Source of the DNA: Verrucomicrobiia bacterium
Lineage (GTDB): Bacteria > Verrucomicrobiota > Verrucomicrobiia > Limisphaerales > UBA1319
Length of the DNA stretch: 64,000 nucleotides
Direction of reading: 5' to 3'
Assembly (NCBI GenBank): GCA_963664225.1
Contig: OY760937.1
Coordinates: forward strand, 4,768,001-4,832,000
Shown: one piece after another, positions 1 through 64,000 of the stretch
Layout of the letters: the number at the start of each line of letters is the position of its first letter
How positions within the stretch are numbered: the stretch's first letter is position 1
The notes under the pieces: generated by a model
Databases searched by the model: none
The model's input: the letters and a program-made list of their open reading frames with translations, nothing else
What the model was told of the DNA's origin: nothing
Made by a program: the position numbers and the translations under genes

Positions 1-1
1 C

Positions 2-304
2 GGCGGCAGAAATCAAATGCCGAACATCCGGATTCTCCCGCGCGATGACTGCAACCAGGGCGCGGAAATTTGCAGGACGCCTTCGTTCCCGCCGCCACAC
101 GGCCCACGCTGCGGCAATGCCAACCGCCAATACCAGCCACCAAAGCGGCTGCGTGTTCCAGCCTGTGAGGCTGCGCAATAACAACAGGGAAAGTTCCGCG
201 ACACACGTTGCCGCCCAGCAACAGGCCAGGCGCCACCACAGCCGGGTGCGGCGCAGTTTGCATTCCAGCGCACCAAGTTGGTTGTGGAGACGGGATTCCA
301 TCAT
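2..304 (-). CDS. Membrane protein of the MoxR cluster (5' part only; runs off the window)
   Basis: ATG at 304 overlaps the upstream TGA (ATGA). Open frame MMESRLHNQLGALECKLRRTRLWWRLACCWAA...WWLVLAVGIAAAWAVWRRERR has two TM-like segments and no stop before the window edge. Translated by hand. Confidence 0.7.
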   Translation of the reverse strand, partial: MMESRLHNQLGALECKLRRTRLWWRLACCWAATCVAELSLLLLRSLTGWNTQPLWWLVLAVGIAAAWAVWRRERRRPANFRALVAVIARENPDVRHLISAA

Positions 305-2396
305 GCAGATGCTCCGATGGTTTTCACGCGACGCGCGAGCCAGCCGCTCATGATGATTTCCCCAAGCATGACCGCAAGCACGCCGAGGATCAACCAGCGC
401 CAGAGTTTCTGGTTGTTTTCGAGTTCAGACTGCTGCAGATGCCGCTGACGTTCCGGTGTCTGCGCGACGGAGAACTCCGTTGGCGTTTTCACGGGCACGC
501 CCAGTCGTGCGAGTTCATCGGTCAACATCGGCGCGGTGCGACTTTCGTCCAAGGGAAGATTCACGGCGAACCTTTGCTCCCTACCGTCGAAGGTCGCCAC
601 ATAGATTCCCGGCAAATCGGTATCGGCAAAAGTTTTATGGGCGGGGAGTGTGGCTGTTTTTCCATCGGGTTTCTTCCAAAGCACCTCCGCATCGGACGCG
701 GAGGGTGAAGGAATCGAATCGCCCGTCGAGAATTGGCAGCGAGTCGTGGACTCAGCGCCGCTCCAATTCAGCATGGTTTGCATGAGCGGTGGAAATTTGC
801 TGGAGACGGCGAACTGGCTGTCTGCTGGATTCCAACCTGAGGCAAGCACCAGCAAGTTACCCTTCCCGACAGTGATCTGCGTCAGCGCGGGAGAGCCATC
901 GTCGAATTTCGCCAACACGCGAACTCTGGCATCGTCTGGAAATTGAATGCGTCTATGTTTCCAGAAATGAATATGCGAGAAATCGCTGAAGCGCGGATCG
1001 GCAAACGGGGCAAACAAAGGATGCGTGAAGTCGATCTGGCCGAGCAATGCATATTCGCCGGTCGCCTCGGTGATTTGGATTTCATGCAGATCAGTAAGCG
1101 ACGTGAGCGTGGCGGTCATCTGGGGCTCCGTCAAAACCATCAAGGCGGTCTTGCCGCGCGTCAGCCAGTCGCGCATGGCCGTAAATTCATCCGCTGCGAG
1201 GGGAGCGGGAATGACTGCAAATGCCGCTTGATTCAACAACGCTGGAGAAAAGACAGACTGTGTCGTTGGTGGAGCGATTTCAATTAGTCGCCGGGGTGTC
1301 CTGGAAAAACACGTTGAACGTAGTAGCGCAACTTCTCGGGATCGTTGGCCGATTCCAAACCGAACCACGCGATTTTCACATGCTCCACCTCGGGTGCCGC
1401 ATAATACGTTTGGTTGTCGAAGTCGGCTTCGTCACCGCTTAATTGAAGATTCCCCGCTGTCATGCCGGTGGGGAGTTTCGGCGTTGTAAAGGTGCGTGTC
1501 TGTCCCGGCGGCAAATAGATTTCCATTGGTTCAGCGACTGCGCCATTTGCAATGGGCGATGCCCAGGCCAATCGAAAATGTTCGCGGTTGGAATCGCGGG
1601 CGTTGGTGACACGTACGCGCACAGCGCTTTCTTCACCGGCGGGCGTGATCGCTTCAGTCATGATTTCCAGGCCCGCGTTGGCCTGAGGTCTGGCATCCAC
1701 GCGTTCAATGATTGTATTTACACCCAGCGGCCATTCGTGTCCCTGCAGCCCATTGAGCTTCGCGCCCTCCTGCAAATCGGTAATCAAAACCAGTTCCCGA
1801 CGTCCCTGGAACCTGCCATTTGCCGGGTTGTCCACGAACTGTTCGGCGGCGCTGGTCAACGCGAGTCCGAGCTGCGTTCCCATCCAGCCTGGCGAAGCAT
1901 CGGCCAACCGCTGCCGGGCCAGGGATGAGCGCTGGTCCGCGCTCCAGGAGGACCACTCCGCAAAACTGACGAGCGTGTGCGGTTGGCGGTCGAACGTCAC
2001 AATGGCGAATTGAACTCCGGGTGAGGCCTTGGCCAGGTAGCGTTCACCGACGGCGCGCGCTTTATCCCAGAGGCCTTCCCGTTTCATGCTGGCGCTCGTA
2101 TCGATCAGCAGAATGACGTCGCGGTTTTCAACGGTCGAGGCCGGCAGCGCGATGTCCTTTGAGAAGAAGGGCCGCGCGAATCCGATGGCAAGTAACAGCA
2201 AACAAAGACAGCGCAGGAGCAACAGCCACAGGTGCTCCAGTTTGCGACGACGGGTGATGCGTGGAGGCGTGGGAGTTAAAAACATCAACGAACTGAAAGG
2301 AATGCGTTCCTTCACCGCCCGGCGGATGAGATGGAACAGGATGGGTCCCGCCACCGCGAACGCGCCCAGCAAAAACCATGGAGAGAGGAAGTTCAT
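301..2396 (-). CDS. BatA-N / vWA domain membrane protein, split by an apparent 1-bp frameshift near 1300 (ORFs 1284..2396 and 301..1368)
   Basis: BatA-type N-terminus (MNFLSPWFLLGAFAVAGPILFHLIRR...PFSSLMFL), MIDAS motif DTSASM and LITD. The second ORF supplies the C-terminal FAVNLPLDES motif and TM anchor (LWRWLILGVLAVMLGE). Confidence 0.8.
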
Positions 2397-3358
2397 GGTG
2401 GCAACACCGATTGGGTTCGACGGCGAATCACCTTGCCACGCCTGCTGCGGCTTTTCAGAAAATCAAACAGCGCCAGTTCCAGCGGCTGATTTGTGACGAC
2501 GCGTTGAAAGGCAAAGCCCAGCTTGCGGCAGACGCTTTCCACGCCGGTCGTGTGCTGTTGAAGACGGTGCTGGTATTCCGAACGCACTGCTTCGGGATCG
2601 AGATAGAAGTCTTTCTGGCTTTCGACATCTTGAAACAGCATCGCGCGATCGTAGTTGAACGCGAGTTCATTGGGATCGAGCACCTGAAAGATCACTAATT
2701 CATGACCGGCGGCGGTGAGTCTCGTAAGGTTCCGCTCCAGTTCGTCCACCGGCGCCAGGAGATCGGAGATGAGAATGATCAGGCCGCGTTTGCGGGCCAG
2801 TTCGGCCGCGCGGCGCAACGGTTCGCCCAGATTGGTTTCGCCACCTGAGGATTCCCTTTCCAGTGCAAGCATGAGCTGCCGCAAATGTCCGTGGCGGTGA
2901 CGCGCGGGGAGGTAATCCTGCACCCGCCCTGCAAAAGTGAACAAACCAACCGCATCGCCCTGGCCGTTCAGGAACCATGCGAGGGTTGCCGCCAGCGTGC
3001 GCGCGTAGTCGGACTTGGAATAGTCTAGCGAACGGTAGCTCATGGAACGGCTTTGATCCACGAGCAGATGGCACCGCAGATTGGTTTCATCCTCGAACCG
3101 TTTAAGGTAATAACGGTCCGAGCGCGCATAGAGCCGCCAGTCGAGGTAGCGGGTGTCATCGCCGGGGGAGTATTGGCGATACTCGGTGAATTCCACGGAA
3201 AATCCATGATATGGGCTGCGGTGCAAACCATTCCAGAAGCCCTCAACCACGACCCGGGCGCGCAGTTCAAGATTGCGAATCGCCATTAGGGCTTTCGGAT
3301 CGATGAAGCTTTCTTCGCGTGAAAGCGAAGAAGCCGTGGTTTGCGTCAAGGCAGGCAT
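2393..3358 (-). CDS. DUF58 domain protein (MoxR partner)
   Basis: GLHRSPYHGFSVEFTEYRQYSPGDDTRYLDWRLYAR, DQSRSM and ISDL motifs; adjacent to MoxR. Confidence 0.92.
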   Translation of the reverse strand: MPALTQTTASSLSREESFIDPKALMAIRNLELRARVVVEGFWNGLHRSPYHGFSVEFTEYRQYSPGDDTRYLDWRLYARSDRYYLKRFEDETNLRCHLLVDQSRSMSYRSLDYSKSDYARTLAATLAWFLNGQGDAVGLFTFAGRVQDYLPARHRHGHLRQLMLALERESSGGETNLGEPLRRAAELARKRGLIILISDLLAPVDELERNLTRLTAAGHELVIFQVLDPNELAFNYDRAMLFQDVESQKDFYLDPEAVRSEYQHRLQQHTTGVESVCRKLGFAFQRVVTNQPLELALFDFLKSRSRRGKVIRRRTQSVLPP

Positions 3359-3422
3359 GGTTAAAGAGAATTAGCGCACGGTTGCATTTGTTGCCTGACC
3401 ATTCGAATTGGGCGGAGTGAAA

Positions 3423-4433
3423 TCAAATCTCCGGCTCCTTCACCGTTTCCAATAAGCGGCGGATGATGTCTTCCACGTTGGTTCCTTCCGCCTCGGCGCG
3501 ATAGTTTACGAGGATGCGATGCCGCAGGACGGCTGCGCCAAGCGCTCGAATATCCTCACCGGACACATGAGACCTGCCTTGCAGTAGCGCCCGCGCTTTC
3601 GCCCCCAATACAAGAAACTGGGCGGCGCGAGTGCCGGCACCCCAGCTCACCCAGTCGTTTACGAATGCAGGCGAATTCTTTTGTTGAGGCCGGGATGCGG
3701 CGGTCAATCGCACCGCATAGCGGATGAGATCCTGCGCGATCGGCACCTGCCGGACCAGTTCGTGAAAGCGCAGCACATCTTCTCCGGTCAAGAGCGGTTC
3801 AATGATAGCCGGTCGGCGCGCCGTGGTTTGCTGCACGACCGCGACTTCCTCGTCCTCCGGCAAATAATCCATCACGACATTGAACATGAAGCGATCGAGT
3901 TGCGCCTCGGGTAGGGGATAAGTGCCCTCCATCTCAATGGGATTTTGCGTTGCGAGCACAAAGAACGGCTCTGTCAGAACATGGCGGACGCCCGCCGCGG
4001 TCACTTGATGCTCCTGCATGGCCTCCAGCAGCGCCGCCTGAGTCTTGGGTGGTGTGCGATTGATCTCGTCGGCGAGGATCATGTTCGCAAATACGGGGCC
4101 GCGCACGAACAGCATCTTTCGTCCCTCGTCGGTGTCCTGCAGAATCTCCGTGCCCGTGATGTCCGCCGGCATGAGATCGGGGGTGAATTGAATGCGCTGA
4201 AAATTGAGGTGGAAGATTTGCGCGATGGATTTGACCAGTAGCGTCTTGGCCAGGCCGGGCGCGCCGGTGATCAGACAATGCCCGCCCGAGAACAGGGCGA
4301 TCAGGATTTGCTCGATCACTTCCTTTTGGCCGACGATGACCTTGGCCAGTTCCGTTTCGATTTTGGCGCGGCCGGTGATTAATTTGTCCACGGCCTGCGC
4401 GTCGTTGAGTTGATTTTCGGTTGCTGCTTCCAC
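3423..4433 (-). CDS. moxR: MoxR family AAA+ ATPase
   Basis: Walker A GAPGLAKT, RIQFTPDLMPADITG, Walker B LADEINRTPPKTQAALLEAMQE, ATQNPIEMEGTYPLPEAQLDRF. Confidence 0.95.
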   Translation of the reverse strand: MEAATENQLNDAQAVDKLITGRAKIETELAKVIVGQKEVIEQILIALFSGGHCLITGAPGLAKTLLVKSIAQIFHLNFQRIQFTPDLMPADITGTEILQDTDEGRKMLFVRGPVFANMILADEINRTPPKTQAALLEAMQEHQVTAAGVRHVLTEPFFVLATQNPIEMEGTYPLPEAQLDRFMFNVVMDYLPEDEEVAVVQQTTARRPAIIEPLLTGEDVLRFHELVRQVPIAQDLIRYAVRLTAASRPQQKNSPAFVNDWVSWGAGTRAAQFLVLGAKARALLQGRSHVSGEDIRALGAAVLRHRILVNYRAEAEGTNVEDIIRRLLETVKEPEI

Positions 4434-4474
4434 AATGCCTTATGGTTGGTGATGGGTTGATGGTTTAAGCGCGG

Positions 4475-5413
4475 TTAGTGGGTCATCAGATAAAAAATGA
4501 TGTTGATGCCGAGCGGGTAGCCGCGTTTCTCGGAAAACTCATGAAAGAACCAATCGTCCTCGCCCTCGCGCTCCCAACTGTCGCCGTTGTCGGTATTGTG
4601 CGTGGCGATTACCATGATGTGACCTTTGTCGTCATAAATGGCCCGAATATGAACGTTGCTGCAATCCTCGGGACTGCCGTCCACATAGCGGTGATTGGTT
4701 TCCCAGGTGAAATCGGTCGAATGACGCTGAACTGCAAAAGGCATCGCCGGTGTCTGCAGCTTGTTTTTCGGGACATTGATATCAAACACGCAATGAAAGA
4801 TCGGATGGTCCATGGGCAGGTCCACGAATTCACGATCGGGAAAGACGCGCTTCATCTCGCTGGCGAAAGTTTCCCATTGCCATTCGCCCCAGAAATCATC
4901 CGCCATTAGCACTCCGCCGTTAGTCAGGTATTTTCTGAGAATGGGAACCTCCTCATCGCGCAGTTGCAGCCCGCCGGGTTCGACCATGTAAATCCAGGGA
5001 TAATTGAAAAGGTCGGGATCGGTCAGCCGGAGGGTGCGGCCATTGGGATCCGTCCTGATGGAAGTAATCTGCTGAAGTCGGAATGAAAAATTCAAATCGC
5101 TGTCCGGAAAATCGGTGATCCAATTACCCGCGCTGCGCGAGGTATAGGGATCGCGGTCGCGGATGATGCGCACGAATGTAAAGACGTCCTTCTCGAATCC
5201 GGGCGCGTTGGTCCATTCAGGCGAGCCTGTGCTGTGCGAGGCAATTTCGCGTGCGGTGCGCACCTTGGTTTCATCCACCCAATCGCCTCCTTCAGTGCGG
5301 ACCATGTTCCCGTCGCCCCAGCGGCGTCGCGGGCCGAAAGGTTGCGCAATGCAAAGCCCGGCGAGAAGCGCCATTGCCGCTACAAGCAGGATTATTTTGG
5401 GGGAAGTTCTCAC
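4475..5413 (-). CDS. DUF4159 domain exported protein
   Basis: Signal peptide; WITDFPDSD, YPWIYMVEPG, GGVLMADDFWG, HPIFHCVFD and NTDNGDSWE motifs typical of DUF4159; MoxR context. Confidence 0.8.
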   Translation of the reverse strand: MRTSPKIILLVAAMALLAGLCIAQPFGPRRRWGDGNMVRTEGGDWVDETKVRTAREIASHSTGSPEWTNAPGFEKDVFTFVRIIRDRDPYTSRSAGNWITDFPDSDLNFSFRLQQITSIRTDPNGRTLRLTDPDLFNYPWIYMVEPGGLQLRDEEVPILRKYLTNGGVLMADDFWGEWQWETFASEMKRVFPDREFVDLPMDHPIFHCVFDINVPKNKLQTPAMPFAVQRHSTDFTWETNHRYVDGSPEDCSNVHIRAIYDDKGHIMVIATHNTDNGDSWEREGEDDWFFHEFSEKRGYPLGINIIFYLMTH

Positions 5414-5416
5414 ATG

Positions 5417-8014
5417 CTAAGGCGTCCTCTCCTGTTTGGAAGTCGGTGCAGGGGCTGCTGGTTGGGAAGTCTTCGCGTTCATTTGCAAAAGCAGCCGCTG
5501 GGCATCGCGAAATCTCGGTGCATCTTCGAGGGATTGCAATACATGGCGCCGGGCCTCGTTTTCAGAATCCCCGCGCGCATGAAGGAGGCTGGCCAATTGG
5601 TAGTGGGTCTCGACCGGATCGGGCGGATCCAGCATCAGCAATTTGCGATAGGCGGTGATCGCCTGATCGGATTTGCCCGTCGCCGAGCCCGACATCGCCA
5701 GGGCCTGGTGAGGCAATGAAATCAGCGGATTAATTGCCAATAATCGCTCCGCATATTTGGTTGCGTCGGACCAATTCGTGCGGGCCATCGATACTTCAAT
5801 CAGTCGGGCAAACAAGTCCACAAAATCAGATTCATGTGTCGCGAGCGTCTTGAGCGTCGCCAACTCTGCGTTGGTGTCGTTGAGGTTTCGCTGGGTCACC
5901 GCGAGCAGCCAGTACGGATTCTTCGCGTTGCCCTCTCCGTGATACGCATCGGCGAGGGATTCCAGGAGGGGCCTGGCTTCCGTCCATTGTTTTGCCTCCA
6001 TCAATTCAACGGCCTTTTTCATCCGGATGTTGAAGTTTTTCGGATGCGCCAGTTCCCAGGTTTTCATTTCCATCACATCAGCAAGTGACGGCGGTGTTTC
6101 CAGGTCCACGCCGGGCGCAAGCTGGTCGGCTTGCTCACGCACAAAAGCGGCGAACTGTTTTTCAATCTCGGGCAAAGGCGCAGTGCGTCTGGCGATGCTC
6201 TTGTTGACTTCGTCGCCGTCGCGCAAGTCGCTCAAAACTTGTTTCAAGGTTTCAAATCCATATCGTTGAACAAGAAATTCCACAACCAGCGACGACTCGT
6301 AATAAGCAAATTGAAGATGCACGGAATTGCTTGGCGACAGAAACGCGCCGCTGAGCCTGCCCAGCGGGGTCAGCTCGTTTTTCAGGATCATGTTGCGGTA
6401 GGCGAGATTCATTTTTTCTCCCCAGGTTGGATTGGCCTGGCGCTCCTCATAAACCGAAATGCCCTCGCTCAGCCATCGCGGCATCCGGTTCTTCGTGGCG
6501 GTCAGTGTCACCACATGACAGAACTCATGCCACAGCACGTCCTCCCAGTTGGCCGGATTCGGAGCCTGCGACGCCGGGCTGTTAGCCGTGATCACCGGGC
6601 CAAAGCAGACGCCGAGATATCCGGGGTTTCCCGGCATGCCAAAGGTTCGCACGGCAAAATCCTTTTGCTCGGGAAAAATCTCCACGGTGGTGGGCTGGGA
6701 AAGCTCCACGCCGTATTTCGCGCACAGTATTTTCCGGGCGCGCGACAGCAGGTCCAGGACACGATCGCCATACAATCCGGCTTCGTGCGGGGACATGCGG
6801 ATGATGAAGTCGGCGTTGGAGAGAGTCTGAAACTTCACCATCTGGTCGTGAAGCGTGGTCAGATTGTACGCGGTGACATCATATCCATCGTCCTTGCGGA
6901 CGGAATCCGCGAGCGCCCAGCCTTCATCCGCCTGGCCCAGGCGTAGCAAGTCCTCGGCGAGTTGACGCCGTGCGGGCAGATAGTCCGGCTCGAACTCCAG
7001 GGCGCGCCGTTGAGCCGCCGCACCTTCGGCGAATCGATACTTCTGCGATAACTTAAGGCCGATTATATGATCCACCTGCGGGTTGGTCTGATAATACTTG
7101 AGAGCATCCTCGCGGAATTGCTTCTCCTGCTGCGCATCGTTTCTCAGATCAGCCAGCACCGCACGATACGCCAGGGCCTCGGGGTGATAAGGGTTCACGT
7201 GAAGGATGAGGGCCAGTTGCTTTTCTGCCTCGGCGTATTGCTCGGCGTCGATCAAGTGATCCGCCAGCAGCAGCAGGCTGGGTATGTGTTGGGGATTGAC
7301 CTCCAAAGCGGTCTGAATGGATTTTTGCATTTCCCCGCGGTCGCTGGGTTCATACGACCGTGCCAGCCCGACCTCCATGTCAGGGTCTTTGGGGAACTTC
7401 ACAAGTCCGGCGCGAAATGCATCCGCCGCCAGCTTGTAGTCGTGCTTGTCCAGCGCCAGTTGTCCGGTGGCCAGAAAGCCATCGCGCGACGGCGGGTCCA
7501 GTTTTTCCGCGCGCTGAAAACAATTTTCCAGAACCAATCGCGGCTCGACCCCCAGCAGCAGCAACGCCTGACCCAGCGCAACAAGGTCCTCGCCATTCCG
7601 GTAGGAGGGTTGACGTTGCTCGATGATGACGCGTATTTCAGCCAGCCGACGACTGGCTTCGGTTGGGTTGTTTTTGAAGAGAGCCGTTTCCCGGGCGAGC
7701 AGCCGCAAGCCAATGTAGGAGGAATAATTATTGAGACCATTCGTGGCATTCGTGTAGGCCTCATCGTAACGCCCCATGGTCATCAGGGCTTTCACCAGCA
7801 GTTTTCGCCAGTCCGTGCGATAACTGCCATCCTCCAGTTCCTTTTTCGCAGCCTTGATGACGTCGGTATAGTTACCGTGCAGATACAACTCGTTGGCATT
7901 TTCCAACGATTCCGCCCAAGCATTGCCTGCCAGAAGTAAAATGCCGGTGCAAACCAGTCGAAATGCAATCAGCATCAACAAGCTCACACGACAAATGGTT
8001 GTCCGGGCGGGCAT
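5417..8014 (-). CDS. TPR-repeat protein with peptidase MA-like zincin domain (start uncertain: 7975, 8014 or 8053)
   Basis: Signal peptide, many TPR-like helices, HEFCH (HExxH) followed by PRWLSEGISVYEE and a later AYYES motif. Confidence 0.8.
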   Translation of the reverse strand: MPARTTICRVSLLMLIAFRLVCTGILLLAGNAWAESLENANELYLHGNYTDVIKAAKKELEDGSYRTDWRKLLVKALMTMGRYDEAYTNATNGLNNYSSYIGLRLLARETALFKNNPTEASRRLAEIRVIIEQRQPSYRNGEDLVALGQALLLLGVEPRLVLENCFQRAEKLDPPSRDGFLATGQLALDKHDYKLAADAFRAGLVKFPKDPDMEVGLARSYEPSDRGEMQKSIQTALEVNPQHIPSLLLLADHLIDAEQYAEAEKQLALILHVNPYHPEALAYRAVLADLRNDAQQEKQFREDALKYYQTNPQVDHIIGLKLSQKYRFAEGAAAQRRALEFEPDYLPARRQLAEDLLRLGQADEGWALADSVRKDDGYDVTAYNLTTLHDQMVKFQTLSNADFIIRMSPHEAGLYGDRVLDLLSRARKILCAKYGVELSQPTTVEIFPEQKDFAVRTFGMPGNPGYLGVCFGPVITANSPASQAPNPANWEDVLWHEFCHVVTLTATKNRMPRWLSEGISVYEERQANPTWGEKMNLAYRNMILKNELTPLGRLSGAFLSPSNSVHLQFAYYESSLVVEFLVQRYGFETLKQVLSDLRDGDEVNKSIARRTAPLPEIEKQFAAFVREQADQLAPGVDLETPPSLADVMEMKTWELAHPKNFNIRMKKAVELMEAKQWTEARPLLESLADAYHGEGNAKNPYWLLAVTQRNLNDTNAELATLKTLATHESDFVDLFARLIEVSMARTNWSDATKYAERLLAINPLISLPHQALAMSGSATGKSDQAITAYRKLLMLDPPDPVETHYQLASLLHARGDSENEARRHVLQSLEDAPRFRDAQRLLLQMNAKTSQPAAPAPTSKQERTP

Positions 8015-8136
8015 ATCCTGACAACACCTTCGCTCATTTGCCGCACGAAGCAATGCGCATTCGTCTATTTGGCGTTACCAAATAGACGTCCGGTTATCAG
8101 AGCTCTTCAGCATCCAAATCCACTGGCAATCCTCAA

Positions 8137-10908
8137 TCACTGGCGTTTCGAAGAAAACGAATAACGGCCGGACTCGATCCGATACACGGCGACACCCTTT
8201 TCGGAACGCAGGAATTTAACGTCCGGCGATTGCGTGGCCGGGCGACCGGACTCAAGAACGGTTGATGGATCGACTGTCGGGACAAAAACCGTGGCCGTGG
8301 TGTTCGCGGGGACGGTGACGTCCAGGGTTAGCCGGTTGCTTTCTTTTTTCCAGGAGGTTTGGATTTCGCCACTGATCGAGCGATAGCTTGTCCTTGCCCA
8401 CTGGAGTTGATCGGCGATGATCGGTTGAATGCGGATATCTTTGTATCCCGGGGTTTCGGCCTGGATGCCGCCGAGCATGCCAAACAGGTATTCGCCCATG
8501 GTTCCCCAGACGATGTGGTTGAATGAGTTCATGCCCGGATCCTGGAATCCTTTCTCGGGAGTATAAGAATCCCAACGTTCCCAAACCGTGGTGGCGCCCT
8601 GTTTGACCATGAAGAGCCAGGAGGGATATGACTCCTGAAAAACGAGGCGGCAGGCATCTGTGTCCAGACCGGCATTATGGAGTCCGGGAAGCAACCGCGC
8701 AGCGCCGATGAATCCAGTGGCAGGGTGCCAGTCGAACCGGGCAATCTCCCTGGCATAGGCTGCCGACATCTTATCTTTCAGCTCAGGCGGGACGAGGCCC
8801 ATGGTGAAAGCAAGGGCGTAGCCGGTCTGGCTGCTCCCTTCAATGGAACCATCCGGACGCAGAAACGCGCGCGTGAAGGCCGCCTTGATTTGATCGGCAA
8901 GGTCGCGGTAATGCGTGGCATCGTCGGTTCGGCCGATGGCTTGAGCCATTTCGGCCATCAGTCCGGTTAGATAGGCGTAATATGCGGTGGCGATGACTTC
9001 GTTTTTGGCGCTGCCGCCCAGGTTCAGCCAATCGCCTGGTCCCTCGAGATGGCGTATTTGATTAGTGGCGGTTTGTGTGAGGAAGGCATGATGTCGGCGC
9101 ATGGCCTCGAAATGTTCGGATACCGCACGGGTATCGCCATAAGCCCGGTAAATCTCGTAGGGACAGATGATGCCCGCATCGCCCCATCCATCGCTCTGGC
9201 CAGGGAACATGCCGTAGTAGGGAGCGATATCGGCAAACACGCCCCGGGCTGATTGGGAATCGTCGCAGAGATCCACGAGCCATTTGTTAAAGAATGCGGC
9301 GACGTCCATATTGTAAAGGGCCGTGGGGAGGAAGAACTGGTGGTCGCCCGTGCAGCCAGTGCGTTCGTCGCGATTCGGGCAATCGGTGGGAACGCCCATG
9401 TAATTGGCCCGTTGCGACCATTGGATATTCGCGGCCAATTTTGTCAGTAAAGGGTTGGAACATTCGAAGCTTCCGGTGTCGCGAAAGCTGGTATGAAACA
9501 TCCGGCCCAGTATGGCGTTGGTGGATGGGCGCGAAGGCAGCCCCGTCACTTCCACATAACGGAAACCATGATAGGTGAAGTGAGGTTCGAATACTTCGGT
9601 TTTCCCACCGCCCTTGAAGATGTAGTGCTCCTCCGCAAGCGCACCGCGAAGGTTTTTGGTGTAAACCGTGCCGTCGGGATTAAGCACTTCGGCGTGCCGC
9701 AAGGTGACGGCGGCCCCAGCGGGCGCCTGCGCGGCCAGACGGCACCAGCCGGCGATGTTTTGGCCGAGATCAAAAACATAAACGCCAGGTTTGGGTTCCG
9801 TGAGAGCCACCGGTTTGAACTTATGCGTGACGCGGATGGGTTCGCTGCGCTGCCAGACGAGCTTGCCGACCTTCAGATTGGCGCCTAGAGCGGCGGTTTG
9901 CCAGGTCGAGTCGTTGAAACCGGCCCGATCCCATCCCTGCATTTCCATGCGCGCGTCGTAGGATTCTCCCTCGTAAATGCCAGATTGGCGAAGCGGCCCC
10001 TTGGTGGATACGCGCCAGGTATCATCCGTGGCAAACACATGGCGCTGGCCGTCGGTGGTTTCGACTTCGAGCTGGGCCAGCAGCCATGGGCGGTCCCCAA
10101 AGATGCGTGGACGCTGCGGCCAGCAAATGAAGCTGCCGCAATACCAGCCGTTGCCGACAATTGCGCCGATGGCGTTGTCGCCCTTGCGAAGCAAGTCAGT
10201 GACTTCAATCGAATCGACCTGCACCCGATGGGTGTAACGGGTCCATTCCGGAGCGAGGAGATGATCGCTCACGCGCTGGCCGTTGATCCTGAGTTCATAG
10301 AGACCCAGGGCGGTGACATGGACGGTGGCGCGGCGTATTGGCTGATCCAGGTGGAAGCCTTTTCGAAGATAACGCGGGGTTGGCAAAGGCGCTTTGAGAT
10401 TGGCGGCGGCATCACCGGAAAACGCGCCTTCCTCGGAGCCGATCCAGCGGGCTTGCCAGTCTTCGGGATTCAGCAGTCCCATTGTCCACAACGCAGGCTC
10501 GCTCCATGCGGAGGCGCGGCCATCCTGATTCCAAACACGCACTTTCCAATAGCATTGTTGACGTGATGCGAGCGACTGGCCCGCGTAGGCGATCTGGGCA
10601 CTCTGGTTCGATGTGACCTTGCCGCTATCCCAGAGGTCGCCATCGTTGGCACGAAGTCGTTTTTGAGAAGAGGCAACCAGCAATTGCCACGCGGTCTGGC
10701 GCTCCCCGCGCCGATCAGACACGGGCAGCCAGCTCAGGCGTGGTTCCTTGATATCCAGCCCCTGAGGGTCCTGACGATACTCACAACGCAGATCGGTGGG
10801 GCGCAGCGCCCCGGCTGTGGTGGCCGGTGCATTTGCCAGCAGGACACCAAACGCGAGGAGGACTGAGGAAATAATCGATTTCATAGGCTGGTTCTGGCGC
10901 CGTTTCAT
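8137..10908 (-). CDS. Glycoside hydrolase family 78 (alpha-L-rhamnosidase-like), secreted
   Basis: LRCEY...PRLSW, ALGLYELRING, FDLGQNIAGW, FTYHGFRYVEV, PTDCPNRDER, GATTVWERW and MNSFNH motifs. Confidence 0.9.
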   Translation of the reverse strand: MKRRQNQPMKSIISSVLLAFGVLLANAPATTAGALRPTDLRCEYRQDPQGLDIKEPRLSWLPVSDRRGERQTAWQLLVASSQKRLRANDGDLWDSGKVTSNQSAQIAYAGQSLASRQQCYWKVRVWNQDGRASAWSEPALWTMGLLNPEDWQARWIGSEEGAFSGDAAANLKAPLPTPRYLRKGFHLDQPIRRATVHVTALGLYELRINGQRVSDHLLAPEWTRYTHRVQVDSIEVTDLLRKGDNAIGAIVGNGWYCGSFICWPQRPRIFGDRPWLLAQLEVETTDGQRHVFATDDTWRVSTKGPLRQSGIYEGESYDARMEMQGWDRAGFNDSTWQTAALGANLKVGKLVWQRSEPIRVTHKFKPVALTEPKPGVYVFDLGQNIAGWCRLAAQAPAGAAVTLRHAEVLNPDGTVYTKNLRGALAEEHYIFKGGGKTEVFEPHFTYHGFRYVEVTGLPSRPSTNAILGRMFHTSFRDTGSFECSNPLLTKLAANIQWSQRANYMGVPTDCPNRDERTGCTGDHQFFLPTALYNMDVAAFFNKWLVDLCDDSQSARGVFADIAPYYGMFPGQSDGWGDAGIICPYEIYRAYGDTRAVSEHFEAMRRHHAFLTQTATNQIRHLEGPGDWLNLGGSAKNEVIATAYYAYLTGLMAEMAQAIGRTDDATHYRDLADQIKAAFTRAFLRPDGSIEGSSQTGYALAFTMGLVPPELKDKMSAAYAREIARFDWHPATGFIGAARLLPGLHNAGLDTDACRLVFQESYPSWLFMVKQGATTVWERWDSYTPEKGFQDPGMNSFNHIVWGTMGEYLFGMLGGIQAETPGYKDIRIQPIIADQLQWARTSYRSISGEIQTSWKKESNRLTLDVTVPANTTATVFVPTVDPSTVLESGRPATQSPDVKFLRSEKGVAVYRIESGRYSFSSKRQ

Positions 10909-10912
10909 TCGG

Positions 10913-13030
10913 CTATTTTCGTTCGATCAGGATGATGTCCGAGCTCTCTGTCCCCTCCAGGCGCGCAACGAGGCCGTTTTTCAAGAGAGCTTCACCGGCC
11001 AATTCTGCGCCCGCCACACTGCCATCCTCGCTCGTCACATTGTAGCGAGCGTCGGCGCGAAGACCTTCGAGCATAAACCGGTGCTCCTTTTCATCGGTCG
11101 TGCCACGGAATACAAACAGTGCTCCCTTCCCGGTGGATTCATCCCAATACTGGATACCATCCCAGTGCACACCATCGGGCCGGTCAGCGACGTGATGTAC
11201 ATCGGCATTGAGAATCAACGGACGCAACGCGGACTTGTAGAGCGCGAATTGGCGCTTGGCTGCGGTTCGCTGCTCAGGTGTCCACTTGGAGGTGTCGGTC
11301 ATGATGGTGCACCAACCCATCATTCCGCTACGCAGCATGTAAACGAAGTTGGCGAGGTTTTTGCCAGGATTGTTCGCGATATAGCATTCGCACTGCGCCG
11401 GAGGGAGAAGGAAGGAAGCGTCGTAAAAGGCCCGGCGGTTCGAGAGCGGATCGTAGGTGTCCGTGATGCTGATATAGTCCACCCGGCGAATGACGCCGAA
11501 ATCGACCATGCGCCCGCCATTGACGCAATCCTCAAACAGGAGTGCCGGATTCTCACGCCGAAGCGTGTCATAAATGCGGTAATAGGCTTCTGTGGCCCGG
11601 GCGGCAGCGTCAGTTCGTGAGGACGTGTGCAAATGGTTTGTACTCGAACAGGAATCGATAATCATGCGCTGGTCATGCTCCAGCAGGTCGAGCTTGTAGT
11701 CTTTAACCATCCGCCGCAGGGAATCCAGGCACCACTTCTCCGCGCGAGGATCGGCCAGGCAGACGGTTTCGCCTGTGAATTCACCGGGTTTCCAGTCAGA
11801 AGCGACCTTGCGGGTAAACCAGGCCTTCATTTCCGGATCGAAAACGCTCAGAGGCCGGTCGGGTCCGGTTTGATCGCGCTGGTTGCCCCCTTGAGTCCAC
11901 CCAACCCACAGACCGAATTTGAGCCCCATGGAGTGGGCGTAGTCGGCAATGGGAGCGAGTCCTTTTGGAAATTTTGTTGTTTCCGGGAACCAATCGCCGA
12001 CACCTCGAAACCAGCCAGCGTCGATGTGGAACATCTCCAAGCCCAAGTCCGCCGACTCGTCGATCATCGTTCGGGCCAGCTTTTCATCCACCGCCATTCC
12101 GCTTCCCCAACTATTGTTGACCAGCAAAGGATAGTGCTTGTCACGGGTTGGTGGACAAATGTTGGTCTTGATCCAGCGACGCATTTGGTTGCAGCCATCA
12201 TCCACTTCGCCCTGGTAGCAGCCGAGAAATACGGACGGGACACGCAGGGTTTGATCTGGCGCAATTCGTGCAAGGTAGCCTTCCTCAGGAGTCAGGCCCG
12301 CCTCGACATGCAGTTGAGATTGCTCGCGTTTGATCGCGATGCGCACACGACCACTCGACTCAATGCCCAAATACCAGCCGCACTTCCCCGCCGGATCCTG
12401 AATGGCAGTCCAGGGAATGGGCTCCTGCCTCTCATCGGGAGAATAGCCCGTGGAATCAAGCGTTTGGGTGTATCCATTGGTAACGTAATTATCGTAATGA
12501 ACGCCGACTTTTCCGGGCGTTCCTGCACCCTTCTCGATCCACCAATTCTCCAGAGTATGGCCATCAGGGGCGGCCACGCTGTCAAACACCAGCGAGGGTT
12601 GAAGGGGCAGTTGCACCTCCTGCGTGCCGCGATTCAAGATGCTCAACTCATGCTCAATGGGACCCGGACCTTTTGCGCCTTTCCAGACAGAGGTGAGTTC
12701 GAGCTTGGGTTCCTTGCAGCCAAAGACAAAGACATGGCCAAAGTAGGGGCCTGGCAAGTCGGCTTCGCGAATCAAACGCCATTCCAGGGAAAGCGTCTTT
12801 CCCGCAACCACGGCGGTTTGCACCAAAGGCATGATCCCAGCCCGGGCCGACGCAGGGGTCCACTCGGTTTTGCCTTTTGATCCGCTGAGGGAGACCACCT
12901 GGAGGGCTGAACCGGAAACCTCCAGACGCAAGGAGGTATCGGAGGTTTCGACGGTGGCGGCATTTGTAACACTGGCCATAATCGCAGCAGCCAGGATGGG
13001 GGAGCCAAGGAGGAGCAATCGTGTTTTCAT
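10913..13030 (-). CDS. GH36-like (alpha-galactosidase clan D) glycoside hydrolase, secreted
   Basis: VNNSW, HIDAGW, KFPKGL, GLKFGLWV and FEDCVNGGR motifs; C-terminal GH36C-like domain (LEGLRADARY). Confidence 0.75.
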   Translation of the reverse strand: MKTRLLLLGSPILAAAIMASVTNAATVETSDTSLRLEVSGSALQVVSLSGSKGKTEWTPASARAGIMPLVQTAVVAGKTLSLEWRLIREADLPGPYFGHVFVFGCKEPKLELTSVWKGAKGPGPIEHELSILNRGTQEVQLPLQPSLVFDSVAAPDGHTLENWWIEKGAGTPGKVGVHYDNYVTNGYTQTLDSTGYSPDERQEPIPWTAIQDPAGKCGWYLGIESSGRVRIAIKREQSQLHVEAGLTPEEGYLARIAPDQTLRVPSVFLGCYQGEVDDGCNQMRRWIKTNICPPTRDKHYPLLVNNSWGSGMAVDEKLARTMIDESADLGLEMFHIDAGWFRGVGDWFPETTKFPKGLAPIADYAHSMGLKFGLWVGWTQGGNQRDQTGPDRPLSVFDPEMKAWFTRKVASDWKPGEFTGETVCLADPRAEKWCLDSLRRMVKDYKLDLLEHDQRMIIDSCSSTNHLHTSSRTDAAARATEAYYRIYDTLRRENPALLFEDCVNGGRMVDFGVIRRVDYISITDTYDPLSNRRAFYDASFLLPPAQCECYIANNPGKNLANFVYMLRSGMMGWCTIMTDTSKWTPEQRTAAKRQFALYKSALRPLILNADVHHVADRPDGVHWDGIQYWDESTGKGALFVFRGTTDEKEHRFMLEGLRADARYNVTSEDGSVAGAELAGEALLKNGLVARLEGTESSDIILIERK

Positions 13031-13255
13031 GGTGTGAAGCCTAACTTAATGACAAGACCGGTCTTCGGCAATACTCGTTGACGTTTTTTTGGGATCGGGT
13101 TTGGCAAATGGCTGCCAAGTCCTGATAATGCAGCTTGGTTTCGGTGGTAAATCCCCGCGTGATGGGGCAAGGGATATGAAAAAAGGACCGCTTTTTGCAC
13201 CCGAAACCTCGCGGGAGATTTGTGCAAAAAGCGAACCGTTCGATCTGAAGAAAAT

Positions 13256-13330
13256 TGGCTCCAAAGGCAGGGCTCGAACCTGCAACCCATCGGTTAACAG
13301 CCGATTGCTCTACCATTGAGCTACTTTGGA
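13256..13330 (-). tRNA. tRNA-Asn (GTT)
   Basis: Reverse complement TCCAAAGTAGCTCAATGGTAGAGCAATCGGCTGTTAACCGATGGGTTGCAGGTTCGAGCCCTGCCTTTGGAGCCA forms a cloverleaf with GTT anticodon, GGTTCGA T-loop and encoded CCA. Confidence 0.97.
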
Positions 13331-13346
13331 ACCCAAGAGCGGGGAC

Positions 13347-13376
13347 AATCTACACAAGGCCCCATCGGGTCGTCAA
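13347..13376 (-). promoter_or_regulatory. Sigma70-type promoter of tRNA-Asn
   Basis: TTGACG-N18-TAGATT with an extended -10 TG, just upstream of the tRNA. Confidence 0.55.
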
Positions 13377-13602
13377 CACCCTTGTGCCTTTTTTTATGCT
13401 CTTGGTGCGGTCTTGTGAGTCAAGCCGGTGCGGGCAGGCCGGTTTGGCGAATCAGATGTGCCGGCAGACGCACACTTTTCAGGGAGGCGCGTTTATCGTT
13501 AGCTTTGGGCGCACGATACCGCAGCGGCCTGATGGGTAATGGATTATGCATCCGGACACAGGTAATCGATTTGGAGACGGAAAGCCGTTTGGGAATATCC
13601 GT

Positions 13603-13630
13603 TTGCATTTTATGCGGGGTTAAATAAACT
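13603..13630 (+). promoter_or_regulatory. Candidate sigma70 promoter of the ABC/SPFH/P-ATPase operon
   Basis: TTGCAT-N16-TAAACT ending 20 bp before the ATG at 13650. Confidence 0.4.
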
Positions 13631-13649
13631 GACAGATTCAAATTAGGAA

Positions 13650-14612
13650 ATGCGACAGTTTGCAACCATAGCAACCAACGCCTTCATGGAGTTGGTGAGA
13701 CAGCCGGTGTATCTGCTTCTAATGAGCAGTTCAGCGGTCTTCATGGTTTTTCTGGCGTGCGTTCCCTATTTTGGCTTTGGGGACGACCCAAAGATGCTCA
13801 AGGACACCGAATTGGCGGTGATGCTGCTGGCGGGCCTCTTTGGCGCGGTAATCAGCGCCGCGGCCTCCGTGGCGCATGAAATCCGTTCCGGAACGGCTCT
13901 GGCGGTTTTGTCCAAACCGGTTCGGCGGGGCCAATTTCTGCTGGCGAAATTTGCCGGAGTGGCCGCGGCATTGTCCTTGATGACTTATGTGAACGCGGTG
14001 ATGGCTTTGCTTGCGAGCCGGATGGCCTATGACGCCTATTCGGGGGTGGACACAGCGGCGCTGGGGATTTTTTCAGCGGCGGTGGTTGTCGCGTATGCCA
14101 TCGGGGGGTTCAGTAACTTTTTTCTGAAACGGCAGTTTGTGGCGGACGCGGTTTTCAGTCTTGTGGTGATGTTGACCATAGCGTTTGTCGTGATTACGAC
14201 CATGACGTCCCATAAGGAAAGTTTGAGCACGATCTCCAAAGTGGACTGGCGCCTGGTGCCCGCCTCGGTGTTGATATTGTTTGCCTTGTGGATTTTTGCG
14301 GGGCTGGCCATCGCTTGCTCCACGCGTTTTGAAATGATTCCGACGCTGGCGATTTGCAGTGCGCTTTTTCTGTTGGGGCTGATGTCGGATTACCTTTTTG
14401 GTCGGCCTTTGCAGAATGGGTCGATGTGGGCGGCGGTGCCTTATACCTTGTTGCCGAACTGGCAGTTGTTTTGGATGGCGGATACGATGGAACCTGGCAA
14501 GGCGGGGGTTCCCTTGTCGTATCTGGCGCAGGCACTGGGATATGTGGCCGGCTATTTGGGCGCCACACTGGCGGTGGCGCTGGCGTTGTTTGAGGATCGG
14601 GAGTTGAGCTGA
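13650..14612 (+). CDS. ABC-2 type transporter permease (PilI/XapB/NosY-like)
   Basis: Multi-TM protein with motif HEIRSGTALAVLSKPVRRGQFLLAKFAG and C-terminal LFEDREL. Confidence 0.8.
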   Translation: MRQFATIATNAFMELVRQPVYLLLMSSSAVFMVFLACVPYFGFGDDPKMLKDTELAVMLLAGLFGAVISAAASVAHEIRSGTALAVLSKPVRRGQFLLAKFAGVAAALSLMTYVNAVMALLASRMAYDAYSGVDTAALGIFSAAVVVAYAIGGFSNFFLKRQFVADAVFSLVVMLTIAFVVITTMTSHKESLSTISKVDWRLVPASVLILFALWIFAGLAIACSTRFEMIPTLAICSALFLLGLMSDYLFGRPLQNGSMWAAVPYTLLPNWQLFWMADTMEPGKAGVPLSYLAQALGYVAGYLGATLAVALALFEDRELS

Positions 14613-14614
14613 TT

Positions 14615-16495
14615 ATGGATCGAGACCGGAACATACAAAGTTTGGGTTTGGGAAACCTGTTTTTGCTGCTGTTTATCGGCGGGGCGACGCAAATGCTGGC
14701 GCTCTATGCCTCTTCGGCGACGGGGCAGGTCGGCGTTGTATTCCTTGCCATGGGCGTGCTGGTGGCGGCGGTGAGCGCCTTCCAGATGCGACTCAAAGCA
14801 CGGGAGAAGATCGAGCAGCTTGAATACGATGAGTTGAAGAAATCGGCCTCGGCTTCCGCGTTGTTTTCCCAGGAGGCGGACACCTTTCCGGCGCGGCGTT
14901 CCCGCGAGCAGTTCGACAAATGGTTTGTCCCCGGTTTTACGATTATATTGTGCGTCCTACAGGGGCTGGGGGCTTTTTTACTGTGGAAGTGGCTTGACCG
15001 TGATCAGGGTTTGAATACGGGCCGGGGAACGATAGCGCTGGCTTTGGCGTCACTTTTTTCGCTGATTTTTTTCATGCGGGGCAAATACGTGGCCGGTATA
15101 GCGCGTTTGGAAAATCATCGTCTGCTGCGGCCTGCCGCCAGTTATTTGCTGCTCGGATCGCTGATGACCCTGTTAATGGCGTTGGCGGAGGCAGTGGGTT
15201 ACTTCTCCTACCCGCATATTGACGTTATCGTGGCGCGCGTTCTGTGCGTGGTGCTGGGGTTTGTCGCTTTGGAGACGCTCATCACCCTGATTCTGGAAAT
15301 TTACCGCCCGCGCCTGAAAGGGCAGGCGGCGCGTCTGCTCTACGAGAGCCGTCTGATCGGACTTCTGGGTCAGCCTGGCGGGCTGATCACGACTGCGGCA
15401 CAAGCGCTGGATTACCAATTTGGATTCAAGGTTTCCGAGACGTGGTTTTATCGATTTGCGGAAAAGGCGCTGGCCTGGCTGGTTTTGTTGCAGTTGGGTG
15501 TGTTGCTGTTGTCCACTTGCGTGGTGGTGATCGAGGCGCCGGAGCAGGGTTTGCTCGAGCGCTGGGGACGCCCTGTGGCCGGGCGTGAAATTTTGGAGCC
15601 GGGCCTTCATCTCAAGTGGCCCTGGCCGGTGGACAAGGTTCACCGCTACCGGAGTCGCGAGGTTCACACTTTCTATCTTGGATTTGTTCCGGATCCGGAC
15701 GCGGACAGGGAAAAGGTCCTGGTCTGGACCAAGTCGCACTTCAAGGAAGAATATAACATGCTGGTGGCAAGCCGGGAGCAGGGTTATCTGGATCCGTCGA
15801 GCGCCGCGGGTGGCGAGCAGGTGGTGCCGGTGAATTTGATCTCCGTGAACATTCCCGTCCAATATCGGATCAAGGATTTGCATGCGTATGTTTACAAACA
15901 TAGCGAAGCCAACAATCTGTTGGAACTGTTGGCCAACCGCGCGTTGTCCCACTATTTGGTGAATGTCGATATTGACGACGTCATGGGCGCGGGACGGCTG
16001 GCTGCGGCGAAGAAATTGCGCGAGGAGATTCAGAAAACCGCGGACGAAAACGAGTTGGGCGTCGAAGTCATTTTCGTTGGGTTGCAGGGGATACATCCGC
16101 CTGTCAAAGTGGCGCCCGATTATGAAGCGGTGATCGGCGCGTTCCAGGAAAAGCAATCAAACATCCTGTCCGCCCAGGCGTATTGGGCGGAAAAGATACC
16201 GCAGGCGCACGCGGAGGCCTCGAACACCGTGCTCACAGCCTGGAGCGACAGCTATTCAAAGGTCACGATCGCGCAGGCTGAAGCCGCCCAATACACAAAC
16301 CAACTGGCCGCTTATGACGCTTCGCCTTCGGTTTACAAGGAGCGTTCCTATTTGGAAACCCTGGTTCGTGCCGTCGGGCCCGCCCGCAAATACGTCCTGG
16401 GGGTCACCAATACCCATGACATCATCTGGCTGAACCTCGAAGATAAAATCCGCAGTGACCTGCTGGATGTGCCGCTGCCCACTGGAAAAAAATAA
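14615..16495 (+). CDS. SPFH (HflK-like) protein with a long multi-TM N-terminal extension
   Basis: About 300 aa hydrophobic N-terminal region, then EQGLLERWGRP..LEPGLHLKWPWPVDKV, VQYRIKD and LGVEVIFVGLQGIHPP, plus a coiled-coil tail. Confidence 0.85.
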   Translation: MDRDRNIQSLGLGNLFLLLFIGGATQMLALYASSATGQVGVVFLAMGVLVAAVSAFQMRLKAREKIEQLEYDELKKSASASALFSQEADTFPARRSREQFDKWFVPGFTIILCVLQGLGAFLLWKWLDRDQGLNTGRGTIALALASLFSLIFFMRGKYVAGIARLENHRLLRPAASYLLLGSLMTLLMALAEAVGYFSYPHIDVIVARVLCVVLGFVALETLITLILEIYRPRLKGQAARLLYESRLIGLLGQPGGLITTAAQALDYQFGFKVSETWFYRFAEKALAWLVLLQLGVLLLSTCVVVIEAPEQGLLERWGRPVAGREILEPGLHLKWPWPVDKVHRYRSREVHTFYLGFVPDPDADREKVLVWTKSHFKEEYNMLVASREQGYLDPSSAAGGEQVVPVNLISVNIPVQYRIKDLHAYVYKHSEANNLLELLANRALSHYLVNVDIDDVMGAGRLAAAKKLREEIQKTADENELGVEVIFVGLQGIHPPVKVAPDYEAVIGAFQEKQSNILSAQAYWAEKIPQAHAEASNTVLTAWSDSYSKVTIAQAEAAQYTNQLAAYDASPSVYKERSYLETLVRAVGPARKYVLGVTNTHDIIWLNLEDKIRSDLLDVPLPTGKK

Positions 16496-16525
16496 TTTCG
16501 TCCCTAATCAGACACTGTTGAGACT

Positions 16526-17431
16526 ATGAAGAAAAATCCCATCACGTTTGTAACCGCCGCCGTGCTGGCCGTGATTTTTGGCCTGATGCTGTTCACCTTT
16601 CAAGTGCGCCAGACCGAGATTGCGGTGTTGACCACATTCGATAAATACTCCCGGAGCATCAGCGACCCGGGCTTCAACTGGAGGCTGCCATGGCCGATTC
16701 AAAAGGTTTATCGCTTCGATAACCGCGTGCAAAATTTCGAGCGTAAATTCGAGCAGACCACGACCCGGGACGGCATCAACGTGTTGATCACGGTCTTTGC
16801 CGGGTGGCAGATCGCCGACCCCCGGAATTTCCTGGAGAGTTTCAGCGGGGATTCCCTGAAGGCGGAGCAGGCGCTGGAACCGCTGGTGCGGACCATGAAG
16901 ACAGGGGTGCTTGGCCAGCACGCGTTTGGAGACCTGATTTCGACGAATGCCTCGGAATTGAAGTTCGACATCATCGAAGAGGAGATGCTTGCGAACATCA
17001 AAGACCAGGCGCGAAAGAATTACGGCATCGATGTGCGATTCGTGCGCATCAAGCAGTTGGGCCTGCCGGAGAGCATCACGACGAAGGTGTTCTCGCGCAT
17101 GAAAGCGGAACGTCAGACCCAGGTCACGCGGTTTTTGTCCGAAGGCGAACGGGAGGCCAAGATCACCCGGGCCAAGGCGGACAGCACGGCCAACCAGATC
17201 CTTTCGGATGCGCGCGCCTCCGCAATACAAATCACAGGCCAGGCGGAGGCCAAGGCTTCGGAATACTACAAGGTGCTCCAGCAAAATCCTGAACTTGCCA
17301 ATTTCTTATTCCAGCGCAACGCCCTGGAGGCATCGCTTAAGGATCGCGCCACGCTGATTCTGGACCAGCAGACCCCTCCGTTTAACATGTTGGGTGGCGT
17401 GGTAAAACCGGCCTCCAGCAAAGCTCAATAA
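16526..17431 (+). CDS. hflC: Protease modulator HflC-like SPFH protein
   Basis: Single N-terminal TM; PGFNWRLPWPIQKV, YGIDVRFVRIKQLGLP and VFSRMKAER...SEGEREA motifs. Confidence 0.85.
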   Translation: MKKNPITFVTAAVLAVIFGLMLFTFQVRQTEIAVLTTFDKYSRSISDPGFNWRLPWPIQKVYRFDNRVQNFERKFEQTTTRDGINVLITVFAGWQIADPRNFLESFSGDSLKAEQALEPLVRTMKTGVLGQHAFGDLISTNASELKFDIIEEEMLANIKDQARKNYGIDVRFVRIKQLGLPESITTKVFSRMKAERQTQVTRFLSEGEREAKITRAKADSTANQILSDARASAIQITGQAEAKASEYYKVLQQNPELANFLFQRNALEASLKDRATLILDQQTPPFNMLGGVVKPASSKAQ

Positions 17432-17438
17432 TCGCGCG

Positions 17439-18557
17439 ATGAATCCGGATCAACACTCTCACCATTCGAAGCCGGAGGCGGTGGCTCCTGTCGCGCACGC
17501 GCATGAGCACGAAGCCCCGGCGCCGGCGGAAGATGCCGCAACGCGGGCACTGGCCGAGGCCCTTGGCAGCAGCTTCAAAATTGTCAAACTGCTGATGTTT
17601 GCGCTGGTGGTCGTATTCATAGGGTCGGGCATTTTTACGGTCAATCCCGGCGAGGTGGCGGTGATCCTGCGCTTCGGACGGCCCGTGGGCGTGGGCGCGG
17701 ATCAGATGCTCAAACCGGGACTGCATTGGGCCTTTCCCTATCCGATCGATGAGGTGATGAAGATCGCCGTGGGCCAGAGCCGGACGGTGGTGGGCCGCGC
17801 CCCATGGGCGCCGGATCTTGACAATCCCAACGCCGTGTCGATGGGGCCGGTTTTGAGGCCGGGAATTGACGGGTGCGCATTGACGGGGGATGGAAACATC
17901 ATTCACGCGCGCGCCACGCTCAAATACCGGCTGCAACCGACCGGGATATTGAATTACGCCTTCAACTACACCGATGTCACCAACCTGCTTGAGAACGTCT
18001 TGAATAATTCCCTTTATTACGCCGCCACTCATTTCACAGCGGAGGAGGCGATATTCCGTGACAAGGTGGCCTTCATGGATCTGGTGCATAAAAGGCTCTC
18101 GCAATTGATCGATGAGACGGGCGTGGGCGTGGCGATTGAATCGCTGGATGTGGAAACCAGCGCGCCGCTGGACGTGCGCGCCGCCTTTAACGCGGTGCTT
18201 GAGGCCCAGCAAATGTCCCGCACCCGCATCAGCGAGTCCGAGACGTATGCCCGCAGCACCACCAATGCAGCCCTGGGCCAGGCCTCCGTGGTCTGGAATG
18301 ACGGCATTACGCGCAGCAATCAGCTTGTGCGAACCGTGGATGCCGAGGCCAAATCGTTCAGTGACCAACTCCCGTATTTCGAGGCGAATCCGGATTTGTT
18401 CAAGCAACGGCTTCTTGCGGCAACAATGCAGCGGGTTCTGACGAACGCGCAGGACAAGTTCTTTATTCCAAACCGGGCCGATGGGAACACGCGCGAGCTG
18501 CGACTCCAGTTGAATCGCGAGCCTCAAAAATCCAGGAGTGAAACCTCCGCCCCGTAG
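17439..18557 (+). CDS. hflK: Protease modulator HflK-like SPFH protein with His-rich N-terminus
   Basis: VILRFGRP, PGLHWAFPYPIDEV, LTGDGNIIH and VRAAFNAVLEAQQ motifs; N-terminus HSHHS...HAHEHE. Confidence 0.8.
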   Translation: MNPDQHSHHSKPEAVAPVAHAHEHEAPAPAEDAATRALAEALGSSFKIVKLLMFALVVVFIGSGIFTVNPGEVAVILRFGRPVGVGADQMLKPGLHWAFPYPIDEVMKIAVGQSRTVVGRAPWAPDLDNPNAVSMGPVLRPGIDGCALTGDGNIIHARATLKYRLQPTGILNYAFNYTDVTNLLENVLNNSLYYAATHFTAEEAIFRDKVAFMDLVHKRLSQLIDETGVGVAIESLDVETSAPLDVRAAFNAVLEAQQMSRTRISESETYARSTTNAALGQASVVWNDGITRSNQLVRTVDAEAKSFSDQLPYFEANPDLFKQRLLAATMQRVLTNAQDKFFIPNRADGNTRELRLQLNREPQKSRSETSAP

Positions 18558-18574
18558 TATATTACAGGCATGTT

Positions 18575-20629
18575 ATGCAGGTAACTTCATTAATCAGTCG
18601 GGAAAAAGAGGCGTGCTGCGATCACGACCACGATCACGATCACGACCAAGGGCATGATCATCACCACGATCATGATCACTCAGGTCACGATCACGAGCAC
18701 ACGCCGGTCCATCTTTGGCAGACCATCATCGGTTTGATTCTGGTGATTAACTCCTTTGTGGTGGAGTGGGTTTTTGGCAAGGACAGCGGTGTCGCGGGAT
18801 TGAGCGCGATGGTGGGCACCATTATTCTCGGGTACCCGATCGTGCTCACCTCGATCAAAGATCTCCGAAAAGGGGTTTTGAGCATCAACGAACTGGTCAC
18901 CATCGCGGTTCTGGCGGCCTTTGCCTCGGGGAATTACCAGACGGCGGGTGTGGTCGCCTTTTTCATGCTTTTGGGCGAGATCATCGAAACACGCACGGCG
19001 GACGGGGCGCGGGCGTCCATCGAGTCGCTGATCAAACTCACACCAACCAAGGCTCGACGCATCAAGGGTTCGGCTGAGGAGGAAGTGGCGGCGAAGGATC
19101 TTGCGGTGGGCGATTTGATTCGAGTGCGGCCCGGAGACAATATCGCGGCTGACGGTGTCATTGCATCTGGGCAGGGTTCCTTCAACCAGGCCAATATCAC
19201 GGGGGAATCGCTTCCGGTGGATAAGAAGCCCGGGGACGATGTGTTTGCCGGCACCATCAATCTGACCGGCGTCATCGAGATCAAGGTCACTCGCGCCGGT
19301 GAGGATACGACACTGGGCCGGGTCCGGGATTTGATCCTGGCGGCGGAAAAAACGAAGTTGCCGATCATGCGCATCATCGACCAGTACATGGGCTACTACA
19401 CGCCCCTGGTGCTGGTGTTGGCGGCCATGGTCTGGGCCTTTACAAAGGATTTGAACAGCGTGATCTCCGTGCTGATCGTTTCCTGCCCGTGCGCCTTTAT
19501 TCTGGCGACACCGACGGCGATGGTGGCCGCGTTGTCCGTGGCGGCCCGATTGGGCATATTGATCAAAAACGTCAGCGACATCGAAATGGCGGCCCGGATC
19601 AACGCCTTTATTTTTGACAAGACAGGCACGCTGACCACGGGAAATCTGGTCGTGAGCCGGTTGGCGCCATTGAACGATACAACGCCGGCGGAATTATTGC
19701 GCGTGGCGGCATCGGCCGAGCGATACAGTAACCATCCGACGGCGAAAGCGCTGACCCAACTTGCTGGCGAGGCATCCGTACCCCTGGCCGAGCCGAAGGA
19801 TTTTGCGGAAACAGCCGGGCGCGGCATTCGGGCGCAAGTCGAGGGACGCACCGTTTTGGCCGGGCGCGCCCAGTGGCTCAAGGACAATGGGGTGGGCGGG
19901 GACTTTCTCAAGGCAGTGGATATCAACGAAACCGAGGGGTTCAGCCTCATTTTTGTCGCGCGCGACGGTCATTGCATCGGCTGGGTGGGACTCCAGGACG
20001 CCACGCGGGCGGAAGCTCGTGAATCGCTGGCGGCGCTCACGGAATGCGGTGTGCGGCGGATCGCCATGGTGACCGGGGATCGCCAGCCGGTGGCCGCCCG
20101 TGTCGCGCGTGAGATTGGCTGCGAAGAAGTGGCGGCGGAATGTCTGCCGCAGAATAAGGTGGAATTTGTGCGTCAAATGAAGGCGCGCGGATATCGCGTG
20201 GCTGTGGTGGGTGATGGTGTGAACGACGCCCCGGCGCTGGCTGCGGGCGACATGGGCATTGCCATGGGCGCGGCGGGCAGCGAGGTGGCCATCCACAGCG
20301 CGACGATTGCCCTGATGAACAACGATCTGCGGCGGCTCCCGTTTTTGATCAAGCTTTCGCGCAGCACGCGTTCAGTGATCAATCAGAACTTCATTTTTGG
20401 AGTGTTTTTCATTCTTGGCGGATGGACGCTTTCCTCGTTTGGATTGCTGCATCCGATCGTGGCGGCCATGCTGCACAATGTGGGATCGCTGGTGGTGGTG
20501 TTCAACAGCGCGCGCCTGGTGCGCCAGGGCGAGGAGTTGGACCCCTTCCAGGGGGTGCGTCGGCAGGCGGCACGTGATGCGGCGTCAGAACTGGCGGCCA
20601 AACCGGCGGTGAGCGGCGCATCCGTATAA
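18575..20629 (+). CDS. Heavy-metal translocating P1B-type ATPase
   Basis: His/Asp-rich N-terminus, TGES, TM motif SCPC, DKTGT, HP, TGD and GDGVNDAPAL. Confidence 0.95.
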   Translation: MQVTSLISREKEACCDHDHDHDHDQGHDHHHDHDHSGHDHEHTPVHLWQTIIGLILVINSFVVEWVFGKDSGVAGLSAMVGTIILGYPIVLTSIKDLRKGVLSINELVTIAVLAAFASGNYQTAGVVAFFMLLGEIIETRTADGARASIESLIKLTPTKARRIKGSAEEEVAAKDLAVGDLIRVRPGDNIAADGVIASGQGSFNQANITGESLPVDKKPGDDVFAGTINLTGVIEIKVTRAGEDTTLGRVRDLILAAEKTKLPIMRIIDQYMGYYTPLVLVLAAMVWAFTKDLNSVISVLIVSCPCAFILATPTAMVAALSVAARLGILIKNVSDIEMAARINAFIFDKTGTLTTGNLVVSRLAPLNDTTPAELLRVAASAERYSNHPTAKALTQLAGEASVPLAEPKDFAETAGRGIRAQVEGRTVLAGRAQWLKDNGVGGDFLKAVDINETEGFSLIFVARDGHCIGWVGLQDATRAEARESLAALTECGVRRIAMVTGDRQPVAARVAREIGCEEVAAECLPQNKVEFVRQMKARGYRVAVVGDGVNDAPALAAGDMGIAMGAAGSEVAIHSATIALMNNDLRRLPFLIKLSRSTRSVINQNFIFGVFFILGGWTLSSFGLLHPIVAAMLHNVGSLVVVFNSARLVRQGEELDPFQGVRRQAARDAASELAAKPAVSGASV
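18614..18700 (+). repeat. Imperfect GAYCAY hexamer repeats encoding CCDHDHDHDHDQGHDHHHDHDHSGHDHEH
   Basis: gatcacgaccacgatcacgatcacgac... read directly from the sequence. Confidence 0.8.
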
Positions 20630-20710
20630 TACAATGATGAAACCTGACGCCACACTATTGACGGTCATGGATGTGCGATTCCGGACATCGACAACGCGGA
20701 GGATTCAACC

Positions 20711-21922
20711 ATGAGTTTGGAAGAAGTTTCTCAAGCGGCCGCTTCCCAGGAAGTCGTCGTGGCCGTTCGCGGACTGACGAAGATCTTCAAGGATTTCTGG
20801 GGTCGGCCCAAGGCCCGTGCGGTTGATCAGGTGGACTTTGAAGTGCGTCGGGGCGAGGTTTTCGGGTTGCTGGGTCCGAATGGATCGGGCAAATCGACCA
20901 CGGTAAAACTTTTGCTCGGTTTACTGCATCCCAGCAAGGGGCATATCGAGGTGTTTGGCCATTCGCCGCGGCATGTGGCCACGAAGGCGCGCATCGGTTA
21001 TCTGCCCGAGGAATCTTACTTGTATCGTTATCTGGATTCCAAGGAGACGCTCACTTTCTTTGGCAGCCTTTTTGACATTGCCGATGAGGAGCGTCGCAAG
21101 CGCGCGGAGCAATTGCTGGAGATGGTGGGGCTTAGCCAGGTGCAATCGCGCACGGTCGGAGAGTTTTCCAAGGGCATGCAGCGGCGCATCGGACTGGCGC
21201 AGGCCCTCATCAACGATCCTGACCTCATTATTCTCGATGAGCCGACCTCGGGCCTGGACCCGATTGGTTGCCGCGAGGTCAAGGACCTGATCGTTGCGCT
21301 GGCGCGGCGCGGCAAAACAATCATTTTGAGCAGTCATTTGCTCGCCGATGTCGAGGACGTGTGCGACCGGGTGGTGATTTATTACGGTGGAAAAATCCAG
21401 GCCATGGGGGCCCTGAAGGATTTGCTGGCCACGCCCGATTCCCTGCGCATCACCACGCCCAGCCTGCCACGGGAGACAATGCAGAAGGTGCTGGAAATCA
21501 TCCGACACGATGTGGATGCGGACCGGGTGCGGGTGGATGTGCCGACGCAAAACCTGGAAAGCTATTTTTTAAGCGTGGTGCAAAAAGCCCGCCAGAACGA
21601 ACAGCACACCTCGGGCGCCACATCGGGCAGCCATGTGGCGAATTATCTGGCCGGTCCGGAAACGGCGCCGCAATCGGACAAGATTCTGGAGCGGCTGGCT
21701 GCGCCCGCGCCCTCGGCCCCAGGGCCCGAGCCAGCGCGCGTGGCCACTCCCGCAGCGGGGCCCGCTGTTCAGGTTCAGAAACTGGAGGCATTGGCAAAAA
21801 CGTCCGCGCCCGCGCCTGCAACCCCGCAGTCGGCTCCCCCGAAGCCCGAGGAAAAGACGACACCGTTGGATTTGAAAAAGGCGGATGAAAAACTCGCCTC
21901 TCTTCTGGGTAAACCCAAGTGA
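20711..21922 (+). CDS. ABC transporter ATP-binding protein (PilH/XapD-like) with Pro/Ala-rich C-terminal tail
   Basis: Walker A GPNGSGKST, signature FSKGMQRR, Walker B IILDEPTSGLD and H-loop SSH. Confidence 0.93.
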   Translation: MSLEEVSQAAASQEVVVAVRGLTKIFKDFWGRPKARAVDQVDFEVRRGEVFGLLGPNGSGKSTTVKLLLGLLHPSKGHIEVFGHSPRHVATKARIGYLPEESYLYRYLDSKETLTFFGSLFDIADEERRKRAEQLLEMVGLSQVQSRTVGEFSKGMQRRIGLAQALINDPDLIILDEPTSGLDPIGCREVKDLIVALARRGKTIILSSHLLADVEDVCDRVVIYYGGKIQAMGALKDLLATPDSLRITTPSLPRETMQKVLEIIRHDVDADRVRVDVPTQNLESYFLSVVQKARQNEQHTSGATSGSHVANYLAGPETAPQSDKILERLAAPAPSAPGPEPARVATPAAGPAVQVQKLEALAKTSAPAPATPQSAPPKPEEKTTPLDLKKADEKLASLLGKPK

Positions 21923-22022
21923 ACAGGCGACTCTGGCGCGAATGGCAAACGGACACGGTGAGACCAATTTTTCCAAATCGAATATTCACGGCACGGCCTG
22001 ACCGCCGAAATGCCGCATTGTC

Positions 22023-23414
22023 ATGAAACGTTTGCTGGCCATTGCATTTTTGACCCTGAGAGCGGCGTTCCGCTACCGGCTGGTTCTGGTGCTCCTGACC
22101 TTGTTGCTGGGAATCGTGGTGGCTCTGCCGCTGCTCATCAAAGATGACGGAACGGCGCGCGGTTTCACACAGATTTTGCTCACCTACACACTGTCCGCGA
22201 TCACAGGGTTGCTTGGATTTACCACGTTGTGGCTGGCCTGCGGCACGCTGGCAAGGGAAGTCGAGGAGTGCCAGTTGCAGATGGTGGCGGTCAAACCGGT
22301 GGCTCGCTGGCAAATCTGGATCGGCAAGTGGCTGGGCATTTTGATGCTCGACGCGCTGCTGCTCATTCCTTCGAGCGGGGCCGTTTATGGTCTCCTGGTG
22401 TGGCGTGCGCAACATTTGCCCGAGGCGCAGCAAACCATCCTGCGCAACGAGGTGCTCGTGGCCCGCAGCGGCGTCAAGGAAATGTCCCGGGATTTGAATC
22501 CAGTGATTGAGCAGACCTTCCAGGAATATTTAAAGCAAAACTCCGTCGCCCCGGAGTACCGGCAATCGGTGAAGGATCAGATCCGCGAGCAGGTGAAATC
22601 CGAGTTTCAAATTGTGCGCTCCAGCTATGCCCGCCGCTGGGAAATCGACTTGGGTCCGGCCAAAGCACATCTCAAGGACCAGCCGCTTTTCATTCACACA
22701 AAATTTTCCGTCGCCCAAAAAACAAGCACTCTGGAGGATGAATCCCTCTATCCAACGATCTGGCAGGTTGGGGTTCCTGGCACGACCAATTCCTGGCAAT
22801 TCCGCCGAAAGTTGCCTGCGGATACGATGAACGAGATTCCCATTCCCGCAAATCTCTTCGACGCCAATGGCCGGATCACCATCGAATGCGCCAATGCCGG
22901 GGAAGTGGATTTGCTTTTTTTGCTGGATGATGGATTGGAGGTGCTCTACCGGGACGGCGGGTTCACGGTTAATTTTGCGCGGGGTGTGGCGATCATTTTT
23001 TGCTGGATGGCGCTGCTGGCGGCGATCGGTCTGGCGGCCGCCAGTTTCCTCTCCTTTCCAGTGGCTGCTTTTGTGGCCATGGGAATTCTGGTCGTCGGAT
23101 TTTCCAGCGGCACCATGGCCCAGGTGCTTGAGGAAGGCGGCATTTCGGGGGTCAACCATGAGACCGGACGTGTGGCCTCACCGAGTCTGATCGATATGGT
23201 GGCGGTGCCGATTTTCAGCGGAATGCTCAAGGTGATTAATCTGGTGCAAGGGTTCTCCCCGATCGACAACCTCAGTTCGGGACGGACCATTTCCTGGGGG
23301 CAATTGGGCCTGGCCGTGCTGCAAATCCTGGGGGTGATGGGCGGAATCTTTGGCTGCGTGGGCATCTACCTGTTCACGCGTCGCGAATTGGCCGCCGCCC
23401 AAGGGGGACAATGA
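22023..23414 (+). CDS. Second ABC-2 type permease with a large extracytoplasmic loop
   Basis: REVEECQLQMVAVKPVARWQIWIGKWLG motif, about 190 aa soluble insert and C-terminal FTRRELA. Confidence 0.8.
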   Translation: MKRLLAIAFLTLRAAFRYRLVLVLLTLLLGIVVALPLLIKDDGTARGFTQILLTYTLSAITGLLGFTTLWLACGTLAREVEECQLQMVAVKPVARWQIWIGKWLGILMLDALLLIPSSGAVYGLLVWRAQHLPEAQQTILRNEVLVARSGVKEMSRDLNPVIEQTFQEYLKQNSVAPEYRQSVKDQIREQVKSEFQIVRSSYARRWEIDLGPAKAHLKDQPLFIHTKFSVAQKTSTLEDESLYPTIWQVGVPGTTNSWQFRRKLPADTMNEIPIPANLFDANGRITIECANAGEVDLLFLLDDGLEVLYRDGGFTVNFARGVAIIFCWMALLAAIGLAAASFLSFPVAAFVAMGILVVGFSSGTMAQVLEEGGISGVNHETGRVASPSLIDMVAVPIFSGMLKVINLVQGFSPIDNLSSGRTISWGQLGLAVLQILGVMGGIFGCVGIYLFTRRELAAAQGGQ

Positions 23415-24910
23415 TGCAAACCCGGTATTACAAACCCTTGCTGGTATTTCTGGCTCTGATTCTTCTGCTGGGGGCCTCCTTCGCGCAGAAGTCTCTGAAT
23501 CAGGCGCGCACCGACCTGGGATTGACTCGCGTGGCGCCACTGGATAACGCGCCGCCGGTGCTTGCGTTTACAACGGTGGCCCTGGGCGGCTTCCGGGGTT
23601 TGATCGCAAACGCGCTCTGGGTGCGGGCGATGGACTTGCAGGATAACGGCAAGTATTTCGAGATGGTACAACTGGCGGATTGGATCACAAAACTGCAACC
23701 GCATTTGCCTGCGGTCTGGGTTGTTCAGGCCTGGAATATGGCCTACAATATTTCGATCAAATTCCAGAATCCGCGTGACCGCTGGATCTGGGTGGAACGC
23801 GGCATTTCGCTGCTTCGGGATGACGGTCTGCGGTGGAATCCCCAGGAACCGAGCATTTACCGCGAGCTGGCCTGGTTCTTCCAACACAAAATCGGCCAGA
23901 ATATGGACGAGGCCCACCTCTATTTTAAACAGGCCTGGGCTGAACAAATGATCGCCGTGCTCGGAAACACCAACCGGGTGGATTTTGACGTCCTCATCAA
24001 GCCGCAGACTGCGGACCAGCAGGAACGGGCAAAGGTTTTGCGTGAAAGATACAAAATGGATCCGGTGGTCATGAAGGCTGTGGACGAGCGCTATGGACCG
24101 CTGGATTGGCGGCTGCCGGAGAGCCACGCCATTTATTGGGCCTGGCTGGGCCTGGAAAAGGCGAAGAATGAGGAGCTGATTACCTTGCGCCGGGTCATTT
24201 ATCAATCCATGCAACTGGCCTTTCAACGCGGCCGGCTGGTTACCTCAAAATATGGCAGGGTGTTTTCATTCGGACCGAACCTGGATATTGTGGAGAACGC
24301 AAACCGGGCCTACGAAGACATGATGGATCAGGATGTCGAAAATCGGGATCACATCACGCGGGGGCATCGTAATTTTTTGCGGGATGCCGTATATTTTCTC
24401 TATTCGAACAATCGCATGGCGGAAGCGGCCAAATGGTTTGCTTACCTGGGAAAACAATATCCCAATGACCACCTTTTGGATGGCCAGCTAGGCACCCTAC
24501 CCGGGAAGATATCGCTCGACGATTATGCCTTGAGCCGCATCTCTGAAGATGTGGGCGAAACTTCGGTCGATCGCACCAAGCTGGTTTTGCGGGGCCTTTA
24601 CGTCAACTATTTCAACAGCCTGGCCCTCGGCTTTTCTGATAACGCGGTCAATTATGAGTTCATGGCCCGAAAGATCCACGCGCGTTACGAAAAGAAAATC
24701 GAGGGGCAGGAGCAACGGGTGGGCCTGCCCGGACTCGCCCAGATCAAGAAGGAAGTGTTGGACGACAGGCTGGGTCCTTCCAGCGACTTGCCGCTGCAAA
24801 TCAAGGCGCAGTTGCGCACGGAATTGGTCTTCCGGCGGAATCGAGCACCAACGCCCCGGCGGCCACCGTCATCACCAATACTCCGGCGCAATAATTCCAG
24901 CAATTTTTGA
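23411..24910 (+). CDS. Membrane-anchored helical-repeat protein, PilG/XapA-like (true stop probably 24894 after a 1-bp deletion near 24826)
   Basis: N-terminal TM/signal; LGGFRGLIANALWVRA...ITKLQP...AWNMAYN...GLRWNP...YRELAW motifs; ATGA overlap with the permease. The family resemblance is from memory. Confidence 0.65.
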   Translation: MMQTRYYKPLLVFLALILLLGASFAQKSLNQARTDLGLTRVAPLDNAPPVLAFTTVALGGFRGLIANALWVRAMDLQDNGKYFEMVQLADWITKLQPHLPAVWVVQAWNMAYNISIKFQNPRDRWIWVERGISLLRDDGLRWNPQEPSIYRELAWFFQHKIGQNMDEAHLYFKQAWAEQMIAVLGNTNRVDFDVLIKPQTADQQERAKVLRERYKMDPVVMKAVDERYGPLDWRLPESHAIYWAWLGLEKAKNEELITLRRVIYQSMQLAFQRGRLVTSKYGRVFSFGPNLDIVENANRAYEDMMDQDVENRDHITRGHRNFLRDAVYFLYSNNRMAEAAKWFAYLGKQYPNDHLLDGQLGTLPGKISLDDYALSRISEDVGETSVDRTKLVLRGLYVNYFNSLALGFSDNAVNYEFMARKIHARYEKKIEGQEQRVGLPGLAQIKKEVLDDRLGPSSDLPLQIKAQLRTELVFRRNRAPTPRRPPSSPILRRNNSSNF

Positions 24911-24995
24911 ACGCAAGTTTCAGATTGATGGAAACGTATCCTGCCTCTAGTCTCCCTCCATCTCGGGCGCTGAATAGAGCTGTCCCGTGCGCCTG

Positions 24996-25571
24996 ATGGC
25001 CAGACAAGATAAAAGTTCGACAGCGTTGTTTTTGAAGGAATTGGTGCTTCGCCCCCGCCAGTTGGGGGCTATTGCCCCCAGTTCCCGCTTTTTGGCTCAT
25101 GCCATGGCCCAATGGATCGTGCCCCAATCGGACGGTTATGTGCTTGAGTTGGGGCCGGGCACGGGCGCCGTCACTGAAGTGCTTTTGGAGCATGGGTTGC
25201 CCCAAAACCGGTTGATCGCGGTGGAAAAGTCCCCCATTTTAGCGGCACATTTGCGTGAGCGCTATCCCCAGGCAACGATCATTCATGGGGACGCCATGCA
25301 TTTGGAAGCCCTTCTCAAAGAGCATATGCCAAATGCTCTGCCGCTGCGTGTGGTTATTTCCAGTCTGCCTTTGTTGAATTTCCCGGCGGATTGCGCCGAG
25401 GCGATCACTTGCGGGATTCTGGCGGTTCTGGGCGTGAAAGGGCGATTGGTGCAGTTCAGCTACCAGATACTTCGAACGAATCCCAAACTTCTCCGGGCGT
25501 TTCACTTGGTGAACACCCGGGTGGTGTGGCGCAACCTGCCCCCCGCGCGGGTTAGTGTTTACGAGAAATAA
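24996..25571 (+). CDS. Class I SAM-dependent methyltransferase, phospholipid N-methyltransferase (PmtA)-like
   Basis: GAIAPSSRFLA, VLELGPGTGAVT, ISSLPLL, VQFSY and WRNLPPARV motifs. Confidence 0.85.
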   Translation: MARQDKSSTALFLKELVLRPRQLGAIAPSSRFLAHAMAQWIVPQSDGYVLELGPGTGAVTEVLLEHGLPQNRLIAVEKSPILAAHLRERYPQATIIHGDAMHLEALLKEHMPNALPLRVVISSLPLLNFPADCAEAITCGILAVLGVKGRLVQFSYQILRTNPKLLRAFHLVNTRVVWRNLPPARVSVYEK

Positions 25572-25611
25572 CCCCGGTTTCTCGATGGGCAATGGAGCAA
25601 TGGACCCGTGC

Positions 25612-25644
25612 CAGCCGCAAACCATCCCCGGCGGCTTGCGGCTG
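25612..25644. terminator. Hairpin between convergent genes (possible terminator)
   Basis: CAGCCGCAA / TTGCGGCTG 9-bp stem with a 15-nt loop; no clear U-tract. Confidence 0.3.
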
Positions 25645-25654
25645 TTCGAGAAGG

Positions 25655-26260
25655 TCAACGCTTCTGGATGGGTATGAACTTGAACTTTTGTCCGCCCACG
25701 CTCGCCTCATACATCAAACCGCCCCGGGGCATGGTGAAAATCGCAATGCCTTGATCGTATTTCGCATTTGTTGCGCATCCCTCTGCCGCAGCCACTGCGG
25801 TGGCCTGGGCGCTGACGGCGTAACGACTGGCTTTGAAACCGTTGAGTGCCAGCTCGGTGTCGAAGAACACGACCTCGGAATAGACCTGGCCGCCCATTTG
25901 CAGTCCGATGGTCACTTGCGTGAGGGTGGCGGTGCCGATCAAAACTCCCTTTACATAAACCTCGCCATCGCCGTGCGCGGCGCCAATGCCCAAACCGCCT
26001 TTGGCAACGGATGGGAAAACCACGTAACCGAGGGAGCTGTCGAATAAACGTGTGAAGGCCGGATCCTGTTTTTTGAACAAGGCGATGGCATCCACCACGT
26101 TTGCATGAAGCTCATTGGCATTGGCCTGGGCGCGCGCCCGGGCGGGTCCGGCAACACACAATAGGCAGGCAATAATCGCGAAAAGGGTGGCGCGCAGCCG
26201 GAGTTGCATCGCGGGCAGGAAGGGCGAATCGGGTGTGTTTGAACTCATGCTTTTATTCAT
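25655..26260 (-). CDS. SYLF/Ysc84-like lipid-binding domain protein, exported (start uncertain)
   Basis: Signal peptide; VFPSVAKGGLGIGAAHGDG, IGLQMGGQ and GGLMYEASVGGQKF motifs. Confidence 0.85.
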   Translation of the reverse strand: MNKSMSSNTPDSPFLPAMQLRLRATLFAIIACLLCVAGPARARAQANANELHANVVDAIALFKKQDPAFTRLFDSSLGYVVFPSVAKGGLGIGAAHGDGEVYVKGVLIGTATLTQVTIGLQMGGQVYSEVVFFDTELALNGFKASRYAVSAQATAVAAAEGCATNAKYDQGIAIFTMPRGGLMYEASVGGQKFKFIPIQKR

Positions 26261-26316
26261 TACACCAAACTAACAGGTTGCGCTGTCTAAGCAAGTCAGG
26301 GCCGCGCGGTGGTCGA

Positions 26317-26790
26317 TCACTTAATAGGCGAACTTCCGATCGGTGTGAAATTGCCCTCCTCACAGCAGCGAACGAAGCCTTCCGTCACGGATTTGAGTTC
26401 CTCCCATCGAGCGCGGATCGCGTGCGCCTCTGTTTTTGTGATATGGCTGTCGGCGGCGGCATTGGCCACCACTTCCAAAAGGTCCGCAAATTCCTGAATG
26501 ATCTCGTTGGTGGCCGGGATCAGAAAATGGGAGTGGGAATGGGTCTTTTTGGGATTGCGTATGAAAAAGCCGCCTGACTTTTCGCAAAGCCATTGGACGG
26601 GCCGGGTATCGCCGCTTAATTGGACGAGCTTATCCACACGGTCAAGCGGGTTTGAAGAACCGCTTCCAGCGCCTTCGCCCGGCGGCTCGGACCATTTGTA
26701 GAGCATGGACAGGGAGAGGCCCAATTGCCCGGCGGCCTCCTTCAAATTGGTTTTCTGAAAAACCTCGCGTAAAAGCTGATGGGATTCCAT
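26317..26790 (-). CDS. Phage CII-like (CP76 family) HTH regulator
   Basis: N-terminal HTH (KEAAGQLGLSLSMLYKW), NPLDR, and C-terminal AAADSHITKTEA helix pattern. Confidence 0.6.
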   Translation of the reverse strand: MESHQLLREVFQKTNLKEAAGQLGLSLSMLYKWSEPPGEGAGSGSSNPLDRVDKLVQLSGDTRPVQWLCEKSGGFFIRNPKKTHSHSHFLIPATNEIIQEFADLLEVVANAAADSHITKTEAHAIRARWEELKSVTEGFVRCCEEGNFTPIGSSPIK

Positions 26791-26906
26791 GTGGGGCGAG
26801 GTTAGGGGGCGAAAGCTGAAAACTCAATCCGAAAAGGAGCAGGCGGGATGTGGCGATTTGGCGTACTGCTCTTGCGAATCCAATTCCAGTCTGATATTCC
26901 ATCCGC

Positions 26907-27833
26907 ATGGCAGTTAAAAAAATGGGAAAAGTATCCGCCTCTCCCCGGGAATTTGACTTGGCGGCGTATCTGGCTGGATGCACCTCGGCGGTCAACCGGG
27001 CTTTGGACTTTTACATCCCGCGCGCCTCGGTCAAGCCTCCGACCATTCACAAGGCCATGCGCTATTCGCTCAACGCGGGCGGCAAGCGCATTCGCCCCGC
27101 GCTGGTTTTTGCCTCGGCGGAGGCTTGCGGCGGAGGCAGAGATGCCGCTCTGCCAATGGCTTGTGCCGTGGAGTGCATTCACACCTATTCGTTGATTCAT
27201 GATGATCTGCCAGCCATGGACAACGATGATTTCCGCAGAGGCAAGCCGACCAGTCATAAAGTGTTTGGCGAAGGCATTGCCATTCTGGCGGGAGACGCTT
27301 TGCTGACGCAGGCGTTTGAGATTCTGGCACAGGCCAGGGCAACCGCAAGTTACAATCACGGCGCCATGGTGCTGGAGTTGGCCCGTGGAGCGGGTTCGCG
27401 GCAACTTATAGCCGGGCAGGTGGCGGATTTGGAGGGCGAAGGCAAAAAAACATCCCGGGCACAACTGCAATACATCCATGAGTGCAAGACATCGGCGTTG
27501 CTGACAACCGCCTGTCGTCTGGGCGCCATGAGCGCGAATGCCACCACTAACCAACTCAAGGCGCTCTCTGAGTTTGGCCGCCATGTTGGACTGGCATTTC
27601 AGGTGATCGACGACATTCTCGATGTCACTCAAACCTCCGAGGCGCTCGGTAAAACCGCAGGCAAAGACGTGGCGGCGCAAAAGGCCACATATCCCTCAAT
27701 TGTGGGATTGGAAAAAGCGAGGCATATCGCGCGTGAATTGACGGATAAGGCATTCATGGCGCTCAAACCATTTGGCAAAAGTGCTACGGCGCTTGAAGGC
27801 ATTGCGACCCATCTGCTCCAACGACAAAAATGA
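26907..27833 (+). CDS. ispA: Farnesyl/geranylgeranyl diphosphate synthase
   Basis: GGKRIRP, FARM HDDLPAMDNDDFRRGKPT, KT, SARM FQVIDDILD and KATYP. Confidence 0.95.
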   Translation: MAVKKMGKVSASPREFDLAAYLAGCTSAVNRALDFYIPRASVKPPTIHKAMRYSLNAGGKRIRPALVFASAEACGGGRDAALPMACAVECIHTYSLIHDDLPAMDNDDFRRGKPTSHKVFGEGIAILAGDALLTQAFEILAQARATASYNHGAMVLELARGAGSRQLIAGQVADLEGEGKKTSRAQLQYIHECKTSALLTTACRLGAMSANATTNQLKALSEFGRHVGLAFQVIDDILDVTQTSEALGKTAGKDVAAQKATYPSIVGLEKARHIARELTDKAFMALKPFGKSATALEGIATHLLQRQK

Positions 27834-28165
27834 ACGATCAACCGGCTCCCAATCGGACTCCTGCTGATGTCACCAAGGGTGTGTTGTGCGCCAAATGCGA
27901 TCATTTGAATCCCGGTGGCAGCACCACTTGCGAGTATTGTCGATCCGCCTTGTTTGAACATTGCCGACATTGCGGCAAGACGGTGCGTCGGACGGCACAT
28001 CGCTGCGAATTCTGCGGCCATCATACGCGGCCAAAAGCGAGACGGCATTCCCGGCTCTGGCGGCTGGCTTTTACCGGATGGCGGCGCATCACCTTGTGGC
28101 AGGTGGCTCTTCTGGTTGTGGCGGTTTATGGCGCCTACAAAGTTGTTCTGATCTTCACGCAATAG
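27830..28165 (+). CDS. Double zinc-ribbon protein with C-terminal TM helix
   Basis: Four CxxC motifs (CAKC, CEYC, CRHC, CEFC), hydrophobic C-terminus and ATGA overlap with ispA. Confidence 0.7.
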   Translation: MNDQPAPNRTPADVTKGVLCAKCDHLNPGGSTTCEYCRSALFEHCRHCGKTVRRTAHRCEFCGHHTRPKARRHSRLWRLAFTGWRRITLWQVALLVVAVYGAYKVVLIFTQ

Positions 28166-28187
28166 AAGGGCAGAAGATGAAATCCGG

Positions 28188-28222
28188 AAGGCTGGAGCAT
28201 CAAGCGTTGCTCCGGCTTTTAT
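28188..28222 (+). terminator. Intrinsic terminator after ispA and the zinc-ribbon gene
   Basis: GCTGGAGCA...TGCTCCGGC stem followed by TTTT, between convergent genes. Confidence 0.55.
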
Positions 28223-28223
28223 G

Positions 28224-29627
28224 TTATTTGGCGCCGCTTCCCCAAACGACGGCGGGGATGGTGCGAAGGAGGATTTTGCAGTCCAGCCAGATGGACCAAT
28301 TGTCGATGTATTCCAGATCGAGCCGCACCCATTCCTTGAAATCAGTCACTTCGTTGCGTCCGCTGACCTGCCACAGGCAGGTTAATCCGGGTTTGACACT
28401 CAGACGGCGCCGGTGGGCGATGTCGTCAAAACGCTTGGTTTCATCGACGGGCAGGGGACGCGGTCCCACCAGGCTCATCTCGCCGCGCAACACGTTGATT
28501 AACTGTGGAAGTTCATCGATGCTGAAGCGGCGCAGGATCCGGCCAACAGGCGTGATGCGCGGGTCGTGAGTGATTTTGAAGACCGGTCCGGACATTTCAT
28601 TCATGGCCTCCAGCTCGTGTTTGCGCTGGTCGGCATCGGTGCCCATGGAACGGAACTTATACATCTGGAAAGGTTTGCCGTTTAATCCGCTGCGCTGTTG
28701 TTTGAAGAAAATGGGGCCGGGCGAGGTGAGCTTGATCGCGATGGCTGCGATGATAAAGAAGACGGATGTCGCTGCCAGGAGACACAAGGCGCCAATCAAA
28801 TCCAGAATATGTTTGGCCACCGCTTCCCAGGATTCCTCAGGTGTGGAGCGAAATACCAGCATGGGCCGGTTGGCAAAATCATCGAGTGTGGTGCGGGAAA
28901 TCTGGGTTTTAAAAAAATCCGCCAGAAGCCAGGCCTCCACGCCCTCAAGTTCGCACAACTGAATGGCTTTTTCGATCTGGCCGAAATAAGCATGCCGGGC
29001 GTTGAGAATGACGCCGTTGGCCGAGTGCACATGGAGCAATTCGGGCAGTTTTTCGATGGGTTCGTGGTTGATATCCAACTGGTCCAGAATTTGGAGCCTC
29101 CATGGGGATTGCGCGCGGAGTTCTTCTTTTAGCCGCGTATTATCGCTGGAACTGCCCACCAGAATAAAGCGGCGCTGGACTTGGGATTTTCCCCAATCGC
29201 TTTGCAGCCACCAACGGATGATTTGCTCCTCGAGCAGGATCAATCCCGCGCTGATCAGGCCGGACAGTATGATGACCGAACGGGCCACTCCCTGCTCGCG
29301 CACCAGAAATAATCCCAAAACCATCGCCACCGTTGTCAATGTGCTCGCTTTGAATACTTGCCAGGCGCAGGCGCGGCGCGAGGAAAGTGCGGGCCGGGAA
29401 TAAAAGCCATGCCAGCCGAGTGACACCGGTCCCGCCAGCATGATGATGGGAAACAGCCAATAATAGCCGTTTATCGGAGATATGACATCCGCGCCGCCGA
29501 AGATGCGAAAGATCGGGAGGTTCCAATGCGAACGCAGGAAATGAGCCAGCCATAAGGCTGCGGCAAATAGGATGGCATCCGTCAATCGGCGGATTTGCGC
29601 GTAAACTTGTTTGCGTTGGCTCAGCAT
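28224..29627 (-). CDS. Polyprenyl-phosphate glycosylphosphotransferase (priming sugar transferase, WcaJ/WbaP family)
   Basis: N-terminal TMs; KFRSM, DPRITPVGRILRRFSIDELPQLINVLRGEMSLVGPRP and KPGLTCLWQVSGR motifs. Confidence 0.93.
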   Translation of the reverse strand: MLSQRKQVYAQIRRLTDAILFAAALWLAHFLRSHWNLPIFRIFGGADVISPINGYYWLFPIIMLAGPVSLGWHGFYSRPALSSRRACAWQVFKASTLTTVAMVLGLFLVREQGVARSVIILSGLISAGLILLEEQIIRWWLQSDWGKSQVQRRFILVGSSSDNTRLKEELRAQSPWRLQILDQLDINHEPIEKLPELLHVHSANGVILNARHAYFGQIEKAIQLCELEGVEAWLLADFFKTQISRTTLDDFANRPMLVFRSTPEESWEAVAKHILDLIGALCLLAATSVFFIIAAIAIKLTSPGPIFFKQQRSGLNGKPFQMYKFRSMGTDADQRKHELEAMNEMSGPVFKITHDPRITPVGRILRRFSIDELPQLINVLRGEMSLVGPRPLPVDETKRFDDIAHRRRLSVKPGLTCLWQVSGRNEVTDFKEWVRLDLEYIDNWSIWLDCKILLRTIPAVVWGSGAK

Positions 29628-29682
29628 TCCAGATTCCCAGTTTGCCAATTAAAAAGGAGAAACAGGCCTCTCGCAAGTCTAT

Positions 29683-30414
29683 TCATTTCCCCCGAACCCC
29701 CTCGGGCATCGGGTTGGATGCGTGAATAGTTCCCTCCGTCAGCATGTAAGAAGGCGCTGAAGCGCGGACAAAACGGCTCAACTCCGCAAACAACGCCTCC
29801 TCTTCTCCGGGCAAACAGGTGGCGAAACAGCTCACGTAAGCCCAGCGTTGCAACACTCCGGTGGTCATCAGGTCTTTGGCCATCCACCACATGCGTTGCC
29901 AATGGTTGGCTGTAAGCGCATGATCCGCCACGAACCAATAGGCATAGATGCCGCCGCGTTTAATCACCCGCCCGCCATCTCCTGTAAAGTTTTTGCCTGT
30001 GACCAGTTTCATTACCGGCAGTTTATACGGATGCGGCTGTTCTACTTCGACAGTGCTTTCGACGGAGTGTTCAATGTCCCATCCTTGAGCCCGCAGGCAA
30101 AGCTGCGGCTTGTGAATGCTGGTGCGGTCGCTGCCCATGAGCACGATCGAGACTTGAATCATGGAATTCGTGCGCCCATCGACCACTTTGTAATACATCC
30201 TTCGGGCAAAGCTGGTGTCCGCAGGCAAAGCCTTCCTCTCGATATCGGTTATTTCAGACAGTGTCGAATCGTAATCCAGCACCCGGGTCGGCAATTCCAG
30301 GCGCACCCCTGGCTGACCGAGTTGCTGGTGGGCTCTCATCCACGTTAGGAAGAGGCCGGTTCCCGCTATGAGAAGGGTCACCCCCAGAAAACAAAGGATT
30401 TTCAATCGATTCAA
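29683..30414 (-). CDS. epsI: Exosortase-associated EpsI family protein
   Basis: TTG start overlapping the exosortase stop; N-terminal TM; DRTSIHKPQLCLRAQGW and YAYWFV motifs. Confidence 0.8.
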   Translation of the reverse strand: MNRLKILCFLGVTLLIAGTGLFLTWMRAHQQLGQPGVRLELPTRVLDYDSTLSEITDIERKALPADTSFARRMYYKVVDGRTNSMIQVSIVLMGSDRTSIHKPQLCLRAQGWDIEHSVESTVEVEQPHPYKLPVMKLVTGKNFTGDGGRVIKRGGIYAYWFVADHALTANHWQRMWWMAKDLMTTGVLQRWAYVSCFATCLPGEEEALFAELSRFVRASAPSYMLTEGTIHASNPMPEGVRGK

Positions 30415-31370
30415 GAGTGTTCCTTTTCGATCAGGGGCTGTTTTTCTTCGCGTAAATAGTATCCCAAGAGCATGATGCATCCAATGGCTATGCCAAAGGT
30501 GATAAAGCCTGCGCCATCATGCACACGCATACCCGCCTTCGATCCAAAGGCTTCAGCGGCGAGGATTACAGCCACAATCCGGACCGTGTTGCCGATCAGG
30601 GCTAGTGGCAAAGCCGCCAGAACCGTGATACCGCGTTTCCAACCGGTTTTGAAGGTTACAAAACCGTAGATGGTCGTTAACGCCAAAAGCGAGATCAGAC
30701 TGCGTATTCCGCTGCAGGCCGGAGCCACGTCGTATTCGTAAGCCCCGCGTGGATCGAATATCCTCGTGCCATCCCGAACCACATCCACACCGAGCACAAT
30801 ATGACTGAAACCGACAGAGAGGATGGTGACCAGTTGGCGCATGGGAAATGTGATGACTTCCGCCAGCGATCCCAATGGGACGGCGAAGACGAACAAGACA
30901 TAGGGAAAGAAACAGGCTTTCAACCAGGCCCGGCCCCAGACGAGTCCCATGAGAAAATACAGACCCACGAAAAACCCAACCGTGCTGATCCGGGTTTGCT
31001 GGCCGACATAGCCAATCAAATGCAGAAACAGCGCCGCAGCCACCCCGATCAGGGCGGGCGGCCATAACTGCTTTGAGACAGCGGCCAATTCGGCGCGTTT
31101 CCACCAAAACAATCCCAGAACGACCCAGGGGATCAAATTTCCGTGCCCGTCATCGGTCAGGACGCCATTATAATTGCTATAAAGCCAGCGAAACAAGGAA
31201 GGCGTGTCCACGTAACCGAAGGTGGAATTCCCATAAAAATGGAATAATGCCACCCACATCGCCGCCGACCCAAAAAATAAAGGCTTTTCAGGCAGTGTAT
31301 TCCAATATGCAACAAGATCCTGCAGAAAACCGCGTGATGCTGTTGGCGTTGTGTTTAGTTCTTCCGTCAT
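30411..31370 (-). CDS. Exosortase (EpsH family)
   Basis: Multi-TM protein; HGNLIP; putative catalytic Cys (VAPACSGIRSL), Arg (GNTVR) and His (VHD). Confidence 0.92.
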   Translation of the reverse strand: MTEELNTTPTASRGFLQDLVAYWNTLPEKPLFFGSAAMWVALFHFYGNSTFGYVDTPSLFRWLYSNYNGVLTDDGHGNLIPWVVLGLFWWKRAELAAVSKQLWPPALIGVAAALFLHLIGYVGQQTRISTVGFFVGLYFLMGLVWGRAWLKACFFPYVLFVFAVPLGSLAEVITFPMRQLVTILSVGFSHIVLGVDVVRDGTRIFDPRGAYEYDVAPACSGIRSLISLLALTTIYGFVTFKTGWKRGITVLAALPLALIGNTVRIVAVILAAEAFGSKAGMRVHDGAGFITFGIAIGCIMLLGYYLREEKQPLIEKEHS

Positions 31371-31785
31371 ATAAAACGACCAAACCATTAAGACAGCATA
31401 AAGGCCGCCATGCTCAATAAAAAAATAATGGAATCTTCGGAAAAACCTCATTTCTGAAGGAAGAGAGCCGGACTGCTCGAATGTTTGTATAAAGAAAAAT
31501 CATTACACAATGAAGAATAAAAAATAATTTCAGCCGATGATGTTATTCTTTTGACACTGTTTCAGAAACTATGATAACCTTGGCGGTGTGAACACCTCTC
31601 GGTCAAAATGCAGCCGAAGTGCCATAGGCTGGGGAGTGTTCTGTACTGCCAATCCTTGCAGACGCGTCCCTTTCACCAAGGGTTGTGTTTGTGAAATTCC
31701 AGGGGGTTGGCAGCTTTCCGCGCATTGGACGTCTCGCGCGGGGATTTCACACTTATCAAATTCAACCTTAACCTCAAAACATCGC

Positions 31786-32238
31786 ATGGCCGCCGAAACA
31801 ATATGCCTTACTGAGAACCTCCCCAGTCTGGAGGTGTTTCACGAAACACCGGCTTTCGCCTGGACCGAGACCGGAGAGATTCATCTGCACAACAAGGCGT
31901 GGCCTCCAGCCATCGCTCCTGTCACACGCCCCGTGGCCCTGATCGATAGCAGTCGGTCGCTATGCCATATGATCCATCTTGTCGATGAGGAAACTCCGAA
32001 GCACACGGGCAAACCAGCCGGTGTCAAAGGGGTGGAGATATGGGCCAAGACCGGGAGCGAACCGCCGAAGCGCATTGACGAAATGACGATTCTGGCCTTG
32101 GACAGCGGTTCTCCGCACGAGGTGCGTTACCCCGCGTCAGAAGCCGGGCAGACCGCTTATTACCTGGTGCGGTGGATTGGCGAAGATGAGACCAAGGGAC
32201 CCTGGAGCAGTTTGTATAGCGCCAATATCCGTTTTTAA
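31786..32238 (+). CDS. Hypothetical protein with fibronectin-III-like C-terminal domain
   Basis: KPAGVKGVEIW...GQTAYYLVRWIGEDETKGPWS beta-sandwich pattern; ATG at 31786 preferred over 31588. Confidence 0.6.
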   Translation: MAAETICLTENLPSLEVFHETPAFAWTETGEIHLHNKAWPPAIAPVTRPVALIDSSRSLCHMIHLVDEETPKHTGKPAGVKGVEIWAKTGSEPPKRIDEMTILALDSGSPHEVRYPASEAGQTAYYLVRWIGEDETKGPWSSLYSANIRF

Positions 32239-32684
32239 CCACCTGGCAGATTTCAGCAGGCGAGTCGTTTGCGCGCTTCCTGCAAAGCGGGATCGACGCA
32301 TGCGGCGCGGTCGGCGCTCCCATCGAGTGTGTTCGGAGGCGCAACGGGGAACCTGACGCGTTTGTCCTTGCGCACCGGGGCGATGGCCCGAACGATTCTC
32401 TTTCCCTCTCGTTGTGGGCTTGTGAACCTCACACGAAGTTAAGCCAGACTTTGTGGTTCATGCCCTTACATTCCTCCATTTTCTTCGGCGTTTTTAGAAT
32501 GCTTCCAATGGCTCAGACTGCGTTGTTTCGTCCGTCGCATAACGGGGAGTTTCCCTGGTATCACTCTAATTAATGACTTGCGAATCACGACGTCGCAGCC
32601 GCTTGCCGGGTTTGGGCTTCGACGCGTCCTAAAAAACCGGGATTGATATGGAGGCGCGGTTTTGGCATTTAGTGGCGGGTCATT

Positions 32685-34313
32685 ATGAAATTCAGGAAAG
32701 TTGTTTTGCTGGCGGTCGGGATGGGGATGGGGATTATTTCTTCAGTCGGCGCGGCGGCACCAGGAGCGCGGGTGGGGAATTCATTGGTTCAATACCATTT
32801 TTTGGGATTAGACCAGGTTGCCTCAGACACAAACGCCCAGTCGATCCATGCCTTGTCTGGGTCGCCATCCACGCGGCAATTGCGCGAGCAGGTCTTGGAA
32901 AAACTTTCTGCGGCGCCGCAACAACTTTTTGCCGGGCGCATTTCCTCCCAGTCCGCACCAACTGCGCCGTTATTTAGTCCATTATGGGAGGATCTGTTGC
33001 GCAACGAATCTTTTGGAGAATTGCATGGGAGCGCCAAAGAGCCGCTGGAATGGGTGCTGGCCGTGCGTTTGAATGATGATCGGGCCGGCCTGTGGAGTTC
33101 GAATTTGAGCAAGGTGGCGATGCAATGGGGTTTGGGAACGCCTGCTGCAGTAAAAATTGCCGACGCCTCGGGCTGGGTGGCAGGCGGAGCTGGGAAGGGG
33201 AATGAGCGTGCGGCCCAGTTCCTATGTGTGCGCGCCCATTCATGGGTAGTTATAGGCGTGGGAACCCATGAATTGCGGGCGACGAAGGCGTTGTTGGAAC
33301 GATTGGATAAACAGGACAAGATGGCTTTTTCCGAAGAAGGAGCCTGTTTGACGATAAAAAGTGATCTGGCAGGGTTGAGTCATTGGTGGACAGTACCCAT
33401 GCTTCGCCAATTCAATTGCGCGGATCTGCCGTTTCTGGATCTTTCCAGCTCGTTTAAAGCGGGCAATTTATATTCCAGCGGCACGCTGACATTCGCCCAT
33501 GCCCGAAAGGTGGACTTGCAGCCCTGGCAAATCCCGATCGACCTGCTGCGCGATCCGCTGATCAGTTTCACCGCCGTTCAAGGGGTGCATTCCTGGCTTA
33601 AGGATTTGGACTGGATCAAGACGCTGCACATCGATAACCCGCCCAACCAGGCTTTTTCATGGGCGCAAGAGTTCATGCCGTTCATGACCTTTGTTGCAGC
33701 GCCAATGAACAACGCCTCGAACGCCATTCCTGCCATCTCGCGGAACCTGCCGACGCTCATCGATCAATATGCGGGAACCAACCGTTCCGGGACGCTGCGT
33801 TATTTTACCAATCAAAACCAGGTTGTCTGGACCGGGCTTCCTGCGGTTGTCCCATTCGTCACTACGGTCAACGTTTCCGGACAGGATTATTTATTTGGTG
33901 GCTGTGTTCTGCCTTGGGTGACGACGAATCTTCCTCCCACCGAGTTGCTGACACAAGTCACCGGGCGCACGAATCTGGTCTATTATGATTGGGAGGTGAC
34001 GGGGGCGCGACTAAGCCAGGTGCGGGTTTTGGAGCAAATCAGGGACATGGTGTTCAGCACATCGACAACGTTTGACGACGTGCAGCGCACAAACTCCTTT
34101 GGCAATGCCTGGCTGACATCCGCCGCGCCAATATTGGGGAATGTGGTGACTGAGATTTCCATGCAATCAAACAACCAATGGACGTTGAAACGAAAATCCA
34201 GCGCCGGATTCACGGCGTATGAGTTGATCCAGGTCATCAAATGGCTGGACGATCCTCAATTCCCGTTGTTTGGCCATACGCTCGCCGCTCCTGAACGCCG
34301 GGGCGCAAAGTAA
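32685..34313 (+). CDS. Exported hypothetical protein upstream of pdxJ
   Basis: 542 aa ORF with a signal peptide; no recognised family. Confidence 0.75.
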   Translation: MKFRKVVLLAVGMGMGIISSVGAAAPGARVGNSLVQYHFLGLDQVASDTNAQSIHALSGSPSTRQLREQVLEKLSAAPQQLFAGRISSQSAPTAPLFSPLWEDLLRNESFGELHGSAKEPLEWVLAVRLNDDRAGLWSSNLSKVAMQWGLGTPAAVKIADASGWVAGGAGKGNERAAQFLCVRAHSWVVIGVGTHELRATKALLERLDKQDKMAFSEEGACLTIKSDLAGLSHWWTVPMLRQFNCADLPFLDLSSSFKAGNLYSSGTLTFAHARKVDLQPWQIPIDLLRDPLISFTAVQGVHSWLKDLDWIKTLHIDNPPNQAFSWAQEFMPFMTFVAAPMNNASNAIPAISRNLPTLIDQYAGTNRSGTLRYFTNQNQVVWTGLPAVVPFVTTVNVSGQDYLFGGCVLPWVTTNLPPTELLTQVTGRTNLVYYDWEVTGARLSQVRVLEQIRDMVFSTSTTFDDVQRTNSFGNAWLTSAAPILGNVVTEISMQSNNQWTLKRKSSAGFTAYELIQVIKWLDDPQFPLFGHTLAAPERRGAK

Positions 34314-34329
34314 ATTCACCATTTTTACC

Positions 34330-35070
34330 ATGCTCAAACTGGGTGTTAATATCGATCATGTGGCCACCATTCGGCAGGCCCGCTATCATGGACGCGACAC
34401 GGGTGAGCCCAGTCCTCTGGAGGCGGCGCTCCTCTGCGAAGCGGCGGGCGCACACGGGATTACGGCACATCTGCGGGAGGACCGCCGTCATATCCAGGAT
34501 CGTGATATCTGGGAATTGAGAAAAGAGATCAAGACCCGGTTGAACATGGAAATGGCCAATACACCGGGTATTCTCGAAATCGCCCTGCGCCTTAAACCGG
34601 AAATCGTTTGCCTGGTGCCGGAACGCCGCCAGGAGGTGACGACCGAAGGCGGTTTGGATGCCGCCGGTCAATGCACGTCCCTGACGGAAACGAGAAAACG
34701 GCTCAATGACAAAGGGATCGATGTGAGCCTGTTCATCGGGCCGGATGCCCATCAAGTGGAAGCCGCCGCCAGGATTGGGAGCCAATTCATCGAATTGCAC
34801 ACCGGGGCTTTTGCGGAGAGTGCCCATTCGCCGGAATTGTTTCAGAAGGAAATCAAGCGGTTGGTGGATGCCGCACGCCAGGCGCATGGACTGGGGCTTA
34901 AAGTCAACGCGGGACATGGTTTGAATTATCAGAATATGACCGCTTTGTGGGCCGTTCCACACATGGTCGAGTTGAACATCGGCCACAGCATCATCAGTCG
35001 CGCGGTGATGGTTGGTTTGCCCGTCGCCGTGAAGGAAATGCTCGCGCTGATGAGCCAGTATCGCGGCTAA
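34330..35070 (+). CDS. pdxJ: Pyridoxine 5'-phosphate synthase
   Basis: LGVNIDHVATIRQAR, HLREDRRHIQD, TTEGGLD, IELHTG, NAGHGL and ELNIGHSII. Confidence 0.97.
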   Translation: MLKLGVNIDHVATIRQARYHGRDTGEPSPLEAALLCEAAGAHGITAHLREDRRHIQDRDIWELRKEIKTRLNMEMANTPGILEIALRLKPEIVCLVPERRQEVTTEGGLDAAGQCTSLTETRKRLNDKGIDVSLFIGPDAHQVEAAARIGSQFIELHTGAFAESAHSPELFQKEIKRLVDAARQAHGLGLKVNAGHGLNYQNMTALWAVPHMVELNIGHSIISRAVMVGLPVAVKEMLALMSQYRG

Positions 35071-35091
35071 AACTCTCTATCGAATCCGATC

Positions 35092-35490
35092 ATGATACTT
35101 GGAGTTGGCATCGATTTAGTCGAAACCGCACGCATCAAAGCGTCGATGGACAAATTTGGCGATCGCTTTCTTGCCCGCATTTTGCGGCCGGGCGAGCAGG
35201 AATATTGCCGCAAGTTCCGGGATCCTGAAACGCATGTGGCCGCGCGATTTTCGGCCAAGGAGGCCATCTCAAAGGCCTTTGGAACCGGTATTGGCAAGGA
35301 GTTGGGCTGGTTGGATATGGAGATCGTAAACCAGCCGGGAGGCCGTCCGGTGGCCATTCTTCATGATCGTGGGTTGGAACTGCTGGCGGCACGCGGCGGG
35401 CATGCATTGCATGTGAGCTTGAGCCACACCCGCAGTCATGCCACCGCCATCGCCATCCTGACCGACGAACACCCACCAGGCCAGGTCTGA
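35092..35490 (+). CDS. acpS: Holo-[acyl-carrier-protein] synthase
   Basis: GVGIDLVE, ARFSAKEAISKAFGTG and VSLSH; pdxJ-acpS synteny. Confidence 0.96.
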   Translation: MILGVGIDLVETARIKASMDKFGDRFLARILRPGEQEYCRKFRDPETHVAARFSAKEAISKAFGTGIGKELGWLDMEIVNQPGGRPVAILHDRGLELLAARGGHALHVSLSHTRSHATAIAILTDEHPPGQV

Positions 35491-35586
35491 AGCGCGCGGG
35501 AAAGTCTTTAATTCATAGTTGTCGGGGTGCGCTACTTTCTATGGATTAAGCTTGCCAGTTTCCTTGTGAACACTTAAAGTCGAAGC

Positions 35587-36384
35587 GTGGCTGGCAACCG
35601 ATCCCGAACGAACAGCGATTTTTTAAGCCGTGTGGATGAATATCTTCCCACCGACGCGGCCGTGATCGCCGTTGACGCCTCCGAACAGTCCGAACCGGTG
35701 GCCAGCGTGGATCTTCTAAATGGGAATACTTTCTACCTCTTCAGCTCCGACGCACTACTGGCTGCGAGCCACGCCATAGAGGATTTGGCCCTGGACGAGG
35801 CCAACGGAACCTTGCTAGTCGTGTTGCAGGATTTCGACAATTTCGACACCGATCGGGAACGCTACGCCCTGCTGGCGGCGACCATAGACGGTGTTGCGGT
35901 GGTGGGCTGCGGACGCAAGCCCCGGCATTGTGGACGTGTGCAATTCATAACAGCGGGTCAGAGCGCACTGAAGGATTTTTGGGTCGTGCTTTATCAAGGA
36001 CGCCAGACTCAGGCGCTGGTCATGAGTCGGCAGACGCACCGCACAAACGCTTTTGAAGATCGCACTTTTGTCGGGTTTTATACCTTTGACGCCCGGTTGA
36101 TTGCCAGAGTGCGACAGGACATCGAGGGCTTGTTGCATGGGGAATCGCCGGCTTTGCGCGAGTATGACCGGCTGCGGCAGATCGATCGCACGGTTAAGGA
36201 GGTTCGCGCGGTCTTGCGCCGGGAGCAACTGGCTTTGGATTCGACTCACAACAAAATCCAATTTGGCCGCGTTCAACCCAGGACACTGGCTTCGCGCATC
36301 GACTCCATAGTCAACCAATTGCAAACCATCAAAACCATGCTGCCAGAAGATCCAACTCGCGCGGCATCTCCCAACAAATCATGA
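35587..36384 (+). CDS. DICT sensory-domain-like protein with C-terminal coiled coil
   Basis: LLAASHAIED, VVLQDF...RERYALLA, FWVV and FVGFYTFD resemble the DICT consensus. Confidence 0.6.
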   Translation: MAGNRSRTNSDFLSRVDEYLPTDAAVIAVDASEQSEPVASVDLLNGNTFYLFSSDALLAASHAIEDLALDEANGTLLVVLQDFDNFDTDRERYALLAATIDGVAVVGCGRKPRHCGRVQFITAGQSALKDFWVVLYQGRQTQALVMSRQTHRTNAFEDRTFVGFYTFDARLIARVRQDIEGLLHGESPALREYDRLRQIDRTVKEVRAVLRREQLALDSTHNKIQFGRVQPRTLASRIDSIVNQLQTIKTMLPEDPTRAASPNKS

Positions 36385-37043
36385 TCGAACTTTTCCAATT
36401 CCCATGGAGTCCATACTGCATTGTTCAACGGCGCCTGCTTGAATATTCGGGCGCCCGCTTCAAGATCGTCAACATTCCCCAGGGGGATCGATCAATCATC
36501 TGGAAGCTGACGCGCCAAAGGTATTATGCCGTGCCCATCATTCGCGATGGGCGAACCGTGGTGTTTGAGACAGATGAGGATTCGCAGGTGATCGCCAAAT
36601 ACATCGATGGAAAGTATGAATTGGGGCTTTTTCCCTCCACGCTGGCCGGCGTTCAAAAAATTCTCTGGAGATATTTTGAATCGGAGATCGAATCCGTTGG
36701 CTTCAAGCTCAACGACATTTACTACAGGGAATTTGTGCCGCAAAACGAGCGGCTCTCCTTCATCCGGCACAAGGACCGCAAGTTCGGCCACGGTTGCCTC
36801 GAACTTTGGACCAAGGAACAAGCGGCGTTGCTGCAGGACTTGGAGCAAAGGCTCCAACCCTGTGACCAAATGCTCATCGGCAAGCCATTCCTGCTCGGGG
36901 ATAAGCCGCTATTTGTGGACTTCGACCTCTACGGCATGCTCGGCAATTATTTGCATTCCGGCCATTACGATATGCCTGCGTCGCATACCCGGCTGGCGGA
37001 GTGGCGCCAACGCATGGACAAGCTTGTAAAGGCGAAGGTTTGA
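36381..37043 (+). CDS. Glutathione S-transferase family protein
   Basis: SPYC, cis-Pro VP, DSQVIAKYID and C-terminal FLLGDKP..VDF. Confidence 0.85.
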   Translation: MIELFQFPWSPYCIVQRRLLEYSGARFKIVNIPQGDRSIIWKLTRQRYYAVPIIRDGRTVVFETDEDSQVIAKYIDGKYELGLFPSTLAGVQKILWRYFESEIESVGFKLNDIYYREFVPQNERLSFIRHKDRKFGHGCLELWTKEQAALLQDLEQRLQPCDQMLIGKPFLLGDKPLFVDFDLYGMLGNYLHSGHYDMPASHTRLAEWRQRMDKLVKAKV

Positions 37044-37092
37044 CCGGGCTTTGCATGACCGTTCTTCGTTTTGGAATTGAAAATCGTGGGGT

Positions 37093-37737
37093 GTGAGGTT
37101 TACTCGCGCCGACATGGTTCAATTTTCTGTCATATCGTTTCACGCCTCATCCATCCTTTGGGCCATGGCGGCTGTCCTTGCAGCCTATGCGCTGGGATGC
37201 TTCTCCACGGGTTTTTTCTATTACAAATGGCGGACCGGCAGGGACATTCGGGACTTTGGCAGCGGAAATGCGGGAGCGCGGAATGTGGGGCGCGCCTTGG
37301 GCAAGGCCGGATTCTTTGTCACCTTTCTCGGTGACTTTGGCAAAGGCATGATGGCGACAGGACTGGTGCGAGTGTTTCATCTGGACCCATGGGTTGCGGC
37401 AGGGGTTTTGGTGGCGGTGGTGGCGGGGCATAACTGGCCGGCGCCATTGCAGTTCCGGGGCGGCAAAGGGATGGCGACCGCGGGAGGGGCCATATTGTTA
37501 TTTGATTGGACGCTCACGGCTTGCTCAGCGGCGGCATTTATCGTGATCTGGATAATTTTGCGAAGGACAACGCTCAGCGGTCTGCTGGCTTGCGCCGCGG
37601 CCCCGGTGTTGCTCTGGATATTCAAGCCCGAATTGCCACTGGTCATGGGCGCTTCGATTCTTGCCTTGGAGGTCCTGATCGCGCATCATGCCAATGTGCG
37701 CGAGGAAATTTTGCGGCTGGGTTTGCGCCGCAGCTGA
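37093..37737 (+). CDS. plsY: Glycerol-3-phosphate acyltransferase PlsY family, divergent (start uncertain)
   Basis: DIRDFGSGNAGARNVGR, DFGKG, GHNWP...FRGGKGMAT and degenerate motif 3 AHHANV. Confidence 0.85.
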   Translation: MRFTRADMVQFSVISFHASSILWAMAAVLAAYALGCFSTGFFYYKWRTGRDIRDFGSGNAGARNVGRALGKAGFFVTFLGDFGKGMMATGLVRVFHLDPWVAAGVLVAVVAGHNWPAPLQFRGGKGMATAGGAILLFDWTLTACSAAAFIVIWIILRRTTLSGLLACAAAPVLLWIFKPELPLVMGASILALEVLIAHHANVREEILRLGLRRS

Positions 37738-37759
37738 AGAAAGCGCACTGCATAGGGTT

Positions 37760-39394
37760 ATGGAATCTCAACAACCACTGAAATTTAAGATAGCGAACGA
37801 AGATTGGGAATTCGAGTTGGTGCATCGGCTCAATTACAAGACTTTCGTGGAGGAAATTCCACAACACAAACCGCATCCCAACCAGCGACTTGTTGATAAG
37901 TTCCATTCGGAGAACACTTACATCATCGCGATGGACGGGAATACGCTGGCCGGAATGATCGCTTTCCGTTCGAACCGGCCATTTTCCCTGGACCACAAAA
38001 TTGCGAATCTCGATTCTTACCTGCCGCCGGGCCGCACGGTATGCGAAGTCCGGTTGCTGGCAGTCGAGCGGGCCTATCGCACGGGTTGGGCGTTTCGCGG
38101 GTTAGCGGAGTTTCTGGCCCAATACGGATTGGCGCAGGGCTATGACCTGGCGGTGATTTCGGGAACCACGCGTCAGCTCAAGCTCTATCAGCACCTCGGT
38201 TTTAAACCGTTTGGCCCCACTGTGGGTGAGGTCGGAGCCCAGTTTCAGCCGATGTATCTGACGCTGGAGGCGTTTCTGGAACAAGCCAGCGCCGTGCTTC
38301 AGAACAACGATGGTTCCCAGGTCAGAACCGTCAGTTTCCTGCCGGGTCCGGTGTCCATTGCAATGCCAGTCCAAAATGCTTTGGGGCAGTCGGCCATTTC
38401 CCATCGGTCGGACCACTTTCTACTTAATTTCCAAATCACCCAGCAATTGCTTCGGAAAATGACCGGGGCGCGCGAAGTGGAAATATTGCTGGGTTCCGGT
38501 ACGCTGGCCAACGATGTCGTGGCGGGCCAATGGAAGCTGGAGACCAAACCGGGTTTGATCCTGAGCAACGGCGAGTTTGGCGAACGGCTGATGAACCATG
38601 CACAACGCATGGGGCTGTCCTTTGAAGCGCATCAAAAGGCCTGGGGCGAATCGTATGATTTGAAGGCGGTCCGCAAACAATTGGAAGGGAACCGGAATCT
38701 CGGGTGGTTGTGGGCGGTGCATTGTGAAACGTCCACAGGCATTCTTAACGACATTGCCGGATTGAAAAAGTTGTGCGCCGAGTTCGGCCTGAAATTGGGC
38801 TTGGATTGCATCAGCACATTGGGCGTTCTGCCGGTCAACCTTGAGGGAGTGTATCTGGCCTCGGGTGTCAGCGGCAAGGGGCTGGCTTCATTTCCCGGCC
38901 TGTCGATGGTTTTTCATAATTACAAGGCCGTGCCCGCGCCTGACCGGCTGCCACGTTACCTGGACCTTGGCTATTGCGCCGCGTGCGAAGGAATTCCCTT
39001 CACTCATTCCTCGAATTTGCTCGGGGCTTTGCTGGCGGCCCTGCGCCGGAACAATTCGAGGCGTTATGCGGAATTGGTGGAGACGGCGGACTGGCTGCGC
39101 ACGCAATTGTTGGAAGCGGGATTTCATCTTGTGGCGCCTGCTTCAGAGGCTTCGCCCGCGGTATTCACTATCGCGCTTCCACGCAATATCCATTCGCGGA
39201 TCGCCGCCAAACGGATGCAAAAGGCGGGCTATCTGCTCAGTTACGGCAGTGAGTATTTGCTGCGCCGCAACTGGATTCAGATTTGCCTTATGGGCGAATA
39301 TTCCCGCGATGACCTGATGGGCCTGCTGGCGGCATTGCGGTCCTTGCATCGCAACCACGAGCCGAAATCGGCGAGCCTTGCGGCAACGGCTTGA
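37760..39394 (+). CDS. Fusion of a GNAT-fold N-acyltransferase and a class V PLP aminotransferase
   Basis: N-terminal HRLNYKTFVEE...CEVRLLAVERAYR...LYQHLGF (GNAT/N-acyl synthase). C-terminal FLPGPV, ISHRS, GSGT, NGEFGERL, VHCETSTG, LDCIS and SGKGL (PLP Lys). Confidence 0.85.
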   Translation: MESQQPLKFKIANEDWEFELVHRLNYKTFVEEIPQHKPHPNQRLVDKFHSENTYIIAMDGNTLAGMIAFRSNRPFSLDHKIANLDSYLPPGRTVCEVRLLAVERAYRTGWAFRGLAEFLAQYGLAQGYDLAVISGTTRQLKLYQHLGFKPFGPTVGEVGAQFQPMYLTLEAFLEQASAVLQNNDGSQVRTVSFLPGPVSIAMPVQNALGQSAISHRSDHFLLNFQITQQLLRKMTGAREVEILLGSGTLANDVVAGQWKLETKPGLILSNGEFGERLMNHAQRMGLSFEAHQKAWGESYDLKAVRKQLEGNRNLGWLWAVHCETSTGILNDIAGLKKLCAEFGLKLGLDCISTLGVLPVNLEGVYLASGVSGKGLASFPGLSMVFHNYKAVPAPDRLPRYLDLGYCAACEGIPFTHSSNLLGALLAALRRNNSRRYAELVETADWLRTQLLEAGFHLVAPASEASPAVFTIALPRNIHSRIAAKRMQKAGYLLSYGSEYLLRRNWIQICLMGEYSRDDLMGLLAALRSLHRNHEPKSASLAATA

Positions 39395-39407
39395 ACGAGG
39401 CGGGGGC

Positions 39408-40205
39408 CTACTCCGCGTCCTCCGACTTGTTTAAAGCGCCGGGATCGTTGCACACCCCATGTTTGGCGGCTCCGATAAAATCGAGCATCACTCGACTCGC
39501 GGGGCTGGTGAATTCGCGTCGCGCATTTTCTAGGATATCCTTGAAACGTCCCGGTGTGCGGAACAGTTTGTGATACATCCGCCTGAGTTCCAGCCGTTGT
39601 TGAGAGTCGAAACCGGCCCTGCGCAATCCAACGGTGTTCAGTCCGCAGATGTGATTGATGCCGCGGCTGATGGTGTAAGGGGGCAGATCCTTGCTGATGG
39701 CGGTTCCCCCCTGCATCAGTGCCAGCGTGCCCACCCGCGAAAATTGGTGCAAAAGGCAGTTGCCGGAAATGAAGGCACGATCATCCACATGCACATGCCC
39801 GCCAAACAGGGTGCCATTGGCAATGATGACATGGTTGCCCACCGCAGAGTTGTGGCCGATGTGGCAGTTGGCCATGAACAGATTATGGGAGCCAATGACG
39901 GTGTCTTCGGCCAGTTTATTGGAGCGATGCACGGTGACGTGTTCCCGGAAGACGTTTTGGTCGCCAATGCGCAATCGCGTCGGTTCATCCGCATATTTCA
40001 AATCCTGCGGCGCATCCCCGATGACACAGCCTGCATGAAAAACATTGCGGGCGCCGATCTGGGTGTGGCCGGTCAAGTATACGTGAGGACCGATTTTGCA
40101 TTGGGGACCGACACTCACATGGGCGTCAATGACCGCATAAGGGCCAATATCAGCGGTGGGATCGATCTGGGCTTTGGGATCGATGACAGCAGTGGGATGG
40201 ATCAT
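39408..40205 (-). CDS. lpxA: UDP-N-acetylglucosamine O-acyltransferase
   Basis: MIHPTAVIDPKA, hexapeptide repeats, PQDLKY, HIGHN, HQF and GLNTVGLRRAGF. Confidence 0.95.
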   Translation of the reverse strand: MIHPTAVIDPKAQIDPTADIGPYAVIDAHVSVGPQCKIGPHVYLTGHTQIGARNVFHAGCVIGDAPQDLKYADEPTRLRIGDQNVFREHVTVHRSNKLAEDTVIGSHNLFMANCHIGHNSAVGNHVIIANGTLFGGHVHVDDRAFISGNCLLHQFSRVGTLALMQGGTAISKDLPPYTISRGINHICGLNTVGLRRAGFDSQQRLELRRMYHKLFRTPGRFKDILENARREFTSPASRVMLDFIGAAKHGVCNDPGALNKSEDAE

Positions 40206-40235
40206 ATTTAATAAAGAAAATCGTTGGGAAAAATT

Positions 40236-40946
40236 CTACGAATAAAAATAGCCCAGCTCGCGCAATGACACGTAATCCTTGGGGCGTTCCTGTGTCTTCC
40301 GGCCCAGGATCACATGGTCGAGGACTTCGATTTTGAGGAGTTGGCCGGCGCGAATCAGATCGCGTGTGGCCTTGATATCCGCCTCGGAGGGCGTGGGATC
40401 GCCGCTGGGATGATTATGGGCCAGAATGACCGCGGAGCTGTTGGCCAGGATGGCTGCGCGAAAGACTTCACGGGGATGAATGAGGATGGTGTCGAGCGTT
40501 CCTTGATTGACACGTTCAATGCCTATGAGCCGCCTGCGCGTATTGAGCATCAGGACATGAAAGAATTCCACATCGCATAGGCGGACCTGCTCACGCAAGA
40601 CGTCCGCCACGCGTTCCGGTGTGTCCAGCAGGGGTTCTTCATTGTGAATCTCCCGGGCCATGCGTGCGGCGAGCGTGAAAGCGCTTTTCAGGGTGATGGC
40701 TTTGCTGCGGCCCACGCCTTTGATGGTGCACAGATCCTTCAATGGGGCACGCGCCAGTGCATCAAGTGTTTGGAATTTGGCGGTAAGCTGGGCGGCGATT
40801 TGGATTGCCGATACGCCACGCGTTCCGGTGCGCAGCAAAATGGCGATGAGTTCCGCGTTGGTTAAATGCTCCGCACCCATGGCCACCATCCGTTCCCTGG
40901 GGCGGTCATTTTCGGGCATATCCATGATGCGTAAACCATCGGCCAT
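40236..40946 (-). CDS. radC: RadC/JAB-domain protein (full length)
   Basis: RPRER, ELIAILLRTG, HhH motif, HPREVF, HNHPSGDPTPSEAD and LDHVI. Confidence 0.95.
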   Translation of the reverse strand: MADGLRIMDMPENDRPRERMVAMGAEHLTNAELIAILLRTGTRGVSAIQIAAQLTAKFQTLDALARAPLKDLCTIKGVGRSKAITLKSAFTLAARMAREIHNEEPLLDTPERVADVLREQVRLCDVEFFHVLMLNTRRRLIGIERVNQGTLDTILIHPREVFRAAILANSSAVILAHNHPSGDPTPSEADIKATRDLIRAGQLLKIEVLDHVILGRKTQERPKDYVSLRELGYFYS

Positions 40947-41081
40947 GTCCGGGCATCATTGCCTGACGGCGCTCTTTTTCAATCCCAAACCGCGCACAAT
41001 TCCCTTGAAACATCTCCATCGGGTGGCAAATTGGGCCTATGTCAGCAAACCAGTTCAAATCCAAATGGAGTTTCCCTTCTT

Positions 41082-42446
41082 ATGAATAATACTCAAACCC
41101 GCATCTCTCGCCGTCGGTTTTTGCGCGCATCCGCCGCATCGGCCGCCATCGCCCCATTTTTCATGGGGACGTTTGCAAGGGGCGTTTCGCCCAATGAAAA
41201 AATGAATCATGCCTGCATTGGAGTGGGTGGCATGGGGTGGGGTGATCTGAATAATTTTCTCCAGCACCCGCGTGTTCAAATTACCGCGTTATGCGATGTG
41301 GATGCGAACAATCTGCAAAATGCGGCCAAGGCGGTTCCCGGCGCGCGGCTATATCGTGACTGGCGCGAATTGCTCGAGAAAGAGGGGGATCGCATTGATT
41401 CCGTCAATGCGGCTGTGCCCGATCATTCGCACTTTCCGATCATCTACAGCGCGATTCAAAAAGGCAAACACGTCTATTGCCAGAAACCAATGTGCCATGA
41501 TGTGGCCGAGGTGCGCGCCTTGACAGAAGCGGCCGTACGCAAAAAGGTGATCAGCCAGCTTGGCACCCAGGTTGCTTCGAGCGTTGGAGACCGGACAGCG
41601 GTGGAATTTCTCAGATCCGGTGTGATCGGCAAAGTCCAGAAGGCCTTTCTTTGCTCGAATCGTCCGGGCGCCGTGGAAACCTACCGGTTAAAAGGTCCAC
41701 GTCCAGCCCAGGGGCAGGAGCCGCCGGATTATTTGAAGTGGGATCTCTGGCTCGGCACCGCGCCTGTGCGTCCGTATGTGCCGGACATTTATCATCAGAC
41801 CAAATGGCGTGCATGGCAGGATTTCGGCACCGGTTGGTCTGGCGACATCGGTTGCCATATTTTTGACGCGGTCTGGAAGGGGCTGAAAATGGCTCCCCCG
41901 ACCTCGGTCATCGCCGAGGTGCAGCAATCCTGGAAGAACTCGCCTGAGCGCCGTGGGGATACCTGGCCTCAGGGCGATCATATCACTTGGGTCTTTCCTG
42001 GCAACGAGTTCACCGATTCGAAGGAGTGGACTTTGGAGTGGTTTGACGGGGAATTTTATCCACCCAAGGAAATTCGGGCCTTGTATTCGGTGGAGGATTA
42101 TCCTGCGGAATCGGCCATGGTGGTGGGAACAGAAGGGGCCATGCTTAATCCGCACGGCGGCACGCCTGTGTTATTACCTGAAGCCAAGTTCAAGGATGTC
42201 AAACGGCCCAAGTTGGAGAACCGAAACCATTACCACCACTTCATCGATGCCTGCCTGGGCGGGCCGATGTGCGAATCCCACTTTGCGCAGTCGGGTCCTA
42301 TGACCGAGGCCATCATTTTGGGCACGGTGGCCATTCGCAATCCGGATCAAAAATTGGAGTGGGATGCGAAAAATCTGAAAATTGCGAACTTCCCCGAAGC
42401 GGAAAAATTCCTACGCCGCACTTACCGCGACGGTTGGAAGGTGTAA
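41082..42446 (+). CDS. Gfo/Idh/MocA oxidoreductase with Tat signal
   Basis: SRRRFL, IGVGGMG, VPDHSH, HVYCQKP, WDLWLG and GDIGCH. Confidence 0.9.
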   Translation: MNNTQTRISRRRFLRASAASAAIAPFFMGTFARGVSPNEKMNHACIGVGGMGWGDLNNFLQHPRVQITALCDVDANNLQNAAKAVPGARLYRDWRELLEKEGDRIDSVNAAVPDHSHFPIIYSAIQKGKHVYCQKPMCHDVAEVRALTEAAVRKKVISQLGTQVASSVGDRTAVEFLRSGVIGKVQKAFLCSNRPGAVETYRLKGPRPAQGQEPPDYLKWDLWLGTAPVRPYVPDIYHQTKWRAWQDFGTGWSGDIGCHIFDAVWKGLKMAPPTSVIAEVQQSWKNSPERRGDTWPQGDHITWVFPGNEFTDSKEWTLEWFDGEFYPPKEIRALYSVEDYPAESAMVVGTEGAMLNPHGGTPVLLPEAKFKDVKRPKLENRNHYHHFIDACLGGPMCESHFAQSGPMTEAIILGTVAIRNPDQKLEWDAKNLKIANFPEAEKFLRRTYRDGWKV

Positions 42447-42495
42447 TTACACTCTTAAGGAATAGCCGACCAGTTCAAATTCAGAACTGCGTCGG

Positions 42496-44037
42496 CTATT
42501 TTTGGGCTGTTTCGACGGGCTTAACGGGTTCGATTGGCTTTGGACCGCGCGCCTGGAGAAAACGGTGGATTCCTGCCGCAGCCTTGCGCCCATCGCGCAC
42601 CGCATGCACCACGAGGTTGGGACCGGTCACCTGCGCGCCACCAGAGAAGACGCCCGGCAGACTGGTCATCTGATTTTCGTCCACGACGACTCCCCCCAAG
42701 CCATTGAGTTGTATTCGGCTCCATTCGGGTGTGGCGGGAAAAGGGGTCGCTTCAAATCCAAAAGCGGCGAGTACGATATCCGCAGGCACGAGAAATTCAG
42801 AGCGCGGCATCTGAATGGGCGGTGCGATTCGGCCCAGTTCGCCTATCTCCCATGGGGCGGTGCGCACGCATCGAACATTGGTGACCTGCCCGGAGGCATT
42901 GCCCTGCATTTCGACAGGGGCCGCCAGAAAAATGAATTTCACCCCTTCCTCGCAGGCATTTTTGTATTCGCGTTTGCCGGCGGGCATTTGCGAGGCCTCC
43001 CTCCGATACACGCAGACGACGTCACGCGCGCCCGCGCGAATCGCTGTGCGCACACAATCCATTGCGGTATCGCCACCGCCCAGGACAACCACGCGTTTTC
43101 CGGTTACAGCCATGGGAGTCTGGCCTGTGGCCACACCCATTTTTTTGCCCATCAAAAAGGGCAGGGCCAGACCGACGCCTTGCAGGTCCGCGCCGGGCAA
43201 ATCCAGAGGGCGGGAATTTTGGGATCCCATGCTCAGGAAAACCGCGTCGTAATTCTGGATGAGCGATTTGAGGCCCACTTCTTTTTCCACAGTCACGCCT
43301 GTTAAAAATCGGACGCCACGTTGCTGCAAAAGACCCAAACGCCGTTCGACCACTGTGTTTTCCAATTTAAACTCGGGTATTCCGTGCGTGAGCAGGCCTC
43401 CCGGATGATTTGACGCCTCAAAGACCGTGACCAAATATCCCCGAGCCGCCAATTCGTCGGCGCAGGACAGGCCCGCCGGACCCGAGCCGACAACCGCCAC
43501 CGTCATTCCATTTGGGGTTGGATGCGGAATCTCGATGCCACCATGGGCAAAGGCATATTCGTTGATGAATTTCTCAATTGCGCCGATGGGAATGACATCG
43601 GCCTTATCCGTTAACGCACACATGCTTTCGCAAAGGCGCTCCTGGGAGCAGACTCGTGCGCAAATCTCCGGCATATTGCTCGTGGTCCGCGAAATGGCGG
43701 CGGCTTCGAGAAATTTTCCCTCGGCGGCCAGCCCCAGCCACTCGGGAATGCGGTTGCCCAAGGGACAGCCCTGCATGCAAAATGGCAGTCCGCACTGAAT
43801 ACAGCGACTGGCCTGAATTTTTACGATCTCTTCGTCGTAGAGGGAATAAATCTCGCGGAAATCGGCCATTCGTTCGAGGGCGGAGCGCTTGGGCGGGTCC
43901 TGCCGGGGTAGGTCATACCATACGTATTTGGGACTTTCGGCGAAGTTGCTGGCAGGCTTCATGAGGTTGGTGTGGGGACCGGTGCCGTGTGAAGCGGGCT
44001 TATTTGTGTCCTTGGGAGTGCCGTCGGCTGTTTTCAT
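42496..44037 (-). CDS. GltD/SudA-like NAD(P)H-dependent Fe-S flavoprotein (start uncertain)
   Basis: RCIQCGLPFCMQGCP, CARVCSQERLCESMC, GSGPAGL, GIPEFKL, GGGDTAMDC and YRR. Confidence 0.88.
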   Translation of the reverse strand: MKTADGTPKDTNKPASHGTGPHTNLMKPASNFAESPKYVWYDLPRQDPPKRSALERMADFREIYSLYDEEIVKIQASRCIQCGLPFCMQGCPLGNRIPEWLGLAAEGKFLEAAAISRTTSNMPEICARVCSQERLCESMCALTDKADVIPIGAIEKFINEYAFAHGGIEIPHPTPNGMTVAVVGSGPAGLSCADELAARGYLVTVFEASNHPGGLLTHGIPEFKLENTVVERRLGLLQQRGVRFLTGVTVEKEVGLKSLIQNYDAVFLSMGSQNSRPLDLPGADLQGVGLALPFLMGKKMGVATGQTPMAVTGKRVVVLGGGDTAMDCVRTAIRAGARDVVCVYRREASQMPAGKREYKNACEEGVKFIFLAAPVEMQGNASGQVTNVRCVRTAPWEIGELGRIAPPIQMPRSEFLVPADIVLAAFGFEATPFPATPEWSRIQLNGLGGVVVDENQMTSLPGVFSGGAQVTGPNLVVHAVRDGRKAAAGIHRFLQARGPKPIEPVKPVETAQK

Positions 44038-44265
44038 GGGCGCAATGGGTATCTCATCTTCATCAGGTGTCTGGCGAATGACCGGATTATAACATCCGCA
44101 GTCCGTCACGGACACCGTTCATACCGCAATCAATTTCCCGGTCCGGCTCAATATACACCCCACGCGTTGGACAGGCCCCCATGACTGCGGCTGCTTTTTT
44201 TTCAGTTTCTTTGTTTTTTAGTCTATCTCCAAACCGCCTCACGAGCAAGCGGGTTGTCGGTTGTT

Positions 44266-44757
44266 TCATTTGGTTATTGCCACAGGAGCAAGACCGAAAT
44301 CGGTTAATTCCCGCACGAGTTTTTCCGCCAAATCCTCAAGGATGGCCTGCAAGGTCGGAGTCAATTGGTCGCTCAATTCAGTGGAAGCGGGAACGACGCC
44401 AAACAAGGTGATTTCCTTGGGGCAACATCCGCGCAATTCGCTGATCATGAGCATTTCCTGCACGCCAATCTGATGCGGGGAAAGTTTTACGGGCAATCGA
44501 TGCCGCATAAAATCCTCTTTTTCGTAGCGAAAGCACTGGCCAGGAGTCCCTTGCGACTCGGCTGTCACGGTGTCGATGATATAGACGCGCTCGGCCTCCT
44601 CAATTTTGTGTGTGGCCATGATCCCCAGCGTGCCCGCGTCAAAAAGTTCGACGTTTTGCGGGAAGGTGTAGCGCGCCTCCAGATATTGGATGAAATGAAC
44701 GCCAAATCCTTCGTCGGAAAGCAGCAGATTGCCCGCGCCAAAGATCAGCACCTTCAT
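44266..44757 (-). CDS. hybD: Hydrogenase maturation endopeptidase
   Basis: GAGNLLLSDEGFGVH, DAGT and SPHQ; follows the large subunit. Confidence 0.92.
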   Translation of the reverse strand: MKVLIFGAGNLLLSDEGFGVHFIQYLEARYTFPQNVELFDAGTLGIMATHKIEEAERVYIIDTVTAESQGTPGQCFRYEKEDFMRHRLPVKLSPHQIGVQEMLMISELRGCCPKEITLFGVVPASTELSDQLTPTLQAILEDLAEKLVRELTDFGLAPVAITK

Positions 44758-44830
44758 GGGAACAAGTGCTCCAATCCGGACCGGACCGGTTGCGAGGCAA
44801 TTCGGGCATTATAAGACATCGTATCCGTTT

Positions 44831-46516
44831 TCAGCGCACCTGCACCGAAGTTAGTTCCCGTCCTTGAGGGTCGATGGAATGCACCGCGCAGGCGATGCAA
44901 GGATCGAACGAATGGACGGTACGCAGCACTTCGAGCGGCTTTTCGGCATCCGCAATCGGGGTGCCCGGCAGGGAGGCTTCATAGGGGCCGGCCACGCCTT
45001 TTTCGTCGCGCGGAGAGGCGTTCCATGTGGTGGGGACCACGGCCTGGTAATTGTCGATTTTCTTGTCCTTGATGACGATCCAGTGCGAGAGGCTGCCTCG
45101 GGGGGCTTCGTGAAAACCGACGCCTTTGAATTCGCCGGAAGGTATCTCGGTGTGGTTGGCGTAGGTTTTATCGCCACTCCCGACATTCGCGATGAGCTTG
45201 TCTAGATAATCAATGGAAAGATCGGCCATGACATTGGCCCGGATACCGCGAGCCAGAATGCGGCCCATGGTGGAGTGAAAATCCTTCAATTCGATTCCAA
45301 GGCTGGTTTTGGCCCCATCGACCAATGACTTGATCCGGGGATTTCCTGCGACGTAGTTGACGAGCACTTGTGCCGAAGGACCAACCTGGACGGGTTGGCC
45401 TTCCAGTCGCGGCGCTTTGCACCAGGTGTATTTTGCATCGGGCTTGAAATCGCTATAGCTGGGTTTGGTCTCGCCCTTCCAGGGATGCAGCGGCGCGTCG
45501 TCTTCATACCAGGCATGAGCGGAGGACTCCTGAATATTTGCGATCAAATACTCGTCCTTGTGGTCCTTAATGGGGCGAATTTTGGCCAGATCCCCCTGGG
45601 TGATGATGCCGCCGGTCAGGCCGAATTGGGTGGCCCTGGCGTCTTCGGGGAATTCAGGGACGGCCATGTAGTTGGTAACGCCCGCACCGTAACCGAACCA
45701 TTCCTTGTAGGCACCTGCGATGGCCAGGAGATCGGGATAATAAACCTGCTGAACAAAGGTGCGCGATTCTTCCATTAGCGAGCGCAAGAGCGCCAGACGC
45801 TCCATGTTAAGAGTCGCCAGGTTTTCGGTGTTGATGGCCGTGGCCACGCCGCCCACGACCAAGTTCTGAATGTGCGGATTTTTACCACCCAAAACGGCGA
45901 TTGCCTGGGCTGCCTTGCGTTGGTAATCGAACGCCTTGAGATAGTGCGCGACGGCCAGAAGATTGATTTCCGGAGGGAGCTTCATCGCGGGATGTCCCCA
46001 ATAACCTGAAGCAAAAAGACCGAGTTTGCCGCCATCGACGAAGGATTGCAGGCGGTTGCGCACGGCTTTGAATTCGGTTTCGCTGTTTCCCGACCAATCC
46101 GAGAGGCTTTGGGCAATTTGAGCGGTCTTCTTCGGATCCGCCTTCAAGGCCGAGACCAGGTCCACCCAGTCCAGCGCGGACAGGTGGTAGAAATGCACGA
46201 TGTGATCCTGCACGGAATGCTGCGCAATCATGATGTTGCGGACGAGTTGCGCATTCAGAGGGATCTCGACTTTCAGGGCGTGTTCGACCGCGCGGATTGA
46301 GCTGATGGCATGAACGGTGGTGCAAACGCCGCAAAAGCGTTGCACATAGGTCCAGGCATCCTGGGGTTCACGGCCTTTGAGGATGACCTCGATGCCGCGC
46401 CACATCTGGGCCGATGCCCAGGCCTTGGTCACCTGGCCATCTCCCACCTCGACATCCATGCGGAGGTGACCTTCGATGCGCGTGACGGGATCCAAAGTAA
46501 TCGTGCGAGTAGCCAT
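44831..46516 (-). CDS. hybC: [NiFe]-hydrogenase large subunit (Hyd-2/group 1c type)
   Basis: TRIEGH, L1 QRFCGVCTTVH, L2 SFDPCIACAVH and a cleavable C-terminal extension. Confidence 0.95.
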   Translation of the reverse strand: MATRTITLDPVTRIEGHLRMDVEVGDGQVTKAWASAQMWRGIEVILKGREPQDAWTYVQRFCGVCTTVHAISSIRAVEHALKVEIPLNAQLVRNIMIAQHSVQDHIVHFYHLSALDWVDLVSALKADPKKTAQIAQSLSDWSGNSETEFKAVRNRLQSFVDGGKLGLFASGYWGHPAMKLPPEINLLAVAHYLKAFDYQRKAAQAIAVLGGKNPHIQNLVVGGVATAINTENLATLNMERLALLRSLMEESRTFVQQVYYPDLLAIAGAYKEWFGYGAGVTNYMAVPEFPEDARATQFGLTGGIITQGDLAKIRPIKDHKDEYLIANIQESSAHAWYEDDAPLHPWKGETKPSYSDFKPDAKYTWCKAPRLEGQPVQVGPSAQVLVNYVAGNPRIKSLVDGAKTSLGIELKDFHSTMGRILARGIRANVMADLSIDYLDKLIANVGSGDKTYANHTEIPSGEFKGVGFHEAPRGSLSHWIVIKDKKIDNYQAVVPTTWNASPRDEKGVAGPYEASLPGTPIADAEKPLEVLRTVHSFDPCIACAVHSIDPQGRELTSVQVR

Positions 46517-46556
46517 TGCTTGATAGAGGGTATGATTAAATTCTCAGTGTTTGCTC

Positions 46557-47882
46557 TTATATTTCCACGCATTCCTGATTGCCGGTTGTAACGGCGGCTT
46601 TGCCGGATGGATGGCGTGCGGTCCGAGTGCCATGGCCTTCGGATATGACCTTGGGCAGCACCGGGCAAAGTTTGACCATCACCTGATAGCCCAGTAATTC
46701 CAGGGAAACTATTCCAACGGTGATCATCACTTCGGAGAGGGACGGGAAATAGGTCCAGCCCTGACCCGGATTGAATCCGATCAGATAGACGTTGAAGCGG
46801 TAAAGACCTCCGCCCAGGACAATGAACACTGCGGAGATGAACAACGCCCTTGGGGAGTGGCGTCTTTTCGTCGAGCAGAGGATGAATGACCCGTAGCACA
46901 GCAACGCGACCTGCAATAAGAAGAAGAAGGAGTAAAAGTCGAAGCGGAAGGCCGCAGCCAATTGATTGCGATTAATAAGATCACCAAAAACCACCGTCAG
47001 CCAGATTCCCGTCAACCACGGTATGATGCGCGCCAGGCCGGCCAGTTCATTGACTTCGTAGGGCCGATCGAAAGCATAGGAGGAGAGGATTGATTCCAGC
47101 AACACGACAGCGTAGCCGATGTAGATACAATTGATCAGGAATAACAGGGGCAGAAAACCGGTGTGCCATAGGGGATGGAGTTTCGTGGCGGCAATCAGCA
47201 GCAGCGATCCCAGGCTGGACTGGTGCATGGTCGGCAGAGTGACTCCCAGAACGATGATGAATATGAGCACCTTGTCGAGTTTGGGCCTGGCCCACGCGGC
47301 AAGCACGCGCACCCATTCCATCCGGTTGGACAGGACTTCCTGGCTCGGCGCCAATTTGGGATTGAGCCAGTCCATGAAGGCGCGCAACCGCCGCCACCGG
47401 GTTGATTCGAGAGAAGTCAGTATCGCCGGCAGAAACTCGATGATCAGCACGGTGCTGTAGGCCATGACGCAGAGGGCCAGTTCGAACATCACCGAATTAA
47501 ACTGCATCTTCGAGGGGATGAAAAAATTGTAGAAATTCCACGGACGCCCGATGTCCACCATGATCGAGAAACCGGCCAGCGCGTAACCGAACATGCTGGT
47601 AAGAATGCAGGATCGGATCAGCGGGTGATAATGCATGCGGTTACGGATGTAGATCAGAATCGCCACTGCATAGCCGCCGCAGGAAATGGCGGTTCCCGTG
47701 GCCATATCATACGCGATCCAGATGCCCCATGGGTAGCCGTCGCTCAAGTTGGTGACCGCGCCCAACCCCTTGAAACAACGGACGCCGATCAGAACCATTC
47801 CAATGATGGTCAGGACCACCAGCACCAGGAATGATGGTGTGACAATCCGACCCTCCTGTTTTTGATATTCGTCGTGGCCCAT
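46557..47882 (-). CDS. hybB: NrfD-family membrane subunit of hydrogenase 2
   Basis: GLGAVTNLSDGYPWGIWI, DIGRPW, SVMFE and LPTMHQSSLGSL. Confidence 0.92.
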   Translation of the reverse strand: MGHDEYQKQEGRIVTPSFLVLVVLTIIGMVLIGVRCFKGLGAVTNLSDGYPWGIWIAYDMATGTAISCGGYAVAILIYIRNRMHYHPLIRSCILTSMFGYALAGFSIMVDIGRPWNFYNFFIPSKMQFNSVMFELALCVMAYSTVLIIEFLPAILTSLESTRWRRLRAFMDWLNPKLAPSQEVLSNRMEWVRVLAAWARPKLDKVLIFIIVLGVTLPTMHQSSLGSLLLIAATKLHPLWHTGFLPLLFLINCIYIGYAVVLLESILSSYAFDRPYEVNELAGLARIIPWLTGIWLTVVFGDLINRNQLAAAFRFDFYSFFFLLQVALLCYGSFILCSTKRRHSPRALFISAVFIVLGGGLYRFNVYLIGFNPGQGWTYFPSLSEVMITVGIVSLELLGYQVMVKLCPVLPKVISEGHGTRTARHPSGKAAVTTGNQECVEI

Positions 47883-48821
47883 TTACGATTTCCCCTTTTT
47901 CTTCGCGCCCGCCTCAGGCGATTCCTTGTCCGCGCCGTTTTGCTTCATGTTTTTGAGAGCCAGGGCGCAAAGTGTTCCGTACAGGGCTATCGGCGCGAAG
48001 AATCCCTTGTAGATCGTGTGCTGTATCTTCTCGGAAAACTCGGCTGGGGCCTCCTTCTGGAGTTCCGGAAGGCCCAGTTTGGAAAACGGCATCGCGGCCA
48101 GATACAGGTGGTTGGTGCCGCCGACTTCATGCTCGCCATAAACATGGTCCACGTATTTGTTCGGATGGCTTTTGATCCGGGCATGAGCCTCTGTGAGCAA
48201 TTCCTGACGCTTGCCAAAGAGTATGGCCCCGGTCGGACAGGTTTCCGCGCAGGCGGTGATTCCTTTTTGAACCAGGTTCGTCCTCCGGCAAAAGTCGCAT
48301 TTGACTATTTGTGGTATCGGACGGTCCCATTGGGATTTGGGAATATTGAAGGAGCAGGCCACCTGGCAGTAACGACAGCCGATGCAGTTGTCCTTGTTGT
48401 AATCGACAATTCCAGTGACCTTGTCCTTGGTCATGGCGCTGACCGGACAGACGGAGACGCAGGAGGGCTTCTGGCAATGCATGCAGGAATACTTTATATA
48501 GGACCAGATCCCCTTTTTCTCCTTGAACAGTTTAATGATGGTCCGGGTGTCGCCCGATAAATCCTCAGGTGCGTCCCACACGGCGTCCTTATCGAACGGG
48601 GCTTTTTCGAAGGCAAGGCTGCCGTAATCGCCATTGACCCGTTTGCAGGCGGACATGCAGGCCTTGCAACCGACGCATTTGGTGGCGTCATAGAGCATGC
48701 CCAACTCGTCATTGTTGACCTTGTGCTCCGTGGAGGCTTCGGTGCTGACGGTTGCGGCCATGCATCCCGCTCCCGCCGCTCCAATTGCCTTGAAAAAACC
48801 GCGTCTATTTTGTTTTTTCAC
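47883..48821 (-). CDS. hybA: 4x[4Fe-4S] ferredoxin subunit of hydrogenase 2, Tat-exported
   Basis: GTG start; NRRGFFK; CVGCKACMSAC, CMHCQKPSCVSVCP, CIGCRYCQVAC and KCDFC; C-terminal TM. Confidence 0.92.
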   Translation of the reverse strand: MKKQNRRGFFKAIGAAGAGCMAATVSTEASTEHKVNNDELGMLYDATKCVGCKACMSACKRVNGDYGSLAFEKAPFDKDAVWDAPEDLSGDTRTIIKLFKEKKGIWSYIKYSCMHCQKPSCVSVCPVSAMTKDKVTGIVDYNKDNCIGCRYCQVACSFNIPKSQWDRPIPQIVKCDFCRRTNLVQKGITACAETCPTGAILFGKRQELLTEAHARIKSHPNKYVDHVYGEHEVGGTNHLYLAAMPFSKLGLPELQKEAPAEFSEKIQHTIYKGFFAPIALYGTLCALALKNMKQNGADKESPEAGAKKKGKS

Positions 48822-49926
48822 GTCCTGCCTTGGTTGGTGGGTTTTCGGGAAGTTTTTTGGCCACCATTGCGCCCGCGCCCAGAAGCGCTCCGGCGGCAAG
48901 GCCCACAATTCCGGTGGTCAACGGGTCAGGACCTTTGCCCTTTTCCTTCAAATCGACCGGTGCGTAACTGTCAAATGGCGTCGGCTCATGGATTTGCACC
49001 TTTTCGGCAATGGGCATTTTAAACAAAATATCCGGTTCCGTGCAGCCAATGCAGGGATGTCCGATGGAAACAGGCCAGGCGCCAACGTCATTAAACCTTA
49101 GAACCGAGCAGTTTGCATATGTCGCGGGACCTTTGCACCCCAGCTTGTAGAGGCAATATCCCTGCGCGTGCGTGTCGTCGCCATAGGAAAGCGCGAAGCG
49201 ACCGGCGTCAAAATGTGGACGACGCTCACAATGCTCATGGATCTTGCGTCCGTAGGCGAACTTGGGCCGTCCCAGCGCATCGAGTTCGGGCAGTTTCTTA
49301 AAGGTCAAATAATACAGGACGGTCGAAAGGAAATTATAGGGATTGGGCGGACAACCTGGGATGTTGATGATCGGCTTGTCTTTGATAATGTCGCGCACGC
49401 CAACGGCCCCGGTGGGGTTGACTCCCACGGATTGGATGCCGCCATAGCTGGCGCAAGTGCCAATGGCGATAATGGCCGCCGCTCCGTCCGCCGCGTGACG
49501 CAGCGATTCCAGAGCCGTTTTACCGCCCACTTTGCAGTAAATGCCGTTCCCGGCGGTGGGGATGGCTCCCTCGACCACGAGAATGTAGCGTCCACGATTA
49601 TCGGTCAAAGACTTCTGCAAGGATTCCTCGGCTTGATGACCCGAACCGGCCATCAAGGTCTCGTGGTAATCCAGGGAAATCATGTCAAAAATTAGATTTG
49701 ATAATGTAGGATGGCTCGAGCGCAGTAGAGATTCTGAACAGCCGGTGCATTCCTGGAAATGAAGCCAGATGACGGGGGGATTATTATTGGCCGTGGCAGC
49801 CTCTATCACCTTGGCGCGCATGCTGAAAGGCAATCCCATCAGCGCGGTTGCCGTCACACACATCTTGACGAACTCGCGCCGGGGCAAATTCCCATGTATT
49901 CCACCCTTGTTTCCCGTTTTTTTCAT
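48805..49926 (-). CDS. hybO: [NiFe]-hydrogenase small subunit, Tat-exported
   Basis: RREFVK, ECTGCSES, GTCASYGG, PGCPP, HEHCERR, CLYKLGCKGP and CIGC; C-terminal TM. Confidence 0.95.
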   Translation of the reverse strand: MKKTGNKGGIHGNLPRREFVKMCVTATALMGLPFSMRAKVIEAATANNNPPVIWLHFQECTGCSESLLRSSHPTLSNLIFDMISLDYHETLMAGSGHQAEESLQKSLTDNRGRYILVVEGAIPTAGNGIYCKVGGKTALESLRHAADGAAAIIAIGTCASYGGIQSVGVNPTGAVGVRDIIKDKPIINIPGCPPNPYNFLSTVLYYLTFKKLPELDALGRPKFAYGRKIHEHCERRPHFDAGRFALSYGDDTHAQGYCLYKLGCKGPATYANCSVLRFNDVGAWPVSIGHPCIGCTEPDILFKMPIAEKVQIHEPTPFDSYAPVDLKEKGKGPDPLTTGIVGLAAGALLGAGAMVAKKLPENPPTKAGREKTK

Positions 49927-50113
49927 CGCAGAGACAAAATTATAATTCATCGTCAAAAGGCCCGAATCATTGGTTCTACTAATTCTGCATGAGTTTGACG
50001 CGACGAACAAGAGATAAATTTATGTTATCGAAATAAATTTTCGAAATCGCGTTTTGGATGGGGCCGGGCGGTTTTGTCTTTTTTTATTTCAACGTTTTCC
50101 TCATAGTGTCCGG

Positions 50114-51637
50114 GTGTCTGCTTTGATCGCCATAGTTGGCCGACCTAACGTCGGCAAGTCAGCCTTGTTTAACCGCATCGTCGGCAAGCGCATTGCCATT
50201 GTTCATGACGAGCCGGGTGTCACGCGGGATCGCATTAGTGCCGAGGCCGAGTGGCATGGGCACCCATTCACCCTTGTGGATACCGGGGGCATCGGGATGC
50301 TGCGCGGGGAAAAAACGGGGGATGTGCTCGCGCAAGCTGCTTATGCGCAGGTCCAGATTGCCATTGAGGCCGCGCAAGTGGTCATTCTCGTGGTCAATGT
50401 TCAGGAGGGGTTGATGCCTTTGGACCGGGAAGTGGCAATGCGTCTGCGAACCGCCGGGAAAACTGTTCTCGTGGCGGTCAATAAGACGGATCAAGCCGGC
50501 GCGGAGGCCAATGCGGTGGATTTTGCGGCCCTGGGTTTTCCGAAAATCCTGCCGGTCAGCGCGATTCATGGGCGTGGCATTGACGCGTTGATGGATGCGG
50601 CGATGAAACATTTGCCCAAGGAGGACAGGGTGAAGCCTGCGTCCGACGCCGGGGCGGAAACCAAAACGTGGCCTGAAGGTCCGCTGAAGATTGCAATTGT
50701 CGGGCGGCCCAATGTGGGGAAATCCTCGCTGACCAACGCGCTGACGCAATCCGAGCGGGTCATTGTCTCACCGATTCCGGGCACCACGCGCGATGCGGTG
50801 GATGTGCCTTTCCAGGTGGAGTGCGACGGGGTGAAGCAGGATTATATTTTGATCGACACGGCTGGTTTGCGCAAACGGCGGCATGTGGACAACACGGTCG
50901 AGTTTTACAGTGTCTCGCGCGCCGAGGAGTCCGTGCGGCGCAGCGACATTGTGGTGTTTGTGCTGGATGCCGAATCGGGGATCATGGAGCAGGACAAGAA
51001 GATCGCCGATCTGATTGTGACTGAAAAGAAGGCCTGCGTGGTGGTGGTCAACAAGTGGGACCTTGTTTCGGAGGGCGTGGAAGAGGTGAGGAAGAAGGAA
51101 TTGGAGCGGCGCAAGGGGACCAAGCGGCGCGAGGGGGCGCCTGAACCGATGACGACTCTGGCGGCGTTTGCCGAATGGGTGCAGGGGGCCATGTTTTTTC
51201 TGGATTACGCGCCTGTCATTTTTACCTCAGCCAAGGAGGGATATCATCTGGATCGCCTGCTTGAGGCGATCCGGTATGTGGCGGCGCAATTGTGCCAGCG
51301 GGTGCCAACGTCCCTGCTGAACCGGGTGATTCAGCAGGCGATTGAAACACGACAGCCGGTAAGCGATCAGGGCCATTTTCTGAAGTTCTTTTACGCAACG
51401 CAGAAAGCGATTGCCCCGCCCACATTTCTGCTGTTCGTGAATCGAAGGGAAATTTTCTCGCCGCCGTATGCAAAATATCTGGCGGGAGTGCTGCGGAAGA
51501 ACTTTGGATATGAGGGTTGTCCCATTGTGTTCGAAGCTCGCGCCCGTCCCCGAACGGTGGACCCCAAGCGCTCAAGGGCCAAGCTTGGGGAAAAGGGGAA
51601 GCGCGGCGGATTCAACCAGAGAAATCAGCGGGATTGA
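50114..51637 (+). CDS. der: Ribosome biogenesis GTPase Der
   Basis: Two G domains (GRPNVGKS twice, DTGG/DTAG, NKTD/NKWD) and a KH-like C-terminal domain. Confidence 0.97.
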   Translation: MSALIAIVGRPNVGKSALFNRIVGKRIAIVHDEPGVTRDRISAEAEWHGHPFTLVDTGGIGMLRGEKTGDVLAQAAYAQVQIAIEAAQVVILVVNVQEGLMPLDREVAMRLRTAGKTVLVAVNKTDQAGAEANAVDFAALGFPKILPVSAIHGRGIDALMDAAMKHLPKEDRVKPASDAGAETKTWPEGPLKIAIVGRPNVGKSSLTNALTQSERVIVSPIPGTTRDAVDVPFQVECDGVKQDYILIDTAGLRKRRHVDNTVEFYSVSRAEESVRRSDIVVFVLDAESGIMEQDKKIADLIVTEKKACVVVVNKWDLVSEGVEEVRKKELERRKGTKRREGAPEPMTTLAAFAEWVQGAMFFLDYAPVIFTSAKEGYHLDRLLEAIRYVAAQLCQRVPTSLLNRVIQQAIETRQPVSDQGHFLKFFYATQKAIAPPTFLLFVNRREIFSPPYAKYLAGVLRKNFGYEGCPIVFEARARPRTVDPKRSRAKLGEKGKRGGFNQRNQRD

Positions 51638-52266
51638 ACCGCTTCGGTGAACTGGCAGGCCAGGCTGGTCAATAGAGGCCAGTCCTTGGACTCCAATATT
51701 CCTGGAGAGACAAGCGCACTGCCCACGCCCAGGGCGGCGCTGCCTGCGCGCATGAAGGCAGCGGCATTTTTCAAATCCACGCCCCCTGTGGGGACCAGCC
51801 GTAAATGAGGCATGGGGGCCAGCAGGGCTTGGATGAAACAGGGGCCCAGGTTGTCCGCTGGAAAAATCTTCACAAAATCCGCGCCGGCTTCGTGGGCCGT
51901 CTGCGCTTCTGTCGGGGTGCAGGCCCCGAGCATGACCGCCCGGTCGGACTCGTGAACGGCGCCCACCAATTCGGGTCTGCAGATGGGGCTGACGATGAAT
52001 TGCGCGCCCGCAGCCAGACATGCACGACAGGAGGCGAGGTTGAGCACGCTGCCCGCGCCGATCAATGCCCGCGCACCAAACAGGCTCGATGCCGCCCGAA
52101 TGGCTTCCACTGCGCCGGGGGTTGTGAGCGTGATTTCCACAGCCACCACGCCACCCCGAATCAAGGCATCCACCAACGCCGGAATTTGTTCGGCACCCCG
52201 CGCGCGCACCACGGCAATGATGCCAGGCTGGCATAGCTGCTGACAGATTTCAGCGCGTGAGAGCAT
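51625..52266 (-). CDS. eda: KDPG/KHG aldolase
   Basis: IIAVVR, VEIT, IGAGSV, FIVSP, TPTE, VKIFPA and PTGGV. Confidence 0.92.
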   Translation of the reverse strand: MLSRAEICQQLCQPGIIAVVRARGAEQIPALVDALIRGGVVAVEITLTTPGAVEAIRAASSLFGARALIGAGSVLNLASCRACLAAGAQFIVSPICRPELVGAVHESDRAVMLGACTPTEAQTAHEAGADFVKIFPADNLGPCFIQALLAPMPHLRLVPTGGVDLKNAAAFMRAGSAALGVGSALVSPGILESKDWPLLTSLACQFTEAVQSR

Positions 52267-52289
52267 CGAATCAGGCTGGCGCGACACCG

Positions 52290-53561
52290 CTATTTTTTCT
52301 CATACACGACGCGCACCGCCTTGCCCTCCTGCCGGGCCAGGGTTCCCGGCGGAAACACATCGCCTTTGGGGCTGAAACCGAGGCGTTCCTTCAGATGTTT
52401 TTCCACCATGTAACCGGTCACTCCGGGTTCCGCCTCGACGTTGATGCGCAGGTCGCGCACGCCGTCATGGTCCTCGACGATCATCTGGTAATGGGCCAGA
52501 ACGCCCGGAATTTCCATGAGCGCCTGCTCGATCTGACGCGGGAAAAAGTTGACGCCCTTGATGATGAGCATGTCATCGACACGGCCGGTGACGCGGTCGA
52601 TCCTCAGGCAGGTGCGGCCGCAGGCGCACGGTTTGCGTGTCAAAACCCGTGTGAAATCTCCGGTCTTGAATCGAATGACCGGCATGGCCTCCCGGGTGAG
52701 TGAAGTGAAGACAATTTCCCCTGTTTTGCCATCTTCCACCGGTTCGCCGGTTTTAGGATCCACCACTTCCACAATGTATTGGTCTTCCCAGACGTGGATG
52801 CCGCAATGTTGCTGGCAATCCATGCCGGTGGTGCTGACGCCGCCGGTTTCGGTCATTCCGTAAATATCAAAGGCCTCGATGCCCAGGCCGTTTTCGATTT
52901 TTTCGCGCATGCTGTCTGAGAAGGTTTCAGCGCCAAACATGCCGATTTTCAGGGAGGGTATTTCGAGCTTTTGCGCCTGGAGCACTTCCATGATGCGGGT
53001 GGCGTAGGAGACGACGCCCATGAGTCCCTTGATCTTGAAGTCGTTCATGAGCTTGATCTGGCGCGGTGTGTTTCCGGCCCCGGCGGGAATGATGAACTGA
53101 CCGGCCTTGCGTGCTCCGTGATAAAAGCCGAAACCGCCGTTGAACAAGCCAAAAGAGGGGGTGATCTGGATGCCATCGGCCTGTTGGAGGCCCGCCATCC
53201 GATAGCATCGGGCCATGCATTCGGCCCATTGGTCGAGATCGGCCTGGGTATAGGCCATGACAACGGGAGAACCAGTCGAACCCGAGCTCATGTGCATCTC
53301 GCGCAATTCCGAACGGTTCACGCAGAGCATTTCCATGGGGTAGGCGAGGCGGAAGTCCTCCTTGTTGATGAAAGGGAGGCTGCGAATATCCTCGATCAGC
53401 TCGATATCGCCTGGTTTCACACCGGCCTTGTCCATTTTTGCCCGGTAAAATGGGCTGTTGGCATGGACGCGTTGGACAAGTTCCTTGAGCCTCTGCAATT
53501 GAAGGCTGGCCAGCTCGTCCCGGGACATCGTTTCCGCTTTTTGATTCCAATATAAATTCAT
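52290..53561 (-). CDS. paaK: Phenylacetate-CoA ligase family protein
   Basis: SSGSTG, GAE, DIYGMTE, RFKTGD and GRVDDMLIIKGVN. Substrate not established. Confidence 0.85.
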   Translation of the reverse strand: MNLYWNQKAETMSRDELASLQLQRLKELVQRVHANSPFYRAKMDKAGVKPGDIELIEDIRSLPFINKEDFRLAYPMEMLCVNRSELREMHMSSGSTGSPVVMAYTQADLDQWAECMARCYRMAGLQQADGIQITPSFGLFNGGFGFYHGARKAGQFIIPAGAGNTPRQIKLMNDFKIKGLMGVVSYATRIMEVLQAQKLEIPSLKIGMFGAETFSDSMREKIENGLGIEAFDIYGMTETGGVSTTGMDCQQHCGIHVWEDQYIVEVVDPKTGEPVEDGKTGEIVFTSLTREAMPVIRFKTGDFTRVLTRKPCACGRTCLRIDRVTGRVDDMLIIKGVNFFPRQIEQALMEIPGVLAHYQMIVEDHDGVRDLRINVEAEPGVTGYMVEKHLKERLGFSPKGDVFPPGTLARQEGKAVRVVYEKK

Positions 53562-53591
53562 AACGAACCGCTTTGCTTTGTTATGCGGGCG

Positions 53592-53621
53592 AGCCTATGC
53601 CTTTCAATTTGAAAAAGTCAA
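53592..53621 (-). promoter_or_regulatory. Candidate sigma70 promoter of paaK-like/eda with a palindrome in the spacer
   Basis: TTGACT-N18-TAGGCT; the spacer holds TTTCAA-T-TTGAAA (53602-53614). Confidence 0.5.
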
Positions 53622-53697
53622 CAGGAAGAGCGCGTGCGAATCAATTATCGCGGGCATTTCAGGACAGCGAAGGCATTAATCGAAGGGATGAAAGCAT

Positions 53698-53734
53698 AAA
53701 AAAAGCGCCCCGCCGTTTAAGAGCGGGACGCTTT
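53698..53734 (-). terminator. Intrinsic terminator after the Gfo/Idh/MocA gene
   Basis: Minus strand AAAGCGTCCCGC-loop-GCGGGGCGC followed by TTTTTTT. Confidence 0.8.
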
Positions 53735-53750
53735 GTGAGTATGAATTAAA

Positions 53751-55139
53751 TCAGGATTCCCATCCGGCGCGATTGTTGCGGCTGACGAATTTAGCGGCAT
53801 CAGGCAGGTTGGGCGACATCATGTTCGGGCCGTCCCATTCCATGCGATTGCCTTCACCCATGCGCAGGGCGATGCAGCCGAGGAGAATGATTTCGGTCAG
53901 ATACGCGGCTACATCGAAATTTGAGTAAGCCGGCGTGCCTTCCTTCATCATGCGGAACCATTCCTGCATGTGACCCGGGGAGCGGGGGATGGTTAAAGGA
54001 ATATCTTTGCAGGCCTCGTGTTTGTCCCCGGCAACGAAGTCATCCTGGCCCTTGAGGGCGAGGTAGAACTGGGCGCCGTAGTCATCCGGCGAGAAGATCT
54101 TGCCTTTATCTCCGACGATCAGGGCGCCGCTGCCCGGGAGTTTGCCCATCATGGTGATGATTTCCTTGCTGACCTCGGCATCGGGGCGCAGAGGCTTCAG
54201 CGGATCGCCCGGATTGCCGTCATACCACCAGAATTTGATCGGAGGCAGACCTTCGCGTTCAGGGAACTCAAAGCGGATGCGCGAGGTCTTGGGGAAGGTC
54301 TCCGGGAAGAACTTGGAGGCCATTTCCAGCTCGACCACGTTGGGGAAGCCCAACTTGAGCGCGCGGAACGGCATGTTGACCGTATGGCAGGCCATGTCGC
54401 CGAGGGCGCCCGTACCGAAATCGAACCAACCGCGCCAATTGAATGGGCAATAGTTCTTTTTGTAAGGACGCATCGCCGCCGGCCCGAGCCAGAGATCCCA
54501 ATCCAGATTTTCGGGAACGGTGTCTTCGCCCGTGGGACGCTCAAGGCCCTGGGGCCACACGGGCCGGTTGGACCAGACATGCAGCTCAAGAGGCTTGCCA
54601 ATCACGCCCGATTGAATGACCTCGACAGCACGGCGCAGACCGTTTTCGGAGCTGCCCTGGTTGCCCATCTGGGTGGCCAGTTTCTTTTCCTTGGCCAGCG
54701 AGCGCATGATGCGCGCTTCCTTGACGGTCTGGACGAGGGGTTTTTGGCAGAAGCAGTGTTTGCCCATCTTCATGGCGCGAATCGCGGCTACGCCATGGTT
54801 GTGGTCAGGTGTGGAAACGGTGACCGCATCGATTTCGCTTCCCATTTCCTCGAGCAGCTTGCGGTAATCGCGATACTGTTTGGCCTTGGGGTAACGTTTC
54901 GCTTTGCTTTCGAGCGTGTTTTTATCGACATCGCAGATCGCGACGATATTGCCGCCGCAGGAGCCGGCGTCGTTGCTGTCGCTGTCGCCCTTGCCGCCGA
55001 CGCCAATGCAAGCAACATTGATGCGGTCGTTGGCGCCCAGGACATTACCCACATAAGGGAATGCGAGGGTGGAGGCACCCAAAGCCAGCGAAGCGCGGCT
55101 GAGGAATTGCCGACGATTAAGAACATTCATGTTAGCCAT
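53751..55139 (-). CDS. Gfo/Idh/MocA oxidoreductase with Tat signal
   Basis: NRRQFL, IGVGGKG, STPDHNH, FCQKP, TQMGNQG and LGDMACH. Confidence 0.92.
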   Translation of the reverse strand: MANMNVLNRRQFLSRASLALGASTLAFPYVGNVLGANDRINVACIGVGGKGDSDSNDAGSCGGNIVAICDVDKNTLESKAKRYPKAKQYRDYRKLLEEMGSEIDAVTVSTPDHNHGVAAIRAMKMGKHCFCQKPLVQTVKEARIMRSLAKEKKLATQMGNQGSSENGLRRAVEVIQSGVIGKPLELHVWSNRPVWPQGLERPTGEDTVPENLDWDLWLGPAAMRPYKKNYCPFNWRGWFDFGTGALGDMACHTVNMPFRALKLGFPNVVELEMASKFFPETFPKTSRIRFEFPEREGLPPIKFWWYDGNPGDPLKPLRPDAEVSKEIITMMGKLPGSGALIVGDKGKIFSPDDYGAQFYLALKGQDDFVAGDKHEACKDIPLTIPRSPGHMQEWFRMMKEGTPAYSNFDVAAYLTEIILLGCIALRMGEGNRMEWDGPNMMSPNLPDAAKFVSRNNRAGWES

Positions 55140-55319
55140 GGTATCCAATGGTTTGATTTTGGTTCGTATTAAAGTGCGAATGCAAAGATTTTTACGCTGG
55201 AAGCGGTGATTGAACAAGTTTTTTCGAACGCCAATTTGCCTTGGCGTTAGTATTTGACGCTCAACAGGATAAACGCGCCGCTAAAATGCCGGACACCGGT
55301 GGGGCGGTGTTGGCCAGGC

Positions 55320-55520
55320 TCACTCTTCAAAACACCTTCGGCCAGGTTTGCAGCAACCCGGGTGAACCGGTTGATCGTCCGCTCCCACTTCTGTGAGAGT
55401 GCGGTTGCACCAAAAATGACTGGAACCGCCGGCGGGTTCAGTGGTGGTGGGCTCAGTGTCCGGTTCGGGGTGCGGAATAAACATCTTCTTTGTCCGCAGG
55501 TTTTTACAGGATTCAGCCAT
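55320..55520 (-). CDS. Small Cys-rich protein (66 aa) at the end of the molybdoenzyme operon
   Basis: ATG 4 bp after the FAD-subunit stop; Cys at 5, 38, 56, 57 and 63. Confidence 0.65.
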   Translation of the reverse strand: MAESCKNLRTKKMFIPHPEPDTEPTTTEPAGGSSHFWCNRTLTEVGADDQPVHPGCCKPGRRCFEE

Positions 55521-55524
55521 AGGA

Positions 55525-56493
55525 TCAGGCGATGAGTTGAAGGAGTGTTCTTTGGATCAGAGTGCGCGCCATGGGGATTTTATAGGCGTTTTGCGAGAGC
55601 GGTTCGGCGTCTGCGAGCAGGCGTTGGGCCACTTGTGCGGCGAGGTCGGCATCCAAGTTTTTGCCTTCCATTAATTTTAGGGCAGCGGTGACAGTATAGG
55701 GAATTGGCGCGATGGATCCCAGGTAGATGCGTCCCGAAGCGATCTTCGAACCGTCCATTTGTGCGGCGGCGGCGCAACTGACCAGCGCCCAATCGAAATC
55801 CGCCTTCTGACTGATTTGCATATAGGAGCTGCGCGCGCCTTGGGACGGATTGGGTATTTCCACCCGGAGAATAAGATCGCCGGATTGCAGGGAGTTATGC
55901 GCGGTGGGATTGTCCCAGGCTCTGGCGTATAAATCGGCAATGGACCAACGCAGCATTTCGGTGTCCCGTTGCACAATGACCCGGGCATCCAGCGCAGCCA
56001 GGGCGATGCTGAGATTGGAAACGACCGGGCTGATGCAGGGATTGCCGGTAAAGAGGCTGTGGTATCGGTTTTCACCATCCCGGGCGTAACAGGTGGTGCC
56101 CCATTTTTTAAGGCATTTGACGTCGCGGTGACGGAAATACCAACAGCGGGAATGCTGGGCCAGGTTTCCACCCAGGGAGGCAACGTTTCGGATCTGGCGG
56201 GATCCTACATCCGTGGCCGCCTGATGGAGAGCGGGGAAGGTCTTTGAGAGATCGGCGTGGTCTTCGATTTGGGCGACGGTGACGTTGGCGCCTATGGTCC
56301 AGTATTCGGCACCGGGTTGAATGGTGTTCAGGCCGACGAGGGATTTGATATCGACCAGAATATCCGGTTCGACCAGGTATTCTTTCATCAGGCCCAGAAG
56401 GTCATTGCCTCCGGCGAGGTACGCGCCCTTCTTTCCGACCAATTCGCGGGCGCTTTCGATGGTTTGTGCGGTGGCAAATTGAAAGGATTTCAT
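55525..56493 (-). CDS. Xanthine dehydrogenase-family FAD subunit (PaoB/YagS-like, with [4Fe-4S] cysteines)
   Basis: AGGNDL, QIRNVASLGGNL and RCWYFR..KCLKK..TCYA...NPC. Confidence 0.92.
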   Translation of the reverse strand: MKSFQFATAQTIESARELVGKKGAYLAGGNDLLGLMKEYLVEPDILVDIKSLVGLNTIQPGAEYWTIGANVTVAQIEDHADLSKTFPALHQAATDVGSRQIRNVASLGGNLAQHSRCWYFRHRDVKCLKKWGTTCYARDGENRYHSLFTGNPCISPVVSNLSIALAALDARVIVQRDTEMLRWSIADLYARAWDNPTAHNSLQSGDLILRVEIPNPSQGARSSYMQISQKADFDWALVSCAAAAQMDGSKIASGRIYLGSIAPIPYTVTAALKLMEGKNLDADLAAQVAQRLLADAEPLSQNAYKIPMARTLIQRTLLQLIA

Positions 56494-58565
56494 ACGGCTT
56501 TGAATTTTCCAAGGGCGGCAAGGACACGAGCGGGGGTGATTGGGAGATGGGAAACGCGAACGCCGATGGCGTTGGCCACGGCATTGGCAATGGCGGCGGC
56601 GGTGGGAATGGTGACAGGTTCTCCAACTCCGATGACGCCACGCTCCGGCATATCGAGCAGCACGATGTCGATTTCGGGAACATCGGCGATGCCTGAGAGC
56701 TTGTAAGTTTCGAAATTGGGATTAAGGACCACCCCGCTTTCACGGTCCATGATCCGCTCTTCGAACAACGCATAACCCATGCCCATGATGATGCCTCCAT
56801 TGACCTGGCTTTCGCAGGTCAGGGGGCTGATCACAAGGCCGCAATCCTGAATGCAGGTCACTTTCTTGACACGCACCACGCCGGTTTCCGTATCCACCTC
56901 GACTTCGGCAAATTGAACGCCGCCGACGCCGTTGGAAGAAAGGCCCTGACGCCACTCGCCGGAAACCACGAGCGGGTTGACTCCGAGTTTTTTGCAGGCT
57001 TCGAGCCAATGCGAACCGCGGGCATCCGGAATGCCGGTTTTGGTTTGAAGCTCTTCAAGGGCGCGGGAGCAGGTGTCCAAAATGGCCGGGGAGACTGAGG
57101 CGCAGGTGGTGCTGCCGCCGCTGCCGCCGGAGGGCGGATAACGGGTGTCGCCGATTCTTGCGGTGATTTGTTCTGGGGACAGTTGAAAAATTTCGGCCGC
57201 GATCACGGAAATCACGGTTTTTGTGCCGGTGCCCAAGTCCTGTGTTCCGCAGCGGATTTCGACGCTTCCATCGGGATTGATTTGGGCCTCGGCCTTGGTG
57301 CCGCCGCCGCCGCCGCCCCAACTGGCTCCGGCGCAGCCAATGCCTGTTTTGATGACACCGGGGGAGCTGCCCGGCTTTTTGTATTTTTCCTTCCAATCGC
57401 AGCGTTCGCGGCCCATTTCGTATTCGCGTCGGCGGGTGGGGGAAGGATCATTCTTGATTCGAAACTCGACGGGGTCAATGCCCAACTTGACAGCGAGATC
57501 GTCCATCATGGACTCCATGCCGAAGGAGGCTTGGGGATGTCCCGGGGCGCGAAAGGCCCTGGCGGAACCGGCATTGACGGCCACGCCACTGTGTTGAACT
57601 CGGGTATTGGGGACCGTGTAAATGTACGGAGCAGGGAATTCAGCGCCACCTCCGCCTCCCTCTGTGGAACCGCCGCTACCGATTCCCGGAGTGCCGTAAG
57701 CTTCGAGTTGGTAGGCAGTTAGTTTGCCATCTGCCGATGCGGCCAGTTTAACATGTTGAAAACTTGAGGGCCGGTTTCCGGCGGCAAGGGCTTCATCGAA
57801 ACGGGTGAGCATGATCCTGACGGGCGCTCCGGCCATTTTCGAGAGATTGGCTGCCAGCGAACCTTCCACGCCAGGTCCGAACTTGGCTCCGAAACCGCCT
57901 CCCATGAATTCACTGATCACCTGAACCTTGCTTTGATCCACTTTGAGATTGCCGGCCAGACCTTCGCGGACGCTGAAAATCCCCTGGGTCGAGGCCCAGG
58001 CGGTGACTCCCTCATCGGTCCAGGAAACCGTGTTGCCGTGGGTTTCCAAAGCGTGATGCAATTGAACCGGTGTGCTCAGGAAATTTTCAACCACGGCTGC
58101 CGCTAGCGAGAAAGCCTTGTCGGGATCACCTCTCTCATTCACCCTTGGTTTGGAGAGATTGGGGGAATTCTCCCAAACTGCCGTCGAATCGTTTTTTCTG
58201 GCGTCCTCCTCCCGTACGACAAAAGGCAGGGGGGTGGCTGTGACCTCGATGACTCGCAGCGCGTCGAGACACGCCTGTTTGGTCAGGCCGGCCACGGCGG
58301 CAAGTTCCTCGCCATAATAACGCACTGTGCGGGAACCTTCGCGAACAGCCATGGCGGCCTTGATCCCGGGTACCTGGAGGGCCTTGCCCAGGTCAATGCT
58401 GGTCACTTTTGCAGCAGGCCATTTGCTGCGCAGGATCATGCCGTAGAGCCAGCCTTTGGGCTGAACGTCAGAAGTGTATTTGGCGGCACCGGTGACCTTG
58501 GCGCGACCGTCCACGCGCAGGGTGCGCTTGCCGATTTGGGTGGGTTTATCAGGCCAGGCTGGCAT
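56490..58565 (-). CDS. Xanthine dehydrogenase-family molybdopterin subunit (PaoC/YagR-like)
   Basis: KVTGAAKY, STQG, GGGFGAK, AFRAPG, QDLGTG, GGS, SQVNGG and GVGEP (catalytic Glu). Confidence 0.93.
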   Translation of the reverse strand: MPAWPDKPTQIGKRTLRVDGRAKVTGAAKYTSDVQPKGWLYGMILRSKWPAAKVTSIDLGKALQVPGIKAAMAVREGSRTVRYYGEELAAVAGLTKQACLDALRVIEVTATPLPFVVREEDARKNDSTAVWENSPNLSKPRVNERGDPDKAFSLAAAVVENFLSTPVQLHHALETHGNTVSWTDEGVTAWASTQGIFSVREGLAGNLKVDQSKVQVISEFMGGGFGAKFGPGVEGSLAANLSKMAGAPVRIMLTRFDEALAAGNRPSSFQHVKLAASADGKLTAYQLEAYGTPGIGSGGSTEGGGGGAEFPAPYIYTVPNTRVQHSGVAVNAGSARAFRAPGHPQASFGMESMMDDLAVKLGIDPVEFRIKNDPSPTRRREYEMGRERCDWKEKYKKPGSSPGVIKTGIGCAGASWGGGGGGTKAEAQINPDGSVEIRCGTQDLGTGTKTVISVIAAEIFQLSPEQITARIGDTRYPPSGGSGGSTTCASVSPAILDTCSRALEELQTKTGIPDARGSHWLEACKKLGVNPLVVSGEWRQGLSSNGVGGVQFAEVEVDTETGVVRVKKVTCIQDCGLVISPLTCESQVNGGIIMGMGYALFEERIMDRESGVVLNPNFETYKLSGIADVPEIDIVLLDMPERGVIGVGEPVTIPTAAAIANAVANAIGVRVSHLPITPARVLAALGKFKAV

Positions 58566-59217
58566 AGGGAATTACCTCAATATTACTGGTTACGGTCGCG
58601 CCGGACGCTTTTAAAACGGCTTTGATAATGCGGGGCTGGGTGCCGCATCGACAGATGTTTCCAGCGCAGGCGTGTTGTATGTCCTGGGCCGTTGGATGGG
58701 GATTGAATTTCAAAAGGGCGGTTGCGCTCATGATAAAGCCCGGAGTGCAGTAACCGCACATGAGGGCGTCCTGTTCCAGGAAAGCCTCTTGAACATTGTT
58801 GAGTTTACCCTCCGGACTCAGGCCTTCGACAGTGGTGATCGGCTGGCTCTGGGCTTCGATGGCCAGTTTCATGCAAGCGTAAACGGGCTGGCCATCCAAC
58901 CAGACGGTGCAGGCCCCGCAGGTGCCGCGGTCGCAAACCTCTTTTGGGCCGGTAATGGATAGATTATTACGCAGGACATCGAGCAGGGTGACGCGTGGTT
59001 CGACCTCAAGATGAAACTCTTTGCCGTTGACCTTCAGGGAGATGGGGACAGCGCCAGGACCAAGGATTTTTTCCGAGCGTGTCTGCTCCAATTGTTCTGC
59101 CATGTTTTGAGCCTGGGTCGCAGCAGTGGCCACCGCGGTGGTGCCCAGACTCTTGAGGAAATTGCGCCGGGTAAGACTCGTTCCAGGCGCATCCGGTGGT
59201 GGTTTGTTCATCGACAA
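58549..59217 (-). CDS. Xanthine dehydrogenase-family 2x[2Fe-2S] subunit with Tat signal (PaoA/YagT-like)
   Basis: TRRNFLK, CDRGTCGACT, CGYCTPG and GNICRC. Confidence 0.93.
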   Translation of the reverse strand: MSMNKPPPDAPGTSLTRRNFLKSLGTTAVATAATQAQNMAEQLEQTRSEKILGPGAVPISLKVNGKEFHLEVEPRVTLLDVLRNNLSITGPKEVCDRGTCGACTVWLDGQPVYACMKLAIEAQSQPITTVEGLSPEGKLNNVQEAFLEQDALMCGYCTPGFIMSATALLKFNPHPTAQDIQHACAGNICRCGTQPRIIKAVLKASGATVTSNIEVIPYASLA

Positions 59218-59435
59218 TTATTTTCCATTCACTTTGATTGGACTCCGCCCCAAGGACGACCCGCGTGATCACCCGCCCCAGCTAATCATGGTAATTAAAG
59301 TAATTCATGCCCCGGGTTATGCAAAAAATATTTGGGCGGGAACATGCCACGGAAGCGCGGTGGATGCCGGGGAGTGCAGATGAGGACAGATGTCGGAGAA
59401 ATCGTATCCGGCTCTGAACGCAGAATTTCCGCGTG

Positions 59436-60413
59436 TCAGGCCAGCGCGGCGAGTTCGGAGCGGGTCATTTCGATGATCATATCATCGAAGGAAATGACCG
59501 GTTTCCAGGCCAGGATATCTCTTGCCTTGGAGGCGTTGCCCGCCAGGTTGGACGGTTCGGAGACGCGCACGAATCGCGGATCCAGCCGGACGTGATTCTG
59601 CCAGTCCAGACCGACTGTGGCGAAGGCGCGGTCGACAACGTCCTGCACCGAATGGAGCTGGCCGGTGGCAAAGACATAATCCCCGGGCTGGTCATGCTCC
59701 AGGGCAAGCAACATGCCGCGAACGTAATCGCGGGCATGGCCCCAGTCACGCCGGGCCGAGGTGTCCCCCAGCGGAAGTTCCTTTTGAAGGCCCAGTTTGA
59801 TGGCGGCTGCGGCGTGGCAGATTTTGCGGGTGACGAAGTTTTCGCCCCTTCGCGGGGATTCGTGGTTGAACATGATCCCGTTGCAGGCGAAAAGGCCAAA
59901 GGCCTTGCGATAGACCCCGACCATCTGTGTGGCGAAGGCTTTGGCGCAGCCATAGGGATTGACCGGCGCGCACGGGGTGTTTTCGTCCTGGGGACAAATG
60001 ACCGGCTGTCCAAATATTTCGCTGGAGGAGGCATGGAAAAGCCGGGCCGGCTTGGGCAGGTCGCGAATGATTTCGAGCAGGCGCAAGGTGCCCATCGCGG
60101 TCGTTTCGCAGGTGGACTCGGGTATTTCAAAGCTCAATCCGACATGGCTCTGACCGGCGAGGTGATAAATCTGGTCGGGCGCCACCTTGAGCAGGACGCG
60201 GCGCAACGTGGTGGGGTCGTCCAGATCGGCGTAATGGAGGAAAAGCCGGCGCCCGTAAATGGCGGGATCGGAGAAAAGATGATCCAGGCGGGATCGATCC
60301 AGCGAACTGGTCCGCCGGACCAATCCATGAACCTCAATATCCCGGGCCAGCAGCAGTTCGCACAGGTAGGAACCGTCCTGACCGGTGATGCCGGTGATCA
60401 AGGCGCGGGGCAT
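59436..60413 (-). CDS. gmd: GDP-mannose 4,6-dehydratase paralog
   Basis: [40 protein letters not shown] and RDWGHA. Confidence 0.85.
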   Translation of the reverse strand: MPRALITGITGQDGSYLCELLLARDIEVHGLVRRTSSLDRSRLDHLFSDPAIYGRRLFLHYADLDDPTTLRRVLLKVAPDQIYHLAGQSHVGLSFEIPESTCETTAMGTLRLLEIIRDLPKPARLFHASSSEIFGQPVICPQDENTPCAPVNPYGCAKAFATQMVGVYRKAFGLFACNGIMFNHESPRRGENFVTRKICHAAAAIKLGLQKELPLGDTSARRDWGHARDYVRGMLLALEHDQPGDYVFATGQLHSVQDVVDRAFATVGLDWQNHVRLDPRFVRVSEPSNLAGNASKARDILAWKPVISFDDMIIEMTRSELAALA

Positions 60414-60417
60414 TGGA

Positions 60418-61431
60418 TTAGTGGCTGGGTTTGACTTTGCCCGCGAGTTGGTCGCTCAAGGCTTCCACATCCGCATCAACCATGATTTTGACCAGATCGG
60501 CGAATTTGGTTTTGGGCTCCCAGCCCAGTTTGGTCCTGGCCTTGGAGTAATCGCCGATCAGCAGATCCACCTCTGCGGGGCGGTAGTAGCGTTCGTCAAT
60601 GACGACATGCTTTTGCCAATCCAGGCCCGCATGACCAAAGGCGCACTCGAGGAACTCGCGCACGGAATGGGTTTCATTGGTCGCGATGACGTAATCATCA
60701 GGCTGGTCCTGCTGGAGGATGAGCCACATGGCTTCGACATATTCCTTGGCAAAGCCCCAATCGCGTTTGGCGTCGAGATTGCCCAGGAAAAGTTTGTCCT
60801 GAAGTCCCGCTTTGATGAGGGCGACGGCGCGCGTGATTTTGCGGGTCACAAAGGTCTCGCCCCGGCGTGGGGATTCGTGGTTGAAAAGGATCCCATTACT
60901 CGCGTGCATGCCGTAGGACTCACGATAGTTGACGGTAATCCAGTAGGCGTAAGTCTTGGCGCAGGCATAGGGGCTGCGCGGGTAGAAGGGGGTGGTCTCG
61001 GTCTGGGGCACTTCGCGGACCTTGCCATACATTTCGCTGGATGAGGCCTGGTAGAAACGAGGTCGGATGCCGGTTTCGCGAATGGCCTCAAGGAGGCGGA
61101 TGACTCCCGTGGCGGTGATGTCGGTGGTGTATTCGGGGCTGTCAAAGCTCACGCGCACATGGCTTTGAGCCGCGAGATTGTAAACTTCTTCGGGCTGGAT
61201 GCGGCCAATCAGACGGGAGAGGCCGCTTGCGTCGCTCAGATCACCATAGTGGAGGAACAGGCGGCTTTTGGAGGAGTGGGGATCCGCATAAATCGCGTCC
61301 AGGCGTCCGGTGTTAAAGGTGCTGGCACGGCGGATAATGCCATGCACTTCGTAGCCTTTTGAAAGCAATAATTCCGCCAGGTAGGAGCCATCCTGGCCGG
61401 TGATGCCGGTGATTAGAGCCTTTTTTGACAT
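60418..61431 (-). CDS. gmd: GDP-mannose 4,6-dehydratase
   Basis: [36 protein letters not shown] and [17 protein letters not shown]. Confidence 0.96.
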
Positions 61432-61661
61432 AATCGTTTTGTGTAAAATGACGCCCGCCTTTGCGGTCAGGCCAACATGAGCATGACCTTAAATCATGGC
61501 AAAAGGCGAGATGATTTTTGTTTGATTTGAGGTTTTTCGCATGCTTGCGCATCGGATCGGTCTTTTCAGGATTCTCCCGCGTTCTTTCAATGGCGGATTT
61601 GGTGTTCTTGGGACGGCACATTATCATTGCAATCAGGCTCCGGTCCTGTTCAATGCCATGC

Positions 61662-62396
61662 ATGACGATGAACCAATCCAATTTCAAGGCCTGTCTGGCG
61701 CGCGCGACCGGCGTGGTTTTGATTCTTGCGTGCGCTGGATTTGCGGCGTTGGCGGCGGATAAGGCCAGGGAGCCTCAGGAGGTCGATCCCGGCGCCGCAG
61801 GTGGAGCCCCGTCCGACGCAGTGGTGCTTTTCGACGGCAAGGATCTTTCCAAATGGCGCGGTGAAAAGGGCGGCGAGGCACGGTGGGAGGTGGCCGGAGG
61901 CTGCGCCACGGTCAACGGCACCGGCAGTCTTTTTACAAAGGAAGTATTCGGGGATGTGCAATTGCATCTGGAATGGGCCTCGCCGCAAAAGGTTGAGGGA
62001 GAAGGCCAGGGCCGCGGGAACAGCGGGGTGTATTTCCAGGGCCGGTATGAAATTCAGGTGCTCGATTGCTACCATAACAAAACCTATTTCGACGGTATGA
62101 CCGGGGCGTTCTACAGTAACTTTGCCCCTTTGGTGAATGCCTGCCGCAAGCCGGGAGAGTGGCAGTCTTACGACATTGTCTTTCACGCGCCAAGGCCGGC
62201 TGCGGATGGCAAAAGCGTGGAACCGGGTTCCCTCACGGTGTTTCTGAACGGGATTCTGGTGCAGGACCATGTCCCGGTCAAAGGCTCCACCACGTCGGCC
62301 GCCTTTACAGGCGCGGTGGTCAAAGGCCCTTTGATGCTCCAGGACCATGGCAATCCAGTGCGTTACCGCAACATCTGGCTGCGCCCTTTGAACTAA
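61662..62396 (+). CDS. DUF1080 (3-keto-disaccharide hydrolase-like) exported protein
   Basis: Signal peptide; PSDAVVLFDGKDL, GNSGVY, YEIQVLD, WQSYDI and LQDHGNPVRYRNIW. Confidence 0.9.
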   Translation: MTMNQSNFKACLARATGVVLILACAGFAALAADKAREPQEVDPGAAGGAPSDAVVLFDGKDLSKWRGEKGGEARWEVAGGCATVNGTGSLFTKEVFGDVQLHLEWASPQKVEGEGQGRGNSGVYFQGRYEIQVLDCYHNKTYFDGMTGAFYSNFAPLVNACRKPGEWQSYDIVFHAPRPAADGKSVEPGSLTVFLNGILVQDHVPVKGSTTSAAFTGAVVKGPLMLQDHGNPVRYRNIWLRPLN

Positions 62397-62473
62397 CCCC
62401 AGTCGCTCAATGGAACGGGCGCCTGACGACCATCGTTTTCCAAAATCAATTCTGAATATTAATCAATCCACAC

Positions 62474-62803
62474 ATGTCCAAACTACCTGAGAAGTTCGAA
62501 GCTGTTTCCGTTGTTACCAAGGCCAATGTTTATTTTGACGGTAAAGTGGTGAGCCACACGGTCCTGTTCAAAGATGGCGCGAAGAAGACCTTGGGACTTA
62601 TCTATCCGGGTAAATACCATTTTGGGACCGAAGCGTCGGAGCGGATGGAGTTGGTCGCCGGAGATTGCGTTATCCAAATTGACGGACAACAGACCAAGGC
62701 TTCGTTCGGAGCGGGTCAGGCCTTTGAGGTGCCCGCCCATTCGGGTTTCGATATTGAGGTGCGCCAGGGTATTTGCGAGTATATTTGCTCCTATCTTCCT
62801 TAG
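62474..62803 (+). CDS. ppnP: Pyrimidine/purine nucleoside phosphorylase
   Basis: ANVYFDGKVVS, KTLG...PGKYHFGT...E.ME and YICSY. Confidence 0.92.
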   Translation: MSKLPEKFEAVSVVTKANVYFDGKVVSHTVLFKDGAKKTLGLIYPGKYHFGTEASERMELVAGDCVIQIDGQQTKASFGAGQAFEVPAHSGFDIEVRQGICEYICSYLP

Positions 62804-62913
62804 CCGCAGGTTTATGCTTTGGTGAGGGAATTGTTTTCGGGGCGGGTGACCTTTTATCTTGAGCGTAAATTTTAAAAATGTAATAATTGAATGTAAGGAC
62901 CACCGTTTCCCAA

Positions 62914-63999
62914 ATGCATAAAATATTGGTTATCGACGACGAAGCGCCATTGCGCCAGCTCATATTGGCGGCGTTGCGGACCAAAGGTTTTACGGGCTTG
63001 GAGGCGGAAAACGGCCAGGTGGGTGTCGATATGGCTCGAAACCACCTTCCCGATCTGGTTTTATGCGATGTGATGATGCCGTGCATGGACGGTTATGCAA
63101 CCGTGGCGGCACTGCGCCGCGAACCCACCACGACGGCGATTCCCATTGTGTTGATGACCGGGCGGCCTGACAACGCGGGAATGCGCCAGGGTATGAACAT
63201 GGGCGCGGACGATTACCTCCCCAAGCCGTTCAGCATAGAGGAGCTTCTGGCCACCGTCGAGGCCCGGATCAAGATGCAGCAGGCCATCAGGCAGGAGGCG
63301 GAAAAGAAGCTTTCTGAACTCAGGACCAACATCAGCCTGGCCATGCCGCATGAATTATTCACCCCGCTAAGCGGGATCATAGGCTTTGCAGACCTTCTTA
63401 CCGGGGATACTACAGGAATGCAGCCCGAGGAAATCTCCGAAATTGGACGGGCCATCGCGACATCCGCCGAGCGCCTGCACCGGGTGATCGAAAATTATTT
63501 GATTTACGCCCAGATCGAGATTCTTGCCGCGGACATGGAAAGAGTGGCCCAACTCAAGGAAGGACTGACGACGAACGCCAGGGAAATCATCCATTTGGAG
63601 GCCACCACACTGGCCACCAAAACCGAACGGGCGGCGGATTTGCAGGTGGAGATTGAGGAGGGTTCCGTGGCCATGCTCGACGAGTATTTGCGCAAGGTCA
63701 TCGGTGAGGTGACCGGCAACGCCTTTAAGTTTTCAGAACCGGGCACCCCGGTCGTGGTGCGTGGCAGTGTGACACGCGACGGCTATGCCGTTTCAATCGA
63801 AGATCAGGGGCGGGGGATGTCCGCCGGACAAATCGCGCGCACTGGCGCCTACATGCAGTTCGAGCGCAAAGTTTACGAACAACAAGGCTCAGGCCTGGGT
63901 TTGGTGATCGCGCGGCGTTTAATGGAAATTCACGGCGGCACTTTGTCCATCGCAAGCGAGCCAGGCACGGGAACGACCGTGACCGTGCGCTTCCCAGGC
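62914..63999 (+). CDS. Hybrid response regulator-histidine kinase (REC-HisKA-HATPase), 3' end outside the window
   Basis: Hand translation: MHKILVIDDE...LCDVMMP...KPF; H-box PHELFTPL; GNAFKF, DQGRGM and GSGLGL. Confidence 0.9.
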   Translation, partial: MHKILVIDDEAPLRQLILAALRTKGFTGLEAENGQVGVDMARNHLPDLVLCDVMMPCMDGYATVAALRREPTTTAIPIVLMTGRPDNAGMRQGMNMGADDYLPKPFSIEELLATVEARIKMQQAIRQEAEKKLSELRTNISLAMPHELFTPLSGIIGFADLLTGDTTGMQPEEISEIGRAIATSAERLHRVIENYLIYAQIEILAADMERVAQLKEGLTTNAREIIHLEATTLATKTERAADLQVEIEEGSVAMLDEYLRKVIGEVTGNAFKFSEPGTPVVVRGSVTRDGYAVSIEDQGRGMSAGQIARTGAYMQFERKVYEQQGSGLGLVIARRLMEIHGGTLSIASEPGTGTTVTVRFPG

Positions 64000-64000
64000 A

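Follow-up and report, generated by a model that had tools for sequence, protein, structure and literature searches.

An uncharacterised eight-gene block of three HflK/HflC paralogs, a P1B-type ATPase and an ABC/TPR module points to an undescribed membrane machine in PVC-type bacteria

Within a 64,000-nucleotide stretch of a Verrucomicrobiia bacterium genome (4768001-4832000, the whole of which we call the window), eight genes named here g1 to g8 follow one another on one strand behind a candidate operator. Families were assigned with Pfam and NCBIfam profiles, and the features are as follows, with positions counted from the first letter of the window.

13457..13475, + strand: candidate operator, inverted repeat TGTGC-N8-GCACA(C), about 175 nt upstream of g1
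13650..14612, + strand: g1, ABC-2 permease of 320 aa with about 8 hydrophobic segments (PF12679)
14615..16495, + strand: g2, HflK paralog of 626 aa with a fused six-helix N-terminal membrane domain (Band_7)
16526..17431, + strand: g3, HflC paralog of 301 aa with one N-terminal TM helix (Band_7, TIGR01932)
17439..18557, + strand: g4, HflK paralog of 372 aa with a cytoplasmic tail and one TM helix (Band_7, TIGR01933)
18575..20629, + strand: g5, P1B-type ATPase of 684 aa without an HMA domain (TIGR01525)
20711..21922, + strand: g6, ABC ATPase of 403 aa with a Pro/Ala-rich C-terminal tail (PF00005)
22023..23414, + strand: g7, second ABC-2-like permease, 463 aa (weak PF12679)
23411..24910, + strand: g8, N-terminally anchored or secreted TPR-like helical-repeat protein of 499 aa (predicted structure)

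Intergenic gaps from g1 to g7 measure 2, 30, 7, 17, 81 and 100 nt in order, and g7 and g8 overlap by 4 nt (ATGA). ORF calls place 8/8 genes on the + strand, in agreement with an earlier note on this DNA that described eight co-oriented genes with short gaps and one ATGA overlap. The gene types listed in that note are borne out by Pfam and NCBIfam for g1-g6, whereas g7 remains below the profile cut-off and g8 is TPR-like by its structural model. The note was also right that ftsH and hflX are absent from the window: the genome copies all map outside it, ftsH at 5570162 and 2506963 (0.78 and 2.3 Mb from the block) and hflX at 3100648. The block consists of two nested modules, with module A (the SPFH trio and the pump, g2-g5) placed in this genome between g1 and g6 of module B (g6-g8 plus g1).

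Each member of the trio carries a Band_7 domain (PF01145), spanning residues 305-522 in g2. Residues 403-596 of g2 match E. coli HflK (7vhp_E, 4e-20), as does g4 (1e-19), and g3 matches HflC (7vhp_G, 1e-19). Scores against the NCBIfam HflK/HflC models (g2 134.6, g3 104.1 and g4 111.3 bits) fall under the curated equivalog cut-offs of 159.4 bits for HflK (TIGR01933; g2 and g4) and 134.4 bits for HflC (TIGR01932; g3), and canonical HflK/C copies in relatives score 183-308 bits. In g2, six hydrophobic N-terminal helices stand ahead of the HflK-type anchor helix, bringing the total to 7 TM, and the predicted structure runs from six long helices through a conserved motif (YRPR..ESRL..PGG..ALDYQFGFKVS) to the anchor helix, SPFH domain and coiled coil. 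The family of this N-domain comprises 918 representative clusters, and among the 150 clusters listed the domain takes the N-terminal position in long proteins. The cytoplasmic tail of g4 contains 6 His, and His-rich g4 tails are seen in 6 loci. A quick IQ-TREE phylogeny of 83 rows, including canonical K and C proteins of the same phylum, recovered g2C, g3 and g4 each as monophyletic (SH-aLRT 100, 98 and 99). The trio falls within the K (SH-aLRT 97) and C (98) superclades, with g3 neighbouring canonical HflC and g4 inside the HflK superclade, and its clades sit beside and outside the canonical HflK (97) and HflC (95) clades. Judged by the tree, the trio is a paralog lineage separate from housekeeping HflK/C.

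g5 is a heavy-metal P1B ATPase (TIGR01525, 557.6 bits against a cut-off of 346) in which no HMA domain was matched by Pfam or NCBIfam. The protein has DKTGT, TGES, CPC in TM4 and His634 in the last TM helix; among 40 orthologs, DKTGT and TGES are kept in 40/40, the last-TM His in 36/40 and CPC in 33/40. CPC is missing in the other 7/40, and 4 of these 7 also substitute the TM6 His; what is essentially conserved may thus be something other than metal transport. The earlier description of the pump as His-rich fits g5 itself, whose N-tail is His/Asp-rich with 13 His in the first 44 residues, but does not extend to the orthologs, among which the tail is inconstant (0 of the 7 CPC-less pumps have one). 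P1B metal subgroups are marked by YN and MxxSS for Cu, by Lys and Asp for Zn, and by SPC and HEGxT for Co. Aligned to CopA, g5 does not retain the YN and MxxSS positions, and its CPC plus H-N-x-G-S make up a mixed subgroup signature; by score it is about equidistant from CopA (337 bits), the P1B-4 pump 7qbz (326) and ZntA (294). Where CPC and His are kept, the transported cation would probably be a divalent transition metal. The genome encodes 8 P1B ATPases, a number suggestive of life with abundant metal.

Module B resembles exporters of the ABC-2, or type-V, class, with g6 in the ATPase group and g1 and g7 as permeases, although none of the three reaches the cut-off of a specific ABC-exporter equivalog. 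PF12679 matches g1 at 32.1 bits (cut-off 27.2) and g7 at a weak, sub-cut-off 19.9 bits. The best families for g6 are DrrA (215.8 bits) and GldA (205.4 bits), each below its own cut-off, and its nearest solved domains are those of ABCA7/ABCA4/ABCA1 (about 230-206 bits), followed by NosF (162). g7, for which a sequence search found no solved relative, has a non-hydrophobic insert of about 190 residues (approximately 127-320 by hydropathy) and lies invariably between g6 and g8. g1 stands immediately 5′ of g2 in every order-level locus; in a locus without SPFH genes (L172) it is followed by g6-g7-g8, and where a locus lacks g1 an ortholog is found elsewhere in the genome (5/5 genomes checked). g8 matches no Pfam family and has more than 4500 homologs, with 'hypothetical protein' the name of every one among the 120 listed. 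Its model is all-alpha (pLDDT 84.8), with structural matches to generic TPR domains at Z 12.6-10 against a helical-repeat caution line of about 13, and Foldseek returned no match to the model at E <= 0.001. Pfam TPR models match, weakly, at most 5/24 g8-family members (TPR_17), and an N-terminal hydrophobic helix is present in 24/24 aligned members.

The same gene order recurs at 25-60% identity amid unrelated flanks, so the arrangement is far beyond chance, and the eight genes hold up as the unit proposed earlier. Among order-level loci (of which L024 and L032 are one and the same record), g1-g5 are colinear in 24/24 as far as contigs extend and the complete g1-g8 run is found in 14/24. Of 80 metagenome loci, 27 reach at least 8.5 kb beyond g2, and g1-g8 are present in 21/27. 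Even at 25-40% identity, where 19 of 20 distant loci are long enough, g2, g3, g4 and g5 occur in 19/19 and are colinear in 17/19. Projected gaps are tight inside g1-g5 (medians 6, 22, 2 and 27 nt) and at g7-g8 (-1 nt); the loosest junction, g5-g6, exceeds 200 nt in 12/53 loci and therefore allows two separate transcripts. Flanking genes are not conserved, and the flanks of 40 loci yielded no further recurrent gene family. Upstream of g1, the TGTGC-N8-GCACA(C) pattern recurs at 74-348 nt in 41/94 related loci with at least 250 nt of DNA in that position; this genome contains only 2 exact matches, the other inside an ORF, and the palindrome may act as an operator.

Presence and absence were counted across 150 genomes of the phylum, and because most of these are kin the counts overstate independence. 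The g5 pump subtype, set apart by bimodal scores (at least 489 versus at most 416 bits), is found in 58/150 genomes, always alongside the trio, and in 0 of the other 92. These 58 comprise 57 genomes with full-length g2, in 55 of which the pump adjoins g2, and one (G175) with a diverged g2-g3-g4-g5 run. Module B occurs in 88 genomes of the 150, including 57/57 with full-length g2; g8 is likewise found in 57/57 and lies no more than 12 kb away in 40/57. The two modules are apart in 17/57 genomes and module B occurs without module A in 31; therefore, the ABC part needs no SPFH trio. The SPFH/P-ATPase and ABC halves, joined in the earlier note into a single machine, are thus co-conserved and mostly adjacent, yet separable. 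The system is limited to PVC-type bacteria.

With its observed gene content, paralogy, strict co-occurrence and conserved order, the eight-gene block is a real, uncharacterised system that points to an undescribed membrane machine, and our literature search found no paper describing it. We favour, at slightly better than even confidence, a single two-module membrane system in which the SPFH assembly bounds a membrane patch, stabilises the pump there and places it beside the ABC/TPR machine. By analogy with HflK/HflC, the three paralogs (K′ with the six-helix domain, C and K) would assemble at the inner membrane, on its periplasmic side, as a hetero-oligomeric ring or cage. g5 would be the private client or partner of this assembly, enclosed by the cage and in physical contact with the trio. 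Module B, the more widespread of the two, would be a type-V (ABC-2) exporter of a putative substrate, in which two unlike permeases work with a TPR-like partner anchored in the membrane, and would be the older part, onto which module A was recruited. The ATP-driven cation export of the pump would in this way be coupled in space to the envelope task of the ABC/TPR module. A bolder form of the proposal, which we consider quite unlikely, makes the trio a closed periplasmic chamber over the patch holding the pump and the ABC/TPR machine: the cation would be released inside, the ABC part would serve as a mechanotransducer and not as a pore, and the TPR protein would load or assemble an envelope client. 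If true, the chamber would amount to a private compartment for metallation or assembly, peculiar to PVC-type bacteria, and to a first bacterial SPFH cage with transporters, not a protease, as clients. We know of one well-established client, FtsH, for bacterial HflK/C-type SPFH proteins. At this locus genetics alone names other partners for such proteins, making the block a clean, testable case of whether SPFH cages organise transporters, and the system may account for the way in which P1B pumps are kept stable or linked to processes in the periplasm.

Unlikely, but best placed among the rival explanations, is that in this lineage the trio is the HflK/C that modulates FtsH, with one K subunit more, such that FtsH is caged and the transporters are FtsH substrates subject to quality control or just co-regulated envelope genes. 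A search for canonical HflK/C in this genome found none, leaving the trio as its only HflK/C-like proteins beside two ftsH genes, and the trio may therefore still serve FtsH here; 22/31 relatives likewise have no canonical copy above the cut-off. The position of the trio inside the HflK and HflC superclades and the HflK-like fold of the g2 model (Foldseek 2e-15) point the same way. Against this, 9/31 relatives, the same-genus genome G001 among them, carry besides the cluster a canonical hflK that passes the cut-off and has hflC next to it, and the trio scores under both equivalog cut-offs. In the loci examined it is never next to ftsH and always accompanied by the g5 pump subtype, and HflK has nothing that corresponds to the six-helix domain of g2. 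Public pipelines name the trio's protein relatives 'protease modulator HflK', a label in keeping with the FtsH explanation and probably a mislabelling.

A metal-resistance or homeostasis operon without a defined complex, in which the pump exports Zn/Co/Cd-type ions, a different toxic compound leaves through the ABC part and the SPFH proteins do no more than guard the membrane under stress, has a low probability in our estimate. The DKTGT, TGES and CPC signatures, the His-rich tails of g5 and g4, and the number of P1B ATPases in the genome would all suit such an operon. However, neither a metal-sensing regulator nor a riboswitch turned up next to the block, resistance islands rarely hold one order at 25-40% identity across classes, the cluster is kept in the 7/40 orthologs that have lost metal-site residues, and every genome in our sample that has the pump subtype also has the trio. 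Very unlikely is a lipid or membrane-shape system, in which the cargo of an ABCA-like exporter is a lipid or a molecule linked to one, the microdomain takes its shape from the SPFH ring and the P-type ATPase has an energising or regulatory part instead of detoxifying metal: the ABCA-type likeness of g6, the degenerate metal site of some pumps and the confinement to PVC-type bacteria would fit, but ATPase-domain likeness tells little of substrate, g5 belongs to the P1B and not the P4 ATPases and keeps CPC in most orthologs, and the block has no conserved lipid-synthesis gene next to it.

The favoured two-module system can be set against known assemblies. The trio resembles E. coli HflK/HflC-FtsH (7vhp, 7wi3, 9cz1/9cz2) at about 1e-19 to 4e-20, g3 corresponding to HflC and g2 and g4 to HflK, and shares the topology of an N-terminal anchor, periplasmic SPFH domain and long coiled coil. 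HflK/HflC are described as a hetero-oligomeric ring or nautilus-shaped assembly bounding a membrane patch (PMC12048511), a principle likely to be common to the trio. The trio differs in its number of subunit types, three against two, and in the six-helix membrane domain added to one of them; its genetic ties are to a P1B ATPase and an ABC exporter and not to ftsH or hflX. For module A, the closest functional analogy is PacL1-CtpC, which forms metal efflux platforms in mycobacteria. Described as a small DUF1490 protein with Glu/Ala repeats, PacL1 must be present for the P1B pump CtpC to reach its normal levels; the two share flotillin-independent membrane foci, where PacL1 is proposed to stabilise the pump (PMC9374683). 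The likeness lies in a proposed scaffold encoded in a P1B ATPase operon, with a metal-binding tail in some members (PMC9374683); unlike the block, PacL1 is not an SPFH protein and PacL1-CtpC has no ABC partner, and PF07371 (DUF1490) matched none of the eight block proteins. Flotillin-associated rhodopsins are reported to have lost key transport residues while retaining their gene context (PMC10308929), as have 7/40 g5 orthologs. These FArhodopsins, stomatin-NfeD operons and the stomatin-aquaporin 1 entry 9zd2 each wire an SPFH protein, through an operon or through contact, to one transporter-like membrane partner; their SPFH subfamilies and clients differ from those of the block, and none, as described, joins three SPFH paralogs, a P-type ATPase and an ABC exporter. 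As precedents for a scaffold wired to a transporter, FArhodopsins, 9zd2 and PacL1-CtpC count by analogy for the proposed machine.

Module B has partial counterparts of its own. In NosDFY(L) copper delivery, an ABC system works with metal in the periplasm alongside a periplasmic partner protein. The likeness, a NosY-family ABC-2 permease and a NosF-like ATPase, holds at family level only: g8 is TPR-like and not a beta-helix like NosD, the permeases are two different proteins, g6 is nearer the ABCA type, and no nos genes were found near the block. The earlier description of the ABC transporter as PilGHI/Xap-like is not supported, as Pfam detected no pilin or pilus gene among 21 flanking ORFs (301-39394 of the window, about 13 kb on each side) and the ATPase is nearest the DrrA/GldA, NosF and ABCA types. 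Module B shares with PilGHI (Myxococcus) and Xap (Geobacter) an ABC-2 type exporter and an extra protein of unassigned role, and the function of PilGHI is itself described as unproven (PMC6060248). PilF and PilW are among the generic TPR matches of g8 (Z 11.4 and 11.0).

Eight genes encoded together in the window form a membrane system that is real, uncharacterised and kept with strong conservation. All eight open reading frames (ORFs; g1–g8) lie on the + strand with tight gaps, confirming the co-oriented block described in the earlier note, and Pfam and NCBIfam models assign them as follows.

13650–14612, + strand: g1, ABC-2 permease
14615–16495, + strand: g2, Band_7 protein, best model HflK
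16526–17431, + strand: g3, Band_7 protein, best model HflC
17439–18557, + strand: g4, Band_7 protein, best model HflK
18575–20629, + strand: g5, heavy-metal P1B ATPase without an HMA domain
20711–21922, + strand: g6, DrrA/GldA-like ABC ATPase
22023–23414, + strand: g7, second ABC-2 permease, weak match
23411–24910, + strand: g8, no family assigned

Successive gaps from g1 to g7 measure 2, 30, 7, 17, 81 and 100 nt, and g7 and g8 overlap by 4 nt (ATGA). As the note had also reported, the window contains neither ftsH nor hflX; both ftsH genes and hflX lie far outside 4768001–4832000 on contig C1 of the window's genome (G000). PADLOC found no known defence system in the block, matching g6 to a generic ABC ATPase only, and a literature search outside subscription journals and supplements found no published description of the g1–g8 cluster.

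Full-length g2 is present in 30 of 31 same-order genomes; the exception, G007 (87% complete), encodes only a 364-aa SPFH ORF in its place. The order g1-g2-g3-g4-g5 is kept to each contig's limit in 24 order-level loci, 14 of which carry the complete g1–g8 run (L024 and L032 being one record), and at L037, L041 and L046 about 8 kb past g5 holds no g6–g8. Metagenome searching yielded 80 loci ordered as in the window (the best 80 of 584 matches), all close relatives at 46–62% identity that do not widen the range past the phylum. Twenty-seven metagenome loci extend at least 8.5 kb past g2: 21 of them contain g1–g8, five end at g5 and one ends at g6. A single-protein search of genome contigs returned four loci only. 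Long g2 also occurs in 57 of 150 further genomes sampled from the phylum, and we fetched 20 of these loci (25–40% identity), one of which is truncated inside g3. All 19 untruncated loci encode g2, g3, g4 and g5, colinear in 17 and with the pump g5 upstream in L063 and L065. Among the distant loci, g6-g7-g8 follow the pump in nine and g4 in one more, g6 alone is seen past g5 in L051, seven loci with sufficient DNA lack g6–g8, and g1 lies upstream of g2 in ten. None of the window's flanking genes occurs in any related locus and the flanks of 40 loci share no further recurrent gene family, indicating that the unit is bounded at g1 and g8. Two genomes carry two g2–g5 copies, G018 (contigs C7 and C3; loci L045 and L046) and G100 (C1:861148 and C1:1639287; loci L059 and L060), and in both the second copy has no g6–g8 after it. 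The closest named records are Verrucomicrobiia metagenome-assembled genomes, with some homologues labelled Limisphaerales or Pedosphaera. Hints of carriers among Planctomycetota come from Atlas clusters of g8 and from NCBI names given to g2-like proteins.

The genes of the block are genetically coupled. Pump scores in the 150 sampled genomes are bimodal, at least 489 bits or at most 416 bits, and the high-scoring type occurs in 58 genomes: the 57 with full-length g2, and G175, where a diverged g2-like gene is followed by g3, g4 and g5. This pump type is absent from all other 92 sampled genomes. It is adjacent to g2 in 55 of the 57, the remaining two being contig-broken assemblies. Co-conservation of the SPFH/pump half with the ABC half, on which the reading in the earlier note depended, holds in part. 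The g8 gene is present in 88 of the 150 genomes, including all 57 with full-length g2; of these, 40 have it no more than 12 kb from g2 and 17 have it elsewhere. A further 31 genomes have g8 without full-length g2. Among 12 fetched loci in which g8 stands apart from g2, seven contain a g6-g7-g8 run with no nearby SPFH gene (L172 reads g1-g6-g7-g8), and L169, L173, L178 and L179 have g8 without neighbouring g6-g7. A g1 orthologue is found elsewhere in all five genomes whose locus lacks g1. Together, these distributions indicate that g1, g6, g7 and g8 are one older ABC module, and in the window g2–g5 lie between its g1 and g6. Projected gap medians within g1–g5 are 6, 22, 2 and 27 nt and that of g7–g8 is −1 nt; the loosest junction is g5–g6, with a median of 52 nt and more than 200 nt in 12 of 53 cases.

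The nearest family to the SPFH trio is HflK/C. Nine proteins in the genome match Band_7, and their neighbourhoods, judged by eye, comprise a prohibitin-like pair, an NfeD–flotillin pair, another pair and a singleton. Scores for g2, g3 and g4 fall under the curated HflK and HflC cut-offs, and these three are the only strong matches to the HflK/HflC models, making the trio the sole HflK/C-like proteins in G000. Among 31 relatives, nine encode a canonical hflK above the cut-off (183–308 bits) at a separate locus besides the cluster copies (about 90–150 bits), with an HflC-like ORF beside it in all seven loci fetched from these nine. The nine include the same-genus G001 (contig C95, locus L161); G000 itself is without canonical hflKC. 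The reading in the earlier note would fall if the trio were the genome's sole FtsH-binding HflKC. Canonical copies coexist with it in nine relatives; in G000, where no other HflK/C-like proteins accompany it, the trio may act with FtsH. We built an SPFH tree of 83 sequences (quick IQ-TREE, LG+G4, SH-aLRT support only), rooted on the genome's prohibitin-like pair. An HflC superclade (SH-aLRT 98) unites canonical HflC (95) with g3 (98), and an HflK superclade (97) unites canonical HflK (97) with the SPFH part of g2 (100) and g4 (99). Each cluster protein thus forms its own clade beside the housekeeping proteins, and inner branching is similar among the three cluster clades. Because the trio neither reaches equivalog scores nor falls within the canonical clades, we call its members HflK/C paralogues and not HflK/C.

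The g2 protein has six extra hydrophobic helices ahead of its HflK-type anchor. A search with this N-terminal domain returned 918 representative clusters. In the 150 that were listed, long proteins (about 580–790 aa) carry the domain N-terminally and shorter entries look like fragments. An Atlas search with the domain gave only scores of 0.82 or below. Directly before the anchor helix lies a strongly conserved segment, YRPR..ESRL..PGG..ALDYQFGFKVS, which is probably cytoplasmic because an even number of helices precedes it. The g4 protein of the window has a His-rich cytoplasmic tail (encoded at 17439–17560), as do those of L030, L033, L035, L040 and L043, with 4–13 His each, and wherever g5 could be checked the pump tail of the same genome is also His-rich. 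At six of 41 tails only, we rejected this feature as a constant metal site.

The pump g5 retains the catalytic motifs DKTGT and TGES in 40 of 40 orthologues, a set in which one or more records are duplicates. In TM4, 33 of them read CPC; the other seven (L038, L045, L046, L047, L051, L059 and L064) have CPS, CPA, CPV (twice), IPS, VPA or LPC and keep both catalytic motifs and gene context. A His in the last helix (TM6) is kept in 36 of 40, with Tyr or Gln in exactly the four CPS, CPA and CPV cases. The first 44 residues of g5 contain 13 His, and a His-rich tail is found in 25 of 33 CPC forms versus none of the seven CPC-less variants. By sequence, g5 stands roughly as far from CopA as from the P1B-4 pump 7qbz and from ZntA, and in the alignment examined it lacks the CopA positions. 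Judged from the CPC motif, the His and the His-rich tail, its cargo would be a divalent transition metal. In a tree with the genome's other P1B pumps, 21 of 22 orthologues are set apart, with an SH-aLRT support of only 84 and L064 unresolved. As a mechanism, the SPFH proteins may form a cage around this pump, as the earlier note proposed. A predicted complex between g5 and residues 1–300 of g2, its N-domain, scored 0.00, a 'no answer' that weighs neither way. PacL1–CtpC platforms offer a functional analogy to the block, as do flotillin-associated rhodopsins and a stomatin–aquaporin entry.

Nothing ties the block to pili, and the likeness of its ABC part to PilGHI and Xap suggested previously is not upheld. 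The nearest solved relatives of the g6 ATPase domain are ABCA7/4/1, followed by NosF, and PDB sequence searches with g1 and g7 found no match. In the g8 protein an N-terminal hydrophobic helix is conserved. The g8 model is confident (pLDDT 84.8) and all-alpha, and its structural matches are generic TPR domains only (Z 12.6 and lower). Foldseek returned nothing for g8 at E ≤ 0.001, a g8-family profile found no match in the PDB, and Pfam gave weak TPR matches in a few family members only.

Two features precede g1, the tRNA lying in the 620-nt gap that separates g1 from a GH36 gene.

13256–13330, − strand: tRNA-Asn (GTT)
13457–13475, + strand: candidate operator, inverted repeat TGTGC-N8-GCACA, conserved upstream of g1

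Of 94 related loci, 41 have the repeat pattern 74–348 nt upstream of g1. Its conservation and near-uniqueness suggest that it serves as a dedicated operator and that transcription would begin before g1. The one other exact genomic match lies inside an ORF and was taken as chance. An Rfam search over 12900–25200 found the tRNA only, with no riboswitch or leader. A sigma-70 scan was uninformative (4 promoter-like sites versus 5.0 expected), as was a terminator scan, whose strongest hairpin (25060–25083, with a T-run) lies inside the next ORF. That ORF, a PmtA-like phospholipid N-methyltransferase gene (24987–25571, + strand), starts 76 nt past g8 and is not kept beside the block in relatives.

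Elsewhere in the window, a Bat/MoxR-type operon (1284–5413, − strand) encodes BatA-VWA, DUF58, a MoxR AAA ATPase and DUF4159; next to it come genes for a TPR-peptidase, a rhamnosidase and GH36. On the other side of the block, a small ORF (26317–26790, − strand) encodes a regulator domain resembling phage CII (CP76). The grouping of a sugar transferase, DUF3485 and an EpsH-family exosortase at 28224–31451 (− strand) suggests a PEP-CTERM/exosortase polysaccharide locus.

Follow-up and report, generated by a model that had tools for sequence, protein, structure and literature searches.

Why does the genome of a Verrucomicrobiia bacterium contain a second, divergent plsY gene directly upstream of a gene for an N-acyl synthase joined to an aminotransferase? 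PlsY is usually viewed as an enzyme with one job, which is to catalyze the committed step in making bacterial phospholipids. A preliminary description of this locus had proposed that the two proteins make an N,O-diacyl serinol lipid. We found that the two genes are a conserved, translationally coupled, sometimes fused unit. This module is well supported; its chemistry is something that we infer. It hints at a so far undescribed way in which Verrucomicrobia of soil might make amide-linked membrane lipids. Below, PlsY2 is the PlsY paralogue, the fusion is the N-acyl synthase-aminotransferase protein, and the window is the whole 64,000-nucleotide stretch of DNA that was analyzed.

Gene layout and conservation of the pair

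The arrangement described at first, a plsY gene followed 22 nt later by a two-domain GNAT-PLP gene, was confirmed by the open reading frames (37093-37737 and 37760-39394) and by their Pfam domains (Table 1). The fusion gene encodes an N-acyl synthase and a class V aminotransferase in one chain of 544 aa. Its start at the ATG at 37760 is backed by homology; a longer open reading frame from 37688 represents an upstream extension that is absent from the relatives, as judged by their consensus. The start of plsY2 is a GTG at 37093, with an alternative ATG at 37165, and its stop codon ends at 37737. Scans of positions 34000-40500 found 4 promoter-like sites (3.4 expected) and 9 terminator-like sites (8.0 expected), both at chance level.

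Table 1. Features of the plsY2-fusion locus, in positions of the window
Feature	Position	Strand	Description and basis
plsY2	37093..37737	+	putative divergent PlsY-family acyl-phosphate-dependent acyltransferase paralogue, 214 aa (PF02660, Aquifex alignment, clade)
Spacer, plsY2 stop to fusion start codon	37738..37759	+	22 nt, taken from the sequence itself
N-acyl synthase (NAS) domain of the fusion	37760..38293	+	FeeM/PF13444-type GNAT, residues 1-178 (PF21926, PF13444, PF13673)
Aminotransferase domain of the fusion	38321..39394	+	class V (AGXT/PhnW-like) PLP aminotransferase, residues 188-544 (PF00266, PDB, Foldseek)

We looked for the pair in a sample of 301 genomes from the phylum. The full-length fusion was present in 12 genomes from 6 families, and in all 12 a PlsY gene was directly upstream on the same strand. 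Each of the 12 also had a second PF02660 match. Two PF02660 matches were found in only 3 of the 289 genomes without the fusion, and none was of the type that accompanies the fusion (Y2 type): one second match was spurious (20.8 bits; G180), one genome had two canonical copies of plsY (G237), and one had a single gene split over two contig ends (G256). That is, a Y2-type PlsY was present in 12/12 genomes with the fusion and in 0/289 without it. No other neighbor was conserved across families around the 12 loci.

A scan of species representatives found at least 576 relatives of the fusion, and relatives at E 1e-30 formed 437 clusters at 50% identity. The best 80 of the at least 576 were examined, most of them from uncultured Verrucomicrobiota; named strains with the pair include Limisphaera. 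PlsY was directly upstream in 57 of the 77 evaluable loci and absent in 20, and the other 3 had too little upstream DNA. Of 44 loci, 30 had a 4-nt overlap between the plsY2 stop and the fusion start; 4 others had an overlap of 11-14 nt and 10 a gap of 2-12 nt. plsY2 was the first gene in all 69 pairs (12 from the phylum sample and 57 from the species scan).

The pairing is therefore conserved, but PlsY2 is not obligatory. In addition to the 20 loci that lack it, PlsY was found within 4 kb of none of 63 Gemella-type loci (see below). These loci indicate that the fusion works alone and that PlsY2 adds a step. We searched five of the genomes with PlsY2-less loci; four had a housekeeping plsY only and one had none. 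Five PlsY2-less loci from Thermodesulfobacteriota and Dadabacteria had a DCC1-like gene upstream, and four of these five had a Yip1-like gene downstream. Split pairs of NAS and aminotransferase genes in four genomes (G220, G226, G052 and G097) had neither PlsY2 nor common neighbors.

The two proteins also occur as one. A 738-aa open reading frame in G038 contains, in order, PF02660 (residues 20-190), FeeM (227-366) and Aminotran_5 (417-698). Precomputed Pfam annotation gave five more protein clusters with these three domains (P0121-P0125), and a Pfam scan confirmed them in a 768-aa protein from a Nibricoccus MAG (P0150). Thus, PlsY2, NAS and aminotransferase are found as a single polypeptide in two lineages. 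We think it very likely that PlsY2 and the fusion act in one pathway. Co-folding of the two proteins gave a score of 0.00 ('no answer'), which counts neither way.

The active site of PlsY2

The host genome also has a canonical plsY. This other gene scored 186.8 bits with PF02660 and 187.8 bits with the PlsY equivalog TIGR00023 (cut-off 137.2). PlsY2 scored 137.4 bits with PF02660 (cut-off 24.1; E 6e-40) and 120.2 bits with TIGR00023, under the cut-off. The preliminary description had called the window copy divergent, which these scores justify, and had raised the question of a separate housekeeping plsY, which is present and canonical, and overlaps gpsA by 4 nt elsewhere in the genome. plsX, whose product is the source of acyl-phosphate, is present in one copy. 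In a quick IQ-TREE analysis, housekeeping (Y1) and partner (Y2) sequences were split on one branch with 100% SH-aLRT; the partner PlsYs formed one clade, and PlsY2 of the window fell within it. In an alignment of 12 sequences of each type, Y2 lacked the C-terminal NGTENRFGKK tail.

Structures of PlsY from Aquifex (5xj5-5xj9) provide a guide to these differences. According to the available text of that report (PMC5700162), S35, R45, K104 and N180 clamp the phosphate of glycerol 3-phosphate (G3P), S142 and H177 contact its 2-OH, and T41 and H92 bind the acyl-phosphate. N37 is an oxyanion helper. PlsY2 of the window aligns to 5xj5 (E 3.6e-19) and keeps seven of the nine functional positions compared. 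The phosphate clamp is complete (S57, R67, K125 and N201 at the positions of S35, R45, K104 and N180), and N37, H92 and H177 are kept as N59, H113 and H198. The two changes are R63 at the position of T41 and G163 at that of S142.

We counted residues at these nine positions (Aquifex numbering) in 67 Y2 and 16 Y1 sequences. Y1 was canonical at all nine (16/16). Y2 mostly kept the clamp, with S35 in 65/67, R45 in 63/67, K104 in 59/67 (the other 8 have R) and N180 in 57/67, as well as both histidines (H92 in 66/67, H177 in 67/67). T41 was replaced by R in 52/67 and by K in 2/67. N37 was retained in only 9/67, including the window copy, and S142 in only 3/67, with G in 46 and A in 12. Loss of S142 is weak evidence, since this residue is only 52.6% conserved among PlsYs at large (Table 2 of PMC5700162, available in part). 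T41 touches the acyl donor, not the acceptor; PlsY2 may therefore have a different donor too. The residue pattern of Y2 fits a phosphate-bearing acceptor that would differ from G3P at C2. In sum, PlsY2 belongs to the same fold family as Aquifex PlsY and keeps the clamp, H92 and H177; Y2 differs from PlsY in falling below the TIGR00023 cut-off, forming its own clade, mostly losing T41, N37 and S142, and having no gpsA neighbor.

It is possible that PlsY2 is simply a second G3P acyltransferase, with another chain-length preference or regulation, that is by chance co-transcribed with an unrelated N-acyl amide synthase. The window copy is a clear PF02660 member with most functional residues in place, and two canonical plsY genes do occur together, for example in G237. 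We consider this very unlikely. A chance association does not account for the strict co-occurrence of Y2 with the fusion in the phylum sample, the overlapping codons, or the covalent fusion in two lineages. In addition, the T41A mutant of Aquifex PlsY is listed with 4.75% of activity left (Table 2, in the available part of PMC5700162), and 54/67 Y2 have R or K at this position.

A remodeled site could also mean that PlsY2 plays the role that OlsA or GlsA has elsewhere. In that case, the NAS domain would add a 3-hydroxy fatty acid and PlsY2 would esterify the 3-hydroxyl, giving an acyloxyacyl amide lipid like the ornithine and glycine lipids. Loss of T41, N37 and S142 is consistent with such remodeling, and pairs or fusions of N- and O-acyltransferases are the rule for bacterial aminolipids (OlsB/OlsA, GlsB/GlsA and OlsF), according to the available portions of two reviews (PMC11631085, PMC12971839). 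Still, this seems distinctly unlikely, as retention of S35, R45, K104, N180 and H177 is easier to reconcile with an acceptor shaped like G3P than with a hydroxyl at least seven bonds from a phosphate. The products of related Firmicute enzymes, as given in the accessible text of PMC9605164 and PMC13012048, are plain N-palmitoyl and N-oleoyl serinol.

The fusion and the amine it may use

The preliminary description had read the N-terminal domain of the fusion as an N-acyltransferase, and a profile search against N-acyl amide synthases bore this out: the fusion matched FeeM (PF21926) at 40.4 bits (cut-off 27; residues 22-161) and PF13444 at 26.1 bits (cut-off 22.4). PF13673 scored 26.6 bits. By sequence, the NAS domain had no match below E 0.19 among solved structures. 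An AlphaFold2 model of the fusion (mean pLDDT 89.4) has two domains with a low-confidence linker at residues 179-187. Matches to the aminotransferase domain dominated a Foldseek search with the full model, which offered no clue to specificity.

The aminotransferase domain is a member of class V. It scored 22.7 bits with Aminotran_5 (PF00266), just above the cut-off of 21.5, and its best PDB matches by sequence were 1vjo (AGT; E 2.2e-23) and 7e7g (2-aminoethylphosphonate (AEP) transaminase; E 1.2e-17). The modeled domain superposed on 7e7g with a TM of 0.87 normalized to the target (Foldseek), and on alanine-glyoxylate aminotransferases as well. By both PDB sequence matches and Foldseek, alanine-glyoxylate and AEP transaminases are at least as close to it as any known DHAP transaminase. 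Neither the PLP lysine (K373, in SGKGL) nor D349 varies among 44 sequences; they line up with the SxK and D of 1vjo. The C-terminal arginine of the class V fold binds the carboxylate or phosphonate of the substrate. In the fusion this residue is Q507 in all three printed PDB alignments, and Q507 is invariant in 44 members.

The top NCBIfam match of the fusion was PhnW-AepZ (TIGR03301), at 128.8 bits, far below the cut-off of 360.8, and TIGR02326 gave 85.7 bits (cut-off 400.8). We rejected an identity as PhnW (2-aminoethylphosphonate:pyruvate transaminase), as these equivalog cut-offs were missed and PEP mutase (TIGR02320) was not found in the genome, a single contig that is 96% complete by marker genes. 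A phosphonate reading of the locus was rejected for the same lack of PEP mutase. PntC-AEPT (6pd1; structural match E 7e-24) is similar in that a class V aminotransferase of the same subgroup is fused to the enzyme of a neighboring step. It differs in having a cytidylyltransferase as the partner and phosphonate activation as the function, for which the window genome lacks PEP mutase.

The layout of the fusion has a precedent. Cohen and colleagues reportedly described, in 2017, an N-acyl serinol synthase that has a NAS domain and then an aminotransferase domain in one protein. As far as the available text of the sources goes, membership in PF13444 defines the hm-NAS proteins (PMC9762135), and those that are N-acyl serinol synthases come from human-associated Firmicutes, namely Gemella haemolysans, Desulfitobacterium hafniense and Bacillus sp. 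(PMC13012048, PMC9605164, PMC9762135). The fusion resembles them, as confirmed for Gemella sp. homologues, in that a single chain of ~525-545 aa carries a PF13444/FeeM domain and, after it, a class V aminotransferase. The accessible part of PMC13012048 reports that nas of G. haemolysans in Escherichia coli gave N-oleoyl serinol, unphosphorylated.

We compared the fusion to a 524-aa Gemella sp. protein, P0297, whose cluster may hold the G. haemolysans gene that was assayed. The two are 36% identical over 511 aligned columns (E 3e-108) and have the same domain layout. They have in common NYxTFVEEIPQH, RPFSLD and ISGTTRQ, which are invariant NAS-domain motifs, as well as SHRS, NGEFG, SGK and the Gln that replaces the C-terminal Arg. 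The Gemella-type gene is on its own, surrounded by housekeeping genes, for example rpoY, RNase J and serine dehydratase. In contrast, fusions of the branch that includes the window come with a PlsY paralogue of their own, which is either encoded directly upstream or part of the same protein.

Another amine could be used, such as glycine from glyoxylate, serine or alanine, 2-aminoethylphosphonate, or an aminated sugar or acid phosphate, with PlsY2 then O-acylating the N-acyl compound. The nearest solved relatives (alanine-glyoxylate aminotransferases and AEP transaminases) and the top NCBIfam match point in this direction, and with 64% of its residues unlike those of the Gemella protein, the fusion could have drifted in specificity. 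We think such an amine is unlikely. Without PEP mutase, AEP would not be made in this genome, and a fused transaminase makes little sense for amino acids that are abundant. Where an arginine would hold an alpha-carboxylate, the fusion has the invariant Gln507, and this Gln is among the active-site motifs that the Gemella homologue also has. Furthermore, the PlsY2 clamp wants a phosphorylated acceptor with a free hydroxyl, and neither N-acyl glycine nor N-acyl alanine is one.

A possible route to an amide analogue of phosphatidic acid

Serinol phosphate remains the amine that we prefer. plsY2 and the fusion gene would form one module for an amide-linked, phosphate-bearing acyl lipid, in parallel to the synthesis of phosphatidic acid. 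The class V aminotransferase domain would convert DHAP to serinol phosphate, the amino counterpart of the step catalyzed by GpsA, encoded beside the housekeeping plsY, in which DHAP is reduced to glycerol 3-phosphate. The FeeM-type domain would then add a fatty acyl group to the amine, with acyl-ACP as the presumed donor, to give N-acyl serinol phosphate. Finally, the clamp of PlsY2 would hold the phosphate while acyl-phosphate from PlsX esterifies the remaining primary hydroxyl. The end product would be 1-O-acyl-2-N-acyl-serinol 3-phosphate, an amide analogue of phosphatidic acid. We give an even chance to the pathway as written, that is, DHAP transamination, N-acylation and then O-acylation by PlsY2, in this order.

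There are precedents for the first step. The RtxA N-terminal domain from Bradyrhizobium elkanii (PMC3222319) and Cj1437 from Campylobacter jejuni (PMC11800397) make serinol phosphate from DHAP, the reaction that we propose. They feed rhizobitoxine synthesis and capsule amidation, not lipids; neither was among the 30 solved-structure matches to the fusion. The phosphorylated intermediate is an assumption on our part, since what E. coli made with the Gemella enzyme was free N-acyl serinol. The N,O-diacyl serinol lipid proposed at first is supported in part: the housekeeping plsY, the pairing, the three-domain proteins, the Y2 clade and the homology to Gemella argue for it at the level of the genome.

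The same product could be made in another order. PlsY2 could act first, on serinol phosphate or on DHAP (compare the eukaryotic DHAP acyltransferase), and the NAS domain would then N-acylate C2 of the lyso-lipid, in a role like that of PlsC. PlsY enzymes normally accept a small soluble phosphate ester, the clamp is kept in Y2, and the constant gene order, with plsY2 first in every pair, mirrors the logic of PlsY then PlsC. Nonetheless, we think this order unlikely. The fusion occurs without PlsY2 in 20/77 evaluable loci and in 63/63 Gemella-type loci, and the Gemella gene alone gave N-acyl serinol in E. coli (available text of PMC13012048), indicating that the NAS domain needs no O-acylated acceptor. 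In addition, the extra arginine of Y2 (position 41, 52/67) would be unexpected beside a free ammonium.

The proposed module, with N-acylation first, is similar to OlsB/OlsA, GlsB/GlsA and OlsF in that an N-acyltransferase of the GNAT clan is paired with or fused to an O-acyltransferase that adds the second chain. Those systems have a PlsC-type O-acyltransferase, use a free amino acid as the acceptor, and have no transaminase. In contrast, the plsY2-fusion module has an O-acyltransferase of the PlsY family, and its amine is apparently made on the spot by the fused aminotransferase. The known systems yield phosphate-sparing or specialized membrane lipids. We considered an OlsB/OlsA-type system with a PlsC-family second enzyme here and rejected it, since the only neighbor conserved across families is a PlsY-family protein (PF02660). 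The available portions of the aminolipid reviews PMC11631085 and PMC12971839 make no mention of a PlsY-type aminolipid system with a fused transaminase. Our search of the literature, with most subscription journals outside its coverage, found nothing relevant on a PlsY-linked serinol or amide-lipid pathway or on natural diacyl serinol lipids.

We propose, tentatively, that many Verrucomicrobiota and some Thermodesulfobacteriota have a second pathway for a lipid backbone, in which DHAP is transaminated instead of reduced, C2 is N-acylated, and C1 is O-acylated by a PlsY paralogue. If this is true, then Y2 would be the first PlsY with another acceptor, and the product would be an undescribed class of lipid, a hybrid of glycerophospholipid and sphingolipid able to take ordinary head groups. 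The amide at C2 would confer resistance to cleavage of the phospholipase A2 type and would donate hydrogen bonds as in ceramide. The pathway might also explain the roughly 3% of PlsY homologues that have arginine at position 41. An enzyme family known only for the host-active N-acyl serinols of the human microbiome would be tied to an environmental, probably structural, role. Relatives of the fusion are common, in at least 576 species-level genomes, and the lipids of the uncultured Verrucomicrobiota, from which most of the examined loci come, have barely been studied.

The plsY2 gene and the fusion gene in the window

We found by ORF calls and Pfam that the + strand of the window contains a run of six genes, from pdxJ through the gene for a 544-aa fusion protein; lpxA and radC are on the opposite strand and converge on this run. 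The preliminary description had proposed an N,O-diacyl serinol lipid pathway from the last two genes, read as plsY, a 22-nt gap and a two-domain enzyme. That reading of the genes was right in every detail, as judged by ORF coordinates, Pfam, an AlphaFold2 model and two invariant residues (K373 and D349). Genes pdxJ and acpS are just upstream of the pair on the same strand, and genes for a DICT-domain protein and a GST-like protein come next. PLP and holo-ACP, supplied via the products of pdxJ and acpS, are cofactors that a PLP- and ACP-dependent enzyme would require. The pdxJ-acpS-DICT-GST arrangement beside the pair was not conserved in the other genomes in a comparison of neighbourhoods.

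Genes in the window, and the housekeeping plsY elsewhere on the same contig (C1)
Feature	Coordinates	Strand	Remarks
ORF, 542 aa	32685-34313		hydrophobic N-terminus; no Pfam match
pdxJ	34270-35070	+
acpS	35092-35490	+
DICT-domain gene	35587-36384	+
GST-like gene	36381-37043	+	4-nt overlap with DICT-domain gene
plsY2 (PlsY family)	37093-37737	+	PF02660
fusion gene, 544 aa	37760-39394	+	starts 22 nt past plsY2
housekeeping plsY	C1:5211153-5211707		4-nt overlap with gpsA

The PlsY-family protein in the window scored 137.4 bits against PF02660 (Pfam) and was under the cut-off of the NCBI PlsY equivalog (120.2 versus 137.2). The window genome, a single contig of 5.78 Mb, has a second PF02660 gene (Pfam, 186.8 bits; TIGR00023, 187.8) that is next to gpsA in the classical housekeeping arrangement. 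That is, the window copy is not the sole plsY but an extra paralogue, which we named PlsY2. There is also one copy of plsX in the genome, so acyl-phosphate is available.

The fusion has a FeeM/PF13444 N-acyl synthase (NAS) domain in its N-terminal part and a class V aminotransferase in its C-terminal part (Pfam). Its closest named models were AEP transaminases, with scores far under their cut-offs. The AlphaFold2 model (mean pLDDT 89.4, from an alignment of 44 sequences) had two well-folded domains with residues 179-187 as a flexible linker between them. Structural superposition matched its aminotransferase domain to AEP transaminase and to alanine-glyoxylate aminotransferases. In the family alignment, neither the lysine of the Schiff base (K373) nor the aspartate D349 varied. 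An invariant glutamine, Q507, was found where the class V fold has its substrate-binding arginine, which normally holds the acid group of the substrate. A separate match to the aminotransferase domain was PDB 9os7, a 555-residue chain deposited as 'Methionine--tRNA ligase' (9os7 residues 198-415, E 3.3e-15). Because the match begins at residue 198, 9os7 also has an extra N-terminal domain of ~190 residues; a sequence comparison gave no match between this extra domain and the NAS domain.

plsY2 and the fusion gene form one module

The pairing was conserved. In a phylum sample of 301 genomes, 12 genomes from six families had the full-length fusion. All 12 had a PlsY gene directly upstream on the same strand, whose product resembles PlsY2 more than it does the housekeeping protein, and all 12 had two PF02660 matches. 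Only 3 of the 289 genomes without a full-length fusion had two matches, and none of these was of the Y2 type: the second match in G180 was a 20.8-bit chance match, that in G256 was one gene split over two contig ends, and both copies in G237 were canonical. T41, S142 and the C-terminal tail are present in both G237 proteins (genes L146 and L148), and there is no NAS gene beside either gene. Within this sample, the PlsY2 type is confined to fusion-bearing genomes.

A broader scan, with one genome per species, gave at least 576 relatives of the fusion. Among the best 80 of these loci, PlsY was directly upstream in 57, the upstream DNA was too short to judge in three, and 20 had no PlsY within the flank. 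Labels were mostly Verrucomicrobiota, with a few Desulfobulbus or Thermodesulfobacteriota, Dadabacteria and Tepidisphaerales; some MAG labels look wrong. Carriers with names include Limisphaera sp., L. ngatamarikiensis and a genome labelled Pedosphaera parvula (L070). Nine contigs with a Verrucomicrobia-type pair or fusion (L068, L071, L075, L078, L082, L083, L106, L110 and L128) were labelled Bifidobacterium, Bifidobacteriaceae, Saccharimonadales or Baltobacteraceae. They fall inside Verrucomicrobiota clades in both the PlsY and the fusion trees, and mis-binning or misnaming probably accounts for these labels. Where both ORFs were clean (44 loci), the stop of plsY2 and the start of the fusion gene overlapped by 4 nt in 30 loci and by 11-14 nt in four; a gap of 2-12 nt separated them in the other ten. 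No other neighbouring gene was conserved across families in the loci compared. In G035, one of the 12 fusion-bearing genomes of the phylum sample, the fusion gene (L051 / L014, G035:C236:67231-68844) has one in-frame TGA; a sequencing error, pseudogene formation and recoding are candidate explanations.

We also found PlsY, NAS and aminotransferase domains in single proteins of 727-768 aa from at least two lineages. One genome, G038, encodes a 738-aa protein (L049:8589-10805) with PF02660 at residues 20-190, FeeM at 227-366 and Aminotran_5 at 417-698 (Pfam). By precomputed Pfam assignments, the same three domains are present in five more clusters of independent origin (P0121-P0125, 727-739 aa). 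P0150, of 768 aa and from a MAG labelled Nibricoccus, is likewise a three-domain protein by Pfam scan and stands as its own representative in the library clustered at 50% identity. Such gene fusion is strong evidence that the parts serve one pathway, and plsY2 and the fusion gene constitute one module. In the G038 protein, Ile replaces the clamp arginine R45. Canonical-looking PlsY domains are fused elsewhere too (P0130-P0145): to DUF4149 (two clusters named from Gemmataceae) and to DprA (P0134, P0136 and P0144). Two other PlsY proteins in this set, of ~615 aa, have no domain assignment in the C-terminal half.

The fusion also occurs without PlsY2. None of the 63 Gemella-type metagenomic loci had a PlsY-like gene within 4 kb; the gene there sits amid housekeeping genes. 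Whole genomes were searched for five of the 20 Verrucomicrobia-type loci that lack a neighbouring PlsY: four had only the housekeeping plsY and one had none. In a fusion tree (FastTree, midpoint root, G035 omitted because of its in-frame stop), the loci without PlsY2 were nested among PlsY2-bearing loci as a clade of 11, a clade of five and four singletons, a pattern that looks like repeated loss. Four genomes (G226, G052, G097 and G220; L150-L153) have a split form in which the NAS part (~183 aa) and then the aminotransferase part (217-360 aa) are encoded by two overlapping genes, with 28-37% identity to the fusion; a PF02660 search of these genomes found no second plsY. The aminotransferase gene of G226 is broken by a TAG. 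Five loci without plsY2, labelled Thermodesulfobacteriota/Dadabacteria (L121, L126, L127, L137 and L138), all have a gene for a DCC1-like thiol-disulfide oxidoreductase upstream of the fusion, and all except L127 have one or two genes for Yip1-domain membrane proteins downstream. Dependence is therefore one-way: PlsY2 needs the fusion, and the fusion does without PlsY2. This is what is expected if PlsY2 acts on the product of the fusion.

The active site of PlsY2

In a PlsY tree made by quick search (67 PlsY2 and 16 housekeeping proteins), the two groups parted on a single branch with SH-aLRT support of 100%. We mapped functional residues defined in the Aquifex structure paper (PMC5700162). 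All 16 housekeeping proteins were canonical at all nine positions.

Nine functional positions (Aquifex numbering) in 67 PlsY2 proteins
Position	Kept	Replacements
S35	65/67
R45	63/67
K104	59/67	R in other 8
N180	57/67
H92	66/67
H177	67/67
T41		R in 52/67, K in 2/67
N37	9/67
S142	3/67	G in 46, A in 12

By alignment, PlsY2 retains both histidines and the greater part of the phosphate clamp and has lost T41, N37 and S142. The window protein has R63 at the T41 position and G163 at the S142 position, and in an alignment of 12 proteins of each type PlsY2 lacked the C-terminal NGTENRFGKK tail. According to PMC5700162, T41A leaves 4.75% activity in Aquifex PlsY, arginine is found at position 41 in 3.0% of 7,288 homologues, and S142 is one of two contacts to the glycerol 2-OH, conserved overall in only 52.6%. 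As compared by sequence, the PlsY2 site differs from that of the G3P enzyme at the places occupied by the C2 substituent and by the donor. These residues suggest that PlsY2 keeps its hold on a phosphate ester at the G3P position, with remodelling around C2 and the carbonyl of the acyl donor.

Relatives of the fusion and a candidate pathway

An exhaustive profile-free search with the fusion gave 437 clusters (50% identity) at E <= 1e-30. One of these, the cluster of P0243 (1,246 members at the 90% level), includes proteins that NCBI names from Gemella sp. Its member P0297 has the same domains as the fusion (Pfam) and is 36% identical to it over 511 aligned columns (E 3e-108); this cluster may hold the assayed nas gene. 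The conspicuous motifs of both domains are common to P0297 and the window fusion, and Q507 is also present in the Gemella sp. homologue. In the ESM Atlas, clusters with this architecture were commonest in Bacillota and Verrucomicrobiota, which is a lead only. The serinol enzyme of Cohen et al. 2017 reportedly carries an aminotransferase domain. The Gemella haemolysans nas gene yields N-oleoyl serinol in E. coli (PMC13012048), Desulfitobacterium hafniense and a Bacillus sp. are also reported to have N-palmitoyl serinol synthases (PMC9605164), and hm-NAS proteins are members of PF13444 (PMC9762135).

We infer all three chemical steps of the most economical reading, which runs from DHAP to serinol phosphate, then N-acylation, then O-acylation. 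GpsA, beside the housekeeping plsY, reduces DHAP to the acceptor glycerol 3-phosphate. Beside plsY2, the aminotransferase would use the same DHAP to make serinol phosphate, the 2-amino analogue; this conversion is known from RtxA (PMC3222319) and Cj1437 (PMC11800397). The NAS domain would then acylate the amine, and PlsY2 would clamp the phosphate and esterify the remaining CH2OH using acyl-phosphate. Such a pathway would end in an amide analogue of phosphatidic acid.

Several observations count against this reading. Compared with glyoxylate and AEP enzymes, DHAP enzymes were not detectably closer to the aminotransferase domain. The acid-binding arginine is replaced by the invariant Q507, the heterologous product reported for the Gemella enzyme is an unphosphorylated alcohol (PMC13012048), and the loss of S142 is weak evidence. 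A phosphonate version of the pathway is unlikely because PEP mutase was not found in the window genome.

Full-text searches, which covered a minority of the subscription journals, turned up no account of a PlsY paralogue tied to an N-acyl synthase and no natural N,O-diacyl serinol lipids. The passages searched in two recent aminolipid reviews have nothing on such a system. N-acyl serinol synthases and two-step aminolipid systems are already known. Unlike those two-step systems, the module in the window has a second enzyme from the PlsY family; this element is new, and the lipid backbone probably is as well.
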